The notes: generated by a model not told the origin, from the sequence alone. Counted from the first letter of the stretch, positions 1-64,000 are shown. The stretch: DNA of 64,000 nt from Candidatus Scatonaster coprocaballi (GCA_018064475.1 JAGHVD010000013.1:9206-73205), one strand, 5' to 3'. A program made the numbers and translations.

Positions 1-1419
1 CACCACGGAATCGAGTCCTATTATTGTGCGGAACGAATCAAGCGTGAAGCAGAATCCGGGGCAGTCCCATATCGCGAAGTCGCAATTCTCTACCGCATGA
101 ACTCGCTTTCGCGTACGATCGAGTCGGCGCTTCGCGAGAAAGGTGTGCCTTACCGCGTATATGGCGGCATGCGATTCTACGATCGTAAAGAGATCAAGGA
201 TGTACTGGCTTATCTACGACTGATTTATGCGGATGAAGATAACTATGCTTTCGAGCGAATCATCAACGTACCGAAGCGTGGAATCGGGGATGCAACTGTA
301 GAGAGAATCTTGGCCATCGCGGAAAGCGAACACACTACAGCGTTAGATGTATGCCGGAAGGCCGTGCAACATCCAGAATTGAGTCGCGCAGCAAGTAAAC
401 TGTACGATTTTGCGGTGCTGATTGAAGAAATGCGGCGAGTAATGCGTGAGAATCAAGCCTCTTTCTCTGAGTTTATCGAGTATGTGCAGGATAAATCCGG
501 AATGGTCAACGAGATCGTTGAGCAGCAGGAGAAGAAAGGTGAGATGGTTGACCGCGTGGAAAACCTCAAAGAACTCCTTTCCGAAGCAGTCGAGTTTGAG
601 ACACGTCGTAAGGCAGAGATCGAGCAGTCCATGAATCTGCCGGAAGCGGTTGACCCGAAGGAGGCAGAACTACTTGCGGACGAGCCGAACTTCGGGTCAG
701 ACCTGACCGGAATCTTGGGTGCTTATCTACAGAATGCTGCCCTATATTCTGAAGGCGATAATCAGGACGATTCAGAAGAATATGTGCGCCTGATGACCAT
801 TCATAGTGCGAAGGGCTTGGAGTTTACTTCAGTATATCTGGTAGGCGTAGATGAGACGATCTTCCCAAGTGCGCGTTCAGTTGACAGCGACGAGGTGGAG
901 GAAGAGCGCCGTCTGATGTATGTTGCGATTACGCGTGCCAAACGGAAATTGACCATAATATCTGCCAGAAGCCGTATGCTCTTTGGAAAGACCACAAACC
1001 TTCAGCCTTCTCGATTCTTGAAGGAGATTCCGAGAGAGTATTTGAACCCAATCGCGAACAAACGTCAGGAAGCACCGAAGGAGACCATGAATCCCAGATA
1101 TGCACGAGAAGGTGGATATCGGGATAGTTCAGGATATGATAGAAGCGGCAGCGTCGTAAGTTATGGCGGTTCAGCGTCTCAAGGTGCACCTGCTGAAAAA
1201 CCGTATATTCCGGTATTTCAGAAGAAACAGCCGGCGGCCTCCACATCGGATTTTACACCGGATTCAATCAGCAAGGGTATGCGTGTTACCCATCCTCGAT
1301 TCGGTGACGGTATCGTGGTTTCCTGCGAGAAAGTGGCCGGCGATGCGCTGGTATGTGTGGATTTTGACGGCATGAAGAAGAATATGCTTCTGAACAAGTC
1401 CGGACTGAAGAGAAGCTGA
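1..1419 (+). CDS. pcrA: ATP-dependent DNA helicase PcrA/UvrD family, C-terminal portion (5' end lies outside the window)
   Basis: The frame is open from base 1 (HHGIESYYCAERIK...). Helicase motif VI context is VAITRAKRKLTII. The C-terminal ...GMRVTHPRFGDGIVV... domain is typical of PcrA. Confidence 0.8.
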   Translation, partial: HHGIESYYCAERIKREAESGAVPYREVAILYRMNSLSRTIESALREKGVPYRVYGGMRFYDRKEIKDVLAYLRLIYADEDNYAFERIINVPKRGIGDATVERILAIAESEHTTALDVCRKAVQHPELSRAASKLYDFAVLIEEMRRVMRENQASFSEFIEYVQDKSGMVNEIVEQQEKKGEMVDRVENLKELLSEAVEFETRRKAEIEQSMNLPEAVDPKEAELLADEPNFGSDLTGILGAYLQNAALYSEGDNQDDSEEYVRLMTIHSAKGLEFTSVYLVGVDETIFPSARSVDSDEVEEERRLMYVAITRAKRKLTIISARSRMLFGKTTNLQPSRFLKEIPREYLNPIANKRQEAPKETMNPRYAREGGYRDSSGYDRSGSVVSYGGSASQGAPAEKPYIPVFQKKQPAASTSDFTPDSISKGMRVTHPRFGDGIVVSCEKVAGDALVCVDFDGMKKNMLLNKSGLKRS

Positions 1420-1514
1420 ACGATCACAAGGTACATAACGATTCTGTCACAGAAGGCATGTGTAGAACGTAAACGTGCTATACTGAAGAAGACAAGCGAA
1501 GGGAGGCGACACAT

Positions 1515-2744
1515 ATGGAGAAACAAGAACCGTCTTTGTTTGAGGAATTTCCAGCTGTTTTCTCACAGGTGGCAGCGCGGAGCGGCGTAGTTGACAATCC
1601 ACGTGAAAGGGAGATTCTGACGATTCTTCGAGATGAACGAGAGAAGAATCTATCACCATATGCATTTCGAACCAAAGATAGTCGTGGAAGACTCAAAGAA
1701 GAGGAACCATGTCTGGTTCGATCACCTTTCGAACGCGATACGGGACGAATCATCTATTCTCAGGCTTTCCGAAGATTGCGCCATAAGACGCAAGTATTCT
1801 TCAATGCCAAGAATGACCATATCTGTTCAAGAATTGAACATGTTATCTATGTGAAGTACATCGCGACGACGATTGCGCGAGCATTGAATCTAAATCTGGA
1901 TCTTGTGGAGGCGATTGCACTTGGACACGATCTGGGGCATGCGCCTTTCGGTCACACAGGCGAGAAAGTGCTCGATGCCTGTGCCAAGAAATACGATCCG
2001 GACATGATTTTCAGACATGAATTCCAGAGCCTTCGAGTAGTAGATATGCTGGAAGAACACGGTCACGGAAGACCGGAGGGCCTGAATCTGTCTTTCGAAG
2101 TACGAGATGGCATTGTTTCTCATTGCGGTGAGACATACAGCGAATACATTCTGGCGCCGAATCGTAATAAGCCGACAGATGTGCTTCTGGATCCGAAGAT
2201 TGCATTGAACTCGAAGCCGGCTACACTGGAAGGGTGTGTGGTCCGCATTTCAGATAAGATTGCATATATCGGACGTGATATTGAAGATGCCTGTCTGGCC
2301 GGCATTATGGAGATCGAGGATATTCCACCGGTCATTACATCTACGTTGGGAAGTACGAATTCCCAGATCATCAATACACTGGTTCGTGACCTGATTCACA
2401 ATAGCTTGGATCGAGACGAGATTCGCCTGTCCGACGAGGCCGGTGAAGCGATGAAAGAACTCTTGGAGGAGAATGTGGCTCGAATCTATCGGTCGGAGAA
2501 GATCCGCCGATACGAAGAAACCATGAAGAATGCGATCGAAGGACTTTTCGAAGCACTGATGGGCGCCATGGCGGATAAGGAGAAAGCGGAAAGATCGAAT
2601 AACCCTGTTTTCGAAGGGATGGCCAAGTATGCGAAAGACTATCCGATCAAGGATGCAAAGGATGTGCAGATGGTGGTGGACTATATTGCCGGCATGACGG
2701 ATTCATTCGCCACTTCGTGTTACGAGAACATCTACTGGATCTGA
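1515..2744 (+). CDS. dgt: dGTP triphosphohydrolase-like HD-domain phosphohydrolase
   Basis: HD motif in LGHDLGHAPFGHTGE. Length ~400 aa and the layout of dGTPase-like proteins. RBS GGGAGG upstream of the ATG. Confidence 0.75.
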   Translation: MEKQEPSLFEEFPAVFSQVAARSGVVDNPREREILTILRDEREKNLSPYAFRTKDSRGRLKEEEPCLVRSPFERDTGRIIYSQAFRRLRHKTQVFFNAKNDHICSRIEHVIYVKYIATTIARALNLNLDLVEAIALGHDLGHAPFGHTGEKVLDACAKKYDPDMIFRHEFQSLRVVDMLEEHGHGRPEGLNLSFEVRDGIVSHCGETYSEYILAPNRNKPTDVLLDPKIALNSKPATLEGCVVRISDKIAYIGRDIEDACLAGIMEIEDIPPVITSTLGSTNSQIINTLVRDLIHNSLDRDEIRLSDEAGEAMKELLEENVARIYRSEKIRRYEETMKNAIEGLFEALMGAMADKEKAERSNNPVFEGMAKYAKDYPIKDAKDVQMVVDYIAGMTDSFATSCYENIYWI

Positions 2745-2769
2745 TCGAGAAGAAGAAAAGGAAGAGAAA

Positions 2770-3381
2770 ATGGAAACAAACGATAGACAATACAATTTCT
2801 ATGCCATGCTGGACCGCATGCAGTATATCCAGCGTTGGGGCCTGATGCGAAATACGCGCCAGGAAAACTTGAAGGAACATAGCTTTGACGTGGCCGTTAT
2901 CGCACATGCATTGGTGTTGATCCACAACGAAATCCTGAAGAAAGAACCGATTGATCCGCTTCTGACGATGGCGGAAGCGTTGTATCACGATGTGTCGGAG
3001 ATCATCACGGGAGACTTACCGACACCAATCAAGTATAAGAATCGCGAATTGAAGACCGCATACAAGGCAGTGGAAGCACAGGCATCGGAAAGTTTGCTGT
3101 CATTGTTGCCGGATGAAATGCGAAATGAGTATCAGGCACTGCTCCTTCCGAACTTGGAAGACGAGAAGCGTAAGGAGATCCACCAGCTTGTGAAAGTGGC
3201 AGATCGACTGAGTGCATATCTCAAATGTCTGATGGAGGAGAAAGCCAATAATGACGAGTTCCGTTCAGCCAAAGAAAGTATTGAGACATCTATCCACGAC
3301 CTGAATTGCGAAGAAGCCGAATTCTATATGGCACATTTTGTTCCACCATATGGCATGACACTGGACGAAATCAGCAAGTAA
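2770..3381 (+). CDS. HD-domain 5'-deoxynucleotidase (YfbR-like)
   Basis: HSFDVAVIAHAL ... YHDVSEIITGDLPTPIKY fits the YfbR/HD hydrolase signature. About 200 aa. Confidence 0.7.
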   Translation: METNDRQYNFYAMLDRMQYIQRWGLMRNTRQENLKEHSFDVAVIAHALVLIHNEILKKEPIDPLLTMAEALYHDVSEIITGDLPTPIKYKNRELKTAYKAVEAQASESLLSLLPDEMRNEYQALLLPNLEDEKRKEIHQLVKVADRLSAYLKCLMEEKANNDEFRSAKESIETSIHDLNCEEAEFYMAHFVPPYGMTLDEISK

Positions 3382-3391
3382 AGGAAAGAAC

Positions 3392-5944
3392 ATGGGAGAT
3401 AAGTTCCGAAGATTATATATCGTGCTGGCTATTGTGGCCGGCATGCTGGGCGTAATCATCCTGATTGTTGTAAGTGGTGCACTGATCAGCCTACAGGGTG
3501 GAGCATCTTTATCACAAGAAGATAAGGATGCCATGTATCGCACGGCAGTACTTACGCATACTGAAGCTGCGTTGCCGTACTGGGAAAGAGAAGTCCAGTT
3601 GGGACATGTAGCCATCAGTGACTATGTGGAGAACCAGTTTACATCGCATCAGTATCTGCTTTCCGGTAAGGATGATGTTGCTTTCGCATCCGATCTAGCC
3701 TGCGTAGCGTATAACGATGCCTATGACACGGAAGAAATTGAAGAGTTGCTTCAAGATGCCTCGAGAAGGTATGTCATCGAACAGGTCATCAGTGGCGTGG
3801 ATGAATCCTATGCCCCCATCAACGGGTTCAAAGAGAAGATGGCTACGAGTTGCAGTGATATTGTGGTGAGAAGCCCCCTTGAAAATGAAGAAGGATATGC
3901 GTTCGGTATTCGTAGGATCGAGGGCACAATGGAAGTCGAAGGCAAGGAGATGCGCGCGGACTTCTTTGTAGACCAGTCTTTGCGACCGAGTGAAATATAT
4001 GTACCGCAGACATCCGGGCAAGTTGACTTCACGATGGAGTGGAATACGAAGGGGGAGAATCCGGGCCAACATGAGGTCGTCATTCTTCTTCGTACTTCGG
4101 ATGGCCGTGGACAAGTCGTGACCGGAGGTGAGGTCACGATCCCTGCCTGCACGACGATTGAGAATGATACAGTCGTGCCGAGTTCTATTGTAGCGGGCAC
4201 ACAAGAGTCCTGGTATGAGATCAATGCCGAGAATCGTGATGTATATGTAAACATACTAGAGGCTTCTATAGACATCTCTGCGTCACTCTATGATCGCTTC
4301 GGAAATCTGGTCGGTTCCAATGACTTGAGTAACGTGGATTACGAAGTGTTGCGCGGAAAGTGCCAGCTTCAAGACACAGAGGTTCGGATGGATGAATACG
4401 ATGAGACCGCAAATGAATTCTTCATCCGCGTGAGAAGAAGTGAACACGCGGCACCATCTGTTGCGGAGATCTCATATGTGATGGTTCAGTCGAAAGAAGT
4501 AGCTACCTCGGAGAACACAGGCTATCTGGCGATCCTGAGTGATGTTGGACCGGTACCGACTCCGAGACCTACGACTTCAGTATCGGACGATGAATTGAAT
4601 GCCGTCGTGCAGTGTGTGGATGAGAGTGGCCGCGTGTTGGAACTGACACGCTCCAGCCTTTCATTTGTGCCGCTGAACGGATTCCTGACGGAACTTGATT
4701 TTATCAACGGAGAGGACGAAGTCCTGCCCATCTATCCGGAGTTCTCCATGGATACCTACGACTACGCGCTGGTTGGCGATTCGTTCGAGAAAATAGGTGT
4801 TCGGTATACATCTGTGGAAGGCTATGCATCGAAGATCGGCGTGGAGAATACGTCCTTGTTCGATCCCATACCGGGTGAACTCCAGACTGTTCGTACGCAA
4901 GAAGGCCGCAACGAGGTAGTGGTTACCGTGCTCTCCATAGATGGCTCGAAGCGGACATACACACTTCATCTTCTACAAGGTCAGGACGCAGAGGGTTTCC
5001 GTAGTGCGACGATGTCACAGTTCCCGCAGTCCTACAGCGATGGTTTGTGGCTCCTACACTGCCTGCATCCGAATTATCAGTTCGAAGCCTACCACGTCAA
5101 CACTACTTTCGCAGAAGTGTTGGAGAATGAGGATCATGGCAGCCGTAGTCTTGCAAGTTCATACTACAATCCGTCTTGGGTGAAGAAGAATAGCCCAGTA
5201 TACGATGGAAGTTCGTGGAAAGCCGCCAAACCCGAGGTGATTGCTTATTTCTTGGATCCCAGAAATTTCCTGACGCCAACCGGTATTTTCCAGTTCGAGA
5301 AATTGTCCTTCGATGACCGTGTGCATACGATCGACGGAATCAATATCATGATCCGTAATTCTTTCATGAACGAAGAAGATCCGCCTTATGCACAGATTCT
5401 GTTGAAGGCCGGTAAAGAAGCGAATGTATCGCCGTATTTCCTGACAAGTCGTATTATCCAAGAGATGGGACGTGATGGCGAATCAGAACTGGCCCATGGC
5501 ACATTACCGGGTTACGAGGGATATTATAACTTCTACAATATCGGCTCCACACCTGATCCAGAAGTGAAGAACGGTGCTCGAATCAATGGCGCGAAGTATG
5601 CAAAGTATGGTTCGGAACCGCAGAAGAAGGAGATTACGCCGGAGGAAGAAGCGCTTCTTCTTCCGTGGACAACACCGGAAAAAGCCATCTGTGGCGGTGC
5701 ACTTTGGATTGCACGAAGCTACATCGAGATCGGTCAGGATACGCTTTATTTCCAGAAATTCGACATCGTTGAGAATGAGGATGGGCTGTATCAACACCAA
5801 TATGCACAGAATATTTCTATGGCTTCCAATGAAGGTGTTCGGTACTATAACGCATATGCATCACAGGATATGTTGGAGTCTTCGTTCGTCTTTGTCATCC
5901 CGGTTTATGAAGATATGCCGAACGATTATGGCAAAATACCGTAA
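3392..5944 (+). CDS. membrane-anchored extracellular protein with a C-terminal glucosaminidase-type (cell-wall hydrolase) domain
   Basis: N-terminal TM helix (LYIVLAIVAGMLGVIILIVV). The C-terminal region (...SPYFLTSRIIQEMGRDG...GYYNFYNIGSTPD...) resembles mannosyl-glycoprotein endo-beta-N-acetylglucosaminidase domains. The family assignment rests on motif memory only. Confidence 0.45.
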   Translation: MGDKFRRLYIVLAIVAGMLGVIILIVVSGALISLQGGASLSQEDKDAMYRTAVLTHTEAALPYWEREVQLGHVAISDYVENQFTSHQYLLSGKDDVAFASDLACVAYNDAYDTEEIEELLQDASRRYVIEQVISGVDESYAPINGFKEKMATSCSDIVVRSPLENEEGYAFGIRRIEGTMEVEGKEMRADFFVDQSLRPSEIYVPQTSGQVDFTMEWNTKGENPGQHEVVILLRTSDGRGQVVTGGEVTIPACTTIENDTVVPSSIVAGTQESWYEINAENRDVYVNILEASIDISASLYDRFGNLVGSNDLSNVDYEVLRGKCQLQDTEVRMDEYDETANEFFIRVRRSEHAAPSVAEISYVMVQSKEVATSENTGYLAILSDVGPVPTPRPTTSVSDDELNAVVQCVDESGRVLELTRSSLSFVPLNGFLTELDFINGEDEVLPIYPEFSMDTYDYALVGDSFEKIGVRYTSVEGYASKIGVENTSLFDPIPGELQTVRTQEGRNEVVVTVLSIDGSKRTYTLHLLQGQDAEGFRSATMSQFPQSYSDGLWLLHCLHPNYQFEAYHVNTTFAEVLENEDHGSRSLASSYYNPSWVKKNSPVYDGSSWKAAKPEVIAYFLDPRNFLTPTGIFQFEKLSFDDRVHTIDGINIMIRNSFMNEEDPPYAQILLKAGKEANVSPYFLTSRIIQEMGRDGESELAHGTLPGYEGYYNFYNIGSTPDPEVKNGARINGAKYAKYGSEPQKKEITPEEEALLLPWTTPEKAICGGALWIARSYIEIGQDTLYFQKFDIVENEDGLYQHQYAQNISMASNEGVRYYNAYASQDMLESSFVFVIPVYEDMPNDYGKIP

Positions 5945-6025
5945 AAGATTTGCGAATGCATGGGCTTTCCTTTATAATGCAGGCAGATATATCGAAAAGA
6001 ACAGACATTGGGTGCTGCATTACAT

Positions 6026-7504
6026 ATGAGAAAACAATTCATGAAAACGACGGGGAAAGTCTTACTTTCTCTTTGCCTTACGCTGATATTTATTCTACTG
6101 CCGTTGCAGACAAATCGTGCAGCAGGTGGTGTCACGGTGAATCTTGCTTTCCGCGAAGCTTCGGCTCAGCAAGGTGAGGTCGTCACTTTGAATGTAAGCT
6201 TCAGTACGTTCCCGTCCATTACACGATTCGGACCGATTGAAGTTGGTTACGATGCGGGTGCGCTGGAACTTCAGGATGTGACGATTGGAAGAGACTTGCA
6301 TGGCTTCAAGCTGGATTACGAGATGGCTGAAAGCGGCGCTGCAGTGGTTTTCTCAGCGGTAAATGAGAAAGAAGAGGAGTCGATCCTTCAGAACTCGACG
6401 GGTGAGAATACGGATCAGACGACTCCCGGTACGCCAACGACTAATGTATTTTCCAGTGATAGCTCGGTTGTAGTTGCATCCATCCGTTTCCTTGTAAAAC
6501 CAGAAGCAAGAGGCGAAGTGAAAGCATGGCTGGGAAGCATCTCCGGACTTCGGGACAGTGCACTGGAGAGCGTCGTGGCCGGAGCAGGAACCGGTGCATC
6601 TTTCATCGTACAGGCCATGGTGTCTTCCGAAGCAACACTGTCATCACTGTCGGTGGGATCTTTCGCCATCGAGCCGGAATTCGATCCAGGTATTTTTTCC
6701 TATAAGATGACGGTGTCAAAGAATGTGACTGATGTGACGATCCATGCAGTCGCCTATAACCTGAATTCCAAAGTGACCATTGAAGGTGAATCCAATCTCG
6801 TGATCGGCAATAATACTGCATCGGTGACGGTAACGGCAGAAGATGGTGAGAACGTCAAGGTCTATACGATCGAGATCTATCGTTCCGATGCGCTTCTGGT
6901 CGAAAATATTCAGTTCGAGGACAAGGATGGACAGAAGTACTTCTTCTCCTCGTTCCCGGAGAAACTTGTCATTCCGAGTGAATTCTACCAATCCACATGT
7001 TATGTGGATGGCAACGAAGTGCCATGCTTCCGCCGGGACGGTGTGCTGAGTGTTCTGCTATATTGCCGCAAAGAGGCCTCAAGATCAGAGCTTTATATCT
7101 ATAACCAAGAGACGGACACCATGCGCCGATATGAACCGGGCAAGATGATCTTGCGTTCATCGGCCGTCCTGACCGTGGTGGAGAAACCAACGGGCGTGAT
7201 GATTCCGGAAGGATTTGTGGCCGGCAAAGTGACGTATGGTTCTGGCGAGATCGATGGTTATATCTCTGAGAAGGATTCTACGCGTATTGTGTATCTGCAG
7301 TCAGAAGATGGCAATGCGAGGTTTTATGTGTTGGAATCTTCCGGGGAAGTTTACCCATATCGCGTGCCGAAGAACAACAGTAGACTGTTTTTGTATTTGT
7401 GCATTGTTTGTGCTAGTATAGCGGTGGTCGAAGCGCTGATCATCGGTTATCTGGTATATCGAAGAAGAGCGTATCGCCGTAAGGTAAATCCGAAGAGAGT
7501 CTGA
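6026..7504 (+). CDS. cell-surface protein with a cadherin-like beta-sandwich domain and a C-terminal TM anchor
   Basis: Signal peptide (MRKQFMKTTGKVLLSLCLTLIFILL). The LSSLSVGSFAIEPEFDPGIFSYKMTV...VTIHAVAYN block is typical of the clostridial cadherin-like domain. A TM helix plus basic tail (YRRRAYRRKVNPKRV) closes the protein. Confidence 0.5.
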   Translation: MRKQFMKTTGKVLLSLCLTLIFILLPLQTNRAAGGVTVNLAFREASAQQGEVVTLNVSFSTFPSITRFGPIEVGYDAGALELQDVTIGRDLHGFKLDYEMAESGAAVVFSAVNEKEEESILQNSTGENTDQTTPGTPTTNVFSSDSSVVVASIRFLVKPEARGEVKAWLGSISGLRDSALESVVAGAGTGASFIVQAMVSSEATLSSLSVGSFAIEPEFDPGIFSYKMTVSKNVTDVTIHAVAYNLNSKVTIEGESNLVIGNNTASVTVTAEDGENVKVYTIEIYRSDALLVENIQFEDKDGQKYFFSSFPEKLVIPSEFYQSTCYVDGNEVPCFRRDGVLSVLLYCRKEASRSELYIYNQETDTMRRYEPGKMILRSSAVLTVVEKPTGVMIPEGFVAGKVTYGSGEIDGYISEKDSTRIVYLQSEDGNARFYVLESSGEVYPYRVPKNNSRLFLYLCIVCASIAVVEALIIGYLVYRRRAYRRKVNPKRV

Positions 7505-7515
7505 GGAATTTGTGA

Positions 7516-8079
7516 ATGAGTGAGAATGTTGAACCATCCGGATTGAAGAAACTGATGAGAAACAAGAAGATCCAGGAACTTTTCTGGTATTTTGTGTTTG
7601 GTGTATTGACGACGATTGTTAACTTGGTGGTATTTGCGATACTGGATAAGTTGATCGGTGCACACTGGGAAGTGAAGATCATCCGCTGGAACATCGACCT
7701 GTTCACCGTGTTCATCAATGTTGTAGCATGGGTGGCCGCCATTGTCTTTGCGTACGTCACCAACAAGCTCTTCGTCTTCCACACAAAGGGAAACATCAAG
7801 AAAGAGTTTATCAGCTTCGTAGTGGCACGACTCTTTACTTTCTTTGCATTCGAAGTTGGCCTGTTCACACTGGGCCTGATGGTCATGGAGAACTCTTTCA
7901 ATATGCCGGCAGAAGATCTGCTCATCAACTGCTTCGGCTTCGAAGTAACCAATAAATACATCGTCAAAATGTTCATCGCAGTATTCGTAGTCGTTGCGAA
8001 CTATGTGTTCAGTAAGCTCTTCATCTTCAAGAAGAAAGATGAGCAGAAGGTTGAAGAGAAGATCGAGAAAGAGGCGTAA
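7516..8079 (+). CDS. GtrA-family polysaccharide biosynthesis membrane protein
   Basis: Small 4-TM protein. The N-terminal YFVFGVLTTIVNLVVFAIL block is characteristic of GtrA. Confidence 0.7.
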   Translation: MSENVEPSGLKKLMRNKKIQELFWYFVFGVLTTIVNLVVFAILDKLIGAHWEVKIIRWNIDLFTVFINVVAWVAAIVFAYVTNKLFVFHTKGNIKKEFISFVVARLFTFFAFEVGLFTLGLMVMENSFNMPAEDLLINCFGFEVTNKYIVKMFIAVFVVVANYVFSKLFIFKKKDEQKVEEKIEKEA

Positions 8080-8085
8080 GACGAC

Positions 8086-9510
8086 ATGGTTGATCTCAAC
8101 GCGCCGGCATTCCTCCAGAGTGCCAACAAATTTGGAATCAAGCTGGGCTTGGAACGTATGCAGGCCCTCCTTCTGAAATTAGGAAATCCGGAAAAATCAC
8201 TTCATGCGTATCACATTGCCGGTACGAACGGCAAAGGGTCGGTCAGCGCGTATTGCGCGTCCATGCTGGCCTGGGATGGCAAGAAAGTCGGACTATATAC
8301 TTCCCCATTCTTGGAGCGTTTCTCAGAAAGGATCCGCGTGCTGGATGGACGGGAAGGACTGCTTACCTGGGAACAAGACGATACCTATGGGGAGATCGAT
8401 GCGAAGCGTCTCTCGGAACTCTCGGATCTTGTGGAGTCCAAGGTAGCGGAACTGATTGCTGAAGGACAGGAACACCCAACCGAGTTCGAGCTCGTGACGG
8501 CGGTGGCTTTCTTATATTTCAAAGAACAGCAGTGTGACGCAGTGGTACTGGAGACAGGCCTTGGCGGAAGACTGGATTCAACGAACGTAATCGAGCAGCC
8601 CGCTGCAACCATCATCACGGCACTGGGCTACGATCACATGGATCGCTTGGGCGATACCCTCGGGAAAATCGCCGGCGAGAAGGGCGGCATCATCAAGGAA
8701 GGTTGCCCGGTATTTGCTATCGATACTCATCAGTCCGCGGTAGAAGCCGCGGATGCGGAAGAAGCCAAGCAGGTCATAGAAGATATCGCCGCTTCTAAAC
8801 ATGCACCACTGACCTGGGTGCCGGTCCATGCAGCCGAGCGGACCAGCCAGAACCTGAACGGACAGATTTTTACTTATGAGGGGAAAACCTACAATATTCG
8901 CATGCACGGTGGTTATCAGCTGGATAATGCGACATTAGCGCTGACCGCCATGAAGGACTTCGTCTCACAAGAAGCGCGACAGGAAGGACTTGCCCATACC
9001 ATGTGGAAGGGACGCCTGGAAGCCATCTCCCAGCAGCCGACCATCATCCTGGACGGCGCACATAACCCACAAGGTATCACGTCATTCGTTGCTTTTACCG
9101 ACGAGATGGAAACACTCAAAGATCTTCCCCCGTGTGAAGTGATTATGGGCGTCATGGCGGACAAAGATGTCACGCAGATGCTCTCGATCCTAGTCGAGAA
9201 CTGGAACGTGCCGTTGGGTAGAATTACCCTAGTGACGCCACATCAGAAACGGGCCATGCCGGCGCAGGAACTCCGGGACGCATGGGAGCAGACTTTGCGG
9301 AATGGTTTTGCGTTTTACAATTCCAGTTCGTGTATGTATAATGCTAGGGAAAAACTGATTGTGGTGGAAGAATCCGAGGTCGCCTGCCGAAATGCAGTAG
9401 ACCGCGCGATCCGCACCGGTGCACCGATCTACATGATCGGCTCCCTCTATCTTCTTGGCGAAGCGAGAGGCGTCATCTTAGATGCACTGCACCAACACGG
9501 TCTGAAGTAA
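8086..9510 (+). CDS. folC: bifunctional folylpolyglutamate synthase / dihydrofolate synthase (Mur ligase family)
   Basis: P-loop HIAGTNGKGSV. Mur-ligase central and C-terminal domain organisation. Confidence 0.8.
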   Translation: MVDLNAPAFLQSANKFGIKLGLERMQALLLKLGNPEKSLHAYHIAGTNGKGSVSAYCASMLAWDGKKVGLYTSPFLERFSERIRVLDGREGLLTWEQDDTYGEIDAKRLSELSDLVESKVAELIAEGQEHPTEFELVTAVAFLYFKEQQCDAVVLETGLGGRLDSTNVIEQPAATIITALGYDHMDRLGDTLGKIAGEKGGIIKEGCPVFAIDTHQSAVEAADAEEAKQVIEDIAASKHAPLTWVPVHAAERTSQNLNGQIFTYEGKTYNIRMHGGYQLDNATLALTAMKDFVSQEARQEGLAHTMWKGRLEAISQQPTIILDGAHNPQGITSFVAFTDEMETLKDLPPCEVIMGVMADKDVTQMLSILVENWNVPLGRITLVTPHQKRAMPAQELRDAWEQTLRNGFAFYNSSSCMYNAREKLIVVEESEVACRNAVDRAIRTGAPIYMIGSLYLLGEARGVILDALHQHGLK

Positions 9511-9532
9511 GGAAAAAGACAGGACAGCACAT

Positions 9533-10546
9533 ATGGATTGGAAAACAGCAGGACAGACAATACCGGAAATCACCATCCGTGACTTGGTTGTTTTCCGTCT
9601 CCCACCGGAGGAGGCGGAGCAGCTCGCGCACCAGTACAATCGTGCGGTCTTTAACATCAATAACGATGGCGCAGATGTGGCCATCATCTCCCTGAAGAAG
9701 ATCATCACGGATCACCCGGACTGGGGCGAAGCTTCGTTACTGTTCGGTATCTGCGTGGCCCAGTGCGGCGAGTATCACAGATCGTTGGCCTGCTTCGAGC
9801 ACGCCCTGACCTGTGGCCTTCATTCCCAGTCCATGACGGAGCTTGCGCAGTTCTGTCTGGCCCAAGCCAAGACGGATTCGGATAAGGCGCAGAATGAAGC
9901 AGAGAAGAAAACATCTGAAGAATCTCCGTTAAAAGCACTGTCCACGTCCATTATGCGTCAGGAGTCGCCGATGGTGGCAGAGGCAGAGAACCGCGAACGC
10001 ATTCACGTGCAGGCGCCGATCCTCATCAAGGCGCCGAAGAAGCCGAGAAAGAGAAGGATTGCGACAGAGAAAGAGATTCGCGATGCACTGGCCCAGTCGA
10101 CCTCGTCAAATGGTGAGATCCCGGATGAAGAGATCAATGTAGATTTCCCCAAGACACCGGCCGAGAAAATGCGAACGACCTTGATCGTACTGGCTGTCAT
10201 TGCCGTACTGGTCGGACTGTTTTTCCTGGTTCGCTACGTCATTCTTCCTATATTCGACCGATCTGAAGCGAAGACGAATGAGAAGAAGATAGAATATTTG
10301 GAAGAAGCGCTCGCGGCGCACAAAGATGAGCCTGTTATCGCAGAGATCCTGGCGGGTTACCAACAAGAATTTGCCGAGGACGACGATACTGCAACGTCCA
10401 CTACAGAAACTTCTGTAGATGCGGAGACCACGACCACCGCAGAGACGACTACCGCAGAGACGACTACCGCGGACACGCCCGCGGAAACGACGGCAGAAGA
10501 TACTACCCCCGCAGACACCGTGGCAGACACTGCGAGTGAGACTTGA
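9533..10546 (+). CDS. hypothetical bitopic membrane protein with an N-terminal TPR-like region and a Thr/Glu/Ala-rich low-complexity C-terminal tail
   Basis: Single TM helix (LIVLAVIAVLVGLFFLV). The C-terminus is ETTTAETTTAETTTADTPAETTAEDTTPADT. Confidence 0.5.
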   Translation: MDWKTAGQTIPEITIRDLVVFRLPPEEAEQLAHQYNRAVFNINNDGADVAIISLKKIITDHPDWGEASLLFGICVAQCGEYHRSLACFEHALTCGLHSQSMTELAQFCLAQAKTDSDKAQNEAEKKTSEESPLKALSTSIMRQESPMVAEAENRERIHVQAPILIKAPKKPRKRRIATEKEIRDALAQSTSSNGEIPDEEINVDFPKTPAEKMRTTLIVLAVIAVLVGLFFLVRYVILPIFDRSEAKTNEKKIEYLEEALAAHKDEPVIAEILAGYQQEFAEDDDTATSTTETSVDAETTTTAETTTAETTTADTPAETTAEDTTPADTVADTASET

Positions 10547-10585
10547 TATAACGCATTCAATACATAGAAGAGGAGTGATTGTTCT

Positions 10586-12088
10586 ATGATGTACATGAGC
10601 ACAAGAGGATATGAGAAGAAGTTTACGGCTTCCGAAGCAATTAAGCAGGGTATTGCACCGGACGGCGGTCTGTTCGTACCGGAATCGATCCCACAATTAA
10701 GCAAGGAAGAGATCATGTCCATGACCGAGATGACTTACCCGCAGATTGCGGCAACTGTCCTCTCCAAGTTCTTGACGGATTTTACTTACGATGAACTCCT
10801 CGACTACACCCAGCAGGCCTATAGCGAAGAGAAGTTCGGTGAAGTTCCGGCTCCGCTGGTTCAGCTCAATAAGTACAACCCGAGAGAATATATGCTCGAA
10901 CTGTGGCATGGTCCGACGGCGGCCTTCAAGGATATGGCGTTGCAGCTTCTGCCACACCTCATGACTGCTTCGTCCAGAAAAACAGGCGAGAACAGAAAGA
11001 TCTGTATCCTGACTGCAACTTCCGGTGATACAGGTAAGGCGGCCCTTGAAGGATTCAAGGATCTTCCGGGTACAGAAGTTATTGTATTCTATCCGTCTGA
11101 AGGCGTATCCGACGCACAGAAACAGCAGATGATCACGACAGAAGGTAAGAACGTCCATGTTGTCGCAGTCAATGGTTGCTTCGACGATGCCCAGTCCGGC
11201 GTGAAGGCCATCTTCGGTGACCCGTCTGTGGCAGAGATCCTGAATAATCAGGGTTGCGTGCTGTCTTCTGCGAACTCCATCAACTGGGGCCGTCTGGTAC
11301 CTCAGATTGCGTACTATGTAGCTTCTTACGTGGAACTCCTGAAGAGAGAGGACTTTGTGTTCGGTGAACGAATGAATGTCGTCGTACCGACCGGTAACTT
11401 CGGCAACATCTTAGCCGCTTGGTATGCGAAGAAGATGGGTATCCCGATGAAGAAGCTCATCTGCGCATCCAACAAGAATAAGGTACTGTCCGACTTCTTT
11501 AGAAGCGGCACCTACGATCGCAACCGTGAGTTCTATAAGACCAATTCTCCATCCATGGATATCCTCATCTCCAGCAACTTGGAGCGTCTGCTCTTCGAGG
11601 TGACTGGTAAGGATGCAACGAAGACTGCAAAGTGGATGGAAGAACTGAAGACCAAGGGTGAGTATTCTGTCGACCCAGAGACACTCCATGTACTCCAGAC
11701 GACCTTTGTAGGTGGTTTTGCCGACGAAGCAGGAATCGTAAAGACCATTCGCGATGTCTATGACCGCTGTGACAACGTAGTGGATACCCATACTGCTGTA
11801 GGCTTCAATATCTACGGCCGTTACTACCAGAGATCCGGCGATGAGACCAAGACCGTGTTCGTCTCTACGGCAAGTCCTTTCAAGTTCGCACCGGCAGTTA
11901 TGGATGCCCTCAACGGCGCAGGCTATAGCAACGGCCGCTCCAATGAGGTCATCACCAACGAACTCTCCGAAGAAAGCGGACTTCCGATCCCAGCAGGCCT
12001 CAAGGACATCAACAAGAAGCCAGTCCTCCATAACCTTCTCATCGAGAAAGAGGACATGAGACAGACCGTACTGGATCTTCTAAAGTAA
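10586..12088 (+). CDS. thrC: threonine synthase (long form)
   Basis: N-terminus MSTRGYEKKFTASEAIKQGIAPDGGLFVP and PLP-lysine context FKD. Length 500 aa. Confidence 0.85.
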   Translation: MMYMSTRGYEKKFTASEAIKQGIAPDGGLFVPESIPQLSKEEIMSMTEMTYPQIAATVLSKFLTDFTYDELLDYTQQAYSEEKFGEVPAPLVQLNKYNPREYMLELWHGPTAAFKDMALQLLPHLMTASSRKTGENRKICILTATSGDTGKAALEGFKDLPGTEVIVFYPSEGVSDAQKQQMITTEGKNVHVVAVNGCFDDAQSGVKAIFGDPSVAEILNNQGCVLSSANSINWGRLVPQIAYYVASYVELLKREDFVFGERMNVVVPTGNFGNILAAWYAKKMGIPMKKLICASNKNKVLSDFFRSGTYDRNREFYKTNSPSMDILISSNLERLLFEVTGKDATKTAKWMEELKTKGEYSVDPETLHVLQTTFVGGFADEAGIVKTIRDVYDRCDNVVDTHTAVGFNIYGRYYQRSGDETKTVFVSTASPFKFAPAVMDALNGAGYSNGRSNEVITNELSEESGLPIPAGLKDINKKPVLHNLLIEKEDMRQTVLDLLK

Positions 12089-12133
12089 GCTTCTCTGAAA
12101 ACGATTCCAAGAACAGCAACCTGTTCCCTCCTT

Positions 12134-12167
12134 GCTCAGACAACATTTCGCTTCGCGAAATGAACTC
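12134..12167. repeat. left copy of a ~38-bp inverted repeat flanking the AT-rich island; it carries an internal 8-bp hairpin (catttcgc ttc gcgaaatg)
   Basis: ctcagacaacatttcgcttcgcgaaatgaactcg. The reverse complement of 13962..14000 matches it at about 92%. Confidence 0.6.
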
Positions 12168-12458
12168 GCAAATGAGAGAACAGGTTGCTGATCTTTGCCA
12201 CTCGTTCCTAGCCTCGCTGTACATGGTAAAATAACCTTGGCCGGTTCGGTGAGAGGGTGGGCTACATGACTATACTTTCCCAAGAAACCTTCTCATAGCA
12301 ATCCACCATTCATCGAGGTCCAAGATTTGTTCTGTTTACAGAAGTAACTTCTTATAGCAATGCAGTATAGCAAGTGCTTCCACCATCAGATTTTCGAGAA
12401 ATCCTTCATCTCGAAACAATAAGCAGTATATGAGTATGGAGATTTTTACTATGTTAAG

Positions 12459-13067
12459 GTGTACGATCATCCAACTATGAATGAGCAGAAAAATCCTAGT
12501 TATGGAGGAGACCAGGATTGGTTTACCGCACTTGGTGTTGAACAAGATAGTAAAAACTCGTTGATTGATGAAAATGGTTGTGGAGTAATAGCTTTGACTG
12601 ATTTGGTTCTGTACGATATGGTTCGAAATAGAGATGTTAGTTTTGCTGATTACTATGAACTAACTCGTTATACAGCAGATTTGATGATGTTTTCATTTTT
12701 CACACTAGGAACCTTGTTTACAGCGATTTGTCTTCGAATAAATTTAATGTCACTAGTAGAAAAAGGAGAACTAGTATGGGCGTCGGCGCAATTTGTAGAT
12801 AGGGACTCCGCGGCCTTTGCCTTGACGTCAATAACTGAAATGATGAGCGATTCTGAGTATGGACTTCGTAGCGTCAGTCTAGCAAGAGGTCACTACTTTA
12901 ATATCACAGGACTCGTGTATGATAAAATAGCGGATGAAGTATATTTGAGAGTTTCAAATGGAGGCATTGAAGAGTATATTCTTTTTTCGGAATATATTGA
13001 TTTGATAGAGAATAGGAGCCATAGTTGGGATGTTCTTGGCTGGGCGAATTTAATAATATGTTATTAA
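12459..13067 (+). CDS. hypothetical protein, possibly a papain-fold (C39-like) cysteine peptidase domain
   Basis: Visibly AT-rich gene. NGCGVIALTDLVLY resembles the C39/papain-like catalytic Cys context, with a downstream His (ARGHYFN). No recognisable homolog otherwise. Confidence 0.4.
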   Translation: MYDHPTMNEQKNPSYGGDQDWFTALGVEQDSKNSLIDENGCGVIALTDLVLYDMVRNRDVSFADYYELTRYTADLMMFSFFTLGTLFTAICLRINLMSLVEKGELVWASAQFVDRDSAAFALTSITEMMSDSEYGLRSVSLARGHYFNITGLVYDKIADEVYLRVSNGGIEEYILFSEYIDLIENRSHSWDVLGWANLIICY

Positions 13068-13095
13068 GAGCTTCTAGATACAGAAGGAGACGCAT

Positions 13096-13884
13096 ATGAA
13101 GAAAACTAGGGTAGTTGTCTGCGTAATATTCGCAGTATTGTTGATATCATTTTCACTCTTTGTTTATAGAACTACACGCAATCCCTTTCCGGAAGAGAAA
13201 CGTGAGGCGGATGCATTATATGCGGAACTTCAGAGTATTGAATGTACTCAAGAATACAAAAGATGGGATGAAAAATACATAGCATCTGGGGAACAGATAT
13301 GTATCTGCCTATGGGGAGATTGTGATTTGCAAGACATATTTGAAATCTCAGAACGAGCGAACGAATATCTTGAAACTCATCCAGATTCAATCATTAATAC
13401 GAGAAATATGGGGGTGTGCATAGAATTTTTCGATCATGAACCGAGCAGACATGATTATGAACGATATCGTTATTATGCCTGTGTGACGAAGAATCCAGAT
13501 GATGCGTTGATTAGTGAATTTGATATGAAAGCTTCGGCACCAGTAGAAGTGACAGATTTCCGTAATTGCTCGGTTCCATATAACCGAATCGGATTAACAT
13601 ATGCAGCTGATTTTCGCGATTCAGAAGCGTTGTTGACTGTTGAGGGATTAACAATGGTAGCTGTTCATTATGAAGTAGGATGTTCGAAAGAAGACATGTT
13701 GAGGGTCTTACAGGAAGTATGCTACTACGATGAACACGATATAAATCTCGATTTTTCTTTCGGATTTGGAGTTGGATCCGATGCCGAATTAGAAAGAATA
13801 TACAACGATTTTGTAAAAGCCCATGCAGATTATAAGGTGTTTCAGGATGAGAATGGGGAGTTGTTCTTATACGATGAGAACTGA
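13096..13884 (+). CDS. hypothetical membrane-anchored/secreted protein
   Basis: N-terminal signal/TM (VVVCVIFAVLLISFSLFVY). AT-rich. RBS GAAGGAGA upstream. Confidence 0.45.
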   Translation: MKKTRVVVCVIFAVLLISFSLFVYRTTRNPFPEEKREADALYAELQSIECTQEYKRWDEKYIASGEQICICLWGDCDLQDIFEISERANEYLETHPDSIINTRNMGVCIEFFDHEPSRHDYERYRYYACVTKNPDDALISEFDMKASAPVEVTDFRNCSVPYNRIGLTYAADFRDSEALLTVEGLTMVAVHYEVGCSKEDMLRVLQEVCYYDEHDINLDFSFGFGVGSDAELERIYNDFVKAHADYKVFQDENGELFLYDEN

Positions 13885-13952
13885 GTGACTACGCCTAAAA
13901 AGGGTGGAGGTGCTTCTCGAGCCCCCGAGAATCATAAGTAAAGAAAGAAAAC

Positions 13953-14017
13953 CGTCTCCGACACGAGTTTCATTTTGCGAAGCAAAATGTTGTCTGAGTG
14001 TAGGAGACGATTTTTTC
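13953..14017. terminator. bidirectional rho-independent terminator; its stem includes the right copy of the inverted repeat
   Basis: Outer stem cgtctcc...ggagacg around inner hairpin cattttgc gaa gcaaaatg. T-runs follow on both strands (attttttct on +, gttttctttcttt on minus). It sits between the convergent genes 13096..13884 (+) and prfC (-). Confidence 0.65.
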
Positions 14018-14048
14018 TGCCTTAGGATAAGGTGCGATCGAGAAGGAA

Positions 14049-15662
14049 TCAGCGTTCGTGGATGTCATCCAGTCTGAGTCCTTCGTTATGCTCGAGTGCC
14101 CAGGAGATGGCCCATTCGGATTCGAAGAGGACGACCGGCATCTCGTCGCGGTCGAGGACCAGCATGGAGGTGGAGGTGAGTGTCAGCTTCGAGAAGTCGA
14201 TGTCGACGGACTCGTCCTGCTTGTTGCACCAACGTGCGAAGCGGTAGTTGAGATTGCTTCGAAGGATCTCGACGCCATACTCGGTGAGGAGACGATGTTC
14301 CAGAACTTCGAACTGTAGGACACCGACCACGCCCATGATGTAGGTCTCGGTACCGATGCCCGGCTGCTTGTAGAGCTGTACAGCACCTTCTTCGGAGAGC
14401 TGTTCAATACCCTTGAGGAACTGCTTTCTCTTCATGGAATCCTTAGGCTGTACCCGTGCGAAATGCTCCGGCGGGAAGACTGGTATGTTAGCGAAGTTGA
14501 AGTTCTTCGAGGAAGTGGTGACAGTATCGCCGATACGGAAGACACCTGGGTCGAAAAGACCGATGATGTCGCCTGCATACGCATCTTCGACAATGGTACG
14601 ATCCTGTGCCATGAACTGCTGCGGCTGGGCAAGCGTGATCTTCTTACCACTACGGATGTGCTTCACGGTCATGCCTTTCTCGAATTTGCCGGAGCAGATT
14701 CTCATGAAGGACATGCGGTCGCGGTGATTCGGGTCCATGTTGGCCTGAATCTTAAATACGAAGCCGGAGAAGAAATCTTCTGTCGGAGCGATGGTGCCCT
14801 CGGAAGAGTCGTGACTCTGCGGCCCCGGTGCAATCTCCAGAAACTTCTTCAGGAAAGGTTCGACGCCGAAGTTCGTGATGGCGGATCCGAAGAATACCGG
14901 AGTCAGTTCACCACTAAGGATCTTCTCGAGATCGAATGGGTCACCCGCCATGTCCAGAAGTTCGATGTCGTTCTTCAGTGTGTCGTAGTGATGCTGACTT
15001 AGGATCTTGCGAAGCGCCTCTTCATCGTTGATGCCGGCACTGATGGACTTGACCATGGAAGCACCGTGGTCCTTGGTCTCGTTGTCAAAGAGCAATACTT
15101 CTTCAGATTCACGAACGTATACGCCCTGGAAATCACCATCTGTACCGATCGGCCAGTTGATTGGTGTGGAACGGATGCCGAGTACTTTCTCCAATTCGTC
15201 AATCAGATCGAACGGATTCTTCGCCGCACGGTCCATCTTGTTGATGAATGTGAATATCGGAATACCACGCTTCCTACAAACTGTGAAGAGCTTGATGGTC
15301 TGGGCCTCGACACCTTTCGCACCGTCAAGAAGCATGACAGCGGCATCGGCGGCACAGAGTGTACGGTATGTATCTTCGGAGAAGTCTTGGTGACCAGGGG
15401 TGTCTAGGATGTTGATGCAGTATCCGTCGTAGTTGAACTGCATGACGGAAGAGGTGACGGAAATACCACGCTGTTTCTCAATCTCCATCCAGTCGGAAGT
15501 TGCGTGATGTGCAGCCTTACGAGCTTTGACGGAACCGGCCATGTGAATGGCACCGCCGTAAAGAAGAAGCTTCTCGGTCATGGTCGTCTTACCGGCGTCA
15601 GGGTGCGAGATGATCGCAAACGTGCGGCGACGAGAGATTTCATTTGTTACTGATTCGTCCAT
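14049..15662 (-). CDS. prfC: peptide chain release factor 3 (GTPase)
   Basis: RRRTFAIISHPDAGKTT G1 motif, DTPGHQDF G3 motif. Start chosen at MDESV behind an AGGAAGG RBS. The longer ORF begins 8 codons upstream. Confidence 0.85.
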   Translation of the reverse strand: MDESVTNEISRRRTFAIISHPDAGKTTMTEKLLLYGGAIHMAGSVKARKAAHHATSDWMEIEKQRGISVTSSVMQFNYDGYCINILDTPGHQDFSEDTYRTLCAADAAVMLLDGAKGVEAQTIKLFTVCRKRGIPIFTFINKMDRAAKNPFDLIDELEKVLGIRSTPINWPIGTDGDFQGVYVRESEEVLLFDNETKDHGASMVKSISAGINDEEALRKILSQHHYDTLKNDIELLDMAGDPFDLEKILSGELTPVFFGSAITNFGVEPFLKKFLEIAPGPQSHDSSEGTIAPTEDFFSGFVFKIQANMDPNHRDRMSFMRICSGKFEKGMTVKHIRSGKKITLAQPQQFMAQDRTIVEDAYAGDIIGLFDPGVFRIGDTVTTSSKNFNFANIPVFPPEHFARVQPKDSMKRKQFLKGIEQLSEEGAVQLYKQPGIGTETYIMGVVGVLQFEVLEHRLLTEYGVEILRSNLNYRFARWCNKQDESVDIDFSKLTLTSTSMLVLDRDEMPVVLFESEWAISWALEHNEGLRLDDIHER

Positions 15663-15813
15663 TTTCATACCTTCCTGATTGGTCACAATAGCAAAATACG
15701 ATATAATAGTAGTGTCGCTTCAAGGGATGAGGTATATATACCTATAACCCTACTAAAGAAGCCACAATATTATATCAGCCTTGCAGGTTTCAGGCAAGGA
15801 AAAGAGGTGACTC

Positions 15814-16659
15814 ATGGCCGGAAAAAACGAGAGCGATGTGCGATTGGCGGTGCTGATCGACGCGGACAATATTTCTGCCACATATATCAAGCCCATGATG
15901 CTGGAGATCGCACGCTACGGCAACCCCACGATCAAGCGAATTTACGGAGACTGGACGAAGCCACAGCTGGGCCCTTGGAAGCAGGTGCTCCTGGATAACG
16001 CAATCTCCCCGGTGCAGCAGTTCGGCTACACCAGCGGCAAGAATGCGACCGATTCATCCCTGATCATCGACGCGATGGACATCCTCTACACGGAACAAGT
16101 GGACGGATTCTGCCTCGTCAGCAGTGACAGTGATTTTACCAGATTGGCAACAAGATTAAGAGAGGCGGGCAAGATTGTCTATGGCATCGGCGAGAAGAAG
16201 ACGCCGACGGCTTTCGTAGCGGCCTGCGACCGTTTTCTGTTCCTGGAGATCCTGGCACCGAAGGCGAAGAAAGATAAACGTGATTCGGCAAAAGCACCCA
16301 AGTCTGTGGGTGAGGCCCCATCTGAGGGGAAGAATGCGAATGCCGAGCCTGCGACCGGAAGCGCAGGCGGAAAGGACAACGCAGACCGAGTCATTCTGGA
16401 CATCGACGATGTGACATATGACCTGATTGCAGGTTCGATCTCAGATCTGGCCGATGAAGACGGATGGGTATTCTTAGGAGATCTCGGTAACCTGATCAAT
16501 AAGAAGAGCCCGTCTTTTGACTCGCGAAATTTCGGCTATCCCAAGATGAGTAAATTCATGCAGTCACTGGGTTTTGTGGAATGCGAGCGACGAACAAATG
16601 AGAAAAATCCGCAGGTGAAGCTATTCTACGTGCGGAATAAGGAGGAGAATTCAAATTGA
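15814..16659 (+). CDS. NYN (LabA-like) domain protein with a C-terminal OST-HTH/LOTUS domain
   Basis: AVLIDADNISATY...GKNATDSSLIIDAMD...VSSDSDF is the NYN core. The C-terminal DEDGWVFLGDLGNLINKK...FGYPKMSKFMQSLGFVE looks LOTUS-like. Confidence 0.65.
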   Translation: MAGKNESDVRLAVLIDADNISATYIKPMMLEIARYGNPTIKRIYGDWTKPQLGPWKQVLLDNAISPVQQFGYTSGKNATDSSLIIDAMDILYTEQVDGFCLVSSDSDFTRLATRLREAGKIVYGIGEKKTPTAFVAACDRFLFLEILAPKAKKDKRDSAKAPKSVGEAPSEGKNANAEPATGSAGGKDNADRVILDIDDVTYDLIAGSISDLADEDGWVFLGDLGNLINKKSPSFDSRNFGYPKMSKFMQSLGFVECERRTNEKNPQVKLFYVRNKEENSN

Positions 16660-18161
16660 ATCGAAGCGCAGGTATTTTATTACATATTACATCTTTGCCG
16701 GGTGAATTCGGCATTGGTGGATTCGGCAAAGAAGCAATTGACTTTGCCAAGAAATTGAAGGAAGCGGGCATGGGATACTGGCAGGTACTGCCGTTTACCA
16801 ATCCGGGTTCTGGTGACTCACCGTATCAGAGCGACTCGGCTTTCGCCGGAAGTCCGCTGATCATCGACCCGGTGGATCTAAAGAAGCGTGGTCTTCTGTC
16901 CGAACAGGAACTCAACGACTGTAAGTATCCGGGTACCTGCTATAGTGTTGACTATGGCTGGGTCCGCGAGAACCGTATGCAGATGCTCCGCCGTGCTTAC
17001 CAGAAAGTAAACGACGAACTACGCACGAAGATGAGTGATTTTGCCAACGAGAATCCTTGGGTCAAGGATGTGTCCGTGTTCCAGGCCATCAAGGAGACCG
17101 AGGGACAGAAGGCATGGTGGGACTGGAGCAGCAAGGCGCTTCAGAAGCACGATGCCAAGGCTGTGGATGCATTCGTGAAAGCGAATCAGGACATCTGTGA
17201 TTTCTATCTATTTATCCAGTATATCTTCTACGATCAGTGGGCAACCCTGAAGGCGCAGATCAATGAGATCGGCATCCAGGTAATCGGTGATATTCCGATC
17301 TATGTATCCGGCGATAGCTGTGATGTTTGGGCGAACCGTGCTCTCTATCAGACGAATAAGGACGGATCCTTCAAGAGTGTGGCAGGCGTACCGCCGGATT
17401 ATTTCTGTGAGGATGGCCAGCTATGGGGTAATCCGGTCTATGACTGGGATGCACACGAGAAAGAGGACTATGCTTGGTGGATCAGCCGTCTGCGTCAGAA
17501 CTTCAAGCTCTATGACGTGGTCCGCATTGACCATTTCCGCGGTTTCTCCCGTTACTATTCTTGTGATGCAGATGCCGAGAATGCACGAAACGGTAAGTGG
17601 AATCCGGGTCCGGGCATGAAGCTCTGGAACCGCATCTTCAAGGAATTCGGCAGACATCCGGCCATCTTCGCCGAGGATCTGGGCGAGACGGATGCGGAAC
17701 TGGAGGCTTTCCTGAAAGAGACGGAACTTCCGACTATGAAAGTACTGCAGTTCGGTATGGTCCCGCATGATGACAGTAAACACATGCCGCATAACTACCC
17801 GGAGAACTGTGTAGCCTATACCGGCACGCACGATAACAACACGTTGCTGGGATGGCTCTGGGAAGCCTCCGAACAGGATCGTGCTTTCGCGTTGGATTAC
17901 TGCCGTTTCCAGGGGAATAACTGGGGCGACGGTGGTGTGCAGGCACCGGCTTGCCGAGCGATGTTGACGACCGTGTGGGCCTCTGCTGCGCGTCTGGCGA
18001 TTGCACCACTTCAGGACATCATGGGATTCGGTTCCGATACCCGTATGAATGCACCGGGTACCCCGACGGGCCAGTGGAGAATCCGCTTCGGCGCAGACTC
18101 GATCAACCAGATGGATACCAAGTGGCTGGCGAAGCTGAACTGGGTGTATAAACGATTTTAA
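16656..18161 (+). CDS. malQ: 4-alpha-glucanotransferase (amylomaltase, GH77)
   Basis: N-terminus RSAGILLHITSLPGEFGIGGFG is the hallmark of MalQ. TTG start behind AAGGAGGAG. Overlaps the stop of the preceding gene. Confidence 0.85.
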   Translation: MNRSAGILLHITSLPGEFGIGGFGKEAIDFAKKLKEAGMGYWQVLPFTNPGSGDSPYQSDSAFAGSPLIIDPVDLKKRGLLSEQELNDCKYPGTCYSVDYGWVRENRMQMLRRAYQKVNDELRTKMSDFANENPWVKDVSVFQAIKETEGQKAWWDWSSKALQKHDAKAVDAFVKANQDICDFYLFIQYIFYDQWATLKAQINEIGIQVIGDIPIYVSGDSCDVWANRALYQTNKDGSFKSVAGVPPDYFCEDGQLWGNPVYDWDAHEKEDYAWWISRLRQNFKLYDVVRIDHFRGFSRYYSCDADAENARNGKWNPGPGMKLWNRIFKEFGRHPAIFAEDLGETDAELEAFLKETELPTMKVLQFGMVPHDDSKHMPHNYPENCVAYTGTHDNNTLLGWLWEASEQDRAFALDYCRFQGNNWGDGGVQAPACRAMLTTVWASAARLAIAPLQDIMGFGSDTRMNAPGTPTGQWRIRFGADSINQMDTKWLAKLNWVYKRF

Positions 18162-18165
18162 TAAC

Positions 18166-18209
18166 GGGCGCCTGTGAAGCCACAAAGTAGGCTGCGCAGG
18201 CGCTTTTTC
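18166..18209 (+). terminator. rho-independent terminator downstream of malQ
   Basis: gggcgcctg ... caggcgc stem followed by ttttt. Confidence 0.55.
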
Positions 18210-18227
18210 TCAGAAGGAGACAGCCAT

Positions 18228-19745
18228 ATGGAGAAGTACATGCTTTCAATCGATCAGGGAACGACCAGTTCCCGTGCCATGATCTTTCGTAAAGACGGCA
18301 CATGCGTGGCGTCGGCACAGGAAGCTTTTACCCAGCATTTCCCAAAACCGGGCTGGGTGGAACACGATCCGGAGGACTTGTGGCAGACTGTCTGCAACTG
18401 CATCCGACAGGCCTTGGCGAAGGCCAATATTAAGCCGGGTGAGATCATGGGCATCGGTATCACGAACCAGCGTGAGACAACGATTCTGTGGGAGAAGAAC
18501 ACGGGCCGGCCGGTGTACCACGCAATCGTGTGGCAGTGTAGAAGAACCGCGCCACTGGTTGAGAAAATGAAAGAAGCCGATCCGGATTTTGCAAATAAGA
18601 TCCTGGAGAAGACCGGACTTGTGCCGGACGCGTATTTCTCGGCGACGAAGATTCAGTGGATCTTAGAAGAAGTACCGGGTCTGAAGGCCCGAGCCGGACG
18701 TGGCGAGATCCTCTTTGGAACGGTCGACAGCTGGATCCTATATCGTCTGACCGACGGAAGATCTCATGCGACAGATTATTCCAATGCTTCCCGTACGATG
18801 CTCTTTAACATTCAGAACTTAGCCTGGGACGAGGAACTCTGCCAGTATTTCCACATCCCTTCCTGCATGCTTCCGAAAGCATTGCCCGGCGCATCCGAGT
18901 TCGGATATGTAGCCCCAGGCATTCCTGGACTGGAGGCCATTGCCGGCGTTGGTATTTACGGCATCCTCGGCGACCAGCCTGCGGCCCTCTTCGGTCAGAC
19001 CTGCTTTGCCAAGGGTGACATCAAGAATACCTACGGCACGGGCTGCTTCACGCTCATGAATGTAGGCGAAGAGCCAATCGTGTCGAAGCAAGGACTGGTC
19101 ACTTCCGCAGCGTGGTCCATCGACGGACACACGACCTATGCGCTCGAAGGAAGTGTTTTTAACGGCGGTTCTACGATTCAATGGCTCCGGGATGAATTGA
19201 AGATCATCGACCATGCGTCCGACTGCGATGTACTGGCCGAGACGGTCGAAGATAATGCGGGGGTCTACCTGGTGCCGGCATTTAGCGGACTTGGCGCGCC
19301 GTACTGGGATATGTATGCACGTGGCGCCATCCTCGGTCTGACACGCGGTACGACCAAGGCGCACATTGCCCGTGCAGCACTGGAGGGCATCGCGTATCAG
19401 GTATACGATCTAGTGAATCTGATGCAAGAAGAGGCGCAATGCAAGATCACGAAGTTGAAAGTCGACGGCGGCGCCAGCGTCAGCCGGTTCATGATGCAGT
19501 TCCAGTCCGATATTCTCGGATGTGAAGTCGATCGCGCTGCGGAACGAGAGACCACCTCGCAAGGCGTAGCTTACCTGGCCGGGTTGTGCTGCGGATACTG
19601 GCAGGACATTTCCGAACTCTCCGCGTTGCGGCACTGCGACGTGTGTTTCGCGCCGACCATGCCGGAGGAACAGCGCAAGAGACTTCTGACGAATTGGAAG
19701 AAAGCCGTATCCCGTGCAGCGGCTTGGGAGGAGAAGTCCACGTGA
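18228..19745 (+). CDS. glpK: glycerol kinase
   Basis: MEKYMLSIDQGTTSSRAMIF N-terminal ATPase motif. RBS GAAGGAGA is 7 nt upstream of ATG 18228. The listed ORF start at 18174 lacks an RBS. Confidence 0.9.
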   Translation: MEKYMLSIDQGTTSSRAMIFRKDGTCVASAQEAFTQHFPKPGWVEHDPEDLWQTVCNCIRQALAKANIKPGEIMGIGITNQRETTILWEKNTGRPVYHAIVWQCRRTAPLVEKMKEADPDFANKILEKTGLVPDAYFSATKIQWILEEVPGLKARAGRGEILFGTVDSWILYRLTDGRSHATDYSNASRTMLFNIQNLAWDEELCQYFHIPSCMLPKALPGASEFGYVAPGIPGLEAIAGVGIYGILGDQPAALFGQTCFAKGDIKNTYGTGCFTLMNVGEEPIVSKQGLVTSAAWSIDGHTTYALEGSVFNGGSTIQWLRDELKIIDHASDCDVLAETVEDNAGVYLVPAFSGLGAPYWDMYARGAILGLTRGTTKAHIARAALEGIAYQVYDLVNLMQEEAQCKITKLKVDGGASVSRFMMQFQSDILGCEVDRAAERETTSQGVAYLAGLCCGYWQDISELSALRHCDVCFAPTMPEEQRKRLLTNWKKAVSRAAAWEEKST

Positions 19746-20671
19746 ACGCACTCTATGTCGTCTTTATCAAGATCGTCGTGGCTGTGCTCCTCGGCTTCAT
19801 CCTCCGGAAATGCAAGGTCATTAACGAGGAGATGCAGAAGGGTCTTTCCGACATGCTCGTGAAAGCTTTCCTGCCATTTTCTATCTTAGCTTCTGCCAAT
19901 TATGAAAAATCACCCGACTTGGGTCGAGCTATGCTGGCGGTGTTGGTCGGGGGGCTGGTTTTCTATGCGGTAGCGCTCGTCTCGATGCGGCTACTCAGTA
20001 AGAAATTGTCGATCTCAGACAAAGAGAAAAGAATTTTTGTGACCATGACGACTTTCGCGAATACCGGCTTTGTGGGATTTCCGATCATGACGGCACTCTA
20101 TGGAAGCGAAGGCCTTCTGCTGGCCGTAGTCTATAACATGGTCTATAACCTCTACATGTACACGTACGGACTCCATCTGATCAGCGGGAAGAAAGGCGAT
20201 CTTCGTGGACTTCTGTTCCAACCGGTCAATATTGCATCTTTGCTAGCAATCGTATTCTTCATCTCGCCGATTACTTTCCCAAACTATGTGACGGAATCGG
20301 TGGACCTGATTGCGGCGGTCACTGTGCCTTTGTCCATGATCATTATCGGATCCAATCTGGCGGCCATGCCGTTTGTCACGGTTTTGAGTGATGTGAAGTC
20401 CTACTTGGTTTCCCTGATGCGCCTTCTGGTGCTTCCTGGGGTCTGCCTAGGTGTGGTATATGTGTTGTATCGGACTTTCTCTATGGCGCCGACGACAGCC
20501 TCGGTCATTGTACTGATGGGGGCACTGCCATGCGGTTCCTTGAATGTGATTTTCTCGGAGAAATATGATTGCGCACCGGAATATGCCGCGCGCGCAACGG
20601 TACAGAGCATGATGCTATGCGCGGTCACGATTCCGTTGATGGTTTTCCTCTGTTCAAAACTTTTTGTGTGA
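19742..20671 (+). CDS. AEC (auxin efflux carrier / malate permease-like) family transporter
   Basis: GTG start overlaps the glpK stop (gTGA). Polytopic membrane protein with an AEC-like two-repeat layout. Confidence 0.65.
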   Translation: MNALYVVFIKIVVAVLLGFILRKCKVINEEMQKGLSDMLVKAFLPFSILASANYEKSPDLGRAMLAVLVGGLVFYAVALVSMRLLSKKLSISDKEKRIFVTMTTFANTGFVGFPIMTALYGSEGLLLAVVYNMVYNLYMYTYGLHLISGKKGDLRGLLFQPVNIASLLAIVFFISPITFPNYVTESVDLIAAVTVPLSMIIIGSNLAAMPFVTVLSDVKSYLVSLMRLLVLPGVCLGVVYVLYRTFSMAPTTASVIVLMGALPCGSLNVIFSEKYDCAPEYAARATVQSMMLCAVTIPLMVFLCSKLFV

Positions 20672-20675
20672 GAAA

Positions 20676-21768
20676 TTAAGAAACGTTTCCGGCCTTGCCA
20701 GGCTCAGCGGACACATCTTGGGTGGTGCGGATCCAGTAATTCTCGTTATAGATGTTATCCAGCTCGCTGAAATAAGTCTGCTCGTAGACACCACCATCGG
20801 CTAGAATCGTACGACGAGAAGGCTCGTTGTCTGTGTGACAGACGACGAGGACTTTCGAGTGTCCGAGGAGCTTGGAGTAAGGAAGCGCCATGGCCAGGAT
20901 CCTCTTGCCGTATCCGCGACGACGTTCAGAAGGACGCACGGAGTAAGAGATATGTCCACCATGCTTGGACATGTAGTCGTTCAATTCGTGTTTGACTTCA
21001 ATCATGCCGACAGGGATACCATCGGACATACGGAAAGCGACGAAAGCTGTTGTCGGCATATAGTAGGATGGCGCAGTCTTACGAGAACGGAGCGACTCTA
21101 CAAACGGAAACCACTCCGCGATATCGTCGAAAGAATGCAATAGGGCAGAACCAATAATGTTCTCCTCTCCCCAAGAGATGTACTCATCGCGGAAGTCTTC
21201 CATCTCTTCTGCAAAGTCCAGAGAGGGGGCTGTGAGGATGATGGCATCGTCGGGTACATAGGCAATACAGGTCATCGGGTCCGAGAAGTCGAATTCGTAG
21301 ACTTCATAAGGCGCATTCGGCATGTGACCCACAACAAAGAGCGTGTTGCGCTCCGGCTGGTATTCGGCGCCGCACCATATGAAGTCAGTCTGTGTCTCGA
21401 AAGCTTCGTCCGAATAATAGCGGTGTTCGTTCAACGTGTTCAGGTTAAATATAGAGAATCCGAAGCGGTCCCGACGGAACACATAATAGAGGTTGCCGTC
21501 GCGATGCTGAATCATCTCACTCAATGGATGATCACAGTCCAGACAGTCGTAACTCAAGAGCAATTTGTGATCCGGTGCAAACAAAGAGAAATGTCCGGCC
21601 AGACGTTCTTCACCGTCCAATTCACCCTCATAGAAGTCACAAAGAAGAGAATAGCCATTAGGAAAATAACCCTCCTCCTTGGAACGATGGTTCTCAGCAC
21701 GGAAGAGGATCTCAGACTGCTTCTTATATTGTTCCGCATATTCGAATGAAAATGCGACGTTTCTCATA
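20676..21768 (-). CDS. hypothetical protein with a C-terminal GNAT N-acetyltransferase domain
   Basis: C-terminal ...RRRGYGKRILAMAL... is the acetyl-CoA binding motif A of GNATs. Start chosen at MRNVAF behind AAAGG. The longer ORF to 21911 lacks an RBS and would overlap the divergent gene. Confidence 0.55.
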
Positions 21769-21893
21769 CTAATACCTTTTTTGCCCCGACACGACTGCTT
21801 TTTTAAAACAAAACAAGTGTAGCATAATGAGAGATAATTGACAATCTGAAGAAGCGATTTTATATTATATAGTGAAATAGGAGGGCTATACTC

Positions 21894-24800
21894 ATGGAAA
21901 TAGCGTTTCACTGCCCCAATTGCTCGGCAGATCTAATATACGATGAGTCTAAGAAATATACATGTTGCTTCTGTCATACGGTGCTTACGCCGAAAGACGA
22001 GGTACTTGAACTTGAGGGTGGATATTACGTCGGTGATGCATGGAATGCAAGTTTGTACCATGGTTATCGTTGTGAGAATTGTAGTAGTGAATTCATTGCA
22101 AAAGAGTCGAATCATGTTGACTGCCCGATCTGTGCAAGCAGTTCGGTGAAGGATCTCGGCGCAGAAATCGGTGCAATGCCGAGAAGAGCCATTCCATTTA
22201 CACAGACCAAGGCCCAGGCCGAAGAAGTGTTCCTGGATTATATCCGTAACAATTCTGTTGTGGGTAAGATCATGGCGACGGAAGAGAATGCGTCGTTGCT
22301 TCGCCAAGTATATGTTCCAATGTGGGTCTTTAATTACGAAGTGATTGCGAATGTTCGTCTGAATGCGAACATTCGAAACAAAGCCAATGAGTCGACAACG
22401 ATTATGGGTTTCAATGTCCCAGGACAGATTATGGAGAGATTATCTCCAATCCGCTCTTCAATTTCGCGTTTCCAGCAGAATCGCAAAGGCGGCAAGGATA
22501 TGAGCGATATGCCTACCGAATATACAACTGGCGGTGTGCTTTCTTGGCAGGGGATTCCTTTCGATGCATCCGGAGTGCTGCCACCAACTGTGATGACGGC
22601 TTTGCAACCATATGACCATGCGAAGTTGGCAAAACTCAATGAACGTATTCTAGGCAATGCACCGATCCTTGCACTGACAAAGGATCCAATTGCCTCGATG
22701 GAAGAATTTATGGAGCGCATCAAGAAGTGGACACGTCAGATGATCATGGATGCCCATGCGGCTTCCTATGAGATTGTTCATTTCTCCGATAAGACAGATT
22801 ATCCGCTGGGTATCGGTGAACTGGTGCTTTTCCCAATTTGGTTCATGAAGTCTGAATACGAAGGTAGAGAATTCTTCTTTGCCATGAATGGTCAGAACGG
22901 CGAGGTAGAAGCCAAGATTCCAATGGCCAAGATGTCGAAGAAGTCCAATACGATCTCTTACCAGCAGTACTGGGACAAGGAACGCTGTGCAGCACTTCAA
23001 GATACACACTTTGAGTTCAACATACATGATCCGAATATTGAAATCCTGGATTACTCGTTCTTCGAGAAGCCGAAGAATTCTCGCGTGACGGCAGATGGCA
23101 GCAATGTGACGCCTAAAGGTGCAAGCCTTGATGATGTTCTGCCTGAAGAACCGGTAGAAGAGAAACCCAAGACCCCGGCGAAGACAGGACTTGAGGTGGA
23201 GAACCTAAGAACAGATAAGAAACTGACGAAGGAAGAAGAAGCCAAGCGTGCACGTGAAGTAACGGCCCGTCTGCGTGTTGCAGCCAAGGAGACACCGAAG
23301 GGTGATATGTCTGCAGCGGCAGAAGCGCCAAGTTGGGCGAAGGCGGTTACACCACCACCGGCTATGTCAAGTTCCAACCGTCCGGCTGCCAGAACATTGA
23401 AGCCGGCTGCAGAGCGTCCTGTCAGCAAAATCGCTGCTGCCAATAAGCCGATCTGGGAGAGAACGGAAGAAGAGGAAGAAGTGCTCAATAGTAAGCCGTT
23501 GACGTTGGCGGATCGCATTGCACAGACGAAGAATGTTGAGCCATCGTTCCCAGTAGAAGAGGCCCCTCAGCAAGAGATGGCAAGCCGTGGCATTGTTGCG
23601 GAAGTTGCGGCAATGAGGGAAGATAGAACTTCTGCGGAAGAGTATGAGGTACAGGCGAATACAATTGATTCTTCTGAAGACATCTACGAAGTACCGATGA
23701 CTACGGATCGCTTTGATGAGGAAGCTTATCAGGAGATCCCAATGCCAAAGGCTTATGTGGAGCAACCGGAAGAGAAGGAAGACGAATCCATTGTTGAGCC
23801 TCAAGAAGTGCCGGTCGATCAGACTTCAGAGAATGAGGATGAGGAGCTTATCTCAAATATTACATTCTCCTTCCCGAAGAAGAAGAAGTCTATGTATAGT
23901 GGAGAGCCGACCATGTCTGGTTCATCGATTCCGCGTCGCAACGAAGCAGAACCGGAAAAACCAAAGGGAATGGCAATCATGAATTCTGAGTACGAGTCCG
24001 GAATTCTGCCTAGCGGTTCACTTCACCGTGAAGAAGACGACGAAGTACGTGAAATCACGCCGAAGTTGAACGCGACAGAGAACTATATCGGTACAGATAA
24101 GAATGACCGCCCGCTTGCATCTCGCCCTGTAGCACCGCTTGCAAAACAGCGTGGCGATGTCTATGTAGAAGAAGTAGAAGTACATCCTGAGTTGGATGAG
24201 AACAATCGTCCGCTGGCCAAGAGACCGCCGGCCCCGTTGGCAAGAGTGACGGATGTAGAGCCAAGCTTGGAGTATTTGGCGGAACAGCCGCTGGATGATG
24301 ATATTCACCAGATGCCTTCCATTGAGAAACAGAAGTCCAGATGGGGTGACATGCCGCAGGCCGCTGAGACGCCAGCATGGGCCAAGCCACAGCAACCACA
24401 GCGCGCTACTCGTGATGATCGAGGGACTGCTTCCCGTGATGAGCGAATGACAGCTAGAATGGCTTCTCCGCGTGAGCGAGTCAGAAGACCTTCTCGTGAA
24501 GAACTGATGGCACAAGATCGTGCGCGTACAGAAAGTGCTGCGGCCCGTATGGGTGTGGATCTTCCTGAGAAAAAGCCACTAACAAGACCGGGTACAACTG
24601 CCCAGAATATGGGTCGCCCCGGTTCAAATCTGGATAAAGATGAGACCATGCGTGCTTCTCGCCCGGCATATATGGCTGCAGTAGAACAGCCGAAGGCAGT
24701 CGAGGAGTCACCGGAGGAAGAGGAAGTACGTCCGATTTCTTCCGCATTCCGTCCGGCAAATCGCCCCGCGTCAAACGCTTCCGAGGAGAGTCGCCCTGTA

Positions 24801-25808
24801 GCAGGCCGTCCGGGATCTGCTCGCCCTTCCGTTGCCAAAGAACCTCAGCAGAAGAGAGTACCGATTTGGGAACGTATGCCTGAGAATGATGGCTCAAGAC
24901 CACAGTGGGCAGCTACAACTGCTTATGAAGATGAACGCCCGAGAGGCTCGTTGTCTAAGCCGGCAGGACAGGTAATCGATGTAGAGAAGCCCAGAACCAG
25001 ACCTTCTGTGTGGAGACCGGATCCGGATGCTTCCGTCAAGGAAGTGCTACCGGGAAGCTTCAGTAGTGATGAAGGAGAAGTCCGTGAGGTTCCGCTACGC
25101 AGAGAAAGTGAAGAACCAAGAGAAGTGCCAGTGCGCCGTTCTTTTGTTGAACGTCAGGCCGTAGCGGAGAAGTCTTCTTCCAACGAAGAAGTAGAGGAGA
25201 TCATCCCACAGGTGAAGAAGCCGACGCGCCCTACTTCCGGTATTGAGGTAGAGATACCAAGCATTCCGAAGAAACAGCCACAGGTGATTCCTGTTGAAGA
25301 AGATGACGAGCTGGAGAAAAAACAGGAGTCTGTACTGGTGGAGCGAGTGGAGGCACCGGTTGAACAGCCAGTAGCACCAGTCGAGACCCCAGTCGTGCCG
25401 GAGAATCCAGTGAATGAACGCCCGCGTACTTTTGCCCAGCGTCGTCAGATGGAAGAAGAAGAGAGAAGACGTCAGATTCAGAGTTCTTTCGGAACAACGA
25501 ATACTCGTCCGGGTGCAAGCGCGCGCGCCGCAGCTTTCCAGCAGGAAGAGGAACAGCCGATCAACCGTACATTCGAGTCGACACAGTTTGAGAACAAACC
25601 TTCCGTAGTGGCTTCTTTGGATCAGTTACCACAGCCACTGGACGATGACAGCATTCATCATCTGGCGAAAGACGATAGCGTGCCGGCGCTCGCACGAGAG
25701 GTTGACCGTGTTCGCGATGGCGTGAAAGAAAGCGAGAAGAACGCACAGAGAGCGATTCGTGATCTTCCAGATTACGATCCAGACGGACCGAGTCCTTTCC
25801 GGAGATAA
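21894..25808 (+). CDS. uncharacterised zinc-ribbon family protein, paralog P1 (1304 aa): N-terminal CxxC zinc ribbons plus conserved core, then a ~900-aa E/P/R/A-rich low-complexity region and the C-terminal DLPDYDPDGPSPFRR tail
   Basis: CPNCSADL...CCFCHTV and CENCSS...CPICAS ribbons. Conserved blocks AIPFTQTKAQAEEVF, QVYVPMWVFNY and LFPIWFMKSEYEGREFFFAMNGQNGEV are shared with P2, P3 and P4. RBS AGGAGGG upstream. Confidence 0.7.
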   Translation: MEIAFHCPNCSADLIYDESKKYTCCFCHTVLTPKDEVLELEGGYYVGDAWNASLYHGYRCENCSSEFIAKESNHVDCPICASSSVKDLGAEIGAMPRRAIPFTQTKAQAEEVFLDYIRNNSVVGKIMATEENASLLRQVYVPMWVFNYEVIANVRLNANIRNKANESTTIMGFNVPGQIMERLSPIRSSISRFQQNRKGGKDMSDMPTEYTTGGVLSWQGIPFDASGVLPPTVMTALQPYDHAKLAKLNERILGNAPILALTKDPIASMEEFMERIKKWTRQMIMDAHAASYEIVHFSDKTDYPLGIGELVLFPIWFMKSEYEGREFFFAMNGQNGEVEAKIPMAKMSKKSNTISYQQYWDKERCAALQDTHFEFNIHDPNIEILDYSFFEKPKNSRVTADGSNVTPKGASLDDVLPEEPVEEKPKTPAKTGLEVENLRTDKKLTKEEEAKRAREVTARLRVAAKETPKGDMSAAAEAPSWAKAVTPPPAMSSSNRPAARTLKPAAERPVSKIAAANKPIWERTEEEEEVLNSKPLTLADRIAQTKNVEPSFPVEEAPQQEMASRGIVAEVAAMREDRTSAEEYEVQANTIDSSEDIYEVPMTTDRFDEEAYQEIPMPKAYVEQPEEKEDESIVEPQEVPVDQTSENEDEELISNITFSFPKKKKSMYSGEPTMSGSSIPRRNEAEPEKPKGMAIMNSEYESGILPSGSLHREEDDEVREITPKLNATENYIGTDKNDRPLASRPVAPLAKQRGDVYVEEVEVHPELDENNRPLAKRPPAPLARVTDVEPSLEYLAEQPLDDDIHQMPSIEKQKSRWGDMPQAAETPAWAKPQQPQRATRDDRGTASRDERMTARMASPRERVRRPSREELMAQDRARTESAAARMGVDLPEKKPLTRPGTTAQNMGRPGSNLDKDETMRASRPAYMAAVEQPKAVEESPEEEEVRPISSAFRPANRPASNASEESRPVAGRPGSARPSVAKEPQQKRVPIWERMPENDGSRPQWAATTAYEDERPRGSLSKPAGQVIDVEKPRTRPSVWRPDPDASVKEVLPGSFSSDEGEVREVPLRRESEEPREVPVRRSFVERQAVAEKSSSNEEVEEIIPQVKKPTRPTSGIEVEIPSIPKKQPQVIPVEEDDELEKKQESVLVERVEAPVEQPVAPVETPVVPENPVNERPRTFAQRRQMEEEERRRQIQSSFGTTNTRPGASARAAAFQQEEEQPINRTFESTQFENKPSVVASLDQLPQPLDDDSIHHLAKDDSVPALAREVDRVRDGVKESEKNAQRAIRDLPDYDPDGPSPFRR

Positions 25809-25821
25809 AGATCAATAAAGT

Positions 25822-27399
25822 ATGGAACACGCATGTTTTTGTCCCAGTTGCAGAGCAGAAATTATCCTCAATCAAGAGGAGATTTCTGCTTGCTGCTTTT
25901 GCGGAAAGAATCTAGAGGAATATACGAATCTTGAAAGTCAGCAAATTCTGGGAAGTTTCTTCGTACGAGAGGTGAACGGTTCAGAAAGGGAAACTGCGAT
26001 ATGCAGAAGCTGTCAGCGGACGATGATACTTCCGTCCACAGGAGGCTTACGCCCCAAAGTTTGCTTGTATTGTGGTGCACCAGATCTCTCATTTTCTTCA
26101 CAGCAAGTAACCTTACCGAATGAAGAGATCATGATTCCGTTTTCTGTTTCTAGAGAAGAAGCGGTTAAGACTTTTCAATCTGCGGTTCGTCATGACAGAA
26201 AGATTCTGGGCGGGTATACTTCTAAAACTAATCTTGAATCGATCACCCCAGTATACGTACCGTGCTTCTTTTTCAATTACCATGTATACGCCTCTGCCAT
26301 TCTGAGCGTCGTTCCGCGTGTGAAGGACGTCCGTGAGAATACAATTGGTAGCCGTATTTTTAGTGCGCTGGTGATGGAAGAGATCAACTTCAATTTGGAG
26401 CGGACTTCCAATGTTGCCCAGCCATATGACAAGAATACAGGTGGGGAAATGGCGTGGAAAGATATTCCCATTTTGGCAAGTACTGCCATTAGCCGTGAGC
26501 GCTTCTTTCAAATCTCACCGTTTTCCACCAAGAAACTGGGGGGGACGAAGACAGCGGTAGAGAAGCAACTGAGTGAGCAAGCCGTGATCTGTGCGCTGGA
26601 ACGTTCACCGGAAGAAATCACGAAAACCCTTCAGATGCTTGTTCGAGATTTTGTAAAAGAGTGCTTGGTGACGAATAATCTTGATCATTTCAAGATTACT
26701 TCTTTTGTGGATCAGACAGACTATCCGATGCCCGTCGGCCAGATGGTCTATGTACCAGTGTGGTGCGTGAAGATTCGAAAGAAGAACCAGTGTTTCAGCT
26801 GGTATATGAATGCGGTCTCCGCACAATTCTCACAAGCAGGTGTGGAGGAAAAAGACGAATCCATTTCTGTGCAGACATCTGCGCTTGAAGAAATGAGGAA
26901 GAAACGCATTAAGAAATTTTCTGAGGCTGATTTCCAGAAGAACAATCGACCGTTCAACTATCGTACCTATATGGTCGATGAGATGGCCTCAGCCATTTCT
27001 GCCGAGATGAAATTGAACGAGTGCGCCGCAGATAAGTCTCTTCTTCATCTGGAACGTACGACTCGCAGAAACATGAAGGAAATCACGGTGCCGATCGTGT
27101 CCTATGGATATCAGGCCGAAGCAGAAGAAGCGGTTAAGCGCGCGAAGATGGAACCGCTTCCAAGTAGCCCAGTAGAACTTCCTTCTACCCACTCGTATCT
27201 GTATACGATGAAAGAAGAGTCGATGAAGCGTTCTTTGGGACGAGGACAGCGGCTTCCTGAGAAACCGATGGATCGTCGTGTGGGAAATGAACACGAGTTC
27301 GATAACCAGGATAACTCCCATGAGTATATTGCCAAAGAACTCGGACTTGCCGATATCCCAGAGTATGATCCCAATGGACCGAATCCTTTCAAAAAATAG
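25822..27399 (+). CDS. uncharacterised zinc-ribbon family protein, paralog P2 (525 aa), with C-terminal DIPEYDPNGPNPFKK tail
   Basis: CPSCRAE...CCFCGK and CRSCQR...CLYCGA ribbons. Conserved blocks MIPFSVSREEAVKTF, VYVPCFFFNY and YVPVWCVKIRKKNQCFSWYMNAVS. The C-terminal tail motif matches that of P1. Confidence 0.7.
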   Translation: MEHACFCPSCRAEIILNQEEISACCFCGKNLEEYTNLESQQILGSFFVREVNGSERETAICRSCQRTMILPSTGGLRPKVCLYCGAPDLSFSSQQVTLPNEEIMIPFSVSREEAVKTFQSAVRHDRKILGGYTSKTNLESITPVYVPCFFFNYHVYASAILSVVPRVKDVRENTIGSRIFSALVMEEINFNLERTSNVAQPYDKNTGGEMAWKDIPILASTAISRERFFQISPFSTKKLGGTKTAVEKQLSEQAVICALERSPEEITKTLQMLVRDFVKECLVTNNLDHFKITSFVDQTDYPMPVGQMVYVPVWCVKIRKKNQCFSWYMNAVSAQFSQAGVEEKDESISVQTSALEEMRKKRIKKFSEADFQKNNRPFNYRTYMVDEMASAISAEMKLNECAADKSLLHLERTTRRNMKEITVPIVSYGYQAEAEEAVKRAKMEPLPSSPVELPSTHSYLYTMKEESMKRSLGRGQRLPEKPMDRRVGNEHEFDNQDNSHEYIAKELGLADIPEYDPNGPNPFKK

Positions 27400-27404
27400 A
27401 AGAA

Positions 27405-27436
27405 GAGAGGGTGCCTCAAATGATGAGACACCCTCT
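27405..27436 (+). terminator. hairpin downstream of P2, possible terminator
   Basis: agagggtgcctcaaatgatgagacaccctct perfect stem. There is no clear T-run after it. Confidence 0.35.
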
Positions 27437-27505
27437 TCTAATACTCGAGGTCAGATTCCTTCACCACAATGATCCATGCGAATCAAAGAGGATAAGAAAC
27501 ACGCA

Positions 27506-28195
27506 TTAGAGTAGTCCTTCTGGATTTGGGAAGTCGGCTTCGTCCATGAAATCCAAGAACTCATCGTAAACATCGCTGCCGCAACTTCCTGTATAGAACA
27601 CGTAGTACACCAAGGTGCCACTTACCTTGAGATAGACGATATCGCAACCATTGCCCTCGTCAGAGCGCTGGATCGCCAAGTACTCATCCTCTGCGTCATC
27701 GTCAACGGCCCATTCGTGGTCGGTAAAAGCGGCGTCAAGTTGCTCCATGCGTTCTTCCGAAAACAGATTATCTTGGCATTCCTCAAGATAACCGTCATAG
27801 TAATCCTGGGCGAGGTCTTTGTTCTCTAAATCAAAAACGGCAGCCATAATACCATGATTATCCTCGATTTTGTAGAAGAGTGTGACGCCCTCCAAATCGC
27901 CTGCTTCTGCACACTGAAGAGTCAATTCGTATCCTTCGGCTTCACTAGAAGAAAAGACACAATATACACCGTCTTCAAATCCATCCGCATCGATATCTCC
28001 TTGGCGAAATGCTTTGCGCTGCTTACTGTTGGCTTTCTCTGCGCCACAGGCTTCTTTGGCAGCGTTGGTAAATTTCTTGGAAGCCTTACTATACTTGCTT
28101 CCCCCAATGCTGAAAGAGAAGGAACATCCTGTAGCACCGACGATCATCGTAGCGACCATGCCCAGTGCGAGAAGTTTAGTCTTGATATTTTTCAT
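27506..28195 (-). CDS. hypothetical lipoprotein
   Basis: Start chosen at MKNIK behind GGAGGA. Lipobox IVGATGC. Acidic extracellular domain. Confidence 0.55.
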   Translation of the reverse strand: MKNIKTKLLALGMVATMIVGATGCSFSFSIGGSKYSKASKKFTNAAKEACGAEKANSKQRKAFRQGDIDADGFEDGVYCVFSSSEAEGYELTLQCAEAGDLEGVTLFYKIEDNHGIMAAVFDLENKDLAQDYYDGYLEECQDNLFSEERMEQLDAAFTDHEWAVDDDAEDEYLAIQRSDEGNGCDIVYLKVSGTLVYYVFYTGSCGSDVYDEFLDFMDEADFPNPEGLL

Positions 28196-28396
28196 CTTGT
28201 TTTCCTCCAAATAAATGATGTGTTTTTCCTGTTGCCTATTTCGTCAACAATAAGTAGACGAACGTGAGAACCAATCTGTTGCATAGTGAATTCTCTGTGA
28301 AATGAGCCGTCTTCTTAGTAATCGTAGATAAGAAGAGCTGTCTCGTGTATGCACGACGAGACAGTTCTTCTTCCTTTATAGTGAGTGAGGAACTCA

Positions 28397-29761
28397 TTAT
28401 TCTTTCCAGATGATTTCGCCGTTCGAGGCAATGACATCGCGGTACCAATAACCGGAATCCTTGATGGTACGAACCTGGGTCTGGTAGTTCACGTGAACAA
28501 GACCGAATCTCGCACTGTAACCAATGCCCCATTCGAAGTTGTCCATGAATGACCAATAGATATAGCCGACCAGCGGAATATTCTCTTTTGAAGCTCGGTA
28601 GTAACCACGCAGATATCGCGTGGTGTAGTCAATTCTCTGCGGGTCGTGCACCTTGCCGTCCAGGAATACATAGTCGGTGTTGGCACAGCCGTTCTCTGTA
28701 ATGAGGACCGGAAGTTGATATCTCTCGTAGAAGAATCTTGCAGACCAATAGAGCGCATCCGGCGTGATCGGCCAGTTGATGGCAGTGATCGGCTCTCCGA
28801 CTAGACCATTCTTGGCATCGGTTGCGGCGATATCTGTCTCGTCACGCGACGCATTATAGATGTTGCATCCATAGAAATCCAAGGGGGAACGGATAATCGA
28901 CCATTCCTCTTCGGTGAAATCCGGTATGAGATCTCCGAAGAATTCCTTCGCACCATCCGGGAACTTACCGAGACAAATTGGATCGGCCCACCATGAATTC
29001 GAGAAGAGATACCCATCCGGATTGAATGCGAAAGACTTCTTTCTTGCTTCCTCGATGGCCTCAGCGGATTCGTTGTCCGGGATAAACGTTGGACCTGTGG
29101 GGGCAAACCCGATCTTCGAAGACTGCTTGGCATACTCACGAATCGTGCGTACAGCATGACCATGCGCTAGGAATACATGCTTCGACATGAGAATAACATC
29201 ACGATCACATAACTTGAGAAATGGAGCATGCACACCTGTGTAGCATCCAAGACCGATAAAAATCTGTGGTTCATTGATGGTGATCCAGTACTTCACGCGA
29301 TCAGAAAGTGCGTCAACGATGATCTTCGTATAACGTTCAAACCATGTTACGATATCTGGATTCAACCATCCACCGCGATCATGGATCGCCTGTGGAAGAT
29401 CCCAATGGTACAAAGTAATCATCGGCTCGACACCGTTGGCCAGAAGTTCGTCTACCAGATCAGAATAGAAAGCCAGTCCCTTCGGATTCACTTCGCCGAA
29501 ACCATCCGGAATCACGCGTGACCAACTGATGGAGAAGCGGTAAGCTTTCACACCAAGTTCTTTGAGAAGCGCAACGTCTTCCTTCATGTGATGATAATGA
29601 TCACAGGCAATATCACCTGTATCATGCTGTTTCACCGGTGACTGCCGGGAGTGGGTATATGTGTCCCAGATGGATGGGCCTTTGCCATCTTCATTCCAGG
29701 CTCCTTCGACCTGATACGAAGCACCGGCCACACCCCAAATGAAATCTTTGGAAAAAGCCAT
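28397..29761 (-). CDS. bglA: GH1 beta-glucosidase / 6-phospho-beta-glucosidase
   Basis: N-terminus FIWGVAGASYQVEGAW. Catalytic ITENG motif (LITENGCA). Length 454 aa. RBS AGGAGGA. Confidence 0.85.
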   Translation of the reverse strand: MAFSKDFIWGVAGASYQVEGAWNEDGKGPSIWDTYTHSRQSPVKQHDTGDIACDHYHHMKEDVALLKELGVKAYRFSISWSRVIPDGFGEVNPKGLAFYSDLVDELLANGVEPMITLYHWDLPQAIHDRGGWLNPDIVTWFERYTKIIVDALSDRVKYWITINEPQIFIGLGCYTGVHAPFLKLCDRDVILMSKHVFLAHGHAVRTIREYAKQSSKIGFAPTGPTFIPDNESAEAIEEARKKSFAFNPDGYLFSNSWWADPICLGKFPDGAKEFFGDLIPDFTEEEWSIIRSPLDFYGCNIYNASRDETDIAATDAKNGLVGEPITAINWPITPDALYWSARFFYERYQLPVLITENGCANTDYVFLDGKVHDPQRIDYTTRYLRGYYRASKENIPLVGYIYWSFMDNFEWGIGYSARFGLVHVNYQTQVRTIKDSGYWYRDVIASNGEIIWKE

Positions 29762-29951
29762 ACTGCTGTCCTCCTATAGGGTTAAGAAGTAGGGATCATG
29801 TATTTAAATCACCATTTTGAGTATAACAAAACGATGCGGAAAAATATAACAGTTTTCATGCTCAAAATAGCATTTTCATGCTTTAAAATATCTGCTTTTC
29901 GGGGCAAATTCGAGCAAACCGACTTGCGCGAAGAAACTTTCGCAATTTTGA

Positions 29952-29960
29952 TATTTGATA
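29952..29960 (+). promoter_or_regulatory. candidate extended -10 promoter element (TGgTATAAT) for the GT4 gene
   Basis: tggtataat lies 28 nt upstream of the ATG. No convincing -35 at 17-bp spacing. Confidence 0.3.
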
Positions 29961-29987
29961 TGGTATAATCGGCAAGGGGGGGAGAGG

Positions 29988-31406
29988 AGAAAATATATGA
30001 ATATTGCGATTATCACTGACACATATTTTCCGGATATCAATGGCGTGACATCTTCTATTTACACGCTGGCGATTGCACTTCGTAAGAAGGGTCATCGTGT
30101 ATATGTCTTTGCTGCCTCAGAGAACAATTCTCCGATTATCCGACGTGTGAGTAAACATCCGCCAGTATTTCGTATCCCAAGTATCCCGATGGTACTGGTT
30201 CGTCCATATCGCACGACCATGCCGGTTTCTTTCCGAACGGCTCGAATCCTGAAAAGATTAAAGATCGATATCATCCACACGCAGACGGAATTCTCCATGG
30301 GCTTCGTAGGCTTGTCCGCCGGCGTGGCTTGCCACCTTCCTGTTGTACACACCTACCATACAATGCTGGAAGATTATACGCACTATATACTAAATGGTAA
30401 GGTGACCGGCATTATTACTCCGGAATTGGCACAGAAATTTAGCAAAGTCTTCTGTAATAAGCCTACCGGACTCATCGTGCCGACTGAGAAGGTGAAGAAC
30501 AGCCTTCAGGAATACGGCGTGAAGAAGCCGATCTATGTGATCCCGACAGGCATTAATCTTGAACCGTTCCGTAAAGAGAATTTCGATCCAGATGAGATCG
30601 CTGCACTGCGCGAGAAATTCGGCATTCGTCCGGACGATAAGATCCTGTTAAGCTTAGGACGTGTTGCGAAAGAGAAGAGCATCAATCGAATCATTGAACA
30701 GATGCCGCTGATCGTGAAGAAGATGCCGGAAGTCAGACTTCTGATTGTCGGAGACGGCCCGGCACTTCCTGAATTGAGAGAACTTGCAGAACGACGAAAA
30801 GTTACGGATAACGTGATTTTTGCCGGTGCGGCGCCCTATTCGGAGATCGGTAAATACTATCAACTGGGTGATGTGTTCATCTCTTGCTCGACTTCCGAGA
30901 CACAGGGATTGACCTACTATGAAGCGATGGCAGCCGGACTTCCGGTCATCGCGAAGAAAGATGATGCAGTCAGCGCATTGTTCGAAGATGGCGTGAACGC
31001 AAGACTCTTCCCGAAAGAAGATGAGATCCCGAACATCGTGGAGGAGATCCTCTCCGATCCGGTCGTGGCAGCTCGATACTCTCAAAATGCAGCAAACACG
31101 GTTACCACATACTCTGCGGAGACTTTTGCCAATCGAGTAGAAGAAGCATATCAGAATGCCATCGCACGTTATGTGCGGCAGAAGGCAGTGAAGCGTTCAC
31201 AACTCGGCAAATTGCATCTCTCGAAGAAGTATAAGAACACGAAGCTTCGCCCACCGGAGGAGGATAAGCACTTCCTCAAGGAAGAAGCAGAGAATAAACA
31301 CGGCGCACTAAACAGTGTCAAACACGCGGTAGCGAGTAACGCGCGCAAAGCCTACAAAGCGGCGAATCGCTATGCGCATCTTATTCGTCTTGGGAAGAAG
31401 AATTAA
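29988..31406 (+). CDS. GT4-family glycosyltransferase (glycolipid/diacylglycerol glycosyltransferase-like)
   Basis: MNIAIITDTYFPDINGVTSS N-terminus of GT-B GT4 enzymes. The EX7E region is FISCSTSETQGLTYYEAMAAGLPVI. Start at ATG 29988 behind GGAGAGGAG. Confidence 0.8.
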   Translation, partial: RKYMNIAIITDTYFPDINGVTSSIYTLAIALRKKGHRVYVFAASENNSPIIRRVSKHPPVFRIPSIPMVLVRPYRTTMPVSFRTARILKRLKIDIIHTQTEFSMGFVGLSAGVACHLPVVHTYHTMLEDYTHYILNGKVTGIITPELAQKFSKVFCNKPTGLIVPTEKVKNSLQEYGVKKPIYVIPTGINLEPFRKENFDPDEIAALREKFGIRPDDKILLSLGRVAKEKSINRIIEQMPLIVKKMPEVRLLIVGDGPALPELRELAERRKVTDNVIFAGAAPYSEIGKYYQLGDVFISCSTSETQGLTYYEAMAAGLPVIAKKDDAVSALFEDGVNARLFPKEDEIPNIVEEILSDPVVAARYSQNAANTVTTYSAETFANRVEEAYQNAIARYVRQKAVKRSQLGKLHLSKKYKNTKLRPPEEDKHFLKEEAENKHGALNSVKHAVASNARKAYKAANRYAHLIRLGKKN

Positions 31407-33066
31407 CCTCGTGAATAATGGAGCGAGCAGAAGAGGAAGAATCAGTTTTGGCATTTGCCTTCTCCTCTTTCGCGAAAGACGCGGCTTGCGCATCTCTCAT
31501 CAATGTCGGTACGCTGAAGAAATATCCTTGTAAGCAGTCGACGCCGGCCTCGGTGCAAGCTCTGGCTTCCATGATGTTCTCTATGCCTTCTGCAACGGTG
31601 CGAATCCCATTCGCGTGCGCGAATGAAGCAATGCTCCGAACCATGGCCAGTCCTCGTTCTTGTCCCACATGGGAGGTGATCCTACGACCGATCTTAATTA
31701 CGTCGATCGGAATATCACCTTGAATGGCAATGGCAGAGAACAGTGGACTTAGGTAATCAAACGCGATGTGGATATTGTGCTTGTGAATAAACTTCAGATT
31801 CTCTCGGATGCTGGAAATGTCTTCTGTACTATCACCGGTGATCTCAATCATGATACGATCCGGATCTATCCCAGAGAGTTCAATGGTACGCACGAATTCC
31901 AGGACGCTCTTCTCAGAAAGATTGGAAGCTGAATAATTGACACTGAAACGATTTGAGGCATTCGCAGGTAACGAAGCATAACGCAGGGCTTCCTCCGTCA
32001 TGAACATGGTCAGCTTATGAAGACAGGAAGTCTTCGCCAGAATCGGAACGAATTCTTCGGCAGTCATTCTTGAACCGTCATCACGGATCCACTTGGCAAA
32101 AATCTCGACACCAACAGCTTCGTGCGTCTCGGCATCGTGGATGGTCTGATAGGAGGCTTGTACAAGTCCCTTCTCTATGGCGCTGGAGAATTCACTTGCA
32201 ATGCTGACGGTTCCACGATAGTACTCCAGCATCGCATCGTTATATCGGCTGATATCTTGTTCTTTCAAGTAAGAATAGCGAAGCGCGATGGTTGCATGTC
32301 GCATACCTTCTGAGAGATTTTCTTTCTGGCGAACAACTGTGAAACCGATACGGAATGAAATATAGATCGTAATCTTGTCGACAGTCAGGAGAACACCATT
32401 CAAATTCTGGAGCGCAGCCAGAATATTCTCCAGACTCTCCTCGCTGGAGAAATGCTTCACGGTAATGGCGAAATTCAGATCCGCCCCTTTGAAAAGCACC
32501 GCATTCGGATAGGGCTTGAGCAGTTCCGTCAACTCCTCGGCGATACGCTTCACGGTGTTCTGGTAGAAATCACCGCCGAATAGACCGCGGATATCCCCGT
32601 CTTCGTTGAAGGTGAGCATCATGATCGAAAGTGCACCATTGGATGGAATCTCAGAGTCGGCGATGCAACTGAAATTCTTCAGGTCTGTCAGCGGGTCATG
32701 TGTGGCTATGTACTCGAAATGTCGCTCGTTCTTGCGTGTTTTGGAAGAGATCCAGGCCACTACGCTGGCGAGAAGAATATAGATGCCCATGCGTACAAGC
32801 CACGATAGACCGGTAACGTGACCGGAAATGATGTAGTCCATAATTGGTCCGAGAAGAAGACCACTGAGTGTTGCGAAGAAAACACTATGGATCAGCGGCG
32901 TCGTTATGGCGGTCAGCATGACCGGAACCATGATGATATTGGCATATACACTTGGTCCGCCGCCGGTCACACAGACAAGGTGCGCAACGGCCGCGGCAAG
33001 AATGTAGTTTAGGGGAATGAAAACATAGAGAAAAGAGGATCTATGAAATGTTCGATCGTTACTCAT
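31381..33066 (-). CDS. polytopic membrane protein with a degenerate GGDEF-like region and a C-terminal EAL (c-di-GMP phosphodiesterase) domain
   Basis: N-terminal TM helices. EAL-domain blocks are ...DYLSPLFSAIAIQGDIPIDVIKIG... and ...NGIRTVAEGIENIMEARACTEAGVDCLQGYFFS. Start at MSNDRTF behind GGAGA. The 3' end overlaps the convergent GT4 gene by 26 bp. Confidence 0.7.
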   Translation of the reverse strand: MSNDRTFHRSSFLYVFIPLNYILAAAVAHLVCVTGGGPSVYANIIMVPVMLTAITTPLIHSVFFATLSGLLLGPIMDYIISGHVTGLSWLVRMGIYILLASVVAWISSKTRKNERHFEYIATHDPLTDLKNFSCIADSEIPSNGALSIMMLTFNEDGDIRGLFGGDFYQNTVKRIAEELTELLKPYPNAVLFKGADLNFAITVKHFSSEESLENILAALQNLNGVLLTVDKITIYISFRIGFTVVRQKENLSEGMRHATIALRYSYLKEQDISRYNDAMLEYYRGTVSIASEFSSAIEKGLVQASYQTIHDAETHEAVGVEIFAKWIRDDGSRMTAEEFVPILAKTSCLHKLTMFMTEEALRYASLPANASNRFSVNYSASNLSEKSVLEFVRTIELSGIDPDRIMIEITGDSTEDISSIRENLKFIHKHNIHIAFDYLSPLFSAIAIQGDIPIDVIKIGRRITSHVGQERGLAMVRSIASFAHANGIRTVAEGIENIMEARACTEAGVDCLQGYFFSVPTLMRDAQAASFAKEEKANAKTDSSSSARSIIHEVNSSSQDE

Positions 33067-33192
33067 GGCCAAATCTCCAAAAAACTTTTATCGATAGTAT
33101 TATAACACCGATGGCCGCTGATCCTGACGATGATTTGACTTTATTTATAATATATCGATAATTGTATGTATTGAAAAGAAGGGAGAAGAAGG

Positions 33193-34725
33193 ATGCATAA
33201 GCAGTGGTTCCAGTCGTTATTGATGCGTCGCGCGGTGATCATACTGATCCTGTTAGTTGAGATTGCGTCGTTTATTTTCCTTTGCGAAGCTGGAACGATC
33301 TACTCCGATGTGGCAGCCATCCTGTTCCGTATTATTTCCATTATCGTAGCGCTCTATGTTGTCAGCAAGAACGATAAAGGCGGCTACCGTCTGATATGGG
33401 TATTCCTGATCCTGATGTTTCCGGCCTTTGGCGGTGTGCTCTACGTATTCATCAACTCTCAGATGAGTACCAACTACTATGCGAAGAATCTTGGCGATAT
33501 TCTTCAGAATACTGCACACGAATTTCCGCAGAAACCATCCGTCCGAGAAGCGCTGGCTACGACTTACCCCAATTATTTGAAGAACGTATCCTATCTGGAA
33601 CGGATGAATTTCCCAATATATCAAAATACAGAAGTGACCTATCTCTCGCCGGGTGAGAAATTCTGGCCGGTATTCCTCGAGAAGCTCCAGACGGCGGAGA
33701 AGTATATCTTTCTGGAATATTTCACGATCGGTGAAGGCAAGTTCTGGAATTCGGTGCTGGACATTCTGAAAGAGAAGGTCCAGCAGGGCGTACGGGTCTG
33801 CATCATGTACGATGACATGGGCTGTTTCCTAAGTATCCCGTCTGACTATCCGAAATACTTACGGTCACTGGGCATTGAATGCAAGGTGTTCAATTCTTTC
33901 CGCCCTTTCTTTACGACGATTCAGAATAACCGTGACCACCGGAAAATCACCTCCATCGATGGTAAGATTGCGTTCTGTGGTGGCCTGAATCTGGCGGACG
34001 AGTACGTAAATGAGAAAGAACGCTTCGGCTACTGGAAGGACTCGGCCGTCATGCTGGAAGGTGAAGCAGCATGGAGTCTGACCGGATTCTTCTTGCAGAT
34101 GTGGAGTGGTATCTCTGAACAGGTCGAGTCTTTCGACAAGTATTATCCTTGGAAAGAAGAACCATGTAAGATCCAATGTGATGGTTTCGTACAGCCATAT
34201 AACGATATTCCGATCGATAACGAACATGTAGGTGAGAGTGTCTACATGAACATGATCACTTCTGCGGAGAAGTCGATCTATATCAGCACCCCGTACCTGA
34301 TCCTCGATACGGATATGATCGAAGCCCTGTGTCTTGCAGCCAAGAGCGGAATCGATGTCCGTATCGTGACACCGAGTAAGTACGACAAGTGGATGATCCA
34401 TCAGGCGACAAGATCTTACTACCGTGAATTGGTCCGGGCAGGTGTACGGATCTATGAATACACCCCTGGATTCATGCACTCCAAGACGGTGGTTGTCGAT
34501 GACAAAGAAGCCATCGTAGGTTCCGTCAACTGGGACTACAGAAGTCTCTATCTGCACTTTGAGTGCGCGGCCTGGATGTGCAACAACGATGCGGTACACG
34601 ATGTCTATGCGGATCTTGTGAAATCATTTGAAGAATCGAACGAGATCCTTCCGGGCGAACTGAACTACCATCGTATCTGGAGTTTGTTCCGCTTGATCCT
34701 GCGCTTGATCTCGCCAATTCTGTAA
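33193..34725 (+). CDS. cls: cardiolipin synthase (phospholipase D superfamily)
   Basis: Two HKD motifs: HRKITSIDGKIAFCGGLNLAD and HSKTVVVDDKEAIVGSVNWDYRS. Two N-terminal TM helices. Confidence 0.85.
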   Translation: MHKQWFQSLLMRRAVIILILLVEIASFIFLCEAGTIYSDVAAILFRIISIIVALYVVSKNDKGGYRLIWVFLILMFPAFGGVLYVFINSQMSTNYYAKNLGDILQNTAHEFPQKPSVREALATTYPNYLKNVSYLERMNFPIYQNTEVTYLSPGEKFWPVFLEKLQTAEKYIFLEYFTIGEGKFWNSVLDILKEKVQQGVRVCIMYDDMGCFLSIPSDYPKYLRSLGIECKVFNSFRPFFTTIQNNRDHRKITSIDGKIAFCGGLNLADEYVNEKERFGYWKDSAVMLEGEAAWSLTGFFLQMWSGISEQVESFDKYYPWKEEPCKIQCDGFVQPYNDIPIDNEHVGESVYMNMITSAEKSIYISTPYLILDTDMIEALCLAAKSGIDVRIVTPSKYDKWMIHQATRSYYRELVRAGVRIYEYTPGFMHSKTVVVDDKEAIVGSVNWDYRSLYLHFECAAWMCNNDAVHDVYADLVKSFEESNEILPGELNYHRIWSLFRLILRLISPIL

Positions 34726-34895
34726 GCCAGTAATTCTGAGTTTTCATCTTTTTTGTAAACAAGTACAAAGCCTGATTTATCTATGTTCTGAACGTGATAG
34801 AATGAGGGTATCGGTGGAGGTGCTTCTACCATATATCACCGATAAGACAAGATAGATCCAACAAAGATTTCGTTTATGAACATGGGAGACAGATT

Positions 34896-36368
34896 ATGCT
34901 GGAAAATGCTTACTTAAATGAGAAACCCGAGAAAGATATACTAAAGGCTCGCCTGAAAGAGCAGGAAGACGTACTGTACTACAGTTTGCAGAAACTGAAA
35001 GAGAAGAAGATTCCGGTCGTGGTAGTCGTAGAAGGCTGGGGAACGGCCGGCAAGGGTACACTGATCGGAAATGTCATCAACAACATCGACCCACGTTTCT
35101 ATAACGTGGCGACTTTCGATATGCCGACAGATCTTGAGAAGAGAAAGCCGTTCTTGTGCCGTTACTTCGAGGCTTTGCCGGAGGCAGGCAAGTTCCGCTT
35201 CTATAACACCAGCTGGATGAACGAAGTAGTCATCGACCGCCTCAAGGGTGATCTCAGCGATTCAGAGTACGAACAGCGCATCGACAGTATCCGCCGCTTC
35301 GAGCGTCAGCTCACAGATAACGGATATCTTGTGCTGAAGTTCTTCATGCACATCTCGAAGGGTGAACAGAAGGATCGAATCAAGGAACTTCAGTCCACGA
35401 AGGATACGAAGTGGCGTGTCAGCAAGAGTGACCTGTGGCAGAATGCCCACTACGACGAATGCGCGAAGATCATTGAGAAGTATCTCGAAGACACGAACGC
35501 CTCCACCGCGCCTTGGTATATTGTCGATGCGAAGTCGGAGAAATGGACCGAACTCCAGGTATTGGATCGCTTGAATGAAGGGATCGAGATTGCTTTGCAG
35601 AATCAGTCCCAGGCTGTTCCACTTCTTCAGAACACGTTCCCACTTGTGAAGATGCCGAAGTTGAAGGATGTTTCGTTGGAAGGCGTTGAGCTCACCGAGG
35701 AAGAGTATAAGGAGAAACTGAATGCATTGCAGGATCGCCTTTCCGAACTGCATAACCGTCTCTACAGAAAGAGAGTGCCACTGATTATCGCATATGAAGG
35801 TTGGGATGCAGCAGGAAAGGGTGGAAATATCAAGCGCATCACCGAGGCGTTGGATCCACGCGGTTACGAAGTGCATCCGATTGCCAGCCCGGAACCTCAT
35901 GAGAAGGCTCGCCATTATCTGTGGCGTTTCTGGACGAGATTGCCGAAGGACGGTCATGTGGCCATATTCGACCGTACCTGGTACGGCCGTGTCATGGTGG
36001 AACGTCTCGAAGGTTTCTGCTCGGAGAATGACTGGAAACGTGCCTATAACGAGATCAATGAATTTGAGAAAGAACTGACCGATTGGGGCGCGGTCATCAT
36101 CAAGTTCTGGGTGCAGATCGACAAGGACACCCAGTTAGAACGCTTCACCGAGCGTCAGAATACACCGGAGAAACAGTGGAAGATCACCGATGAAGACTGG
36201 CGTAATCGTGAGAAGTGGGATGTCTACGAGACCGCGATCAATGAGATGATCAGAAAGACCAGTACGAAATTCGCACCGTGGCACATCCTCGAATCCGTCG
36301 ATAAGAAATACGCACGAATCAAGGCACTTCAAATCATCGTCGATGAGCTGGAGAAACGACTGAAATAA
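34896..36368 (+). CDS. ppk2: two-domain polyphosphate kinase 2 (polyphosphate:AMP/ADP phosphotransferase)
   Basis: Tandem PPK2 domains with Walker A-like VVVVEGWGTAGKGT and IIAYEGWDAAGKGGNI. Confidence 0.8.
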   Translation: MLENAYLNEKPEKDILKARLKEQEDVLYYSLQKLKEKKIPVVVVVEGWGTAGKGTLIGNVINNIDPRFYNVATFDMPTDLEKRKPFLCRYFEALPEAGKFRFYNTSWMNEVVIDRLKGDLSDSEYEQRIDSIRRFERQLTDNGYLVLKFFMHISKGEQKDRIKELQSTKDTKWRVSKSDLWQNAHYDECAKIIEKYLEDTNASTAPWYIVDAKSEKWTELQVLDRLNEGIEIALQNQSQAVPLLQNTFPLVKMPKLKDVSLEGVELTEEEYKEKLNALQDRLSELHNRLYRKRVPLIIAYEGWDAAGKGGNIKRITEALDPRGYEVHPIASPEPHEKARHYLWRFWTRLPKDGHVAIFDRTWYGRVMVERLEGFCSENDWKRAYNEINEFEKELTDWGAVIIKFWVQIDKDTQLERFTERQNTPEKQWKITDEDWRNREKWDVYETAINEMIRKTSTKFAPWHILESVDKKYARIKALQIIVDELEKRLK

Positions 36369-36443
36369 CTATCTATTCATTCCCTCGTGTCATCATGATG
36401 CGAGGGAATTTTTATGCCATTTGCAAGGCGGACCAAAGAAGAA

Positions 36444-36692
36444 TTACGCTTCTTCGGATGAATGATCATGCGCCAGAATAACCGGATTTTTAAGGTCAGT
36501 AAGTGGGGTGTCGCGTTTGGCATCATCGATGTAGTGCGTGAAGTGGGTCTTCCCTAAACCGAAATGATGGAGCGTCGCTTTGCTATCCCCTAGGTTGTTC
36601 GATTTGTGGAGTAAGTAAGCCAAAATCGTGAGCGCAATACTGACACCCATTACAAGTCCGAATAGTATAGATATAGCAATCTTCCAAGACAT
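36444..36692 (-). CDS. small single-pass membrane protein S1, partner of zinc-ribbon paralog P3
   Basis: TM helix, then LLHKSNNLGDSKATLHHF and NPVILAH. Strong RBS GGAAGGAGAA inside the 3' end of the upstream gene. Paralogous to 37753..38073. Confidence 0.6.
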   Translation of the reverse strand: MSWKIAISILFGLVMGVSIALTILAYLLHKSNNLGDSKATLHHFGLGKTHFTHYIDDAKRDTPLTDLKNPVILAHDHSSEEA

Positions 36693-36694
36693 AC

Positions 36695-37762
36695 TTACGC
36701 TTCTCCTTCCTGACGATTGTTGACATACTCATGTAGAGGGTTCGCGCAAGTGCGGCGGATGGAAGCGATGATTCTTCGAATCTTCCTTGCGCTGAGTATG
36801 ATGTACCCAATCACGACCAGAAAAAATGCTGTAATATATCCACTAAACGCGCCAAGTAGATCTCGCTTTTGAATGGAGAGAACACCCCAAGAAATAAAGA
36901 AGCAAATGATTGAGAAGCAGAGCGTCAGCGCGACCATAAGTAGCCAGAAACGCTTCTTGTCCCATGGCAAGCCGGCAACTACTTTGCCGGTTTGGCCATT
37001 TACGATGAGCGTATACGGCTGATCCTGATATCGGATCGTTAGAAACCATGCTGGAAGCAAGACAATCTTGAGTGGATCATATATTTCCGCACGGTAGCGT
37101 TCGGCGACGATAACTGGTTTCGGAGCCCCTTCGATGCTTTCTGCAATCGATCTGTTATAGGCATCTCGTGCTTGGGATTTTGCAATTTCCTTTGCATCTT
37201 CGATCTGCATGTCGGGCATATCCGCATAGTGCCCGACGAGATAGTTCTCATTAAAATCCTCCAGTTTCTCAAGATGGTAAGGCTCAATGCGCTGGGACAG
37301 CTCATTATCTATGACCTTCGAAGCATCCGTTGTCACATTCGGCATGGATGCGTAAGCGGAACGTAAGCGATAAGGATTGTCTTTCTGTGAAGCGCAGAAG
37401 AGTATGGAAGAATCGTATTCCACATGTGACACATAGTAGGGGATGTAGATACTCCGCAACTGTTCCGACTGGATTTTCTTGATTTCTTTCGGAATGAAGC
37501 ATCCTTGGTGGAGTCGCTCCGTGACAAGCTTCAGTGCTTTTTCCTTTGTCACGGTAAAAGGAAGGATAGAATCCGGCCGCCTCATTTTGCCAATACGAGA
37601 GAACAGAAGGGTAGGGTTTCCACAGTATATGCAGAACGTGGAAACTTCGGTATCTGTAACAGAAATCTCGGCGCCACAGGCACTGCAAGCATAGAAGTTT
37701 ACATCTAGAAACTCGTAGATAAGTCTTCCTGCACAATTTTTACATGTTTTATTCATTCCCAT
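36695..37762 (-). CDS. uncharacterised zinc-ribbon family protein, paralog P3 (355 aa), C-terminal double TM anchor
   Basis: CKNCAGRLIY...CSACGAEI and FCIYCGNP ribbons. Conserved blocks ILPFTVTKEKALKLV, SIYIPYYVSHVEY and LLPAWFLTIRYQDQPYTLIVNGQTGKV. Two C-terminal TM helices. Confidence 0.7.
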   Translation of the reverse strand: MGMNKTCKNCAGRLIYEFLDVNFYACSACGAEISVTDTEVSTFCIYCGNPTLLFSRIGKMRRPDSILPFTVTKEKALKLVTERLHQGCFIPKEIKKIQSEQLRSIYIPYYVSHVEYDSSILFCASQKDNPYRLRSAYASMPNVTTDASKVIDNELSQRIEPYHLEKLEDFNENYLVGHYADMPDMQIEDAKEIAKSQARDAYNRSIAESIEGAPKPVIVAERYRAEIYDPLKIVLLPAWFLTIRYQDQPYTLIVNGQTGKVVAGLPWDKKRFWLLMVALTLCFSIICFFISWGVLSIQKRDLLGAFSGYITAFFLVVIGYIILSARKIRRIIASIRRTCANPLHEYVNNRQEGEA

Positions 37763-38073
37763 CTTCTCCGATGACGTGCTTCATGGCTCTCTGATGATTG
37801 GAGAGCTTGTTCACTTTGCTTCTTGGCCGCTATTTCCTCCCGATGTGCGAGAATGATCGGGTTAGAAGTAGGGGGAAGCGGCGTGGAGTCCGGATTAATA
37901 TTGTTCCAGGATTTCCGCCCCTGAAAATGACCTTGATCCGAGAAATCAGCCAATCCCGCTCTTGAGTCACCAAAATTATTGGAACGTTCGAGCAAGGAAG
38001 CAACGATATAAAGCGCAAGACCAATGCCTAATGGGATGGCAAAAAGTAAAGCGAGTACCATTTCTACACTCAT
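37753..38073 (-). CDS. small single-pass membrane protein S2, partner of zinc-ribbon paralog P4
   Basis: Start at MSVEMVLALLF behind GGAGA. TM helix, then LLERSNNFGDSRAGLADF and NPIILAH. Paralogous to S1. Confidence 0.6.
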   Translation of the reverse strand: MSVEMVLALLFAIPLGIGLALYIVASLLERSNNFGDSRAGLADFSDQGHFQGRKSWNNINPDSTPLPPTSNPIILAHREEIAAKKQSEQALQSSESHEARHRRRWE

Positions 38074-38074
38074 G

Positions 38075-39271
38075 TTAGTCTCCTTTCTGTCTCTTACTGA
38101 CGAAAGAGATGAGAGAATTCTCTGTGACACGTGAAATAGAAGCCAAGACTTTGCGGATCTTACTGATACCAGCAGAGAATGCAGCCACAATGGCGGCTAT
38201 GATCAGGCCGATGAGTTTGCCTTTTGTTTTGCTGGAGTTCCGCGTGTGCTTGGCATGGACAAGTACATAGAATAGTCCATAGAAGATGAACGTGGCTGCT
38301 ACGGCAAATACGATGGAGAGTAACACGACCAAGGCGACAAAAATTGCTTTGTTCCATGGCATGCCGCCGACGGTTTTGCCGGTCTGACCATTTACGACGA
38401 TGGTGTATGGCTTATCTTTGTACCGGAGTGTCAAGAACCATGCCGGGAGCATGACCAGCTTCGGTTCCTCGTAGATCTCGCCTGCAAATACATTACGGTA
38501 GAAATGGGCATTCGAGCCAAATTCCGAGAGAACTTTCTCATCCACCGCTTCGTGTGCACGCTGCTTGGCCATTTCCTTCGCTTCGAGACGATTGATATCC
38601 GCTTGGTCAGAATAGAAACCAAGGAGATAGTTCTCGTTGAATTCTTCAAGTTCTTTCAGACGATAAGGCTCTACTCTTTGTGAAAGATTGTCAGAGAGCA
38701 TGGTGGAGGCATCCGTAGACACGTAGGGCATCGATGCGTATCCAGCGCGTATATGATAGTGCGTGCTACTTCTTTTGCCATTTGAAGTGGTCACGGCAAC
38801 GACTACTCTGGAATCCGTCTCAACCTTCGTTACATAGTACGGAATATAGATTCCACGCATCATCTCAGGTTCGAAGTTCTTGATGGACCTAGGTACGAAG
38901 AATCCCTTATTTAGATGTTCGCGTACGGATCGAAGCGCGTCTTCTTTGGAAATGGTAAAAGGCAGGATGGCATCCGGCTTCTTCATCTTTCCTACACGGG
39001 ATAAGATGACATTCGGATTTCCACAGTAGATACAGAAAGTCGACGCTTCTGTGTCGGTTACAGAAATCTCAGCACCGCACGAACTACAAGCGAAGATGTT
39101 CACATCGAGCATCTCGTCTTCTAGGTTGTCGGAATTCTTATCGTCTGTTGAAGAAGACAAGTTCTCATAGGCACTGATTGGAAAGATCGTGCCGCAGCTT
39201 CCACAAGACAGACCGTGCTTCTGGACATCATAGATGAGTCTGCCGGCGCAATTTTTGCAATTTCGAATCAC
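38075..39271 (-). CDS. uncharacterised zinc-ribbon family protein, paralog P4 (398 aa), C-terminal double TM anchor
   Basis: GTG start behind AGGAGGAT. CKNCAGRLIY...CGSCG and CSSCGAEI / FCIYCGNP ribbons. Conserved blocks ILPFTISKEDALRSV, GIYIPYYVTKVE and MLPAWFLTLRYKDKPYTIVVNGQTGKT. Two C-terminal TM helices. Confidence 0.7.
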   Translation of the reverse strand: MIRNCKNCAGRLIYDVQKHGLSCGSCGTIFPISAYENLSSSTDDKNSDNLEDEMLDVNIFACSSCGAEISVTDTEASTFCIYCGNPNVILSRVGKMKKPDAILPFTISKEDALRSVREHLNKGFFVPRSIKNFEPEMMRGIYIPYYVTKVETDSRVVVAVTTSNGKRSSTHYHIRAGYASMPYVSTDASTMLSDNLSQRVEPYRLKELEEFNENYLLGFYSDQADINRLEAKEMAKQRAHEAVDEKVLSEFGSNAHFYRNVFAGEIYEEPKLVMLPAWFLTLRYKDKPYTIVVNGQTGKTVGGMPWNKAIFVALVVLLSIVFAVAATFIFYGLFYVLVHAKHTRNSSKTKGKLIGLIIAAIVAAFSAGISKIRKVLASISRVTENSLISFVSKRQKGD

Positions 39272-39595
39272 TTTCTTATCCTCCTGAGTTGGAACACAGT
39301 GACTGTTCTTTTTAGTCAGAATGCTTCTTTAGGAATGAATTCCAATCGAATGATTCTATTATACAGTACTGCAAGTCGGATTCACGTGTCTTCTAATAGA
39401 AATATCCCGCGGATTGTGCAGAGAAGACAGGCAATAACAGAGGATAATTTGTTTGCTTCTGAAATCTTGAACCACAAGGAGAAATCCAAGTAGAAAACTT
39501 GAAACTTTGCCTGATTTCCATATAATAGATGTGTCGAATGATTAGATACATCTATTTCCATTTTACAATGTGAAATATACTTCAGGAGGAACATT

Positions 39596-41884
39596 ATGAT
39601 TTCATTACTTGATTCCGGCGCATACTTGCTGCACGGTACAGAGATCATTCCGGACAATCACGAAGCGGCTGCTGCGATTGCTGCGAAGACCGGTAAGTCG
39701 ATCACCAAAGAAGAAGCAAAGAAAGAGACCATTGCCTATGGTATTTTGCAGAGCCACAATACTTCCGGCAACATGGACAAGCTCAAGATCAAGTTTGATA
39801 AGCTGACCTCCCACGATATTACTTTCGTTGGTATTATCCAGACTGCTCGTGCTTCCGGACTGACGAAGTTCCCGGTTCCGTACGTGCTGACCAACTGCCA
39901 CAACTCTCTTTGTGCAGTCGGTGGTACCATCAACGAAGATGACCACATGTTTGGCCTTTCCTGTGCGAAGAAGTACGGTGGTGTATATGTACCACCGCAT
40001 CAGGCTGTTATCCATCAGTTTGCACGTGAGATGCTGGCCGGTGGCGGCAAGATGATCCTCGGTTCTGACTCCCACACCCGTTATGGTGCACTGGGTACCA
40101 TGGCAATGGGTGAAGGTGGTCCGGAATTGGTCAAGCAGCTTCTCTGCCAGACATATGACATCAACATGCCGGGTGTAGTGGCTATCTACCTCAAGGGTGC
40201 ACCGATGAAGGGCGTGGGTCCACAGGACGTAGCCCTTGCAATCATTGGCGCTGTTTTTGCCAACGGATATGTAAAGAATAAGGTCATGGAGTTTGTAGGT
40301 CCTGGTGTAGCATCCCTAAGTACTGACTTCCGTATCGGTGTGGATGTTATGACCACAGAGACCACCTGCCTGTCTTCCATTTGGCAGACCGATGACGAGG
40401 TGAAGGGCTTCTACGAGACACACGGACGTGTCGATGAGTACAAAGAACTCAATCCGGGCGAAGTGGCTTACTACGATGGCGTCGTAGAGATTGACCTGTC
40501 CACGATCAAGCCAATGATCGCTATGCCGTTCCACCCAAGTAACACCTATACGATCGAAGACCTGAAGGCGAACCTCGACGACATCCTGAACGATGTAGAG
40601 AAGCGTGCGAAAGTTTCACTTGGTGACGCTGTGGATTTCTCTCTGAGAAGCAAGGTAAGAAATGGTAAGCTGATGGTCGACCAGGGTGTAATCGCAGGAT
40701 GCGCCGGCGGTGGATTCGAGAACATCTGCGCAGCGGCAGATATCCTCAAGGGTAAGTACATCGGAAGCAACGAGTTTACATTGAACGTATATCCGGCTTC
40801 CATGCCTGTATATATGGAACTGGTTCGTAACGGTTGTGCAGCGACCATCATGGAGACAGGTGCCATCATCAAGACCGCTTTCTGCGGACCGTGCTTCGGT
40901 GCAGGTGATACACCGGCCAACAATGCATTCAGTATCCGTCACTCTACGAGAAACTTCCCGAACCGTGAAGGTTCCAAGCTCCAGAATGGTCAGATCTCTT
41001 CTGTTGCACTTATGGATGCACGTTCGATCGCCGCAACGGCAGCGAACCAAGGCGAGTTGACCGCAGCAACCGAATTCGACGGTGAGTTCGGCAAGTACAA
41101 GTACTTCTTCGATTCGAAGATTTATGAGAACCGCGTATTCGATTCCAAGGGCGTCGCAGATCCAGATCACGAGATCCACTTCGGCCCGAACATCAAGGAC
41201 TGGCCGGCTATGGTTGCTCTGACCGATAACCTGGTTCTGCGTTGTGTCTCCGAGATCCACGATCCGGTTACCACGACCGATGAGTTGATCCCGTCCGGTG
41301 AGACTTCTTCCTTCCGTTCCAACCCGCTGGGTCTGGCTGAGTTTACACTGAGCCGTAAGGATCCGGAGTATGTGGGCCGTGCGAAGGAGATTCAGAAGAT
41401 CGAGAAGAGCCGTGAAGCAGGCGAGAAGCTCTGCGAGCTTTACCCGGAATTCCACGAAGTGATGGCGACGATCAAGAAGGATTTCCCAGATGTTTGTGGC
41501 AAGAACACCGGTATCGGTTCTACCATCTTCGCTGTGAAGCCAGGTGACGGTTCCGCCCGTGAGCAGGCTGCTTCCTGCCAGAAAGTGCTCGGCGGATGGG
41601 CGAACATTGCAAACGAGTACGCAACCAAGCGTTACAGAAGCAACCTCATCAACTGGGGTATGTTGCCGTTCCTCATCAAGGAGGGAGAACTCCCGTTCAA
41701 GAAGATGGATTACATCTTCATCCCAGGTATCCGTGAAGCGGTCGAGAACAAGACGGAGATCATCAAGGCCTATGCAGTCGGCGCAGACGGACTCAAGGAG
41801 TTCGAGCTGACACTGGGTGAACTGACCGATGAAGAGCGTCAGATCATCCTCAAGGGTTGCCTCATCAACTACAACCGCGTGTAA
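39596..41884 (+). CDS. aconitase-family Fe-S hydro-lyase (putative aconitate hydratase)
   Basis: Cluster-ligand/active-site motifs [15 protein letters not shown] and [15 protein letters not shown]. 762 aa single chain. RBS AGGAGGA. Confidence 0.75.
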
Positions 41885-41913
41885 GTCAAATAAATCATTT
41901 GTAATCTAGAAGC

Positions 41914-41962
41914 AGGGATTGCCTCAAAAGTGAATTCTTCACAAAGAGACAATCCCTTTTCT
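41914..41962 (+). terminator. structured terminator-like hairpin downstream of the aconitase-family gene
   Basis: agggattg ... caatccct outer stem with inner gtgaa ttc ttcac hairpin, followed by tttt. Confidence 0.45.
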
Positions 41963-42092
41963 ACGCTCTAGGACGAACTCGGCCTGCGGTTCGTAATCCG
42001 CCTTGCTAATCCACCCGTCGCATGCCCCCAGCACTTGAGCAGAACTCCAGATTAACCAAAACTTGCTTAAATCACTTGCATTTAGTCGCGTT

Positions 42093-42199
42093 TCAGCTCA
42101 TCAGCCTTGAGACGTGGAGCATGTCGTAAATTTCATGAGACCCTTCGCCATAGTCGCCCAATGGATTCTCATCACCGGAGGTGAACAGAATAGACTCGT
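42093..42199 (-). pseudogene. remnant of the 3' end of an alpha/beta-hydrolase gene (divergent paralog of 45530..46474)
   Basis: The minus-strand translation is RKNESILFTSGDENPLGDYGEGSHEIYDMLHVSRLMS. It aligns with KNKPILLISGDEDPVGDYGEGPQEIYDKL of the intact hydrolase. An in-frame stop lies immediately upstream, so only about 36 codons survive. Confidence 0.45.
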
Positions 42200-42356
42200 T
42201 CTTTCTCACTTATTCCCCAGACAAGTCTTTCTTCCGAGGAAGAAACCTTGAGCTTGATGCTTGAAGCGCTGTACAGAATGAGACAAAAAGTAAAGAAGAC
42301 TTGCATTTTGAAAAAAAAAAAATAGAATTATAGAAGTTTGATTTGGGAGGATGACT

Positions 42357-43214
42357 ATGAACAAGAGAATTAAGAATGCGGTGATATGTGGCTTGGTAGC
42401 GTTAGTTACTTTTGTGAACTCAGTTTCGATGATGAAATCACAGAAACAGGCAGCGACGACGACTTACAATCAAGACAAAGTGAAAAGTAACATTTACGCA
42501 CAAGCGAAAGTTGTATGGGATATAGAAGCCGATATTACAGTGAGTGAAAAGAGCGATAAAACAGTTAGTTATAAGAAAAATACTTGGTATCAGGGTATGC
42601 CATATACTCAGTTAGCAGATTATTCGCTGAAAGACTTTGCTTCCTGTTGTTGTATGCATAATGTGCAACGTAGTAAGGTGACTGAAACTAACCTGCTGAG
42701 TAGAAGTTATTTAGTTCAAATTGATCTCAGAAAGTTTGATGGTTGCAAAAATCTAAGAATAGGCAACGACTGTTCGACTGCTGTAGCTGTAGCATGGAGA
42801 TCCTGTAACAATTCTTTACGGATTGAAGATATTGATACTTCCACATTCTTAAGTTGTGCAAAGAGTGGTAGTTATAGCACCTACCATTTGAAAACAGTTG
42901 GGGGCTATAGTATTGGTTCATATACTGATACAAAATCATTTTTGAGCAAAAATGAAAATAAGAGTATAATAAAAAACTGTTATGCTAAACTCAAAATTGG
43001 TGATGCCGTATTCTATAGATCTGGTGGCAAAGGGCACGCTATGATGGTAGTGGCTACCGGAAGCAATTGTGTTTATGTAATTGAACAGTGTGGCCTCAGC
43101 GATAAAAGAACAGTACAACGAACATCATGGGAAGTTGAGAAAAAGTACACATACGATGATCTTATTAAAAGTGGATATCTACCAATTTATAGTACTGATG
43201 TGAGGAAGTCATGA
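42357..43214 (+). CDS. hypothetical secreted protein, possible papain-fold cysteine peptidase/amidase
   Basis: AT-rich. N-terminal signal peptide. Candidate Cys (NDCSTAVAVAW) and His (GGKGHAMMVVATG) pair. RBS GGGAGG. Confidence 0.45.
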   Translation: MNKRIKNAVICGLVALVTFVNSVSMMKSQKQAATTTYNQDKVKSNIYAQAKVVWDIEADITVSEKSDKTVSYKKNTWYQGMPYTQLADYSLKDFASCCCMHNVQRSKVTETNLLSRSYLVQIDLRKFDGCKNLRIGNDCSTAVAVAWRSCNNSLRIEDIDTSTFLSCAKSGSYSTYHLKTVGGYSIGSYTDTKSFLSKNENKSIIKNCYAKLKIGDAVFYRSGGKGHAMMVVATGSNCVYVIEQCGLSDKRTVQRTSWEVEKKYTYDDLIKSGYLPIYSTDVRKS

Positions 43215-45517
43215 GCGAGAGCAACATGAAACGAAAATTAGCCGTTGGGCTAGTCATCATTATGCTATTGGGTATATTGCCTAGTTGCTCACTCTCTCAG
43301 AGCAAGCGTGAGGTCGGAAATGGGGACTCGAGTAAGGAAATGTCACTCTCTATTTCTCAAAGCAATCTTTCCGAGCAGTATTTTCAAGCCGTAGATATGA
43401 TAAGTGGCGTGGACCAAGCAGATACTGCACACAGAATTCTGGGTGCCGCTTTGTCAGCAAACGAGGAGTTTCTCTTTGTTTCATCTGACGAGTGTATCTC
43501 GGTCGAACGGTATGATCAAGAGGGATTGTTTATTTCTAGTTTCTCACAAGAGACTCCATATGTGTATGACAATGGAGGTCGAGGTTTCTACGAAGAAGGA
43601 CGACTGTTTTTTGCCGGATTCTTTGGGCCGATGATGGATGTGTATGAAGTGAATCTGGAGAAAGAGGAAATGAGTAACATCATCCATGTTGATTTGTCGA
43701 AGGATGTTGAGCAACAAGGCTTTTTTCTTAGAGTAATTGGTTTTCGTCATTCTGTTGTATATGCGATGGTGTTGAATGACTTTGGACAAGTAATGATTGG
43801 CTACAGCATTGAAACAGGAGAAGAAGTTTTCCGAACGAAATCGGGTATATCTGGAAACAAGTTCTTCTGGATTCAGGATCAGTTATATGCCTATAATACT
43901 GAAAGAATGCCTAAACAACTTTGGCAAGTTGATGCTGATGGGCAAGGCTCACAAATTCAGAACGAGCAGGACAATGTGAAGTGGGAGGAGTTCTGTTTTG
44001 AAAATGGGAGACAGTTAGTCAGGGATACGGATGGTATTTGGTTCTTTGATGAACGGGGCGTACTTACAAATCTTGTTTCGTTTGCGAATTCCGAGGTGAA
44101 TAGTACGATGCTACTTTCGAATGCTTGTTTTGCAGTTTCTAATCAACTTGACCGCGTGGTACTCTTTGATATCGAAGGAAGAGCGAGTCTTCTGTTTCCT
44201 GGGGAGGGCGACGCGAAAGATAAACAGACGTTGACGCTTGCTTGTGTGGATGCCTCGGGTTCAGAATGGTTGAATTGGGCAATCTATAAGTTCAATAAAG
44301 AGAATGAAGATTACAGAATCGTCTTGAAAGATTATTATTGTTCTATTGATGAGACGAAGTACTTGGATGAAGATGGTGATGTCGATTACTCTGCGGTATA
44401 TGATGCTTCGGAAGAATTGCTTTGGAAGGATGTGGTTTCCGGCCAAGGACCGGATCTGATTCTTCGAGAGAATGGAATCGGGGATAAGATAGGTTCTGCT
44501 TATTTGGACAATTGTGGTTTTATTCAGGATTTGTACCCCCAGTGGTGTGAAGAGAGCGAGGAGTGGAAACAACAGTTTATGTCCCCACTATTTACGCAGG
44601 TTCAGCAACAAGGCAGACTGATGAGTGTGCCAATCGGTATGATGCTCATGTCGGTTGAACTCAATTCGAGATGTGCATTGAGCGAGTGTGGAACGTACAA
44701 AGATACATATAACTATCTTGAAAGTGCATCTGATATTCGCTTCCTTACATGGACGACGAAGGAAGCGTACTTGAAGAAGATGCTTGCGATGGATATGGAT
44801 AGTTTTGTAAATCGAGATCTCAATCAAGCAAATTTCGATAGCGAAGCATTTCAGTACTTACTTTGTCTTTGTAACGAGTATTGTATGTCAAACGAAGAGG
44901 CTGAGATGATTTACGATGAATCAATCATGTTATTCCGAGAGTCGGTAGATGGAGAAGGAGGGAACAACTACCTGACTTATACATATCGACCGATAACAAA
45001 TACTGAGAAACGCAAGAGTGAAACAGGTGTAGTGAGTGGGTATCCTATGGGCCACGAGTGTGACGCATGTGTCGATTATTCCTATCTGATTTCTATTTCA
45101 TCTGCATGCCGGAATAATGTGGCGGCATGGGACTTTATCAAGTACATGTTAAGTGAAGAAGTCCAAAGATACACACCGGATTGGCTTGGTTGCCCTTATT
45201 CACCAATGGTGCGGCGAGATGTTCTTTCTGAGATGATGGATTGCTATGAACATCCGGAAGATCATATGGATTATTGGGATGCTGGTGGTGAATGGGATAG
45301 TGATGTTCTAGGACTGAACAGCTATTCAGAAGATGAGATACAAAGTTTCTTGGATTTCTTTGATTCAACACATCACTTTTACTATTATGATATAGAAATC
45401 ATCGATATAGTGTTGGAAGAATCTGCCCATTATTTCTCAGGAAATAAAGATATGGATAGTGTTGTGCAAACGATAAACAATCGGGTCCAAGTGGTATTGG
45501 ACGAACGTGATTCGTAA
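43211..45517 (+). CDS. large hypothetical lipoprotein with a solute-binding-protein-like C-terminal region
   Basis: Lipobox LLGILPSCS. The C-terminal AAWDFIKYMLSEEVQ block is typical of family-1 extracellular solute-binding proteins. AT-rich. Distant paralog of 56558..58951. Confidence 0.5.
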   Translation: MSESNMKRKLAVGLVIIMLLGILPSCSLSQSKREVGNGDSSKEMSLSISQSNLSEQYFQAVDMISGVDQADTAHRILGAALSANEEFLFVSSDECISVERYDQEGLFISSFSQETPYVYDNGGRGFYEEGRLFFAGFFGPMMDVYEVNLEKEEMSNIIHVDLSKDVEQQGFFLRVIGFRHSVVYAMVLNDFGQVMIGYSIETGEEVFRTKSGISGNKFFWIQDQLYAYNTERMPKQLWQVDADGQGSQIQNEQDNVKWEEFCFENGRQLVRDTDGIWFFDERGVLTNLVSFANSEVNSTMLLSNACFAVSNQLDRVVLFDIEGRASLLFPGEGDAKDKQTLTLACVDASGSEWLNWAIYKFNKENEDYRIVLKDYYCSIDETKYLDEDGDVDYSAVYDASEELLWKDVVSGQGPDLILRENGIGDKIGSAYLDNCGFIQDLYPQWCEESEEWKQQFMSPLFTQVQQQGRLMSVPIGMMLMSVELNSRCALSECGTYKDTYNYLESASDIRFLTWTTKEAYLKKMLAMDMDSFVNRDLNQANFDSEAFQYLLCLCNEYCMSNEEAEMIYDESIMLFRESVDGEGGNNYLTYTYRPITNTEKRKSETGVVSGYPMGHECDACVDYSYLISISSACRNNVAAWDFIKYMLSEEVQRYTPDWLGCPYSPMVRRDVLSEMMDCYEHPEDHMDYWDAGGEWDSDVLGLNSYSEDEIQSFLDFFDSTHHFYYYDIEIIDIVLEESAHYFSGNKDMDSVVQTINNRVQVVLDERDS

Positions 45518-45529
45518 TGGTTGCTGTAT

Positions 45530-46474
45530 TCATCCTGGGGATACTTTACGGGCGAAGTTGTCGATGAGATAGGCGGCTAGACGCTCATAGACGGCGTCGC
45601 GACCAATCTCGTTATGAGGTTCGTGACGCATGCCGTGACGGATGTCGAGCGTGACCTTGTCCTGACCTGCGGCCTGAAGTTTGTCATAGATCTCCTGCGG
45701 TCCTTCTCCATAGTCACCGACCGGATCCTCGTCGCCGGAAATTAGAAGGATTGGCTTATTCTTCGGAATCGAGCCGTACCACTCATCACTGTTGCATGCG
45801 CGAAGCATGTGGAACAGGTCGATATACGCGGAGTGGGTGAAAGTAAATGTGCAGAACGGGTCGCCAGAATACTTCTTGACGATCTCTTTGTCATAGGAGA
45901 GCCAGTCCGAAGCGGAGAACGGCTCGGCGATACGCTTCATATACTGTTTGTTGATGGTTCTTGAGATCAGCTTGGCGGGCTTCTTCTCTCGTACGAAGAA
46001 GCGTTGGAATTTCGCAAGCGCGATAAGTAGGCCGACCAGAGAATTGTTGCGGGCTGTACCGGAGAGGATAATGCCGTCACAATCGTCGCCGTACTGGGTA
46101 AACCAGTTCCGCGTGATGAAAGAACCCATAGAATGCCCAAGTACGATATATGGCTTCCCAGGATAGAGGCTCATCATGATGCGGTGAAGCTTCTCCACAT
46201 CTTCCACGAGATATCTGTCCCCGTCGTTCTTGCCGAAGTAGCCGAACGTATCGTGCTCGCCGACACTTTGACCATGTCCGAGGTGATCTTCGCCACAAAC
46301 CACGAAGCCCTTGTCGGCGAGATGTTCGGCTAGTTCCTCATAACGTCCCATGTATTCGCACATGCCGTGAACGATCTGCACGACGCCGCGCGCTGGAACG
46401 GAAGGAGCCCAGGTGAAATATGTGATTTCGGTTGTTCCATTACTGCTGGTAAAAGTACTCTTCTGCATGGCCAT
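45530..46474 (-). CDS. alpha/beta hydrolase (lysophospholipase / monoacylglycerol lipase-like)
   Basis: Nucleophile elbow GHSMGS. 314 aa. HGxxEYxGRY-type N-terminal block. Confidence 0.75.
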   Translation of the reverse strand: MAMQKSTFTSSNGTTEITYFTWAPSVPARGVVQIVHGMCEYMGRYEELAEHLADKGFVVCGEDHLGHGQSVGEHDTFGYFGKNDGDRYLVEDVEKLHRIMMSLYPGKPYIVLGHSMGSFITRNWFTQYGDDCDGIILSGTARNNSLVGLLIALAKFQRFFVREKKPAKLISRTINKQYMKRIAEPFSASDWLSYDKEIVKKYSGDPFCTFTFTHSAYIDLFHMLRACNSDEWYGSIPKNKPILLISGDEDPVGDYGEGPQEIYDKLQAAGQDKVTLDIRHGMRHEPHNEIGRDAVYERLAAYLIDNFARKVSPG

Positions 46475-46748
46475 GGATAAGTCCTCTTTCGTGTTCGTAG
46501 CCTGTGCCTCGCACGGACTGATATTGTTTACATTATACCCTTAATACAGAGTAACCTCTATATTTTTCAGAAGGAATCGTTCTCGAGATATGCGAAGACG
46601 AACGCTCGAAGAGAAAGCAAGTGCTTTTCCCGACGATACAGCGGAATAGAACTTCTATTTTGGTAAAACCATCGCTCGAACTTTCTTGACGGTCATGTGA
46701 CCGTGTGATAAGATTGTGCCAAGATTACGATTGAAAGGAGGATGGATC

Positions 46749-47276
46749 ATGGGTGTGATGCTTCCCGGTACATTTATCGAAGTTTCACCGGAGAAATTGA
46801 AGAACGTGGATGAGATCCTTTCGCCAATGTTTCTTCTGGAAGGTATGCAGCTTCGACAGATCACGCAGTTGCTCGGTGTGGAAGCGCACACGGTACAGAA
46901 TTGGGTGAAGCGCGGATTCGTAGAATCACCGGTTCGCAAGATGTACGACCGAGATCGTTTTGTCAGGCTGGCGTTGCTGAATTACTTGAAAGACGTTTTC
47001 TCGTTGGAAGGAATTCTCGAGATACTGAGCATGGCCGGGCACCAGGATAACGAAGTGTACAAAGCGTTCTGCGCATTGATGGCACTTGCTCCGGTAGACC
47101 CGATCCGAGCGGAGACGAAACTGAATGACATCATCGATCGGGCGGTGGAAAATGGTGATTTCAATTACCAGCAGACATCGAAGCAACAGGTCGCGAAGAT
47201 GATGACGATCCTGTACACCGCACATTTATCAATCGTAATGAAGAAGGAAGCCGAACGGCTCTTGCAAGAGATTTGA
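46749..47276 (+). CDS. DUF1836-like HTH domain protein
   Basis: ...MQLRQITQLLGVEAHTVQNWVKRGFVESPVRKMYDRDRFVRLALLNYLKDV... fits the DUF1836 signature as I recall it. Start at MGVML behind AAAGGAGG. Confidence 0.45.
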   Translation: MGVMLPGTFIEVSPEKLKNVDEILSPMFLLEGMQLRQITQLLGVEAHTVQNWVKRGFVESPVRKMYDRDRFVRLALLNYLKDVFSLEGILEILSMAGHQDNEVYKAFCALMALAPVDPIRAETKLNDIIDRAVENGDFNYQQTSKQQVAKMMTILYTAHLSIVMKKEAERLLQEI

Positions 47277-47289
47277 AAAGAGGAACATT

Positions 47290-48336
47290 ATGAAATTCTT
47301 AATGGATTGGTTTGAAGCGTTGAATCTGCCTGAACAGATTTTTGCCTGCATCGCAGTTGCATTTAGCGTTCTTCTGATTTTACAGTTTGTACTGCTTATG
47401 ATCGGCGCGGCGTCCCACGCAGGCGATATGGATGGTCACGATATGGGTGGCGGCGATGGTCACGACTTCGGTCACGGCCACGACATGGGTCACGATGTCG
47501 GTCATGACATGGGCCATGATATTGGACATGATATTGGACACGATGTCGGCCACGACTTTGGCCATGATGTCGGCCATAGTATCGGACATGGCGATTTCGG
47601 TCAACCACATGGTGACTTCGGTCACGACGCGGGTCACGATTTCGGCCATGATGTGGGTCACGATATTCATCAAGAAATATTGACGCATGATGGATCTTAC
47701 GATTACAATCATGATATGGACGCCGGCCACGATCACATCGGCCATGTCGCGCACGAGTTTGCCGAGATTCAGGACGGAATCGTGGTGGATGTTCATAGCG
47801 GTGATATCTACTTGGCTGAGGCGCTCCCTCATGTACCGATGGTCAACGGACCGGACGTAGGTATTCCGGATCAGGATCTTCCGGATGGAAGAACATACGT
47901 GGACAGAGCAGACCATGTACATGGTTCGGGATTCAGACTCTTTACGATGCAGGGTATCATTGCATTTTTCTGCATCTTCGGTTGGTCGGGACTCCTGTTC
48001 CTGAAGGGCGGATTACCCGTCTGGGGCGCAAGCCTTCTTGCATTTGTCTGCGGCTTTGCCGCACTGTTCCTGATGGGACTGGCGCTTTGGGGCATGCAGA
48101 AGATCCAATCGGATGGAACATTGAATGTGAAATACGCGCTGGGCCGTTCCGGAGAAGTGTACATTCCGATTCCGGGACAGCGCAAAGAACCCGGCAAAGT
48201 GATGGTAGAAGTCCAGGACCAGCTGATGGAATTTGAGGCGGTCACGGACGAGGATGAGAAGATCCCCACCGGTACACAGGTGACGGTGATCGGTATAACA
48301 AAGGGTACAACACTGATTGTGACCAAACATAGTTAA
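47290..48336 (+). CDS. NfeD-like membrane protein (stomatin/flotillin partner) with an internal His/Asp-rich (GHDx)n repeat
   Basis: N-terminal TM. About 20 consecutive G-H-D-[MVIF] units. A second TM pair. C-terminal OB-fold NfeD block (...GRSGEVYIPIPGQRKEPGKVMVEVQDQLMEFEAV...TQVTVIGITKGTTLIV). Sits immediately upstream of a flotillin gene. Confidence 0.65.
   Translation: MKFLMDWFEALNLPEQIFACIAVAFSVLLILQFVLLMIGAASHAGDMDGHDMGGGDGHDFGHGHDMGHDVGHDMGHDIGHDIGHDVGHDFGHDVGHSIGHGDFGQPHGDFGHDAGHDFGHDVGHDIHQEILTHDGSYDYNHDMDAGHDHIGHVAHEFAEIQDGIVVDVHSGDIYLAEALPHVPMVNGPDVGIPDQDLPDGRTYVDRADHVHGSGFRLFTMQGIIAFFCIFGWSGLLFLKGGLPVWGASLLAFVCGFAALFLMGLALWGMQKIQSDGTLNVKYALGRSGEVYIPIPGQRKEPGKVMVEVQDQLMEFEAVTDEDEKIPTGTQVTVIGITKGTTLIVTKHS
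47434..47665 (+). repeat. imperfect 12-bp tandem repeat encoding the (G-H-D-x)n tract
   Basis: ggtcacgatgtc / ggtcatgacatg / ggccatgatatt ... repeated about 19 times in frame. Confidence 0.7.
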
Positions 48337-48355
48337 TTATAGGAGGAAGTTGAAA

Positions 48356-49876
48356 ATGCCATTTGAAGTAATTTGCTTAATTGTTGTGATTGCTGTTCTG
48401 GTATTTACGTTGTTTCTGATTTTCTTGTCTAGGTACAGAAAATGTCCGTCTGACCGTATCATGGTCATCTACGGTAAAGTTGGTAAGAATGCCGACGGAA
48501 CCGCACGCTCATCCAAGTGTATTCATGGTGGTGCGGCATTCGTATGGCCGGTCATTCAGTCCTATCAGTATTTGGACTTGACCCCAATCTCCATCGCTGT
48601 CGATCTTCGTTCTGCACTTTCCCGTCAGAACATCCGTATCGACGTACCGTCTATCTTTACAGTAGGTATTTCGACAGAACCCGGTGTCATGCAGAACGCT
48701 GCTGAGCGTCTCCTCGGCCTCAAGCTTTCTGAGATTCAGGAACTTGCGAAGGATATCATCTTCGGTCAGCTCCGTCTGGTTATCGCGACCATGGATATCG
48801 AGGAGATCAACACCGACCGTGATAAGTTCCTCGAGGCTGTTTCCAGAAACGTGGAGACAGAGTTGAAGAAGATCGGTCTTCGTCTGATCAACGTAAACGT
48901 TACAGATATCAGCGATGAGTCCGGATACATCAGCGCACTTGGTAAGGAAGCTGCTGCAAAGGCAATCAACGACGCGAAGAAGAACGTTGCGGAGAAAGAA
49001 AGAGACGGTTCTATCGGTGAGGCTTTGGCCCAGAAGGATCAGCGTATCCAGGTTGCATCTGCAAACTCCATGGCTATCCAGGGTGAGAACCAGGCAAAGA
49101 TTGAAGTTGCAAATTCTGAGGCTGTACGTCGTGAGAAAGCCGCTGAGGCGATGAGACTTGCTACCGCAGCTGAGAAAGTTCAGGCAGCTAAAGCACTTGA
49201 AGAAGCATACGCAGCAGAGAAGGAAGCTGAGCTTTCCCGTTCCGCTCGTGAGAAGGCTACCCTCGAAGCCGACGTTATCGTTAAGGCTGAGATCAGTAAG
49301 CGAGAGATGGAACTTGCTGCGGAGGCACAAGCTGAGAAGATCAGAAGACAGGCAGCCGGTGAAGCAGACGCGATCTACGCGAAGATGGAAGCTGAAGCTC
49401 GTGGTATGCAGGAGATCTTGACCAAGCAGGCTGCGGGTTTCGAGAAGATCGTTGCAGCAGCCGGTGGTAATGCTAAGGATGCAATGATGCTCATGTTGGC
49501 AGACAAGATGGAGCAGCTCATGAAGATCCAGGTAGAAGCAATCCGCGATCTGAAGATCGACAAGGTTACTGTTTGGGACAGCGGCGCAGGTGCCGGTGGA
49601 GATGGCAAGAGCTCTACCGCAAACTTCATCTCCGGTCTCATGAAGAGTGTCCCGCCGATGAACGAGATTTTCGAGATGGCTGGTATGCAGTTGCCGGATT
49701 ACCTCGGTAAGAAGATGGGAGACTCTGCAGAAGTTGCAGAAACTGCTGAACCGGAGAAGACCGAAACTTATGAAGCGAAGGCTGACGTAGCCGTTGCACC
49801 GGTAGTAGACACCGATTCGGAAACAGGAGCTGAGGTAGTGAGTGCCAAGGATATTACTCCTTATAACGGGTATTAA
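48356..49876 (+). CDS. floT: flotillin-like SPFH/band-7 protein (FloT/YuaG-like)
   Basis: N-terminal membrane hairpin. SPFH domain. Long Ala/Glu-rich coiled coil (AEAMRLATAAEKVQAAKALEEAYAAEKEAEL). About 507 aa. ATG 48356 behind AGGAGG. Confidence 0.8.
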   Translation: MPFEVICLIVVIAVLVFTLFLIFLSRYRKCPSDRIMVIYGKVGKNADGTARSSKCIHGGAAFVWPVIQSYQYLDLTPISIAVDLRSALSRQNIRIDVPSIFTVGISTEPGVMQNAAERLLGLKLSEIQELAKDIIFGQLRLVIATMDIEEINTDRDKFLEAVSRNVETELKKIGLRLINVNVTDISDESGYISALGKEAAAKAINDAKKNVAEKERDGSIGEALAQKDQRIQVASANSMAIQGENQAKIEVANSEAVRREKAAEAMRLATAAEKVQAAKALEEAYAAEKEAELSRSAREKATLEADVIVKAEISKREMELAAEAQAEKIRRQAAGEADAIYAKMEAEARGMQEILTKQAAGFEKIVAAAGGNAKDAMMLMLADKMEQLMKIQVEAIRDLKIDKVTVWDSGAGAGGDGKSSTANFISGLMKSVPPMNEIFEMAGMQLPDYLGKKMGDSAEVAETAEPEKTETYEAKADVAVAPVVDTDSETGAEVVSAKDITPYNGY

Positions 49877-49972
49877 TGTGACGGACTTGCTTCATTGAAG
49901 CACGAAAACTTAGCAAATGTGACACAAGGAGTTGCTCTTCGGAGCAGCTCCTTTTCACATGGAAAGAATGGA

Positions 49973-51076
49973 TCAGTGACGCATCCGAAGGGTAAGAAGG
50001 ACCAGTAGCTTGATGGTCTCGTTGATGCGGGCGCGGGACTGACCATCCATCGAACGGGTCGCGTCTACGATATAGCCGACGCGTGTAGCCCAGGAGTCCT
50101 CCGGGCTGAAGAGGTTGTTGGCGCCGGATGAGGTGGCAATGCGATAGAGCATCTCGACAAAGGCTTCGCGTTCTTCGTAGTTGATGCTGCCTAGCCACTG
50201 ATTTACTGCGGCAATACGAGTCTGTGCACTGCGGTTCCATTCTGGAACATAATCGAAGTCATCGGTTCCGACTTCCCAGGTAAAAGGACTGTGTTGCGTG
50301 AGCCAGAGTGCGTGGTTGGCGATGAAGCGTGTGCCGGGTGCGCTCTGGAGAAGCATGCCGACGAAAGAGGCGGAAGGTACGAGGTGGTATACGCGATCTG
50401 CGATGGCCTTATAGGCCTCGGTCTCGGATAGGTTGAAAGAGAAGCCCGGACCGTCGAAGGAATAGACACCTAAGATTCGTTCTTTGATGGAGTCTTTGCA
50501 TTCTGTCGCCGCGTAGATGGACAGGTTGCCGCCTTTGGAATGTCCGCCGATATAGAACCGCGTGGAAGGGGCCATCTCCTGTGCGAGGTAATTCAGATAG
50601 CGAGAAGCTTGTTCCTGAGAAGGGATCGGATATTTATAAGCGAGCTGGAAGTCTTCTTTCCAGCCGATGAGGGTGCCGTCGGTGCCGCGAAAAGCGACGT
50701 AGCAAATGTTGTCCGGCATATGGAAGCATACCGCGGCGAACTGGATCTCTTCCGATGCTTTTGTATGGGCACAAAGGTGAGAGACGGAGACATTTCTGAA
50801 GCGGCGACTCAGTCGAAGCGTGTCGATGAGCTTCATGTTCTTGGACGTGTCGGCTGCATATTGGCCGAAGAGTGGCATTTCGTCCGTTCTTGGCATCTCG
50901 TGTAGGAACATGGAATCGGAAAGACGATAAGGCCATTCCTGTGTCCAAATATTCGGAAGCAGATATTCCCACTGGAAGTAGGTGGCTTCGGCGTAAATGA
51001 GTGCGTCGATGGCATTGAAAGGAAACTCATCGAAAGTGCGCTGTTCATTCCGTGCATACTCTAGGATCGACTTCAT
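49973..51076 (-). CDS. DUF2974 (Mbeg1-like) lipase-fold alpha/beta hydrolase
   Basis: YVAFRGTDGTLIGWKEDF and GGHSKGGNLSIYAA are lipase class 3-like motifs. Start at MKSILEY behind AAAGGAGA. The longer listed ORF lacks an RBS. Confidence 0.6.
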   Translation of the reverse strand: MKSILEYARNEQRTFDEFPFNAIDALIYAEATYFQWEYLLPNIWTQEWPYRLSDSMFLHEMPRTDEMPLFGQYAADTSKNMKLIDTLRLSRRFRNVSVSHLCAHTKASEEIQFAAVCFHMPDNICYVAFRGTDGTLIGWKEDFQLAYKYPIPSQEQASRYLNYLAQEMAPSTRFYIGGHSKGGNLSIYAATECKDSIKERILGVYSFDGPGFSFNLSETEAYKAIADRVYHLVPSASFVGMLLQSAPGTRFIANHALWLTQHSPFTWEVGTDDFDYVPEWNRSAQTRIAAVNQWLGSINYEEREAFVEMLYRIATSSGANNLFSPEDSWATRVGYIVDATRSMDGQSRARINETIKLLVLLTLRMRH

Positions 51077-51289
51077 CGTTGGCGTGTCTCCTTTCTCTGT
51101 TCGAATCGATTCATAACAAGTACATTCTATCACAATGGAAAGAAAGGCATGATGATGAAAAAACCTAACGAAACCTTCATAGTTTTTTAATAGATGCAGA
51201 AGTAAAATAAACATGAGCGTGTGAAGGGGGGAAGTCACATGCAAGGAACAAGAGGATGATTAGCTTGATGATTTGGGAAGGAGCCCGAT

Positions 51290-53164
51290 ATGCCTTGGGG
51301 GATGGAATATTCTTATGAGTTTCCGATATGCGCAGCAGTCTTGCTGTCTGTTCTGCTGATTCATTTCTTCAGCAAACGACAGCTTCCGCTTATCCGCAAC
51401 CGGATTTTTACCGCGGCGATTCTGCTTTCTTTCGTGGATGCGATAATGTGTTTGGCCGTGGTTGCCGTACATCGCAACATAGACCGGTTGCCGAAATTAT
51501 TCTGTGACGCTGTGTCGGCCATCTATTTGCTGACACATGTGGGGGCGGTCTTGCTCTCGACTTTCTGTGCGGTGTATGCATTGGTAAGAAGGAAGAAGAG
51601 AGAATCTTCCGGCGTAGTCCTCATCGGCGGCGGTTTCGGCATATGTTCTTTTGCCATATTGGCTACGCAGATCATGCGGCCGACATGGTTCATCTCGTCT
51701 TTTGCCATCGTTGCTGCGATGCTGATTGCTTCGCTTGTCCTGCAACGCCCGGAGAACATGATCGATCATCTGACGGGACTTCTTAACCTTGAGGCGATGA
51801 TGGCCTATACGGATGAACTGATTGCACGCAAGGTACGGTACTATGTCATCGTTGTCAAAGTTGAGAATATCCGACGGATCAACTCGATATTCGGTTATGC
51901 AGTAGGTAACTTAACCATGCGTAGTGTGGCAGATTATCTGTCCACCTTCTCACCCGATCTGAAGGAACGCTCCAGACTTCGTCGTCAGAAGACACCGAGC
52001 AGCCCGGATACAAGAAAGCGTGCTGCCGCCGCAGATGCAAGAAAACTGGAACGTACACTTCCTGCAGCTTGGGCCTTCCGTCTGATGAGCAACCAGTTCG
52101 CAGTCGTCAGTACTTCCATCTTTACTCATGAGTCACTTCTGCGGACGATTCAGACGCGCTTCGATGAGCCGTGGCACATCCGTGGACTGGAGATCACCCT
52201 GATGGATACGGTAGCCGAGATGACCGAGACGGGTTCTTTTGCCACTGGAGAAGACTTATATCGTGTGGTCGAGATCATGATGCCGTCACTGCCGAAGGGC
52301 GATATGGTGACATTGAGTGACAAAGCTTTGGCGAAGTTTAACCGTGCGATCGAGATGGAGAGTGCGCTGGAACAGGCCATATCGACACAGAGCTTGCAGG
52401 TTGAGTTCCAGCCGATCTGCGCGGCCCGAAGTGGTGAGGTGAAGTTCGTGGAAGCGCTGGCACGATTCAAACATGAGAAATGGGGAATGGTGCCGCCTTC
52501 TGAATTTATCCCGATTGCGGAGAAACGTGGACTTGTGGCACAGATCGATGAATTTGTTCTGCGCCGTTCGTGCGAATGGTTGAAGCAGACGGAGAAGATG
52601 GAACTCGGCGTACAGTCGGTACATATCAATGTTTCGGTTTCCGAGATGGCCAGCCAGTCTTTCCCGCTTAAAGTGTGTGAGATCCTAGATGAGTATGGGA
52701 TTGAGCGGACGCAGATCGTATTCGAGATCGAGGAGTCTGCGATGATGACTTCGCTGAACTTGCTTCTTCCCAATCTAGAGCAGATGGCGGCTATGGGCTT
52801 TACGTTCGTTGTGGATAATATGAGCATTGTACAGGCGAGCATCGGACATCTGACGGTGCTGCCGTTCTCACAGGTGAAGTTCAATCGTCATACGCTGGAG
52901 GCGGCCGAGACTTCGCCGAAGGATAAGATGCTGTTCGAGAACCTGATCGATCTTCTGCGGAAGATGGAAGTCCAGACCGTGGTGATTGGCGTGGAGACAG
53001 GCGAACAACTGGATATGGTCGTGGAGAGCAGTGCGGACTTCGTACAAGGTTTCTACTACGCTTCTCCGATGAGCGGTGAGGCTTGTGTCGAATTCATTAA
53101 GAATGAGAGCAGCCTGCGAGAGCGCCGTCCGACCAAGCGTGAATTCATCGTTGTGACGGAGTAA
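51290..53164 (+). CDS. membrane protein with a degenerate GGDEF-like domain and an EAL (c-di-GMP phosphodiesterase) domain
   Basis: Five or six N-terminal TM helices. EAL-domain blocks are ...LQVEFQPICAARSGEVKFVEALARFKHEKWGMVPPSEFIPIAEKRGL... and ...QTVVIGVETGEQLD.... No intact GG[DE]EF motif seen. Confidence 0.7.
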   Translation: MPWGMEYSYEFPICAAVLLSVLLIHFFSKRQLPLIRNRIFTAAILLSFVDAIMCLAVVAVHRNIDRLPKLFCDAVSAIYLLTHVGAVLLSTFCAVYALVRRKKRESSGVVLIGGGFGICSFAILATQIMRPTWFISSFAIVAAMLIASLVLQRPENMIDHLTGLLNLEAMMAYTDELIARKVRYYVIVVKVENIRRINSIFGYAVGNLTMRSVADYLSTFSPDLKERSRLRRQKTPSSPDTRKRAAAADARKLERTLPAAWAFRLMSNQFAVVSTSIFTHESLLRTIQTRFDEPWHIRGLEITLMDTVAEMTETGSFATGEDLYRVVEIMMPSLPKGDMVTLSDKALAKFNRAIEMESALEQAISTQSLQVEFQPICAARSGEVKFVEALARFKHEKWGMVPPSEFIPIAEKRGLVAQIDEFVLRRSCEWLKQTEKMELGVQSVHINVSVSEMASQSFPLKVCEILDEYGIERTQIVFEIEESAMMTSLNLLLPNLEQMAAMGFTFVVDNMSIVQASIGHLTVLPFSQVKFNRHTLEAAETSPKDKMLFENLIDLLRKMEVQTVVIGVETGEQLDMVVESSADFVQGFYYASPMSGEACVEFIKNESSLRERRPTKREFIVVTE

Positions 53165-53170
53165 AACCAA

Positions 53171-53233
53171 CACACGATATCGCATAGAGGTCGCATAGAG
53201 GTCACACAGAGGTCGCACCCACACGATATCGCG
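53171..53233. repeat. small composite repeat: an 11-bp tandem unit (cgcatagaggt, 3 copies, third degenerate) flanked by a 13-bp direct repeat cacacgatatcgc
   Basis: Read directly from the sequence. Confidence 0.7.
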
Positions 53234-53266
53234 CAGGACATATCATTATTGCGTATCATGAAGAAA

Positions 53267-53297
53267 GGGATGCCTCGAGTTGTTCTCGAGACATCCC
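53267..53297. terminator. bidirectional terminator between the EAL gene (+) and the aquaporin gene (-)
   Basis: gggatgcctcgag ttgtt ctcgagacatccc perfect 13-bp stem. T-rich on both sides. Confidence 0.55.
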
Positions 53298-53343
53298 TCA
53301 TTGTTTCTACGTAAGATTGAGTAGAAGCACTAGCCCGCAGGAA

Positions 53344-54021
53344 TTACTTCTTGGCGGATGATTCTGCCGGATCGAGGAAACGGTAGATGATTGCTGCGAG
53401 TGCTGCGCCGAAGAGCGGTGCTACGATGAACACCCATACGTTCTGGAGTGCGTCGCCACCAACTACCAGAGCCGGTCCGATGGATCTTGCCGGGTTAACA
53501 GATGTGCCGGTGAAAGCGATACCCAGGATGTGAACCAGTGTCAGGGAAAGGCCGATGACCAGACCTGCGATCTTACCGTTCTCTACCTTGGAAGTTACGC
53601 CCAAGATAGCCAGTACGAATACGAAAGTCAGGATAATCTCGATGCCGAGTGACTTCGGAACACTATCGAGGTAGAGACCATTGGTACCCAGACCGGTTTC
53701 CTTGTCAACGAAAGCGGCAAGGAGATAAGCACCACCTACAGCGCCGACAACCTGGGAGCACATGTAAAGAAGCATATCTTTCAAAGAAATCTTCTTGTTG
53801 ATGAACATGGCCAGAGACACTGCTGGGTTGATGTGGCATCCGGATACGTTACCGATGGAGTAAGCCATGGCTACGATGACAAGACCGAAGGCCAGTGCTG
53901 TCAGCGCGTAAGCACCAGGGTTGCTAACAGAACAACCTGTCACGGCAGCTGTGCCGCATCCGAAGAATACCAGTACGAATGTACCGATGATCTCAGCGAT
54001 GTATTTTTTCAATGAATCCAT
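53344..54021 (-). CDS. glpF: MIP-family aquaporin / glycerol uptake facilitator
   Basis: Two NPA boxes (HINPAVS and SVNPARS). Six TM helices. 225 aa. Confidence 0.8.
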   Translation of the reverse strand: MDSLKKYIAEIIGTFVLVFFGCGTAAVTGCSVSNPGAYALTALAFGLVIVAMAYSIGNVSGCHINPAVSLAMFINKKISLKDMLLYMCSQVVGAVGGAYLLAAFVDKETGLGTNGLYLDSVPKSLGIEIILTFVFVLAILGVTSKVENGKIAGLVIGLSLTLVHILGIAFTGTSVNPARSIGPALVVGGDALQNVWVFIVAPLFGAALAAIIYRFLDPAESSAKK

Positions 54022-54137
54022 AAGAAGTACCTCCTGTATTTTTTAGATTCTACTTATAGTATAACATTATCAGGTTACAAGTCTGCTATGCATGATATAA
54101 TCAATTTGCAAACAATTCATAACGTGGGGGAAAATAA

Positions 54138-54788
54138 ATGCTCGACTATATTACCATTAACGACCATAGCAGTATCCGAATCGAAGCGGAGAGAATCCTA
54201 TACTTCGATCCATTCCGATTCAATGCGGATTTCCAGCCACATGATGCGGATGTGATCTTTGTGACACACGATCACTTCGACCACTATTCGCCGGAAGATA
54301 TTGCAAAAATACTCAAGGATGAGACGCAATTTGTTGCGCCGACATCGACGGCGGCGCTGATTGCGGAAGCATTCCCGCAGTTTGCTTCGCAGATCATTGC
54401 GGTAAAACCTGGCGATACGCTTCAGGTTGCAGGCATCGATGTGGAGGTTGTGGCTGCCTATAATCCTACGAAAGAACAGTTCCATCCTAAACGTGAGAAC
54501 TGGGTAGGATATGTCGTTACGGCCGAAGGAAAGCGTCACTATATCTGTGGAGATATGGATGTGACCGAAGAGGGAAAGAATGTGAAGTGTGATGTGCTGC
54601 TTCTTCCTGTCGGTGGCACGTATACCATGGATGCGAAGGAAGCAATCGAACTTGTTTCCGCGATCCAACCGGCTTATGCGATTCCGACACACTACGGAGA
54701 AGTTGCAGGCGGCGAAGCATGCGGAAGTGTTTTTGCCGAAGAAATAAGTAAAGCAGGGCTGGCAACGGAAGTTGTGATGAAGCTCTGA
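54138..54788 (+). CDS. MBL-fold metallo-hydrolase
   Basis: HDHFDH metal-binding motif. About 216 aa. Confidence 0.65.
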   Translation: MLDYITINDHSSIRIEAERILYFDPFRFNADFQPHDADVIFVTHDHFDHYSPEDIAKILKDETQFVAPTSTAALIAEAFPQFASQIIAVKPGDTLQVAGIDVEVVAAYNPTKEQFHPKRENWVGYVVTAEGKRHYICGDMDVTEEGKNVKCDVLLLPVGGTYTMDAKEAIELVSAIQPAYAIPTHYGEVAGGEACGSVFAEEISKAGLATEVVMKL

Positions 54789-54849
54789 GGGGAACGCCTA
54801 ATCGGAGCGCGCCAACCCAATCAGGATCGACCTGAATCAATTAGAAGAA

Positions 54850-56247
54850 GTGAGTGAAATGAGTATCAATCAGAAAGAAACGGCTTTCCCGGATTTCGAT
54901 AATCGGAAGGTTTTCTACCGCACGCTTTGCAAGCTGACCTTGCCGATCGTGTTCCAATATTTCATGTCGTCGCTGGTCTCGGCTTCCGATGCTTTCATGC
55001 TGGGATTTCTGGACCAGACGTCGTTGTCTGCGGTGTCCCTTGCGGGCCAGGTAGGATTCGTATACTACCTGTTCGTCAACACGTTCCTGACGGGCGCGAT
55101 GGTGCTGGGCGCACAGTACTGGGGCAAGAAAGAGGGCAAGACACTCGAGGATGTACTGGGCGTCGTGATGCGCTACAATCTGATTTCCGGCTTCGTCTTT
55201 ATGATGGCCTCTTTGTTGTGTCCAGCGATGCTGATGCGTGTATTCACCAATGATCCGGCTTTGATCGATGGTGGAATCAGATACCTGCGAATCGTCGCGA
55301 TCAGCTACTTCACCATTGGCTATACCGATACCTATCTCTGCTTCATGAAGATCTGCGAGAAGACGATGTTAAGTACGGTCATCTCCTCCATCGGCGTTGT
55401 TGTAAATATCATCCTCAACGGCCTTCTGATCTTCGGAATTGGGCCGTTCCCGAAGATGGGCATCCGCGGTGCGGCCTTGGCGACCGTGCTGGCCCGTGCG
55501 CTGGAATTGGTAATGGTCTTCGTCTCCGTAAAGAAGGGGGATGTGGTGAAATTCCGTCTCAAGAAACTGATCGTGCTGAGCAAGAAGTACATCCACAAGG
55601 ATTTCTGGAAATATTCCTTCCCGGTCATGATCAATCAGTTCGGCTGGGGTGGTGGTATGACCATGTATTCGGTCATCATGGGCCACTTAGGCACGGACGC
55701 AACGGCGGCGAACTCCATCTCCTCCATCGTGCGTAGTATCATCGCAAGTGTATGCTGGGGCCTTGGAACCGGTGCAAGTATTATCATCGGAAAGATGCTG
55801 GGCGCCGGCGAACTGGAGAAAGCGAAGAAGACCGGAGGCAGATTCGTGCGTCTTTCCTTGCTGATCGGTGTGGCAAGCGGTGTGGTCGTGCTTGCTGTGA
55901 CCCCGCTTGTTCTAATGATGCCGACGGATATGAGTGCGGTGGCCCATGGCTATCTGAAGTGGATGCTCCTGATGGGCGGCTACTACATTATCGGAAACTC
56001 CCTGAATTCCACAATCATCGGCGGTATTTTTCCCGCGGGCGGCGACACGAAGTTCGGCATGATCTGCGACTGCGTAACACTGTGGTGCGTGGTCGTGCCA
56101 ATCGGACTTCTGGCTGCTTTTGTCTGGGAACTCCCGGTTGTGGCCGTGGCGGCACTCCTAACCTTGGACGAGTTCGTCAAGATCCCGGCCGTGTACATCC
56201 ACTATATGAAGTACAAGTGGGTGAAGAACATCACGCGCGACGAATGA
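54850..56247 (+). CDS. MATE-family efflux transporter
   Basis: 12-TM protein, about 460 aa, with the typical MATE two-repeat layout. The start is uncertain between GTG 54850 and ATG 54859. Confidence 0.75.
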   Translation: MSEMSINQKETAFPDFDNRKVFYRTLCKLTLPIVFQYFMSSLVSASDAFMLGFLDQTSLSAVSLAGQVGFVYYLFVNTFLTGAMVLGAQYWGKKEGKTLEDVLGVVMRYNLISGFVFMMASLLCPAMLMRVFTNDPALIDGGIRYLRIVAISYFTIGYTDTYLCFMKICEKTMLSTVISSIGVVVNIILNGLLIFGIGPFPKMGIRGAALATVLARALELVMVFVSVKKGDVVKFRLKKLIVLSKKYIHKDFWKYSFPVMINQFGWGGGMTMYSVIMGHLGTDATAANSISSIVRSIIASVCWGLGTGASIIIGKMLGAGELEKAKKTGGRFVRLSLLIGVASGVVVLAVTPLVLMMPTDMSAVAHGYLKWMLLMGGYYIIGNSLNSTIIGGIFPAGGDTKFGMICDCVTLWCVVVPIGLLAAFVWELPVVAVAALLTLDEFVKIPAVYIHYMKYKWVKNITRDE

Positions 56248-56557
56248 CGTGCAACTAATATTCTGCGCCGCCTAGATCCCCGAAGTTTCCGTATAATTTC
56301 CACGCTTCTGCCCATCCGTGGAAAAAATATGGAAAAACTCCGGCCGCGCCGTAAAAAATCGCAAAAAACTTCAAACTACGCTTATATCAAAGGTTAACAC
56401 AAAGCCTTCTAAGAAGAGCAAGAAGTTATTCCGAAAATGACCAGACTATTCGTTCATTGAAAATATTAATTTCTAGGTGACCGAAATGTCATTTTTCTTT
56501 TACAGTGCATTTGTACAATGATGGTAATAAACGATGTTTGATTCGGAGGTACATACG

Positions 56558-58951
56558 ATGAAACGATCGGCACGGACATGCCTGGCAACAGCACTTGTTG
56601 CGTCGATGGTGTTATCCGCCACGGCTTGTAAGAAGAAAGAAGACGGGAAAAAGACAAAAAAAGGCGCACAACAGCTCGTTGCGGAGAGTGACCCGTATTT
56701 CAATGTGGAGGAGCAAAAGCTGGACTTGCCGACTGACGCGGACAAGCAGGTAGCCAGTATCGACATCAGTCGGGTAAAGATCGCAAATGGGACGATCCTG
56801 ACGGAGTACCGGATCAGTTATATTATGCCGGAAGATGTGCAGAGCGAATACACAGAGGCAATGAACAGCTGGTCGGTCGATACCATGCAGAAGATTGAAG
56901 ACGAATATATGCCGGTTGGATTGGCGATGTTCAGTCTGGATGGCCAGTGCAAAGCAGATATGAGACTGCCCGGCGCGACTATGATCAATGATTCGACGAT
57001 TGATTCGAATGGGGAGTGCCTTGCTTTGGCACAGACTGGAGCGGGAACTACGTTCTATCGTTTTTCTTCAGAAGGAAATCCGGAAACGAACTGGAGCCTT
57101 CGTGGTGAGTATTATTCGATCAATCAGATCCTTGGACTTCCGAATGGGGAAGTGTTGCTTGCTGATGAGACAAAAGTGGAGAAGTTCAATGATGCCGGTG
57201 AATCGCTTGGGACATTCGATCTTGGTGTGATTGGTGGGAAAACCGTGATGGCCGGTGATACCGTATATGTTCAAACCGCCGTGAATGAGCAGACCGGGGA
57301 GGAGCATCTTTGCTACATCCAGGAGTTGGATACCACGCAACTTACATTGAAGGGAGAGAAGAAAAAGGTCAATGCGGATGCACTGGAATCGTCTTCTTTT
57401 TCCAATGGGACAAGTTATATTTCCAATCTGAATGGTATCGAAAAAGTCGATATTGAGAGCAATGTCAGAGAATCACTCTTGGCATGGAGCAGTACAGATG
57501 TCAACTATGCCAATATGACACGTGGTGCACTGGAAGTGGTTTCCAATGACGAAATCTATGTGATCAGTACGAAGTACAAGAAAGATCTGAAGACAGCGAG
57601 ATTTTCAAGTGAAGTGTCAGTGATGCATCTGACTCGGGCCCAGAGCAATCCACATGCCGGGAAACCTTATATTGAAGTCGCTTCTTTCGGTATACCGGCT
57701 TCTGATTTTGTCGACTACATTGTGGAATACAATCTGCGGGCAGACAGTATGGCTCGCGTGCGTTTGCATGATTATTCGGATGAAGTGGAGGCCGGCTCCG
57801 GCAGCAAGCAGGACTTTGTCGAGAAGTACTATTTTGAACTGCTTAGCGGCAATTCAGCGGATATTCTTTGCAATTTCTCAGAATTCAGTCAGTTCAACAC
57901 CGAGGATGTGCTGGTTGACCTGAATACCTTTATAGATGGGGACAAAGGCCTGAACCGGGATGAGTATTTTGACAATGTTTTCCGTGCTTTTGAGACGGAC
58001 GGCAAACTCTTTCAGATCCCAGTCAGTTTTGAAGTGCAGGGATTACTGGGAAACAAGGAATTGATCGGAGATCGGACGGGATGGACCTATTCGGAATTCC
58101 AAGATGTGGTCGATCAAATACCTGAAAATGTTTCGGCAATCGATGATATGTTGTACGATGAGCTTCTTGATATGCTGTTGAGCGTGAACATAGATCAGTA
58201 TATCGATTACGGGAAGAAGGAAGTACACTTTGATTCGGCGGATTTTAAACAGGCACTGGAAATTACGAAAGCATACGGTCTGGCTGTTCTGCCCGAACCG
58301 GATCCGTCAAATCAGGTAATCGTGGTTGACGGTGAAGATCTGTCGGATGACTTTTTCGGTACAAGTCTGTATCAGGAACGTTTTGAGCAGCGCATGCTGG
58401 CACTGACTGACACGACTGTCAGTGATATTGAAGATTATTCGGAACAGACTGCAATCTGTGATGGAAATGCAATCGTGATCGGCATGCCTTCTCCAGATGG
58501 GAATGGCCTTGCTGCCGCGCAGAGAATGTCCCTGGCTATTTCCGCAGCTTCACCGAACCAGGAAGCAGCCTGGGATTTTATCCGCCATATGTTCGATGAA
58601 GAAACGCAGTATCGGTATGTGCCGTCCATGGAGGGAATTGCCATGAACCGCAAGGCATTTGAGCGGATCACCAATGAGCGGGCAGAAGGTATCAATCAGG
58701 AACATCAGAATATGGAAGATCACCCGGAACAGTACTTCGGAATGGAACCTGTTCCAGCGGTTTCTGACGCATGTAAGGCAGACTACCGCTCATTGGTTGA
58801 ACGTGTTGGCACGGTACAGGCTTCCGACATGTCTGTCATGGCGGTGATCCAGGAAGAAGCAGCGGCTTATTTTGCCGGTCAGCGTACACTGGATGAGGTA
58901 TGTAAAAACATTCAGGACCGTACACGTACGATCGTGCATGAACGAGGATGA
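56558..58951 (+). CDS. large hypothetical lipoprotein with a solute-binding-protein-like C-terminal region
   Basis: Start MKRSAR behind GGAGG. Lipobox LSATAC. C-terminal AAWDFIRHMFDEETQ block. Distant paralog of 43211..45517. Confidence 0.55.
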   Translation: MKRSARTCLATALVASMVLSATACKKKEDGKKTKKGAQQLVAESDPYFNVEEQKLDLPTDADKQVASIDISRVKIANGTILTEYRISYIMPEDVQSEYTEAMNSWSVDTMQKIEDEYMPVGLAMFSLDGQCKADMRLPGATMINDSTIDSNGECLALAQTGAGTTFYRFSSEGNPETNWSLRGEYYSINQILGLPNGEVLLADETKVEKFNDAGESLGTFDLGVIGGKTVMAGDTVYVQTAVNEQTGEEHLCYIQELDTTQLTLKGEKKKVNADALESSSFSNGTSYISNLNGIEKVDIESNVRESLLAWSSTDVNYANMTRGALEVVSNDEIYVISTKYKKDLKTARFSSEVSVMHLTRAQSNPHAGKPYIEVASFGIPASDFVDYIVEYNLRADSMARVRLHDYSDEVEAGSGSKQDFVEKYYFELLSGNSADILCNFSEFSQFNTEDVLVDLNTFIDGDKGLNRDEYFDNVFRAFETDGKLFQIPVSFEVQGLLGNKELIGDRTGWTYSEFQDVVDQIPENVSAIDDMLYDELLDMLLSVNIDQYIDYGKKEVHFDSADFKQALEITKAYGLAVLPEPDPSNQVIVVDGEDLSDDFFGTSLYQERFEQRMLALTDTTVSDIEDYSEQTAICDGNAIVIGMPSPDGNGLAAAQRMSLAISAASPNQEAAWDFIRHMFDEETQYRYVPSMEGIAMNRKAFERITNERAEGINQEHQNMEDHPEQYFGMEPVPAVSDACKADYRSLVERVGTVQASDMSVMAVIQEEAAAYFAGQRTLDEVCKNIQDRTRTIVHERG

Positions 58952-59080
58952 TCTGTATCGTTATATTTGCGGTAGAAATTCTACGCCAAATCCTTTGAGT
59001 GAATTGACAGAAACCGCAAGGGGGAGTATAGTTTATCCAATAATCATAGAAAATGACGTGGAAGAGAAGAGTACTTTCTG

Positions 59081-59318
59081 AAACCCGATACAGAGAATCC
59101 GGCTGGCTGAGAGCGGAGCGGCAATTTCTGGAAGGAACATGGTCTCGGAGTCGCAGGGGCGAGTGATTATCATTAGGTCCTGCCGGGTACACCCGTTACA
59201 GTGTGAGGCTGTCGATTGATTTCCGCAGCCAGTGAGGCATAGTAATATGCGAAGTAAAGTGGTACCACGAAGTTTCGGCTCTCGTCTTTATGCAGAATAA
59301 GGACGAGGGCTTTTTTGT
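59081..59318 (+). ncRNA. T-box riboswitch leader upstream of metG (candidate AUG specifier)
   Basis: AGAGA-like motif (cagagaa) near the 5' end. Candidate specifier AUG in gaaggaacAUGg. T-box consensus-like aaAGTGGTACCACGaag at 59254..59275. The terminator stem ctcgtc...gacgag is followed by tttttt at 59311. Confidence 0.5.
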
Positions 59319-59428
59319 AGTGTATAACGATGTTACAAATATCGGGATACCACCGCTTAGATGTCCGGTAGATGAAACGGAAACGTTACGTTCTTTGAAC
59401 AAAATAAGTTCTTTTACAGGAGGGCGTT

Positions 59429-61495
59429 ATGGATAAGAAACCTTATTACATTACCACAGCCATTGCCTATACATCGGGCAAGCCGCACATCGGAAACACG
59501 TATGAAGCTGTTCTGGCGGACAGTATCGCTCGTTTTAAGAGATATCAGGGCTACGATGTATTCTTCCAGACCGGTACAGATGAACACGGTCAGAAGATCG
59601 AAGAGAAGGCGAAGCAGGCTGGTATCACACCGAAGGAATTCGTGGATGGTGTTTCCGGTGAGATCAAGAGCATCTGGGACCTGATGGGGACGAGCTACGA
59701 CAAGTTCATCCGTACCACTGATGCGGACCACGAAGCCCAGATTAAGAAGATCTTCAAGAAGATGTACGACAAGGGCGACATCTACAAGAGTGAGTACGAA
59801 GGTATGTACTGCACACCTTGTGAGTCTTTCTGGACGGAGTCTCAGCTGGTGAATGGCAAGTGCCCGGACTGTGGCCGTGACGTGAAGCCGGCGAAGGAAG
59901 AAGCGTATTTCTTCCGTATGAGCAAGTATGCTCCACGCCTGATTGAGCACATCAACAACCACCCGGAGTTCATTCAGCCGGTCAGTCGTAAGAATGAGAT
60001 GATGAACAACTTCCTGCTTCCGGGACTTCAGGATCTGTGCGTATCCCGTACTTCTTTCACATGGGGTATTCCGGTAGATTTCGACCCGAAGCACGTTGTA
60101 TATGTATGGCTGGATGCACTTTCCAACTATATCACCGGTATCGGTTACGATGCAGACGGTAATTCCACCGAGCAGTTCAAGAAATACTGGCCGGCAGATC
60201 TGCACCTGATCGGTAAGGACATCATCCGTTTCCATACTATTTACTGGCCGATCTTCCTCATGTCCCTGGATATTCCGCTGCCGAAGCAGGTGTTCGGACA
60301 TCCGTGGCTGCTGCAAGGCGGTGAGAAGATGAGTAAGAGCCGTGGTAACGTACTCTATGCCGATGATCTTGTGAGCATTTTCGGTGTGGATGCAGTGCGT
60401 TACTTCGTTCTGCACGAGATGCCTTTCGAGAATGATGGTGTCATTACTTGGGAATTGGTCGTCGAGCGCACGAATTCTGATCTGGCCAACACCCTCGGAA
60501 ACCTTGTAAATCGTACGATCTCGATGAGCAACAAGTACTTCGACGGCGTGGTGAAGTCCACGGGCGTTACCGAGGATGTGGACGCAGACTTGAAGGCAGT
60601 TGTTACTGCTACAAGAGATAAGGTGGTCGAGAAGATGGATGCCCTGCGTGTGGCAGATGCGATCTCCGAGATCTTCACGCTTTTCAAGCGTTGTAACAAG
60701 TACATCGATGAGACCACACCGTGGCTCTTGGCGAAGGACGAGGCGAAGGCTGACCGTCTTTCTGAAGTGCTCTATAACCTGACCGAGTCCATCATGATCG
60801 GTGCCAGCCTGCTGGAGAACTTTCTGCCGGATACGGCGAAGAAGATTGCTGCACAGCTGAATGCTGAACTTCGTTCTTACGACGATGCGGCGACCTTTGG
60901 TCTGTACACAAGCGGAAACAAAGTCACCGCGACACCGGAGATCCTGTTCGCAAGAATGGATTGGAAGGAGATCGAGCCTGTCACATTGCAGATTCAGGAG
61001 AAGCAGCGGGCTGAGTACGAAGAAGAGCAGAGAAGACTGGGCCTTGCTGAGGGCGAGGGCGCTGCGGCTGCTGCTTCCGGTGCGACAGATGCGCCGGCAG
61101 CAAAAGATGCTGCACAGGCTGATGCAGGCGAAGGCGACGAGAGCCGTTTCATTGATCTGGAAGCAAAAGAAGAGATCACTTACGATGATTTCGCCAAGAT
61201 GCAGTTCCAGGTTGGTGTGATCCAGAAGTGCGAGGAAGTTCCGAAGTCCAAGAAACTTCTGTGCTCCCAGGTAAAGGTCGGCAGCAAGACACTGCAGATC
61301 GTTTCTGGTATCAAGAAGGCGTACAGCCCGGAACAGATGGTAGGTAAGCACGTCATGGTGCTCGTAAACCTGAAGCCGGCTACACTGGCAGGACTGAAGT
61401 CTGAGGGCATGCTCCTTTGCGCAGAAGATGAGAACGGTGCACTGGCACTGATGACACCAGACAGCTTCATGCCGAGCGGATCTGAGATCTGCTGA
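59429..61495 (+). CDS. metG: methionine--tRNA ligase with a C-terminal tRNA-binding (EMAP/Trbp111-like) domain
   Basis: HIGN class-I motif (YTSGKPHIGNTYEAV), KMSKS motif, zinc knuckles CTPCES...CPDCG. Confidence 0.9.
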   Translation: MDKKPYYITTAIAYTSGKPHIGNTYEAVLADSIARFKRYQGYDVFFQTGTDEHGQKIEEKAKQAGITPKEFVDGVSGEIKSIWDLMGTSYDKFIRTTDADHEAQIKKIFKKMYDKGDIYKSEYEGMYCTPCESFWTESQLVNGKCPDCGRDVKPAKEEAYFFRMSKYAPRLIEHINNHPEFIQPVSRKNEMMNNFLLPGLQDLCVSRTSFTWGIPVDFDPKHVVYVWLDALSNYITGIGYDADGNSTEQFKKYWPADLHLIGKDIIRFHTIYWPIFLMSLDIPLPKQVFGHPWLLQGGEKMSKSRGNVLYADDLVSIFGVDAVRYFVLHEMPFENDGVITWELVVERTNSDLANTLGNLVNRTISMSNKYFDGVVKSTGVTEDVDADLKAVVTATRDKVVEKMDALRVADAISEIFTLFKRCNKYIDETTPWLLAKDEAKADRLSEVLYNLTESIMIGASLLENFLPDTAKKIAAQLNAELRSYDDAATFGLYTSGNKVTATPEILFARMDWKEIEPVTLQIQEKQRAEYEEEQRRLGLAEGEGAAAAASGATDAPAAKDAAQADAGEGDESRFIDLEAKEEITYDDFAKMQFQVGVIQKCEEVPKSKKLLCSQVKVGSKTLQIVSGIKKAYSPEQMVGKHVMVLVNLKPATLAGLKSEGMLLCAEDENGALALMTPDSFMPSGSEIC

Positions 61496-61572
61496 GTGCA
61501 GCTGTGATGAGCGCAGTGCTTGGATTGGGGTTTCCTGAGAACGGCGCAACGCGAACGAAATGAAACGCGGAG

Positions 61573-61911
61573 ATGAAATTGAATCAGCATCTGGACGCTT
61601 GGAAAGCATGTTTCAAATACCCATGTCCTAGAATCGATCTGTCCAAACTTCGACAGAAAGCCCAGTCGGCCGTGATTACTAAGGAAGTCTACGATAGTCT
61701 TGTGCCACTATCGAACAAGCATCCAGTTACGAATCCCAATCCTTACAAAGGCATCGCTTTTCGCTCGAAGTCTGAACGGGAGATGGCGGAGTATTTGGAT
61801 TCAGTAGGCATTGAGTACAAATATGAGCCGCTCATGCATATTGGCGCCGAGAACATTGTTATTAAACAGGAAGAAGAGGTCGGAAGTGGCAACGCTCCTT
61901 CCAAAAGATAA
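61573..61911 (+). CDS. short ORF resembling the N-terminal part of a phage-type (DUF1064-like) small nuclease; possibly a truncated remnant
   Basis: ...YKGIAFRSKSEREMAEYLDSVGIEYKYEPL... resembles the G-I-x-F-D/R-S-K-x-E block of DUF1064-like proteins. The ORF ends prematurely and has no good RBS. Confidence 0.25.
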   Translation: MKLNQHLDAWKACFKYPCPRIDLSKLRQKAQSAVITKEVYDSLVPLSNKHPVTNPNPYKGIAFRSKSEREMAEYLDSVGIEYKYEPLMHIGAENIVIKQEEEVGSGNAPSKR

Positions 61912-62105
61912 GAGACGGCTCTTTCTAATGAAAATCGTTTGCCGTGAAAAACACCTCAAAATGGAAGATTTCATCGATTTTTCTTTCTTTTGGTATGAAA
62001 TGTAATTGTAATAATGACGATTCTGTTGTAGAATTTTATCGGTGCGATTTTGTGCACAATTTCATTAACAATCCCCATTCGGGGAAAATATAGGAGGATT
62101 TTAAC

Positions 62106-63139
62106 ATGGCAGTTAAAGTTGCAATCAATGGTTTTGGTCGTATCGGCCGTCTTGCTTTCCGCCAGATGTTCGGCGCTGAGGGTTATGAGGTAGTTGCTAT
62201 CAACGATCTTACAAAGCCTTCTATGCTTGCTCATCTTCTGAAGTATGACACAGCTCAGGGCGGTTACGCTGGCGTTTTCGGCGAGAACAAGCACACAGTA
62301 TCCGCTGATGACGAAGCAAACACAATCACAGTAGACGGTAAGACTCTGAAGATCTACAAAGAGTCCGATGCTAACAATTGCCCTTGGGGTGAGCTCGGTG
62401 TAGACGTAGTTCTCGAGTGCACAGGTTTCTATACATCTAAGGAGAAGTCCCAGGCTCATATCAATGCTGGTGCAAAGAAGGTTGTTATCTCTGCTCCTGC
62501 TGGAAACGATCTCCCGACAATCGTTTACAACGTTAACCACACAACACTGACAGCTGATGACAAGATCATCTCTGCTGCTTCTTGCACAACAAACTGCTTG
62601 GCTCCAATGACAAAGGCTCTCAATGATTACGCTGCTATCCAGAGCGGTATCATGACAACTGTTCACGCTTACACAGGTGACCAGATGATCCTCGACGGCC
62701 CGCAGAGAAAGGGTGACCTCCAGAGAGCAAGAGCTGGTGCTGCAAACATCGTTCCGAACTCCACAGGTGCTGCTAAGGCTATCGGTCTTGTTATCCCTGA
62801 GCTCAACGGTAAGCTCATCGGCGCTGCTCAGCGTGTTCCTACACCAACAGGTTCTACAACAATCCTGCACGCTGTTGTTAAGGGTGAGGTACAGTTGATG
62901 GTATCAACGCTGCTATGAAGGCTGCTACAAACGAGTCTTTCGGTTACACAGAAGAGAAGCTCGTTTCTTCTGACATCATCGGTATGAAGTTCGGTTCTCT
63001 CTTCGATGCTAACCAGACAATGGTTGCTAAGATGGATGACGGCAACTCCCTCGTACAGGTTGTTTCCTGGTACGACAACGAGAACTCCTACACATCTCAG
63101 ATGGTTCGTACAATCAAGTACTTCGCAGAGCTCGGCTAA
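62106..63139 (+). pseudogene. gap: glyceraldehyde-3-phosphate dehydrogenase interrupted by a single-base frameshift near 62893-62898
   Basis: N-terminal NAD motif [10 protein letters not shown], active site SCTTNCLAP. The frame breaks after VKGEV. Restoring one A in gaggtaAcagttgat gives ...[21 protein letters not shown]..., continuous with ORF 62915..63139 (...[24 protein letters not shown]). Confidence 0.8.
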
Positions 63140-63225
63140 TTCTTACCGATACTTGCAAGTGCTGGTTGCCGGAAGTTCACTTCCGGGGATCCTCGCAAAA
63201 ACGACAAACAGAAAACTCGCTCGGA

Positions 63226-63249
63226 TGCAAATCCGGGCGAGTTTTTTTC
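63226..63249 (+). terminator. rho-independent terminator downstream of gap
   Basis: tcgctcgga tgcaaa tccgggcga stem followed by gttttttt. A second hairpin ccggaagt tcac ttccgg lies at 63169..63186. Confidence 0.65.
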
Positions 63250-63323
63250 TATGCGCTAGAAGCACTTCTATACGGTAAAAACACTCCTGAGCGGTAGAAG
63301 CACTTTCAAATACGTGGTTTGGA

Positions 63324-63716
63324 TTACATCATGCCGCCAAAGTCGTTGAAGTCATCGTTGGAAGGTTGTTCCCAGATGGGACGAGTGGCGGTTGGAATCT
63401 CGTCGATTGGGGTTACCGGAGCATTCTTGTTGTTGGGATTGATGTATTTCTCGGGAACAAGTCTTCTGGACATGTCGTCCAAACCTTCCTTCTGGATTGC
63501 AGTCGTGAGTGGCTTGAAAGCCTGTATACTGTCATTTTCGGAAGAATGTTCCGCAGAGGGGGCTTCCTGAACGTTCGACTGAATCGGCACATAGCAAGAT
63601 ACTAGGTCTCTGGAGTCTTTCGGGATTGCGTTGATTTGGTAAGAGGAGAACTCTTCATCCTGTAGCAGGACACTGAAGGTCTCTTCAGCATAAATCAGAC
63701 TTTCAGGGATAGGCAC
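63324..63716 (-). CDS. hypothetical acidic protein
   Basis: Open frame only. No recognisable motif. Confidence 0.3.
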   Translation of the reverse strand: MPIPESLIYAEETFSVLLQDEEFSSYQINAIPKDSRDLVSCYVPIQSNVQEAPSAEHSSENDSIQAFKPLTTAIQKEGLDDMSRRLVPEKYINPNNKNAPVTPIDEIPTATRPIWEQPSNDDFNDFGGMM

Positions 63717-63737
63717 ATTGTCTTCCTGAAAATAAAT

Positions 63738-63941
63738 CTATACTTCGAAAGAGTCATGTATAAGCCCGTCTATGAGGGCGTTCTTGTCAAAGCTGTTGTG
63801 GCGTTTAACAAGCGCGGAGAGGAGAAAGAATACGGCGGTAGCAGCAATCATGGTGCCGATGGCGATGTCGCAGATCCAGATAAACATATCGCTTACCATC
63901 CTCGTATTATTAGATTTGTAGTTTTTATAGACCCTCATCAA
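63738..63941 (-). CDS. hypothetical small membrane protein
   Basis: Single TM segment (GTMIAATAVFFLLSALV). Open frame only. Confidence 0.25.
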   Translation of the reverse strand: MMRVYKNYKSNNTRMVSDMFIWICDIAIGTMIAATAVFFLLSALVKRHNSFDKNALIDGLIHDSFEV

Positions 63942-64000
63942 GGTCGTATAATTGCTAACAGACGCTGTGGATTAGTCTTCACCTCCTAACGCTTTGACGT

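What the first reader, a model, noticed from the sequence alone, without database searches (positions are those of the whole stretch)
42093..45530. Second AT-rich island bounded by an intact alpha/beta-hydrolase gene and a displaced remnant of a hydrolase 3' end
The segment 42.25-45.52 kb is visibly AT-rich. It begins with an A12 run, then a 287-aa secreted protein with a candidate Cys/His papain-fold pair, and a 768-aa lipoprotein with an SBP-like C-terminus. Immediately left of it (42093..42199, minus strand) is a ~36-codon fragment that translates to ...KNESILFTSGDENPLGDYGEGSHEIYDMLH... . This is homologous but not identical to the C-terminus of the intact hydrolase at the right border (KNKPILLISGDEDPVGDYGEGPQEIYDKL). 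A pattern of an intact gene plus a divergent orphaned copy of its 3' end on the far side of foreign DNA is the classic footprint of site-specific integration into the 3' end of a gene. Alternatively it reflects disruption of a second hydrolase paralog by the insertion.
Basis: partly seen in the sequence, partly recalled or inferred. Interest (0 to 1): 0.55.

Follow-up and report, generated by a model that had tools for sequence, protein, structure and literature searches.

The report
Gene islet with orphaned hydrolase relic
A 3.6-kb AT-rich, two-gene insert (a secreted cell-wall-hydrolase-like enzyme and a large lipoprotein) sits in a frequently rewritten gap between two core genes of a horse-gut Clostridiales bacterium, next to a dead 37-codon piece of an older hydrolase gene; this looks like ordinary recombinational gene turnover, not integrase-driven insertion.

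Summary
The sequence facts hold. Window 42.25-45.52 kb is AT-rich (GC 0.37-0.42; flanks 0.52). It encodes a 285/287-aa secreted protein with an NlpC/P60 fold and a 763/768-aa lipoprotein. A 37-codon hydrolase relic lies at 42108-42218(-). It matches residues 233-269 of the intact 314-aa Hydrolase_4 gene at 45530-46474(-).

Relatives show the segment is a lineage-specific gain. In three related species the aconitase and hydrolase genes converge with only 109-219 bp between them. Three other species hold unrelated cargo in the same gap.

Site-specific integration is not supported:
- There is no att-like repeat; the longest exact match is 8 nt, and overall nt identity is 65%.
- No recombinase gene lies in the 64 kb.
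- The intact gene's 3' end is host-like and closest to its orthologue along its whole length.
- The relic lacks the last ~45 codons.

The relic diverged mostly at third codon positions and later lost invariant residues, including the presumed catalytic Asp. It sits where the hydrolase's 3' part lies in empty-site relatives.

My best reading is recombinational replacement ("C-terminal displacement"): homology on one side, an illegitimate joint on the other, and an older hydrolase allele's 3' part left orphaned. This is an ordinary kind of event, well documented here. Interest is low to moderate.

The parts
39596..41884 (+). Aconitase-family hydratase gene (762 aa). This is the left core flank. 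Homology with all relatives stops one base after its stop codon.
   Evidence: Pfam Aconitase 307 bits. blastn against L001, L172 and L179 ends at 41885/41886.
41914..41965 (+). Probable intrinsic terminator of the aconitase gene: a 12-nt stem with 11/12 pairs and a 20-nt loop, followed by TTTTCT.
   Evidence: Inverted repeat I20 and the sequence itself. Each relative has a different hairpin plus T-run at this place. The terminator scan did not list it because its loop exceeds 8 nt.
41972..41995 (-). Weak, non-significant trace that may be the decayed catalytic-His motif of the relic's parent gene (YEPQAE against HEPHNE). It is in another reading frame.
   Evidence: Best local alignment to the L179 hydrolase 3' region scores 21, against a shuffle mean of 16.7 (sd 2.0); 15 of 300 shuffles reach it. 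The profile HMM does not detect it.
42108..42218 (-). Hydrolase relic: 37 codons matching profile positions 233-269 of the Hydrolase_4 family. An in-frame stop lies at 42210-42212. The ORF as listed is 42093-42209.
   Evidence: GC3 is 0.615, which is host-like. It has replacements at family-invariant positions: D250N, V252L and P241S.
42301..42328 (+). Candidate promoter of p287: TTGCAT, a 16-nt spacer that contains the A12 run (42311-42322), then TAGAAT. An RBS GGGAGG lies at 42344-42349.
   Evidence: Sequence. The A-run is 12 in the window, 11 in L081 and 8 in L180. The consensus scan did not list it because the -35 hexamer matches only 3 of 6.
42351..43214 (+). p287 (more likely starts at 42357, giving 285 aa): a secreted or membrane-anchored protein with a C-terminal NlpC/P60-like cysteine hydrolase domain.
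43211..45517 (+). p768 (763 aa if it starts at 43226): a lipoprotein (…ILPSC) with an uncharacterised N-terminal half and an SBP-like C-terminal half. It is always paired with a p287 homologue.
   Evidence: Homologous pairs occur in L163, L166-169 and L170/171 at 27-37% identity. A distant paralogue lies in the window at 56534-58951.
45518..45538 (.). Right junction. There are 12 nt between the two stop codons. The last three codons (SPG) plus the stop of the intact hydrolase are absent from the 311-aa empty-site alleles.
   Evidence: Alignment with L179 and C-termini of orthologues. Every 314-aa-allele contig that extends past the stop shows the island there.
45530..46474 (-). Intact alpha/beta hydrolase (Hydrolase_4, annotated lysophospholipase). 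This is the right core flank.
   Evidence: Pfam PF12146 151 bits. NCBI name MBQ0011412.1. Closest to the L179 orthologue along its whole length, 82-88% nt.

Best explanation
The gap between the convergent aconitase and Hydrolase_4 genes is a turnover hotspot in this clade of gut Clostridiales.

In the lineage of the window (Candidatus Scatonaster coprocaballi) the gap received a foreign, AT-rich two-gene module. The module encodes a secreted NlpC/P60-fold hydrolase and an SBP-like lipoprotein. The same gene pair circulates in other gut and rumen Clostridia.

The module did not enter through an integrase and att sites. It most likely arrived by recombinational replacement. Homology on the hydrolase/merR side anchored the incoming DNA, which carried the module and probably the present hydrolase allele. 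The other end joined illegitimately inside the hydrolase gene that then stood next to aconitase. This resembles homology-facilitated illegitimate recombination, or the 'C-terminal displacement' described for rhs and T6SS loci.

That event deleted the 5' two-thirds of the old gene. Its 3' part was left orphaned beside the aconitase terminator. It has since decayed until only the most conserved motif, around the presumed catalytic Asp, is recognisable.

Shown: the gain, the empty sites, the absence of att and integrase, the relic's homology and its decay. Inferred: the replacement mechanism, the relic's identity as a former resident allele, and the module's function (cell-wall or peptide hydrolysis at the cell surface with a partner binding lipoprotein).
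For: Empty sites:
- L179 (flanks 89-94% nt identical, full synteny on both sides) has 109 bp between the two stop codons.
- L172 has 219 bp and L177 has 131 bp.

Other cargo in the same gap:
- L174 holds a 174-aa membrane protein.
- L001 holds two lipoproteins.
- L175 holds four genes, including a serpin and a GH127 enzyme.

The island is present in every contig of the window's own species that reaches that side of the hydrolase (98% identity, L180-L189).

The module is foreign and portable. The pair recurs in three other unrelated contexts (L163; L166-169; L170/171). Its GC is 0.37-0.40 everywhere, below both local flanks in all of them.

No att or integrase. No tRNA. No phage, plasmid or PHROG match.

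The relic's parent was a functional gene:
- Differences from the intact gene fall 9/4/23 on codon positions 1/2/3.
- Its GC3 is host-like.

Later decay: replacements at three positions that are invariant or nearly so in 118 aligned homologues, including the presumed catalytic Asp.

Position and orientation: the relic is 237 nt from the aconitase stop. The homologous segment in L179 is 252 nt from it, on the same strand.

Affinity of the relic:
- Among 120 homologues its best matches are the resident orthogroup.
- At the 18 sites where the window and L179 alleles differ, it agrees with L179 at 11 and with the window at 3.

The hydrolase gene is more diverged from L179 at third positions (0.367) than both neighbours (aconitase 0.136, merR 0.189). 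Its ratio to aconitase is 2.7, against 1.1-1.5 in 14 other species pairs. This is consistent with an imported tract that includes the hydrolase gene.

Precedent for orphaned 3' pieces left by such replacement: PMC5361080 and references therein.
Against: - No donor sequence is known, so the illegitimate joint and the anchor cannot be shown.
- The relic is more diverged from L179 at third positions (15 of 34) than a simple 'old native allele' predicts (about 7-10). The 11:3 split is only p = 0.06 on 102 nt.
- Third-position divergence between the window and L179 is a mosaic (0.03 to 0.53 per gene). The high value for the hydrolase gene is therefore not a clean outlier.
- The 45 codons expected between the relic and the aconitase terminator are not detectable.
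- Spacer sequences are unalignable among all relatives, so insertion and replacement cannot be told apart from the spacers.
Confidence: 0.55

Rival explanations
1. The relic is what remains of a second, paralogous or previously acquired Hydrolase_4 gene. That gene occupied the gap as earlier cargo or as a tandem duplicate. The arrival of the two-gene module, or a deletion linked to it, truncated it.
For: - The third-position-skewed divergence (9/4/23) shows a long independent history as a functional gene.
- Third positions differ from the intact gene at 68% of sites, more than between orthologues of sister species.
- The gap demonstrably holds changing cargo.
- No protein in the 5.8-billion-sequence collection shares three 5-mers with the relic.
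Against: - None of seven related loci has a second hydrolase in the gap.
- The relic's best matches are the resident orthogroup, not another subfamily.
- Its distance from aconitase and its orientation equal those of the resident gene in empty-site relatives.
Confidence: 0.25
2. The relic came in as part of the imported DNA. It would be a scrap of the gene that neighboured the module in the donor genome, already truncated there, and it has no history at this locus.
For: - The relic abuts the AT-rich DNA directly.
- The whole interval from the aconitase stop to the hydrolase stop is non-homologous to every relative.
- In other genomes the module is AT-rich next to flanks of GC 0.42-0.50. The relic's host-like GC3 therefore does not exclude a donor origin.
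Against: - None of the three other genomic contexts of the module (six loci) has a hydrolase next to it.
- A scrap of the same family, in the same orientation and at the same distance from aconitase as the resident gene, would be a coincidence.
- The relic shares six third-position states with L179 that no other orthologue has.
Confidence: 0.12
3. One reading: an integrase-carrying element integrated site-specifically into the 3' end of the hydrolase gene. It supplied a replacement 3' end and displaced the native one. The integrase has since been lost or lies elsewhere.
For: - The geometry fits: intact gene, foreign DNA, then an orphaned same-strand piece of the gene.
- Relatives have empty sites.
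- The last three codons plus the stop of the intact gene are linked to the island.
Against: - No shared core: 8 nt is the longest exact run, and identity is 65%.
- No flanking repeats.
- No recombinase in 64 kb.
- The island holds only two cargo genes.
- The intact 3' end has host-like composition and is uniformly closest to the L179 orthologue.
- The relic stops 45 codons short of the gene end.
Confidence: 0.06

Closest known systems
C-terminal displacement and orphaned 3' gene pieces at rhs, CDI and T6SS effector loci, attributed to homologous recombination on one side and illegitimate recombination on the other (Jackson et al. 2009; Kirchberger et al. 2017, PMC5361080, read)
   Same: An intact gene is followed by newly acquired DNA and then by an orphaned, diverged, same-strand 3' piece of an earlier allele. 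There is no integrase and no att site. The locus is rewritten repeatedly in related strains.
   Different: The gene here is an ordinary alpha/beta hydrolase, not a polymorphic toxin. The cargo is not an immunity gene and is transcribed towards the hydrolase. There is a single relic, which has lost its own end. The mechanism is inferred, with no donor sequence.
Homology-facilitated illegitimate recombination during natural transformation or conjugation (de Vries & Wackernagel 2002; Prudhomme et al. 2002; Meier & Wackernagel 2003, all as cited in PMC5361080; PMC3240628 abstract)
   Same: It explains one-sided homology, an abrupt non-homologous joint, and replacement of resident DNA between the anchor and the joint.
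   Different: It has been demonstrated experimentally only in a few species. Nothing is known about DNA uptake in this uncultured organism. Microhomology at the joint cannot be checked.
Integrase-mediated genomic islands and prophages inserted in the 3' ends of tRNA, tmRNA or protein genes (own knowledge)
   Same: The geometry matches: a gene restored at one junction and a displaced 3' piece at the other, with empty sites in relatives.
   Different: The defining parts are missing: integrase, identical att core repeats, and a displaced piece running to the gene's end.
NlpC/P60 (C40) gamma-D-glutamyl-diamino-acid endopeptidases such as LytE, CwlO, MepS and YkfC, and CHAP amidases
   Different: p287 matches no curated Pfam, NCBIfam or PHROG model. 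Family members reach CHAP, Amidase_6 or NLPC_P60 only at E 1e-3 to 1e-4. It has an extra ~100-residue N-terminal domain. Its partner is a ~760-aa lipoprotein with no ABC permease genes nearby.
Elevated diversity of core genes that flank variable surface-structure loci through hitch-hiking with recombinational replacement, for example gnd beside the E. coli O-antigen cluster (own knowledge)
   Same: The hydrolase next to the variable gap is more diverged at silent sites than its neighbours.
   Different: This rests on one species pair and a mosaic background. It is not a population sample.

Membership tests
Integrase-mediated island integrated in a gene's 3' end | Tyrosine or serine recombinase gene at or near an island end | tested here: not met
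   The island holds only p287 and p768. No recombinase or transposase domain was found in any sizeable ORF of the 64-kb window.
Integrase-mediated island integrated in a gene's 3' end | Identical or near-identical att core as direct repeats at both junctions | tested here: not met
   No flanking repeat family was found. Relic against the intact 3' region: 65% identity over 102 nt, longest exact run 8 nt.
Integrase-mediated island integrated in a gene's 3' end | Displaced piece runs from the crossover to the gene's natural stop, and the intact gene's 3' end is element-derived | tested here: not met
   The profile covers only positions 233-269 of 312. The intact 3' end has GC3 0.575 and 83-85% identity to L179, like the rest of the gene.
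Integrase-mediated island integrated in a gene's 3' end | Empty target site in relatives | tested here: met
   L179, L172 and L177 have 109-219 bp between the two stop codons.
Recombinational replacement / C-terminal displacement (HFIR-like) | Orphaned same-strand 3' piece of an earlier allele beyond the new DNA, at the position of the former gene | tested here: met
   The relic is 237 nt from the aconitase stop, against 252 nt in L179, on the same strand. Its codon-position pattern shows a formerly functional gene.
Recombinational replacement / C-terminal displacement (HFIR-like) | Imported tract with a homologous anchor on one side (recombination breakpoint in or beyond the intact gene) | tested here: inconclusive
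   Third-position divergence is 0.367 for hyd against 0.136 (acn) and 0.189 (merR). The ratio of 2.7 is unique among 15 pairs. The background is mosaic (0.03-0.53).
Recombinational replacement / C-terminal displacement (HFIR-like) | Illegitimate joint with microhomology to the donor | not testable with these tools
   No donor sequence was found. Module homologues are at most 41% identical.
NlpC/P60 superfamily (p287) | Papain-like alpha+beta fold with a conserved Cys-His-polar triad | tested here: met
NlpC/P60 superfamily (p287) | Match to the curated family model PF00877 (or CHAP PF05257) above the gathering score | tested here: not met
   p287 has no Pfam hit at E<=0.01. Of 32 relatives, 7 touch CHAP, 4 Amidase_6 and 2 NLPC_P60, with best E-values of 2e-4 to 1.4e-3.
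Bacterial solute-binding protein family 1 lipoprotein (p768) | SBP_bac_1 / SBP_bac_8 domain above threshold, and a lipobox | tested here: inconclusive
   PF01547 scores 19 bits against a cut-off of 26, on residues 603-652 only. Distant homologues P0003-P0008 carry PF01547/PF13416. A Cys follows the signal-like segment in all homologues inspected.
Hydrolase_4 / lysophospholipase-type alpha/beta hydrolase (intact gene and relic) | Family model match; GxSxG nucleophile; Asp and His motifs | tested here: met
   Intact gene: PF12146 151 bits, GHSMG at 113, invariant D250, and the RHEPHNE motif. The relic matches only the Asp-motif segment, with D250N.
Phase-variable promoter (homopolymer in the -35/-10 spacer) | Homopolymeric tract inside the promoter spacer whose length varies between strains | tested here: inconclusive
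   The layout is TTGCAT-16 nt-TAGAAT with the A-run inside. Run lengths are 12, 11 and 8 in three assemblies. The promoter itself is only a weak consensus match, and assembly error in homopolymers is not excluded.

The most novel reading that the evidence does not exclude
The aconitase/hydrolase gap could be a dedicated exchange site. Surface-protein cassettes would be swapped there by serial displacement anchored on the hydrolase gene, leaving fossil hydrolase ends. The present cassette would be an undescribed, widely shared two-gene surface system (an NlpC/P60-like hydrolase plus a ~760-aa SBP-like lipoprotein). Its expression would be switched on and off by the length of a poly-A tract in the promoter spacer.
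Probability: 0.12. Interest if true: 0.5.

Novelty: new member of a known kind. Interest (0 to 1): 0.3.

Why it matters
The main value is as a clean, well-controlled example. An 'intact gene plus orphaned gene piece' footprint can arise without any integrase, through recombinational turnover in a gap between convergent core genes. That is a caution for automated island and att-site calling in metagenome-assembled genomes.

Two secondary points follow:
- It defines an uncurated, recurrent gene pair of gut Clostridia, an NlpC/P60-fold protein with a large SBP-like lipoprotein. That pair could be studied for cell-wall remodelling or peptide scavenging.
- It flags a possible poly-A promoter switch.

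None of this challenges current understanding.

Tried and rejected
- Searching the relic alone against the 5.8-billion-protein collection found no candidate sharing three 5-mers.
- I looked for more of the parent gene around the relic with tblastn at permissive settings, a 120-sequence profile HMM on all six frames, and global and local DNA alignment to L179. Only the 37-codon core is significant. A possible His-motif trace at 41972-41995 is at chance level.
- I expected aconitase-anchored scans of genome and metagenome collections to give island-free relatives. Only L001 kept synteny. The useful comparators came from hydrolase homologues and cluster members instead.
- The single-sequence AlphaFold model of p287 was useless, with pLDDT 32. 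Foldseek against the PDB gave only sub-threshold CHAP and NlpC hits. A profile search of PDB sequences gave spurious antibody hits.
- There were no matches to phages, plasmids, PHROGs, Rfam or tRNAs.
- I considered that the intact hydrolase might be a 5'-native, 3'-foreign chimera. Sliding identity to L179 is flat at 82-88%, so I rejected that.
- I considered a recent duplication of the resident 3' end. Third positions differ at 68% of sites, so I rejected that as well.

Full report
**1. What is in the sequence**

The window is chromosomal DNA of a gut Clostridiales bacterium. The three proteins of the region are identical or nearly identical to MBQ0011410-12 of a MAG named Candidatus Scatonaster coprocaballi, from horse faeces.

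- Between 42.25 and 45.52 kb the GC content falls to 0.35-0.43. The window mean is 0.487 and the neighbouring genes are at 0.52-0.53.
- The listed ORFs are all present:
  - aconitase-family gene, 39596-41884(+)
  - 38-codon ORF, 42093-42209(-)
  - p287, 42351-43214(+)
  - p768, 43211-45517(+)
  - Hydrolase_4 alpha/beta hydrolase, 45530-46474(-)
- The small ORF is truly homologous to the intact hydrolase.
  - tblastn gives 59% identity over 34 residues, E 2e-8 against the six-frame window.
  - A profile of 120 homologues finds this one spot in the 536 nt searched: profile positions 233-269 of 312, E 2e-10, window 42108-42218.
- The piece is not the hydrolase's C-terminus. The last ~45 residues, including the catalytic-His motif, have no significant counterpart.

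**2. The two island genes**

- p287 has no curated family. It belongs to a family with 130 cluster representatives.
  - C141 (in GNDCS), H229 and Q246 are invariant in that family.
  - With that alignment AlphaFold gives pLDDT 88.
  - Some family members touch CHAP, Amidase_6 or NLPC_P60 weakly.
- p768 starts with a signal-like segment ending ILPSC.
  - It has a sub-threshold SBP_bac_1 hit.
  - Its distant homologues of 750-840 aa carry SBP domains.
- The two genes form a conserved pair.
  - A p287 homologue (38-41% identity) immediately precedes a ~760-aa p768 homologue (27-37%) in three other, mutually unrelated contexts: L163, L166-169 and L170/171.
  - The pair has GC 0.37-0.40 in all of them, lower than the local flanks.
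- By inference, the pair works at the cell surface. A cell-wall or peptide amidase would act with a binding or tethering lipoprotein. The B. subtilis dpp-ykf operon is a loose precedent (own knowledge).

**3. Relatives**

Aconitase-anchored scans gave only one syntenic relative, L001. It has two unrelated lipoprotein genes in the gap. Hydrolase homologues and cluster members gave the decisive loci.

| Locus | Relation to the window | Content of the acn/hyd gap |
|---|---|---|
| L179 (GCA_045598705.1) | flanks 89-94% nt identical, synteny on both sides | empty, 109 bp |
| L172 | hyd 84% aa identical | empty, 219 bp |
| L177 | hyd 72% aa identical | empty, 131 bp |
| L174 | hyd 81% aa identical | 174-aa membrane protein |
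| L175 | hyd 70% aa identical | four genes |
| L001 | hyd 77% aa identical | two lipoprotein genes |

- No cargo is shared between species.
- Every contig of the window's own species (98% identity; 314-aa hydrolase allele) that extends past the hydrolase stop shows the island there.
- Homology with L179 stops one base after the aconitase stop. It resumes at the codons just before the hydrolase stop. The island-linked allele has three extra codons, SPG.
- The segment is therefore a lineage-specific gain in a gap that is rewritten often.

**4. Test of the integration reading**

- The relic and the corresponding part of the intact gene are 65% identical over 102 nt. The longest exact run is 8 nt, and the best blastn stretch is 30/38.
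- No direct or inverted repeats bracket the island.
- No recombinase or transposase domain occurs in the island or in any sizeable ORF of the window.
- There is no tRNA, no Rfam element, and no phage, plasmid or PHROG similarity.
- The intact gene's 3' end has host-like GC3 (0.575). It is as close to L179 as the rest of the gene, 82-88% in every 150-nt window. The AT-rich DNA therefore did not supply it.
- The relic does not reach a gene end.
- The defining features of site-specific integration were tested and not met. Only the geometry and the empty sites fit.

**5. What the relic is**

- Differences from the intact gene fall 9, 4 and 23 on codon positions 1, 2 and 3 (chi-square about 16 by my own arithmetic). 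Most of the divergence therefore accrued while the parent was a functional gene.
- A recent duplicate of the resident 3' end is excluded, because third positions differ at 68% of sites.
- The relic's GC3 (0.615) is host-like.
- It then decayed. An in-frame stop lies at 42210-42212. It has replacements at positions that are invariant or nearly so in 118 aligned homologues: D250N (the presumed catalytic Asp, by analogy with the Ser-Asp-His triad of this family), V252L and P241S.
- Among 120 homologues the best matches are the resident orthogroup.
- Against L179 the relic is 72.5% identical, with differences of 8/5/15 by codon position.
  - At the 18 sites where the window and L179 alleles differ, it sides with L179 at 11 and with the window at 3 (p = 0.057).
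  - Six of those are states found in no other orthologue.
- It lies 237 nt from the aconitase stop on the minus strand. The homologous segment of L179 lies 252 nt from it.
- Third-position divergence between the window and L179, by gene:

| Gene | p3 |
|---|---|
| aconitase | 0.136 |
| zn398 | 0.188 |
| merR-like | 0.189 |
| flotillin | 0.21 |
| nfeD | 0.24 |
| hydrolase | 0.367 |

- The hydrolase/aconitase ratio is 2.7, against 1.1-1.5 in 14 other species pairs.
- The background is a mosaic, however. Other genes range from 0.03 to 0.53.

**6. Most likely history**

- Incoming DNA carried the module and probably the present hydrolase allele.
- It recombined through homology on the hydrolase/merR side and joined illegitimately inside the hydrolase gene then standing next to aconitase.
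- That removed the old gene's first ~232 codons and orphaned the rest.
- This is the pattern described as C-terminal displacement or homology-facilitated illegitimate recombination at rhs and T6SS loci (PMC5361080; PMC3240628).

What is shown: the gain, the hotspot, the absence of integration hallmarks, and the relic's functional past and later decay.

What is inferred: the anchor, the joint, and that the relic is a former resident allele.

Weak points:
- No donor is known.
- The relic is somewhat too diverged from L179 for a simple 'old native allele'.
- The statistics rest on 102 nt.

Rivals: a relic of a second paralogue or of earlier cargo (0.25), a scrap carried in from the donor (0.12), and site-specific integration (0.06).

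**7. Verdict**

- The integrase/att mechanism is not supported.
- The case is an ordinary instance of accessory-gene turnover between convergent core genes. It comes with a tidy fossil, an uncurated NlpC/P60-like protein and lipoprotein pair, and a possible poly-A promoter switch as side interest.

Noticed in passing
window 42301-42328 (A-run 42311-42322); L081 and L180 at the same place: The A-run lies inside the spacer of a candidate p287 promoter (TTGCAT, 16 nt, TAGAAT). Its length is 12 in the window, 11 in L081 and 8 in L180, giving spacers of 16, 15 and 12 nt. This could be a phase-variable promoter, or homopolymer assembly noise.
   Followed up: partly
window 42956/42957 inside p287; contig ends of L181, L182, L183, L185, L188: In five other metagenome assemblies of the same species, p287 is cut at exactly this point. 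It is joined to an unrelated sequence (TTTATCCCAAGTTTTCTGTGAAGAACCAAATT), after which every contig ends. This suggests a repeated element, possibly an IS, or another rearrangement disrupting the gene in part of the population.
   Followed up: partly
L180 10898-13203 (equivalent to window 43211-45517): In this 98%-identical strain p768 is called as two ORFs (469 + 268 aa). It appears frameshifted or interrupted. Together with the p287 disruptions, this suggests the module is dispensable.
   Followed up: no
window ~12100-14000: This is the 'first' AT-rich islet (GC 0.38-0.41). It has two plus-strand ORFs (202 and 262 aa) with no Pfam or PHROG match. They lie between convergent threonine synthase (10586-12088, +) and release factor RF3 (14049-15686, -). 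The layout is the same as in the studied islet.
   Followed up: partly
window 34098-53164 compared with L179: Silent-site divergence from the closest relative is a strong mosaic. It is 0.03 for the 355-aa zinc-ribbon-like gene (36695-37762), 0.14-0.24 for most genes, 0.32 for PPK2, 0.37 for the hydrolase, and 0.47-0.53 for the Mbeg1-like and EAL genes. This indicates frequent recombination between these lineages.
   Followed up: partly
window 56534-58951: An 805-aa protein is a distant paralogue of p768's C-terminal half (21% identity over 344 residues). The large SBP-like lipoprotein type is therefore present more than once in this genome.
   Followed up: no
L146 5434-8796: In a more distant Lachnospiraceae-like contig, a hydrolase of the same family (42% identical) lies next to aconitase. 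There it is upstream and divergent, not downstream and convergent.
   Followed up: no
window 36695-39271: Two tandem paralogous genes (355 and 398 aa, 43% identical) have N-terminal zinc-ribbon-like motifs and C-terminal membrane segments. They have no curated family above threshold. Two further weak paralogues lie at 21.9-22.9 kb and 25.8-26.2 kb.
   Followed up: no

Follow-up and report, generated by a model that had tools for sequence, protein, structure and literature searches.

In an uncultured Oscillospiraceae-type Clostridium of the rumen/gut, the NfeD-like (YuaF/YqiJ-type) membrane protein whose gene immediately precedes that of a flotillin carries a disordered, histidine- and aspartate-rich loop between its first two transmembrane helices (TM1 and TM2), and this loop (~170 aa, ~29 His, 33 Asp) is the extreme form of an acidic disordered loop present throughout a large YuaF/YqiJ-like subfamily that Pfam fails to capture. 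The operon is headed by a gene for a DUF1836 helix-turn-helix (HTH) protein, and its promoter contains a palindrome that is a candidate operator. Taken together, we tentatively, and with confidence somewhat short of even, read the locus as a DUF1836-autorepressed nfeD-floT operon which would place a cytoplasmic cation- and proton-binding loop at the flotillin microdomain. NfeD accompanies SPFH/flotillin genes throughout prokaryotes and its function is still called unclear (PMC13086221; PMC11222466); a full-text literature search retrieved no paper that mentions both NfeD and a histidine-rich region. A conserved polyacidic, often (GHDx)n-type, disordered and putatively cytoplasmic loop in a flotillin-linked NfeD subfamily, with a natural extreme of ~170 residues, offers a testable handle. 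All positions refer to the window, i.e., the whole stretch of 64,000 nucleotides analysed here (Table 1).

Table 1. Features of the DUF1836-nfeD-floT locus and its flanks.
Feature	Position	Strand	Basis or remark
Upstream flanking gene	45530-46474	-	divergent
Sigma-A-type promoter	46686..46714	+	TTGACG - 17 nt - TAAGAT, TG (extended -10); promoter scan
7-2-7 palindrome ACGGTCA-TG-TGACCGT	46689..46704	.	within -35/-10 spacer; candidate DUF1836-protein operator
ORF1, DUF1836/MerR-type HTH protein, 175 aa	46749..47276	+	Pfam; first operon gene, putative autoregulator
ORF2, NfeD-like (YuaF/YqiJ-type) membrane protein, 348 aa	47290..48336	+	AlphaFold, Foldseek, homologues
TM1, residues ~13-40	47326..47409	+	AlphaFold helix 13-38, pLDDT >90; hydropathy
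(GHDx)n repeat tract, residues 49-127	47434..47670	+	predicted disordered; 14 of 15 GHDx units; pLDDT 40-45
Non-repetitive acidic His/Asp segment, residues 129-215	47674..47934	+	clade-specific; ...VVVDVHSGDIYLAE...GPDVGIPDQDLPDGRTYVD...; conserved in 25 orthologues
TM2-TM3 helical hairpin, residues 217-274	47938..48111	+	AlphaFold helices 220-239, 244-274
NfeD OB-fold domain, C-terminal, residues 280-348	48127..48333	+	Foldseek, profile match
ORF3, flotillin (SPFH2), 506 aa	48356..49876	+	Band_7; N-terminal TM anchor, then SRYRK
Terminator-like hairpin	49926..49957	+	AAGGAGTTGCTC-TTCG-GAGCAGCTCCTT, then T-run; between convergent genes
Downstream flanking gene	49973-51244	-	convergent

The three closely spaced ORFs on the + strand (46749-49876) encode the DUF1836/MerR-type HTH protein, the NfeD-like membrane protein and the flotillin, and are separated by gaps of 13 nt (HTH-NfeD) and 19 nt (NfeD-flotillin). 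The initial annotation had proposed a candidate operon, which is borne out by these tight gaps, by the one conserved promoter, by a terminator-like hairpin and by synteny, the gene order being identical across all loci of the clade and in a relative of 45% identity. The hairpin is formed by a 12-nt inverted repeat of 92% complementarity with a 4-nt loop and was missed by a strict terminator scan. With a 31-sequence alignment, 84 related loci were collected, and in 84/84 as well as in the window the NfeD gene lies directly upstream of the flotillin gene, in full agreement with the proposed NfeD-flotillin pairing. The DUF1836 HTH gene, likewise named before as the start of the operon, is a genuine member: it is found upstream in 35 of the 84 loci and co-occurs with the candidate operator. 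All members of the window clade originate from rumen/gut metagenome-assembled genomes.

ORF1 scores 42.6 bits for DUF1836 (PF08876, HTH clan; GA 27) and 29 bits for MerR_1 (GA 21.6). Its start is ATG 46749, which follows a GGAGG at a distance of 7 nt and coincides in the alignment with the starts of the orthologues; GTG 46716 was rejected as it precedes the likely transcription start. AlphaFold predicts, with a pLDDT of 91, an N-terminal winged-HTH region and a 5-helix C-terminal domain. The Foldseek matches were weak and non-significant, all of them being MerR-type (CarH, E = 0.14; PbrR; GlnR, TM 0.64 over 78 columns), and for the C-terminal bundle Foldseek found no solved structural relative. 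The promoter is the sole conserved block across 12 orthologous loci whose upstream regions otherwise do not align. The palindrome occurs once in the whole window and is conserved upstream of DUF1836 genes across several Clostridia families. Applying a strict regular expression, it is present in 22/35 DUF1836 loci compared with 1/49 loci without DUF1836, there at an unrelated position (Fisher p ~1e-10 to 1e-11; 0.74 chance matches expected in 778 kb). The same palindromic candidate operator was found in DUF1836-Band_7-Band_7 operons of Clostridia, and its co-occurrence with DUF1836, including these operons, points to an autoregulated SPFH module. The candidate target of the DUF1836 protein is ACGGTCATGTGACCGT.

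In the mechanism we propose, a single near-consensus promoter would drive all three genes and the MerR-type HTH protein, given the co-occurrence and the position of the 16-bp palindrome in the 17-nt spacer, would bind this palindrome and auto-repress the operon. The locus resembles those of MerR-family regulators in that ORF1 passes the Pfam MerR_1 threshold and that a palindrome lies between -35 and -10. However, classical MerR activator promoters have spacers of 19-20 nt, whereas the spacer in the window and its relatives encloses the palindrome without being over-long (17 nt), so that repression by occlusion is likelier than MerR-style activation through DNA twisting. ORF1 differs furthermore by its 5-helix C-terminal bundle and by lacking metal-binding Cys/His motifs. 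The palindrome provides DUF1836 with a candidate target and with a candidate role, namely the autoregulation of SPFH operons of the NfeD-flotillin and the Band_7-Band_7 type.

ORF2 is composed of an N-tail, TM1, the long disordered loop, the TM2-TM3 hairpin and the OB fold. The approximately three hydrophobic N-terminal helices that mark NfeD proteins are present (13-38, 220-239, 244-274), and the five-stranded OB barrel at residues 287-346 is predicted by AlphaFold with pLDDT >90. The top four Foldseek matches in the PDB are NfeD OB domains with E-values of ~1e-4, i.e., YbbJ (8z5g), PH1510-C (3wwv), YuaF (2k14) and 3cp0, the TM values being 0.78 for 3wwv, 0.82 for 3cp0 and 0.68 for 2k14. A profile search against the PDB matched YuaF (2k14) at a marginal E = 0.035, and the Pfam NfeD model (PF01957) yielded 20.4 bits, under its cutoff of 29.1, with relatives reaching 16-22 bits. 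The YqiJ HMMs (PF21001, YqiJ_N; PF07290, YqiJ_OB) did not match the window protein at E<=0.1 or 9 relatives at E<=1, while E. coli YqiJ itself scored 58 and 54 bits; NCBIfam gave no match for the NfeD-like protein either. ORF2 has 206 homologues, and the family comprises 6,673 representative clusters (50% identity). The description of the protein as about twice the usual size is fair, as its 348 aa compare with ~190-300 in nearly all family representatives and with 209 in E. coli YqiJ. Among the candidates set aside, the "Bagel" matches of the profile search against the PDB are spurious repeats of one 22-residue match, the match of relative P0094 to the cobalt transporter CbtA was weak, below threshold and not used, and an ORF on the opposite strand (47380-47922) arises as a side effect of the repeat, the + frame being backed by homologues and dN/dS.

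ORF3 combines an SPFH/Band_7 domain (96.9 bits, Pfam) with the long coiled coil of flotillins, and it matches human flotillin-1 (E=2.4e-27 over residues 50-420) and flotillin-2 (E=2.9e-21). The match to the NCBIfam FloT model NF058507 is partial, with 159.5 bits versus a cutoff of 700, which makes the protein a flotillin and not a FloT equivalog. Translation starts probably at ATG 48356, 9 nt from AGGAGG, rather than at TTG 48350, and the SRYRK sequence directly after the TM anchor indicates that the flotillin is cytoplasmic.

In B. subtilis YuaF-FloT (yuaFG), belonging to the flotillin-associated NfeD2 group (Hinderhofer et al., 2009; PMC2636767), the NfeD-like gene is likewise directly upstream of the flotillin gene; yuaFG is SigW-controlled, whereas the window operon is headed by the DUF1836 gene and a candidate operator. 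YuaF shares with the window protein the three N-terminal hydrophobic helices and the C-terminal OB fold, and both show low sequence similarity to canonical NfeD. With 174 aa YuaF is much shorter, and the 171-aa disordered His/Asp loop between TM1 and TM2 exists only in the window protein. E. coli YqiJ-YqiK has the same gene order and architecture (TM1, loop, TM2, TM3, OB), and its TM1-TM2 loop also bears His and Asp but is ~30 aa long and non-repetitive; no sequence similarity between YqiJ and the window protein was detectable (BLASTP E=0.61). The best full-length structural match is YbbJ from E. coli QmcA-YbbJ (8z5g), which is described as a cytoplasmic SPFH-NfeD cage of 26 heterodimers (26:26; Tan 2024, as cited in PMC13086221; PMC12624060). 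However, QmcA is a stomatin-type SPFH protein and not a flotillin, YbbJ (~150 aa) has no acidic loop, and a cage of this kind is hypothetical for the window flotillin. For S. aureus FloA-NfeD, clamp-shaped dimers and rings were reported (PMC11222466).

The ~80 residues of GHDx units described in the initial annotation correspond to 79 aa (residues 49-127) with 23 Gly, 19 His and 17 Asp, i.e., 75% G+H+D, and ORF2 contains 15 GHDx units in total. The tract had been placed after the membrane segments, ahead of the OB fold; it lies instead between TM1 and TM2. The full TM1-TM2 loop (residues 44-214, 171 aa) contains 29 His, 33 Asp and just 2 K/R, and its calculated charge is ~-32 at pH 7.5 and ~-8 at pH 5.5. 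AlphaFold assigns pLDDT <50 across residues 46-212, with a weakly predicted beta-hairpin at 164-175 (pLDDT ~62). Tandem repeat analysis by TRF revealed 12/24/48-nt periodicity with 72-80% matches; these periods stay in frame, and frameshift-type phase variation was therefore rejected. A protein search with the loop only returned 95 candidates, none significant, presumably due to the composition correction, and the sole match of the corresponding PDB search, a GEEV low-complexity region of Pfs230, is uninformative.

Throughout the family (6,673 clusters) the TM1-TM2 loop is acidic and nearly K/R-free, with a composition of 26% D, 9.7% H and 0.3% K+R. GHD occurs in 35% of the non-clade members (84/240), and the commonest 4-mer is GHDF. 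The loops differ freely in length (15-190 aa) and in the type of motif (DxDx, GHDx, DGDGIPD), and independent internal repeats are seen in many lineages; the DGDGIPD motifs of some relatives resemble TSP3 calcium sites, the match to TSP3_bac being weak (13.9 bits). Among 150 family representatives, 48 have His-free loops, and Asp-only loops thus make up a third of the sampled relatives, so that His cannot be essential to the basic shared role of the loop. The long His/Asp tract noted initially is hence real, but it is not a special or private insertion and represents rather an expansion of the family-wide acidic loop. The survey of the tract in orthologues, set beforehand as the refuting test for a functional role, found it to be universal: all of the ~24 orthologue clusters retain it, with loops of 155-191 aa, 19-31 His and near-equal His and Asp counts. 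The number of units varies slightly among orthologues, and relative P0001, 97% identical, has 2 extra GHDx units. dN/dS is ~0.08 in the repeat (versus L005), a value possibly biased low if units were aligned out of register, and 0.04 in the middle segment, at a dS of ~0.9. In most orthologue comparisons dS is saturated, and distant orthologues still have 19-31 His. The retention of the tract in all clusters despite saturated synonymous sites, together with the low dN/dS in the repeat, which points to purifying selection, argues against neutral repeat expansion, and the latter was rejected.

The OB domain of NfeD lies in the cytoplasm and binds flotillin (PMC11222466). In 120 relatives, R/K flank the N-terminal end of TM2 in 96% and the C-terminal end of TM3 in 97%, and are found in just 9% of the N-tails. 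The initial annotation had left the side of the tract open; following the positive-inside rule, this K/R distribution places the loop most likely in the cytoplasm, together with the OB domain and flotillin. The chain would then run from an outside N-terminus via TM1, the cytoplasmic loop and the TM2-TM3 hairpin to a cytoplasmic OB fold. TM1 was rejected as a cleavable signal peptide (cleavage between ASHA and GD): its hydrophobic stretch of ~25 aa is preceded by an N-region that lacks positive charges, and if the loop were exported, the OB fold would end up outside as well.

With this topology, the NfeD protein would act as membrane partner of flotillin, and its loop, held on the cytoplasmic side of the flotillin microdomain, would bind divalent cations and protons with high capacity and low affinity. 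Should the two proteins form a 1:1 closed cage like QmcA-YbbJ, dozens of loops would crowd within or beneath it. His would suit the loop to Zn/Ni/Co/Fe(II) and make its net charge strongly pH-dependent; the cation/proton load could therefore change loop compaction, which in turn might alter flotillin-NfeD assembly or client access. The loop composition makes binding of metals (Zn/Ni/Cu) plausible, and the coupling of metal status to the flotillin scaffold is speculation. In CDF/ZnT transporters, cytosolic loops that are rich in His and variable in length bind, recruit or sense Zn2+ (PMC10932157). Like the window loop, the CDF/ZnT and ZIP loops (AtMTP1, ZnT7) are disordered, His-rich (often His/Asp) and variable in His number, and they lie between two TM helices in the cytoplasm, as predicted for the window loop; however, the window protein is not a transporter and lacks a metal site within the membrane, and its loop is far more acidic (33 Asp). 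Moreover, the window operon lacks the genomic link to metal-homeostasis genes of Hpn-, HypB- and ZnT-loop-like His-rich proteins: no metal transporter, metalloregulator, metallochaperone or other metal-homeostasis gene lies within +-10 kb, and no metal-homeostasis or metalloenzyme-maturation gene belongs to the conserved synteny of the 84 related loci.

A pH-titratable or a generic polyanionic loop is to be considered a serious rival to metal binding. The former, which we regard as rather unlikely, would be a pH-responsive polyampholyte that senses or buffers cytoplasmic acidification instead of metals: the ~29 His, protonated near pH 6-6.5, would neutralise the polyanion, and the collapse of the loop would alter flotillin-NfeD packing or activity. 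The computed charge shift, the near-equal His and Asp counts kept in all orthologues, the missing metal genes and the rumen/gut origin of all clade members are in line with this, as rumen organisms are exposed to acid and short-chain fatty-acid stress. However, the His-free Asp-only relatives would show no titration at physiological pH, the GHDx spacing suits metal chelation equally well, and the conserved neighbourhood of the NfeD-flotillin loci is devoid of acid-stress genes.

The second rival explains the loop as an entropic spacer, for which length, disorder, negative charge and the lack of K/R suffice and of which GHDx is one easily expandable build; such a loop might stay clear of the anionic membrane, set NfeD/flotillin subunits apart, or shut nucleic acids and proteins out of the microdomain. 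That acidity and K/R depletion are the only universal loop features, that internal repeats arose independently, and that unit number differs between 97%-identical proteins fits this explanation. Yet the recurrence of GHD outside the clade and GHDF as commonest word suggest selection on the motif beyond charge, and amino acids are strongly conserved in the clade, including the non-repetitive 87-aa segment; we consider the spacer unlikely as well. Acidic loops devoid of K/R are more typically extracytoplasmic, and so are TSP3-like motifs, which are usually extracellular Ca2+ sites. An exported loop behind an N-in TM1 anchor, with Ca2+/Mg2+ or transition metals bound where wall and membrane meet, is nevertheless highly improbable, since the two TM helices leading to the OB fold would put it outside, in conflict with a cytoplasmic flotillin, the published topology (PMC11222466) and the K/R distribution, by which TM2 begins and TM3 ends on the inside.

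Extending the cation/proton-binding reading to the whole family, the loops might coat the flotillin assembly on its cytoplasmic face or in its lumen and make the microdomain a cation/proton-buffering nano-compartment, of which the rumen clade, with ~29 His and 33 Asp in each subunit, would be the extreme form; in Clostridia, a dedicated DUF1836 repressor would control the module by recognising RTCAnnTGAY within the promoter spacers of SPFH operons. This joint proposal is doubtful at present; if true, it would provide the first concrete biochemical role for NfeD and the first regulon for DUF1836.

As regards the surroundings of the operon, its conserved neighbours are lipid-hydrolase-like genes and one EAL protein.

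The three genes on the forward strand, encoding a DUF1836/MerR-type helix-turn-helix protein (ORF1), an NfeD-like protein (ORF2) and a flotillin (ORF3), lie between a divergent and a convergent gene and are separated by gaps of only 13 nt and 19 nt. NfeD-flotillin operons are established (PMC2636767, PMC11222466), and the locus belongs to this kind, with an ordinary gene pair. What appears to be new is a Pfam-invisible, very large YuaF/YqiJ-like subfamily, the hallmark of which is a polyacidic, disordered and often (GHDx)n-containing loop between the first two transmembrane helices (TM1 and TM2), with the clade of the window as its extreme, and, moreover, a DUF1836-palindrome regulatory module. 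A full-text literature search returned no paper pairing NfeD with 'histidine-rich', and the loop and the regulator, both undescribed, give testable handles on the role of NfeD. The start of ORF1 is preceded by GGAGG at 7 nt and aligns with the starts of its orthologues. ORF3 matches human flotillin-1 over residues 50-420 (E=2.4e-27) and scores 159 bits against the NCBIfam FloT equivalog cutoff of 700, which it does not reach.

Features of the operon, its surroundings and two related operons (window coordinates unless a locus is named)
Feature	Coordinates	Strand	Evidence or detail
287-aa ORF	42351-43214	+	overlaps the following gene
768-aa predicted lipoprotein	43211-45517	+	N-terminus ...LLGILPSCS...
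Alpha/beta-hydrolase gene, divergent	45530-46474	-	Pfam Hydrolase_4
Inverted repeat GTTC-N4-GAAC	~46660-46685		directly upstream of -35
Promoter TTGACG-17 nt-TAAGAT	46686-46714		promoter scan; extended -10 TG; conserved block
7-2-7 palindrome ACGGTCA-TG-TGACCGT	46689-46704		inside the -35/-10 spacer
ORF1, DUF1836 HTH, 175 aa	46749-47276	+	ATG start; DUF1836 42.6 bits (threshold 27); MerR_1 29 (21.6)
ORF2, NfeD-like, 348 aa	47290-48336	+	Pfam NfeD 20.4 bits, below the 29.1 threshold
180-aa opposite ORF, overlapping the repeat	47380-47922	-	unlikely to be a gene
ORF3, flotillin	48356 (most likely ATG start)	+	start 9 nt past AGGAGG; Band_7 96.9 bits
12-bp hairpin, UUCG loop, then T-run	49926-49957		3' of the flotillin gene
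Mbeg1-like lipase gene, convergent	49973-51244	-	Pfam
EAL/degenerate-GGDEF membrane protein	51290-53164	+	downstream of the Mbeg1-like gene
DUF1836-Band_7-Band_7 operon, locus L086	3936-3964 and 4001-6416		promoter/palindrome TTGACAGTCAGCTGACCATATGATACAAT
DUF1836-Band_7-Band_7 operon, locus L088	about 621-649 and 683-3157		promoter/palindrome TTGACAATCACGTGACCATATGCTATTAT

An AlphaFold model of ORF2 built on 120 homologues contains a confident helix at residues 13-38, confident transmembrane helices at 220-239 and 244-274 and a confident beta-barrel at 287-346, while the 166-residue region 46-212 has a pLDDT <50 and is interrupted solely by a weak hairpin (164-175). In the PDB, NfeD OB-folds take the first four ranks: YbbJ of the QmcA-YbbJ cage (8z5g), PH1510-C (3wwv), YuaF (2k14) and 3cp0. 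The target TM-scores are 0.68-0.82 for the entries that hold an OB domain (3wwv, 2k14, 3cp0) and 0.36 for full-length YbbJ. Because of these predicted fold matches, the membrane architecture and the gene context, we assign ORF2 as NfeD-like despite its score below the Pfam HMM threshold. The model also moves the His/Asp tract, which the initial annotation had placed between the membrane segments and the OB fold, to a position between TM1 and TM2. The E. coli protein YqiJ, the NfeD-like partner of the flotillin YqiK, follows the same TM1-loop-TM2-TM3-OB plan with a short His/Asp-containing loop; however, it belongs to other Pfam families and its sequence similarity to ORF2 is undetectable.

The tract itself is real: 15 GHDx units were counted in ORF2, residues 49-127 consist to 75% of Gly, His and Asp, and residues 44-214 contain 29 His and 33 Asp next to only two Lys/Arg. 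The DNA of the units has diverged: matches amount to 72-80% for periods of 12, 24 and 48 nt, which rules out a fresh slippage expansion. All of these periods are in frame. The opposite-strand ORF overlapping the repeat is a by-product of its His/Asp codon periodicity. The long loop is common to about 24 protein clusters of 342-370 aa with 64-97% identity and to one further cluster of 331 aa with 45% identity; GTDB relatives originate from rumen and gut metagenome-assembled genomes labeled Oscillospiraceae, Ruminococcaceae or Clostridiales, the closest being the Oscillospiraceae assembly SGB_3808 (93%). In all of these relatives the loop spans 155-191 aa with 19-31 His and 24-39 Asp, comprising a repeat part with indels and fixed anchor motifs and a well conserved non-repetitive part (residues 129-215). 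Compared to the closest genome (L005; dS ~0.9), dN/dS amounts to 0.08 in the repeat, a value that could be depressed by repeat units aligned out of register, and to 0.04 in the non-repetitive part; orthologues further away retain the loop composition even though their synonymous sites are saturated. The number of units drifts a little, since a 97%-identical protein carries two extra GHDx units. Neutral repeat expansion, which had been set against a functional tract at the outset, is thus at odds with its retention in all orthologues, and the sequence comparisons indicate that the tract is maintained by selection. Along nfeD, dS is uneven (window 47290-48336 against L005 5001-6047): it is 0.6-0.9 in the N-terminal half including TM1, the repeat and the middle segment and falls to 0.22 in TM2-TM3 and to 0.08 in the OB domain, a pattern suggestive of an intragenic recombination mosaic.

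The tract had been regarded as a special insertion of this NfeD copy; instead, an acidic loop is a trait of the whole family. Searched with a profile, 1.84 billion representatives yielded 6,673 clusters at E<=1e-3 (1,566 at E<=1e-30). Among the top 150 of the 6,673 representatives, the TM1-TM2 loop measures 20-183 aa (median 50), lacks any Lys/Arg in 127, contains at least 5 His in 54 and at least 10 His in 18, and is free of His in 48; only 2 of these 150 proteins exceed 300 aa. In 240 members outside the long-loop clade the loop is composed of 26% Asp, 17% Gly, 9.7% His and 0.3% Lys plus Arg; GHD occurs in 84 of them, GHDF is the most frequent 4-mer, DxDxD is found in 153, and G[IV]PD in 20, mostly inside DGDGIPD, which resembles thrombospondin-type-3 calcium sites with a weak Pfam match. 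Many lineages carry internal loop repeats of their own. By these comparisons, repeats have expanded many times independently, and the clade of the window represents the longest version of a family-wide loop. In other branches (loci L049, L053-L057 and L084; proteins P0117-P0120) the loop is made of thrombospondin-type-3-like DLDGDGIPDG units, and elsewhere of pure (DA/DT/DF)n.

In published work, the OB domain of NfeD resides in the cytoplasm and binds flotillin (PMC11222466), and the QmcA-YbbJ cage, according to Tan 2024 as cited in PMC13086221, is formed by 26 heterodimers projecting into the cytoplasm; 26 copies are also given in PMC12624060. Among 120 relatives of ORF2, at least one Lys/Arg is present just before TM2 in 96% and just after TM3 in 97%, compared to 9% for the N-terminal tail and 43% for the TM2-TM3 turn. 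The positive-inside rule would place the end of the loop and the OB domain in the cytoplasm and the N-terminal tail outside; the single transmembrane segment of the flotillin, followed by SRYRK, agrees with this arrangement, as do the published findings. Because two transmembrane helices separate them, loop and OB fold lie on the same side, and we consider a cytoplasmic loop probable.

Metal sensing by the loop, as proposed initially, is a hypothetical function. Our best estimate, a tentative one, is that the loop may act as a high-capacity, low-affinity binder of cations or protons that would be concentrated at the flotillin assembly. Cation binding is favored by the regularly spaced His/Asp chemistry, by a GHDx word that recurs throughout the family and by the calcium-site-like motifs of other branches. 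There is also a precedent in ZnT/CDF and ZIP transporters, where His-rich loops on the cytosolic side, differing in length, serve to recruit or sense Zn (PMC10932157). Neutral or unfavorable are the one third of sampled relatives without loop His and the absence of genes for metal transport, metalloregulation or maturation from the ±10 kb around the operon. That the loop responds to pH only, as a strong pH-titratable polyampholyte, seems unlikely; in favor of this reading, the charge is calculated to shift from -32 at pH 7.5 to -8 at pH 5.5, which is relevant to rumen organisms. A generic polyanionic spacer, possible because the common denominator across the family is merely an acidic, disordered loop without Lys/Arg, is judged a little more doubtful still. 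Acidic loops free of Lys/Arg and thrombospondin-type-3-like motifs are typical of exported segments and count against a cytoplasmic loop, but an extracytoplasmic one is very improbable.

The upstream regions of 12 long-loop loci (the window, ten clade loci and the related locus L002) are unalignable save for one block, TTGACR-GTCAyGTGACCGTGTGrTA..AT, which in the window is the promoter enclosing the palindrome, the latter occurring once in 64 kb. DUF1836 genes of Christensenella, other Oscillospiraceae, Fumia and others are likewise preceded by this arrangement (TTGACA-RTCAnnTGAY-...TGnTAnAAT). Of the 35 loci in which DUF1836 precedes nfeD, 22 contain a strict palindrome pattern, in each case just ahead of DUF1836; of the 49 loci without DUF1836, 1 contains it, at an unrelated position (Fisher p ~1e-10 to 1e-11; 0.74 chance matches expected in 778 kb). 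Furthermore, DUF1836 relatives with ~30% identity stand first in operons that contain two Band_7 genes but no NfeD and share promoter and palindrome. This links the regulator-operator module to operons of the flotillin/Band_7 (SPFH) superfamily generally, beyond NfeD-flotillin. Judging from these sequence patterns, the DUF1836 subfamily probably binds the palindrome and autoregulates SPFH operons, repression by occlusion being more likely than MerR-style activation because the spacer has 17 nt instead of 19-20 nt. The AlphaFold model of the DUF1836 protein (pLDDT 91) comprises a helix-turn-helix region and a five-helix C-terminal domain for which no significant solved relative was found, the best matches being weak and MerR-type; in the literature DUF1836 appears only in a note as a helix-turn-helix-clan family adjoining hemolysin III and DegV genes (PMC3146951). 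The inverted repeat GTTC-N4-GAAC occupies the same position in L001 and L005-L013 of the long-loop clade and may serve as a second operator or as an UP-like element; in Christensenella, the corresponding place is taken by AGTCAnnCGA.

The genes conserved next to the operon encode lipid-hydrolase-like proteins and an EAL/degenerate-GGDEF membrane protein, a neighborhood that may indicate a connection with membrane lipids rather than metals. Further upstream, neither the predicted lipoprotein nor the 287-aa ORF had a Pfam match at E<=1e-4. Within the long-loop clade the divergent, lysophospholipase-like Hydrolase_4 gene is kept and the convergent Mbeg1-like lipase gene mostly so; an EAL gene lies downstream of the operon in L001, and in L002 an EAL gene and a PLDc_2 cardiolipin-synthase-like gene lie upstream of it.
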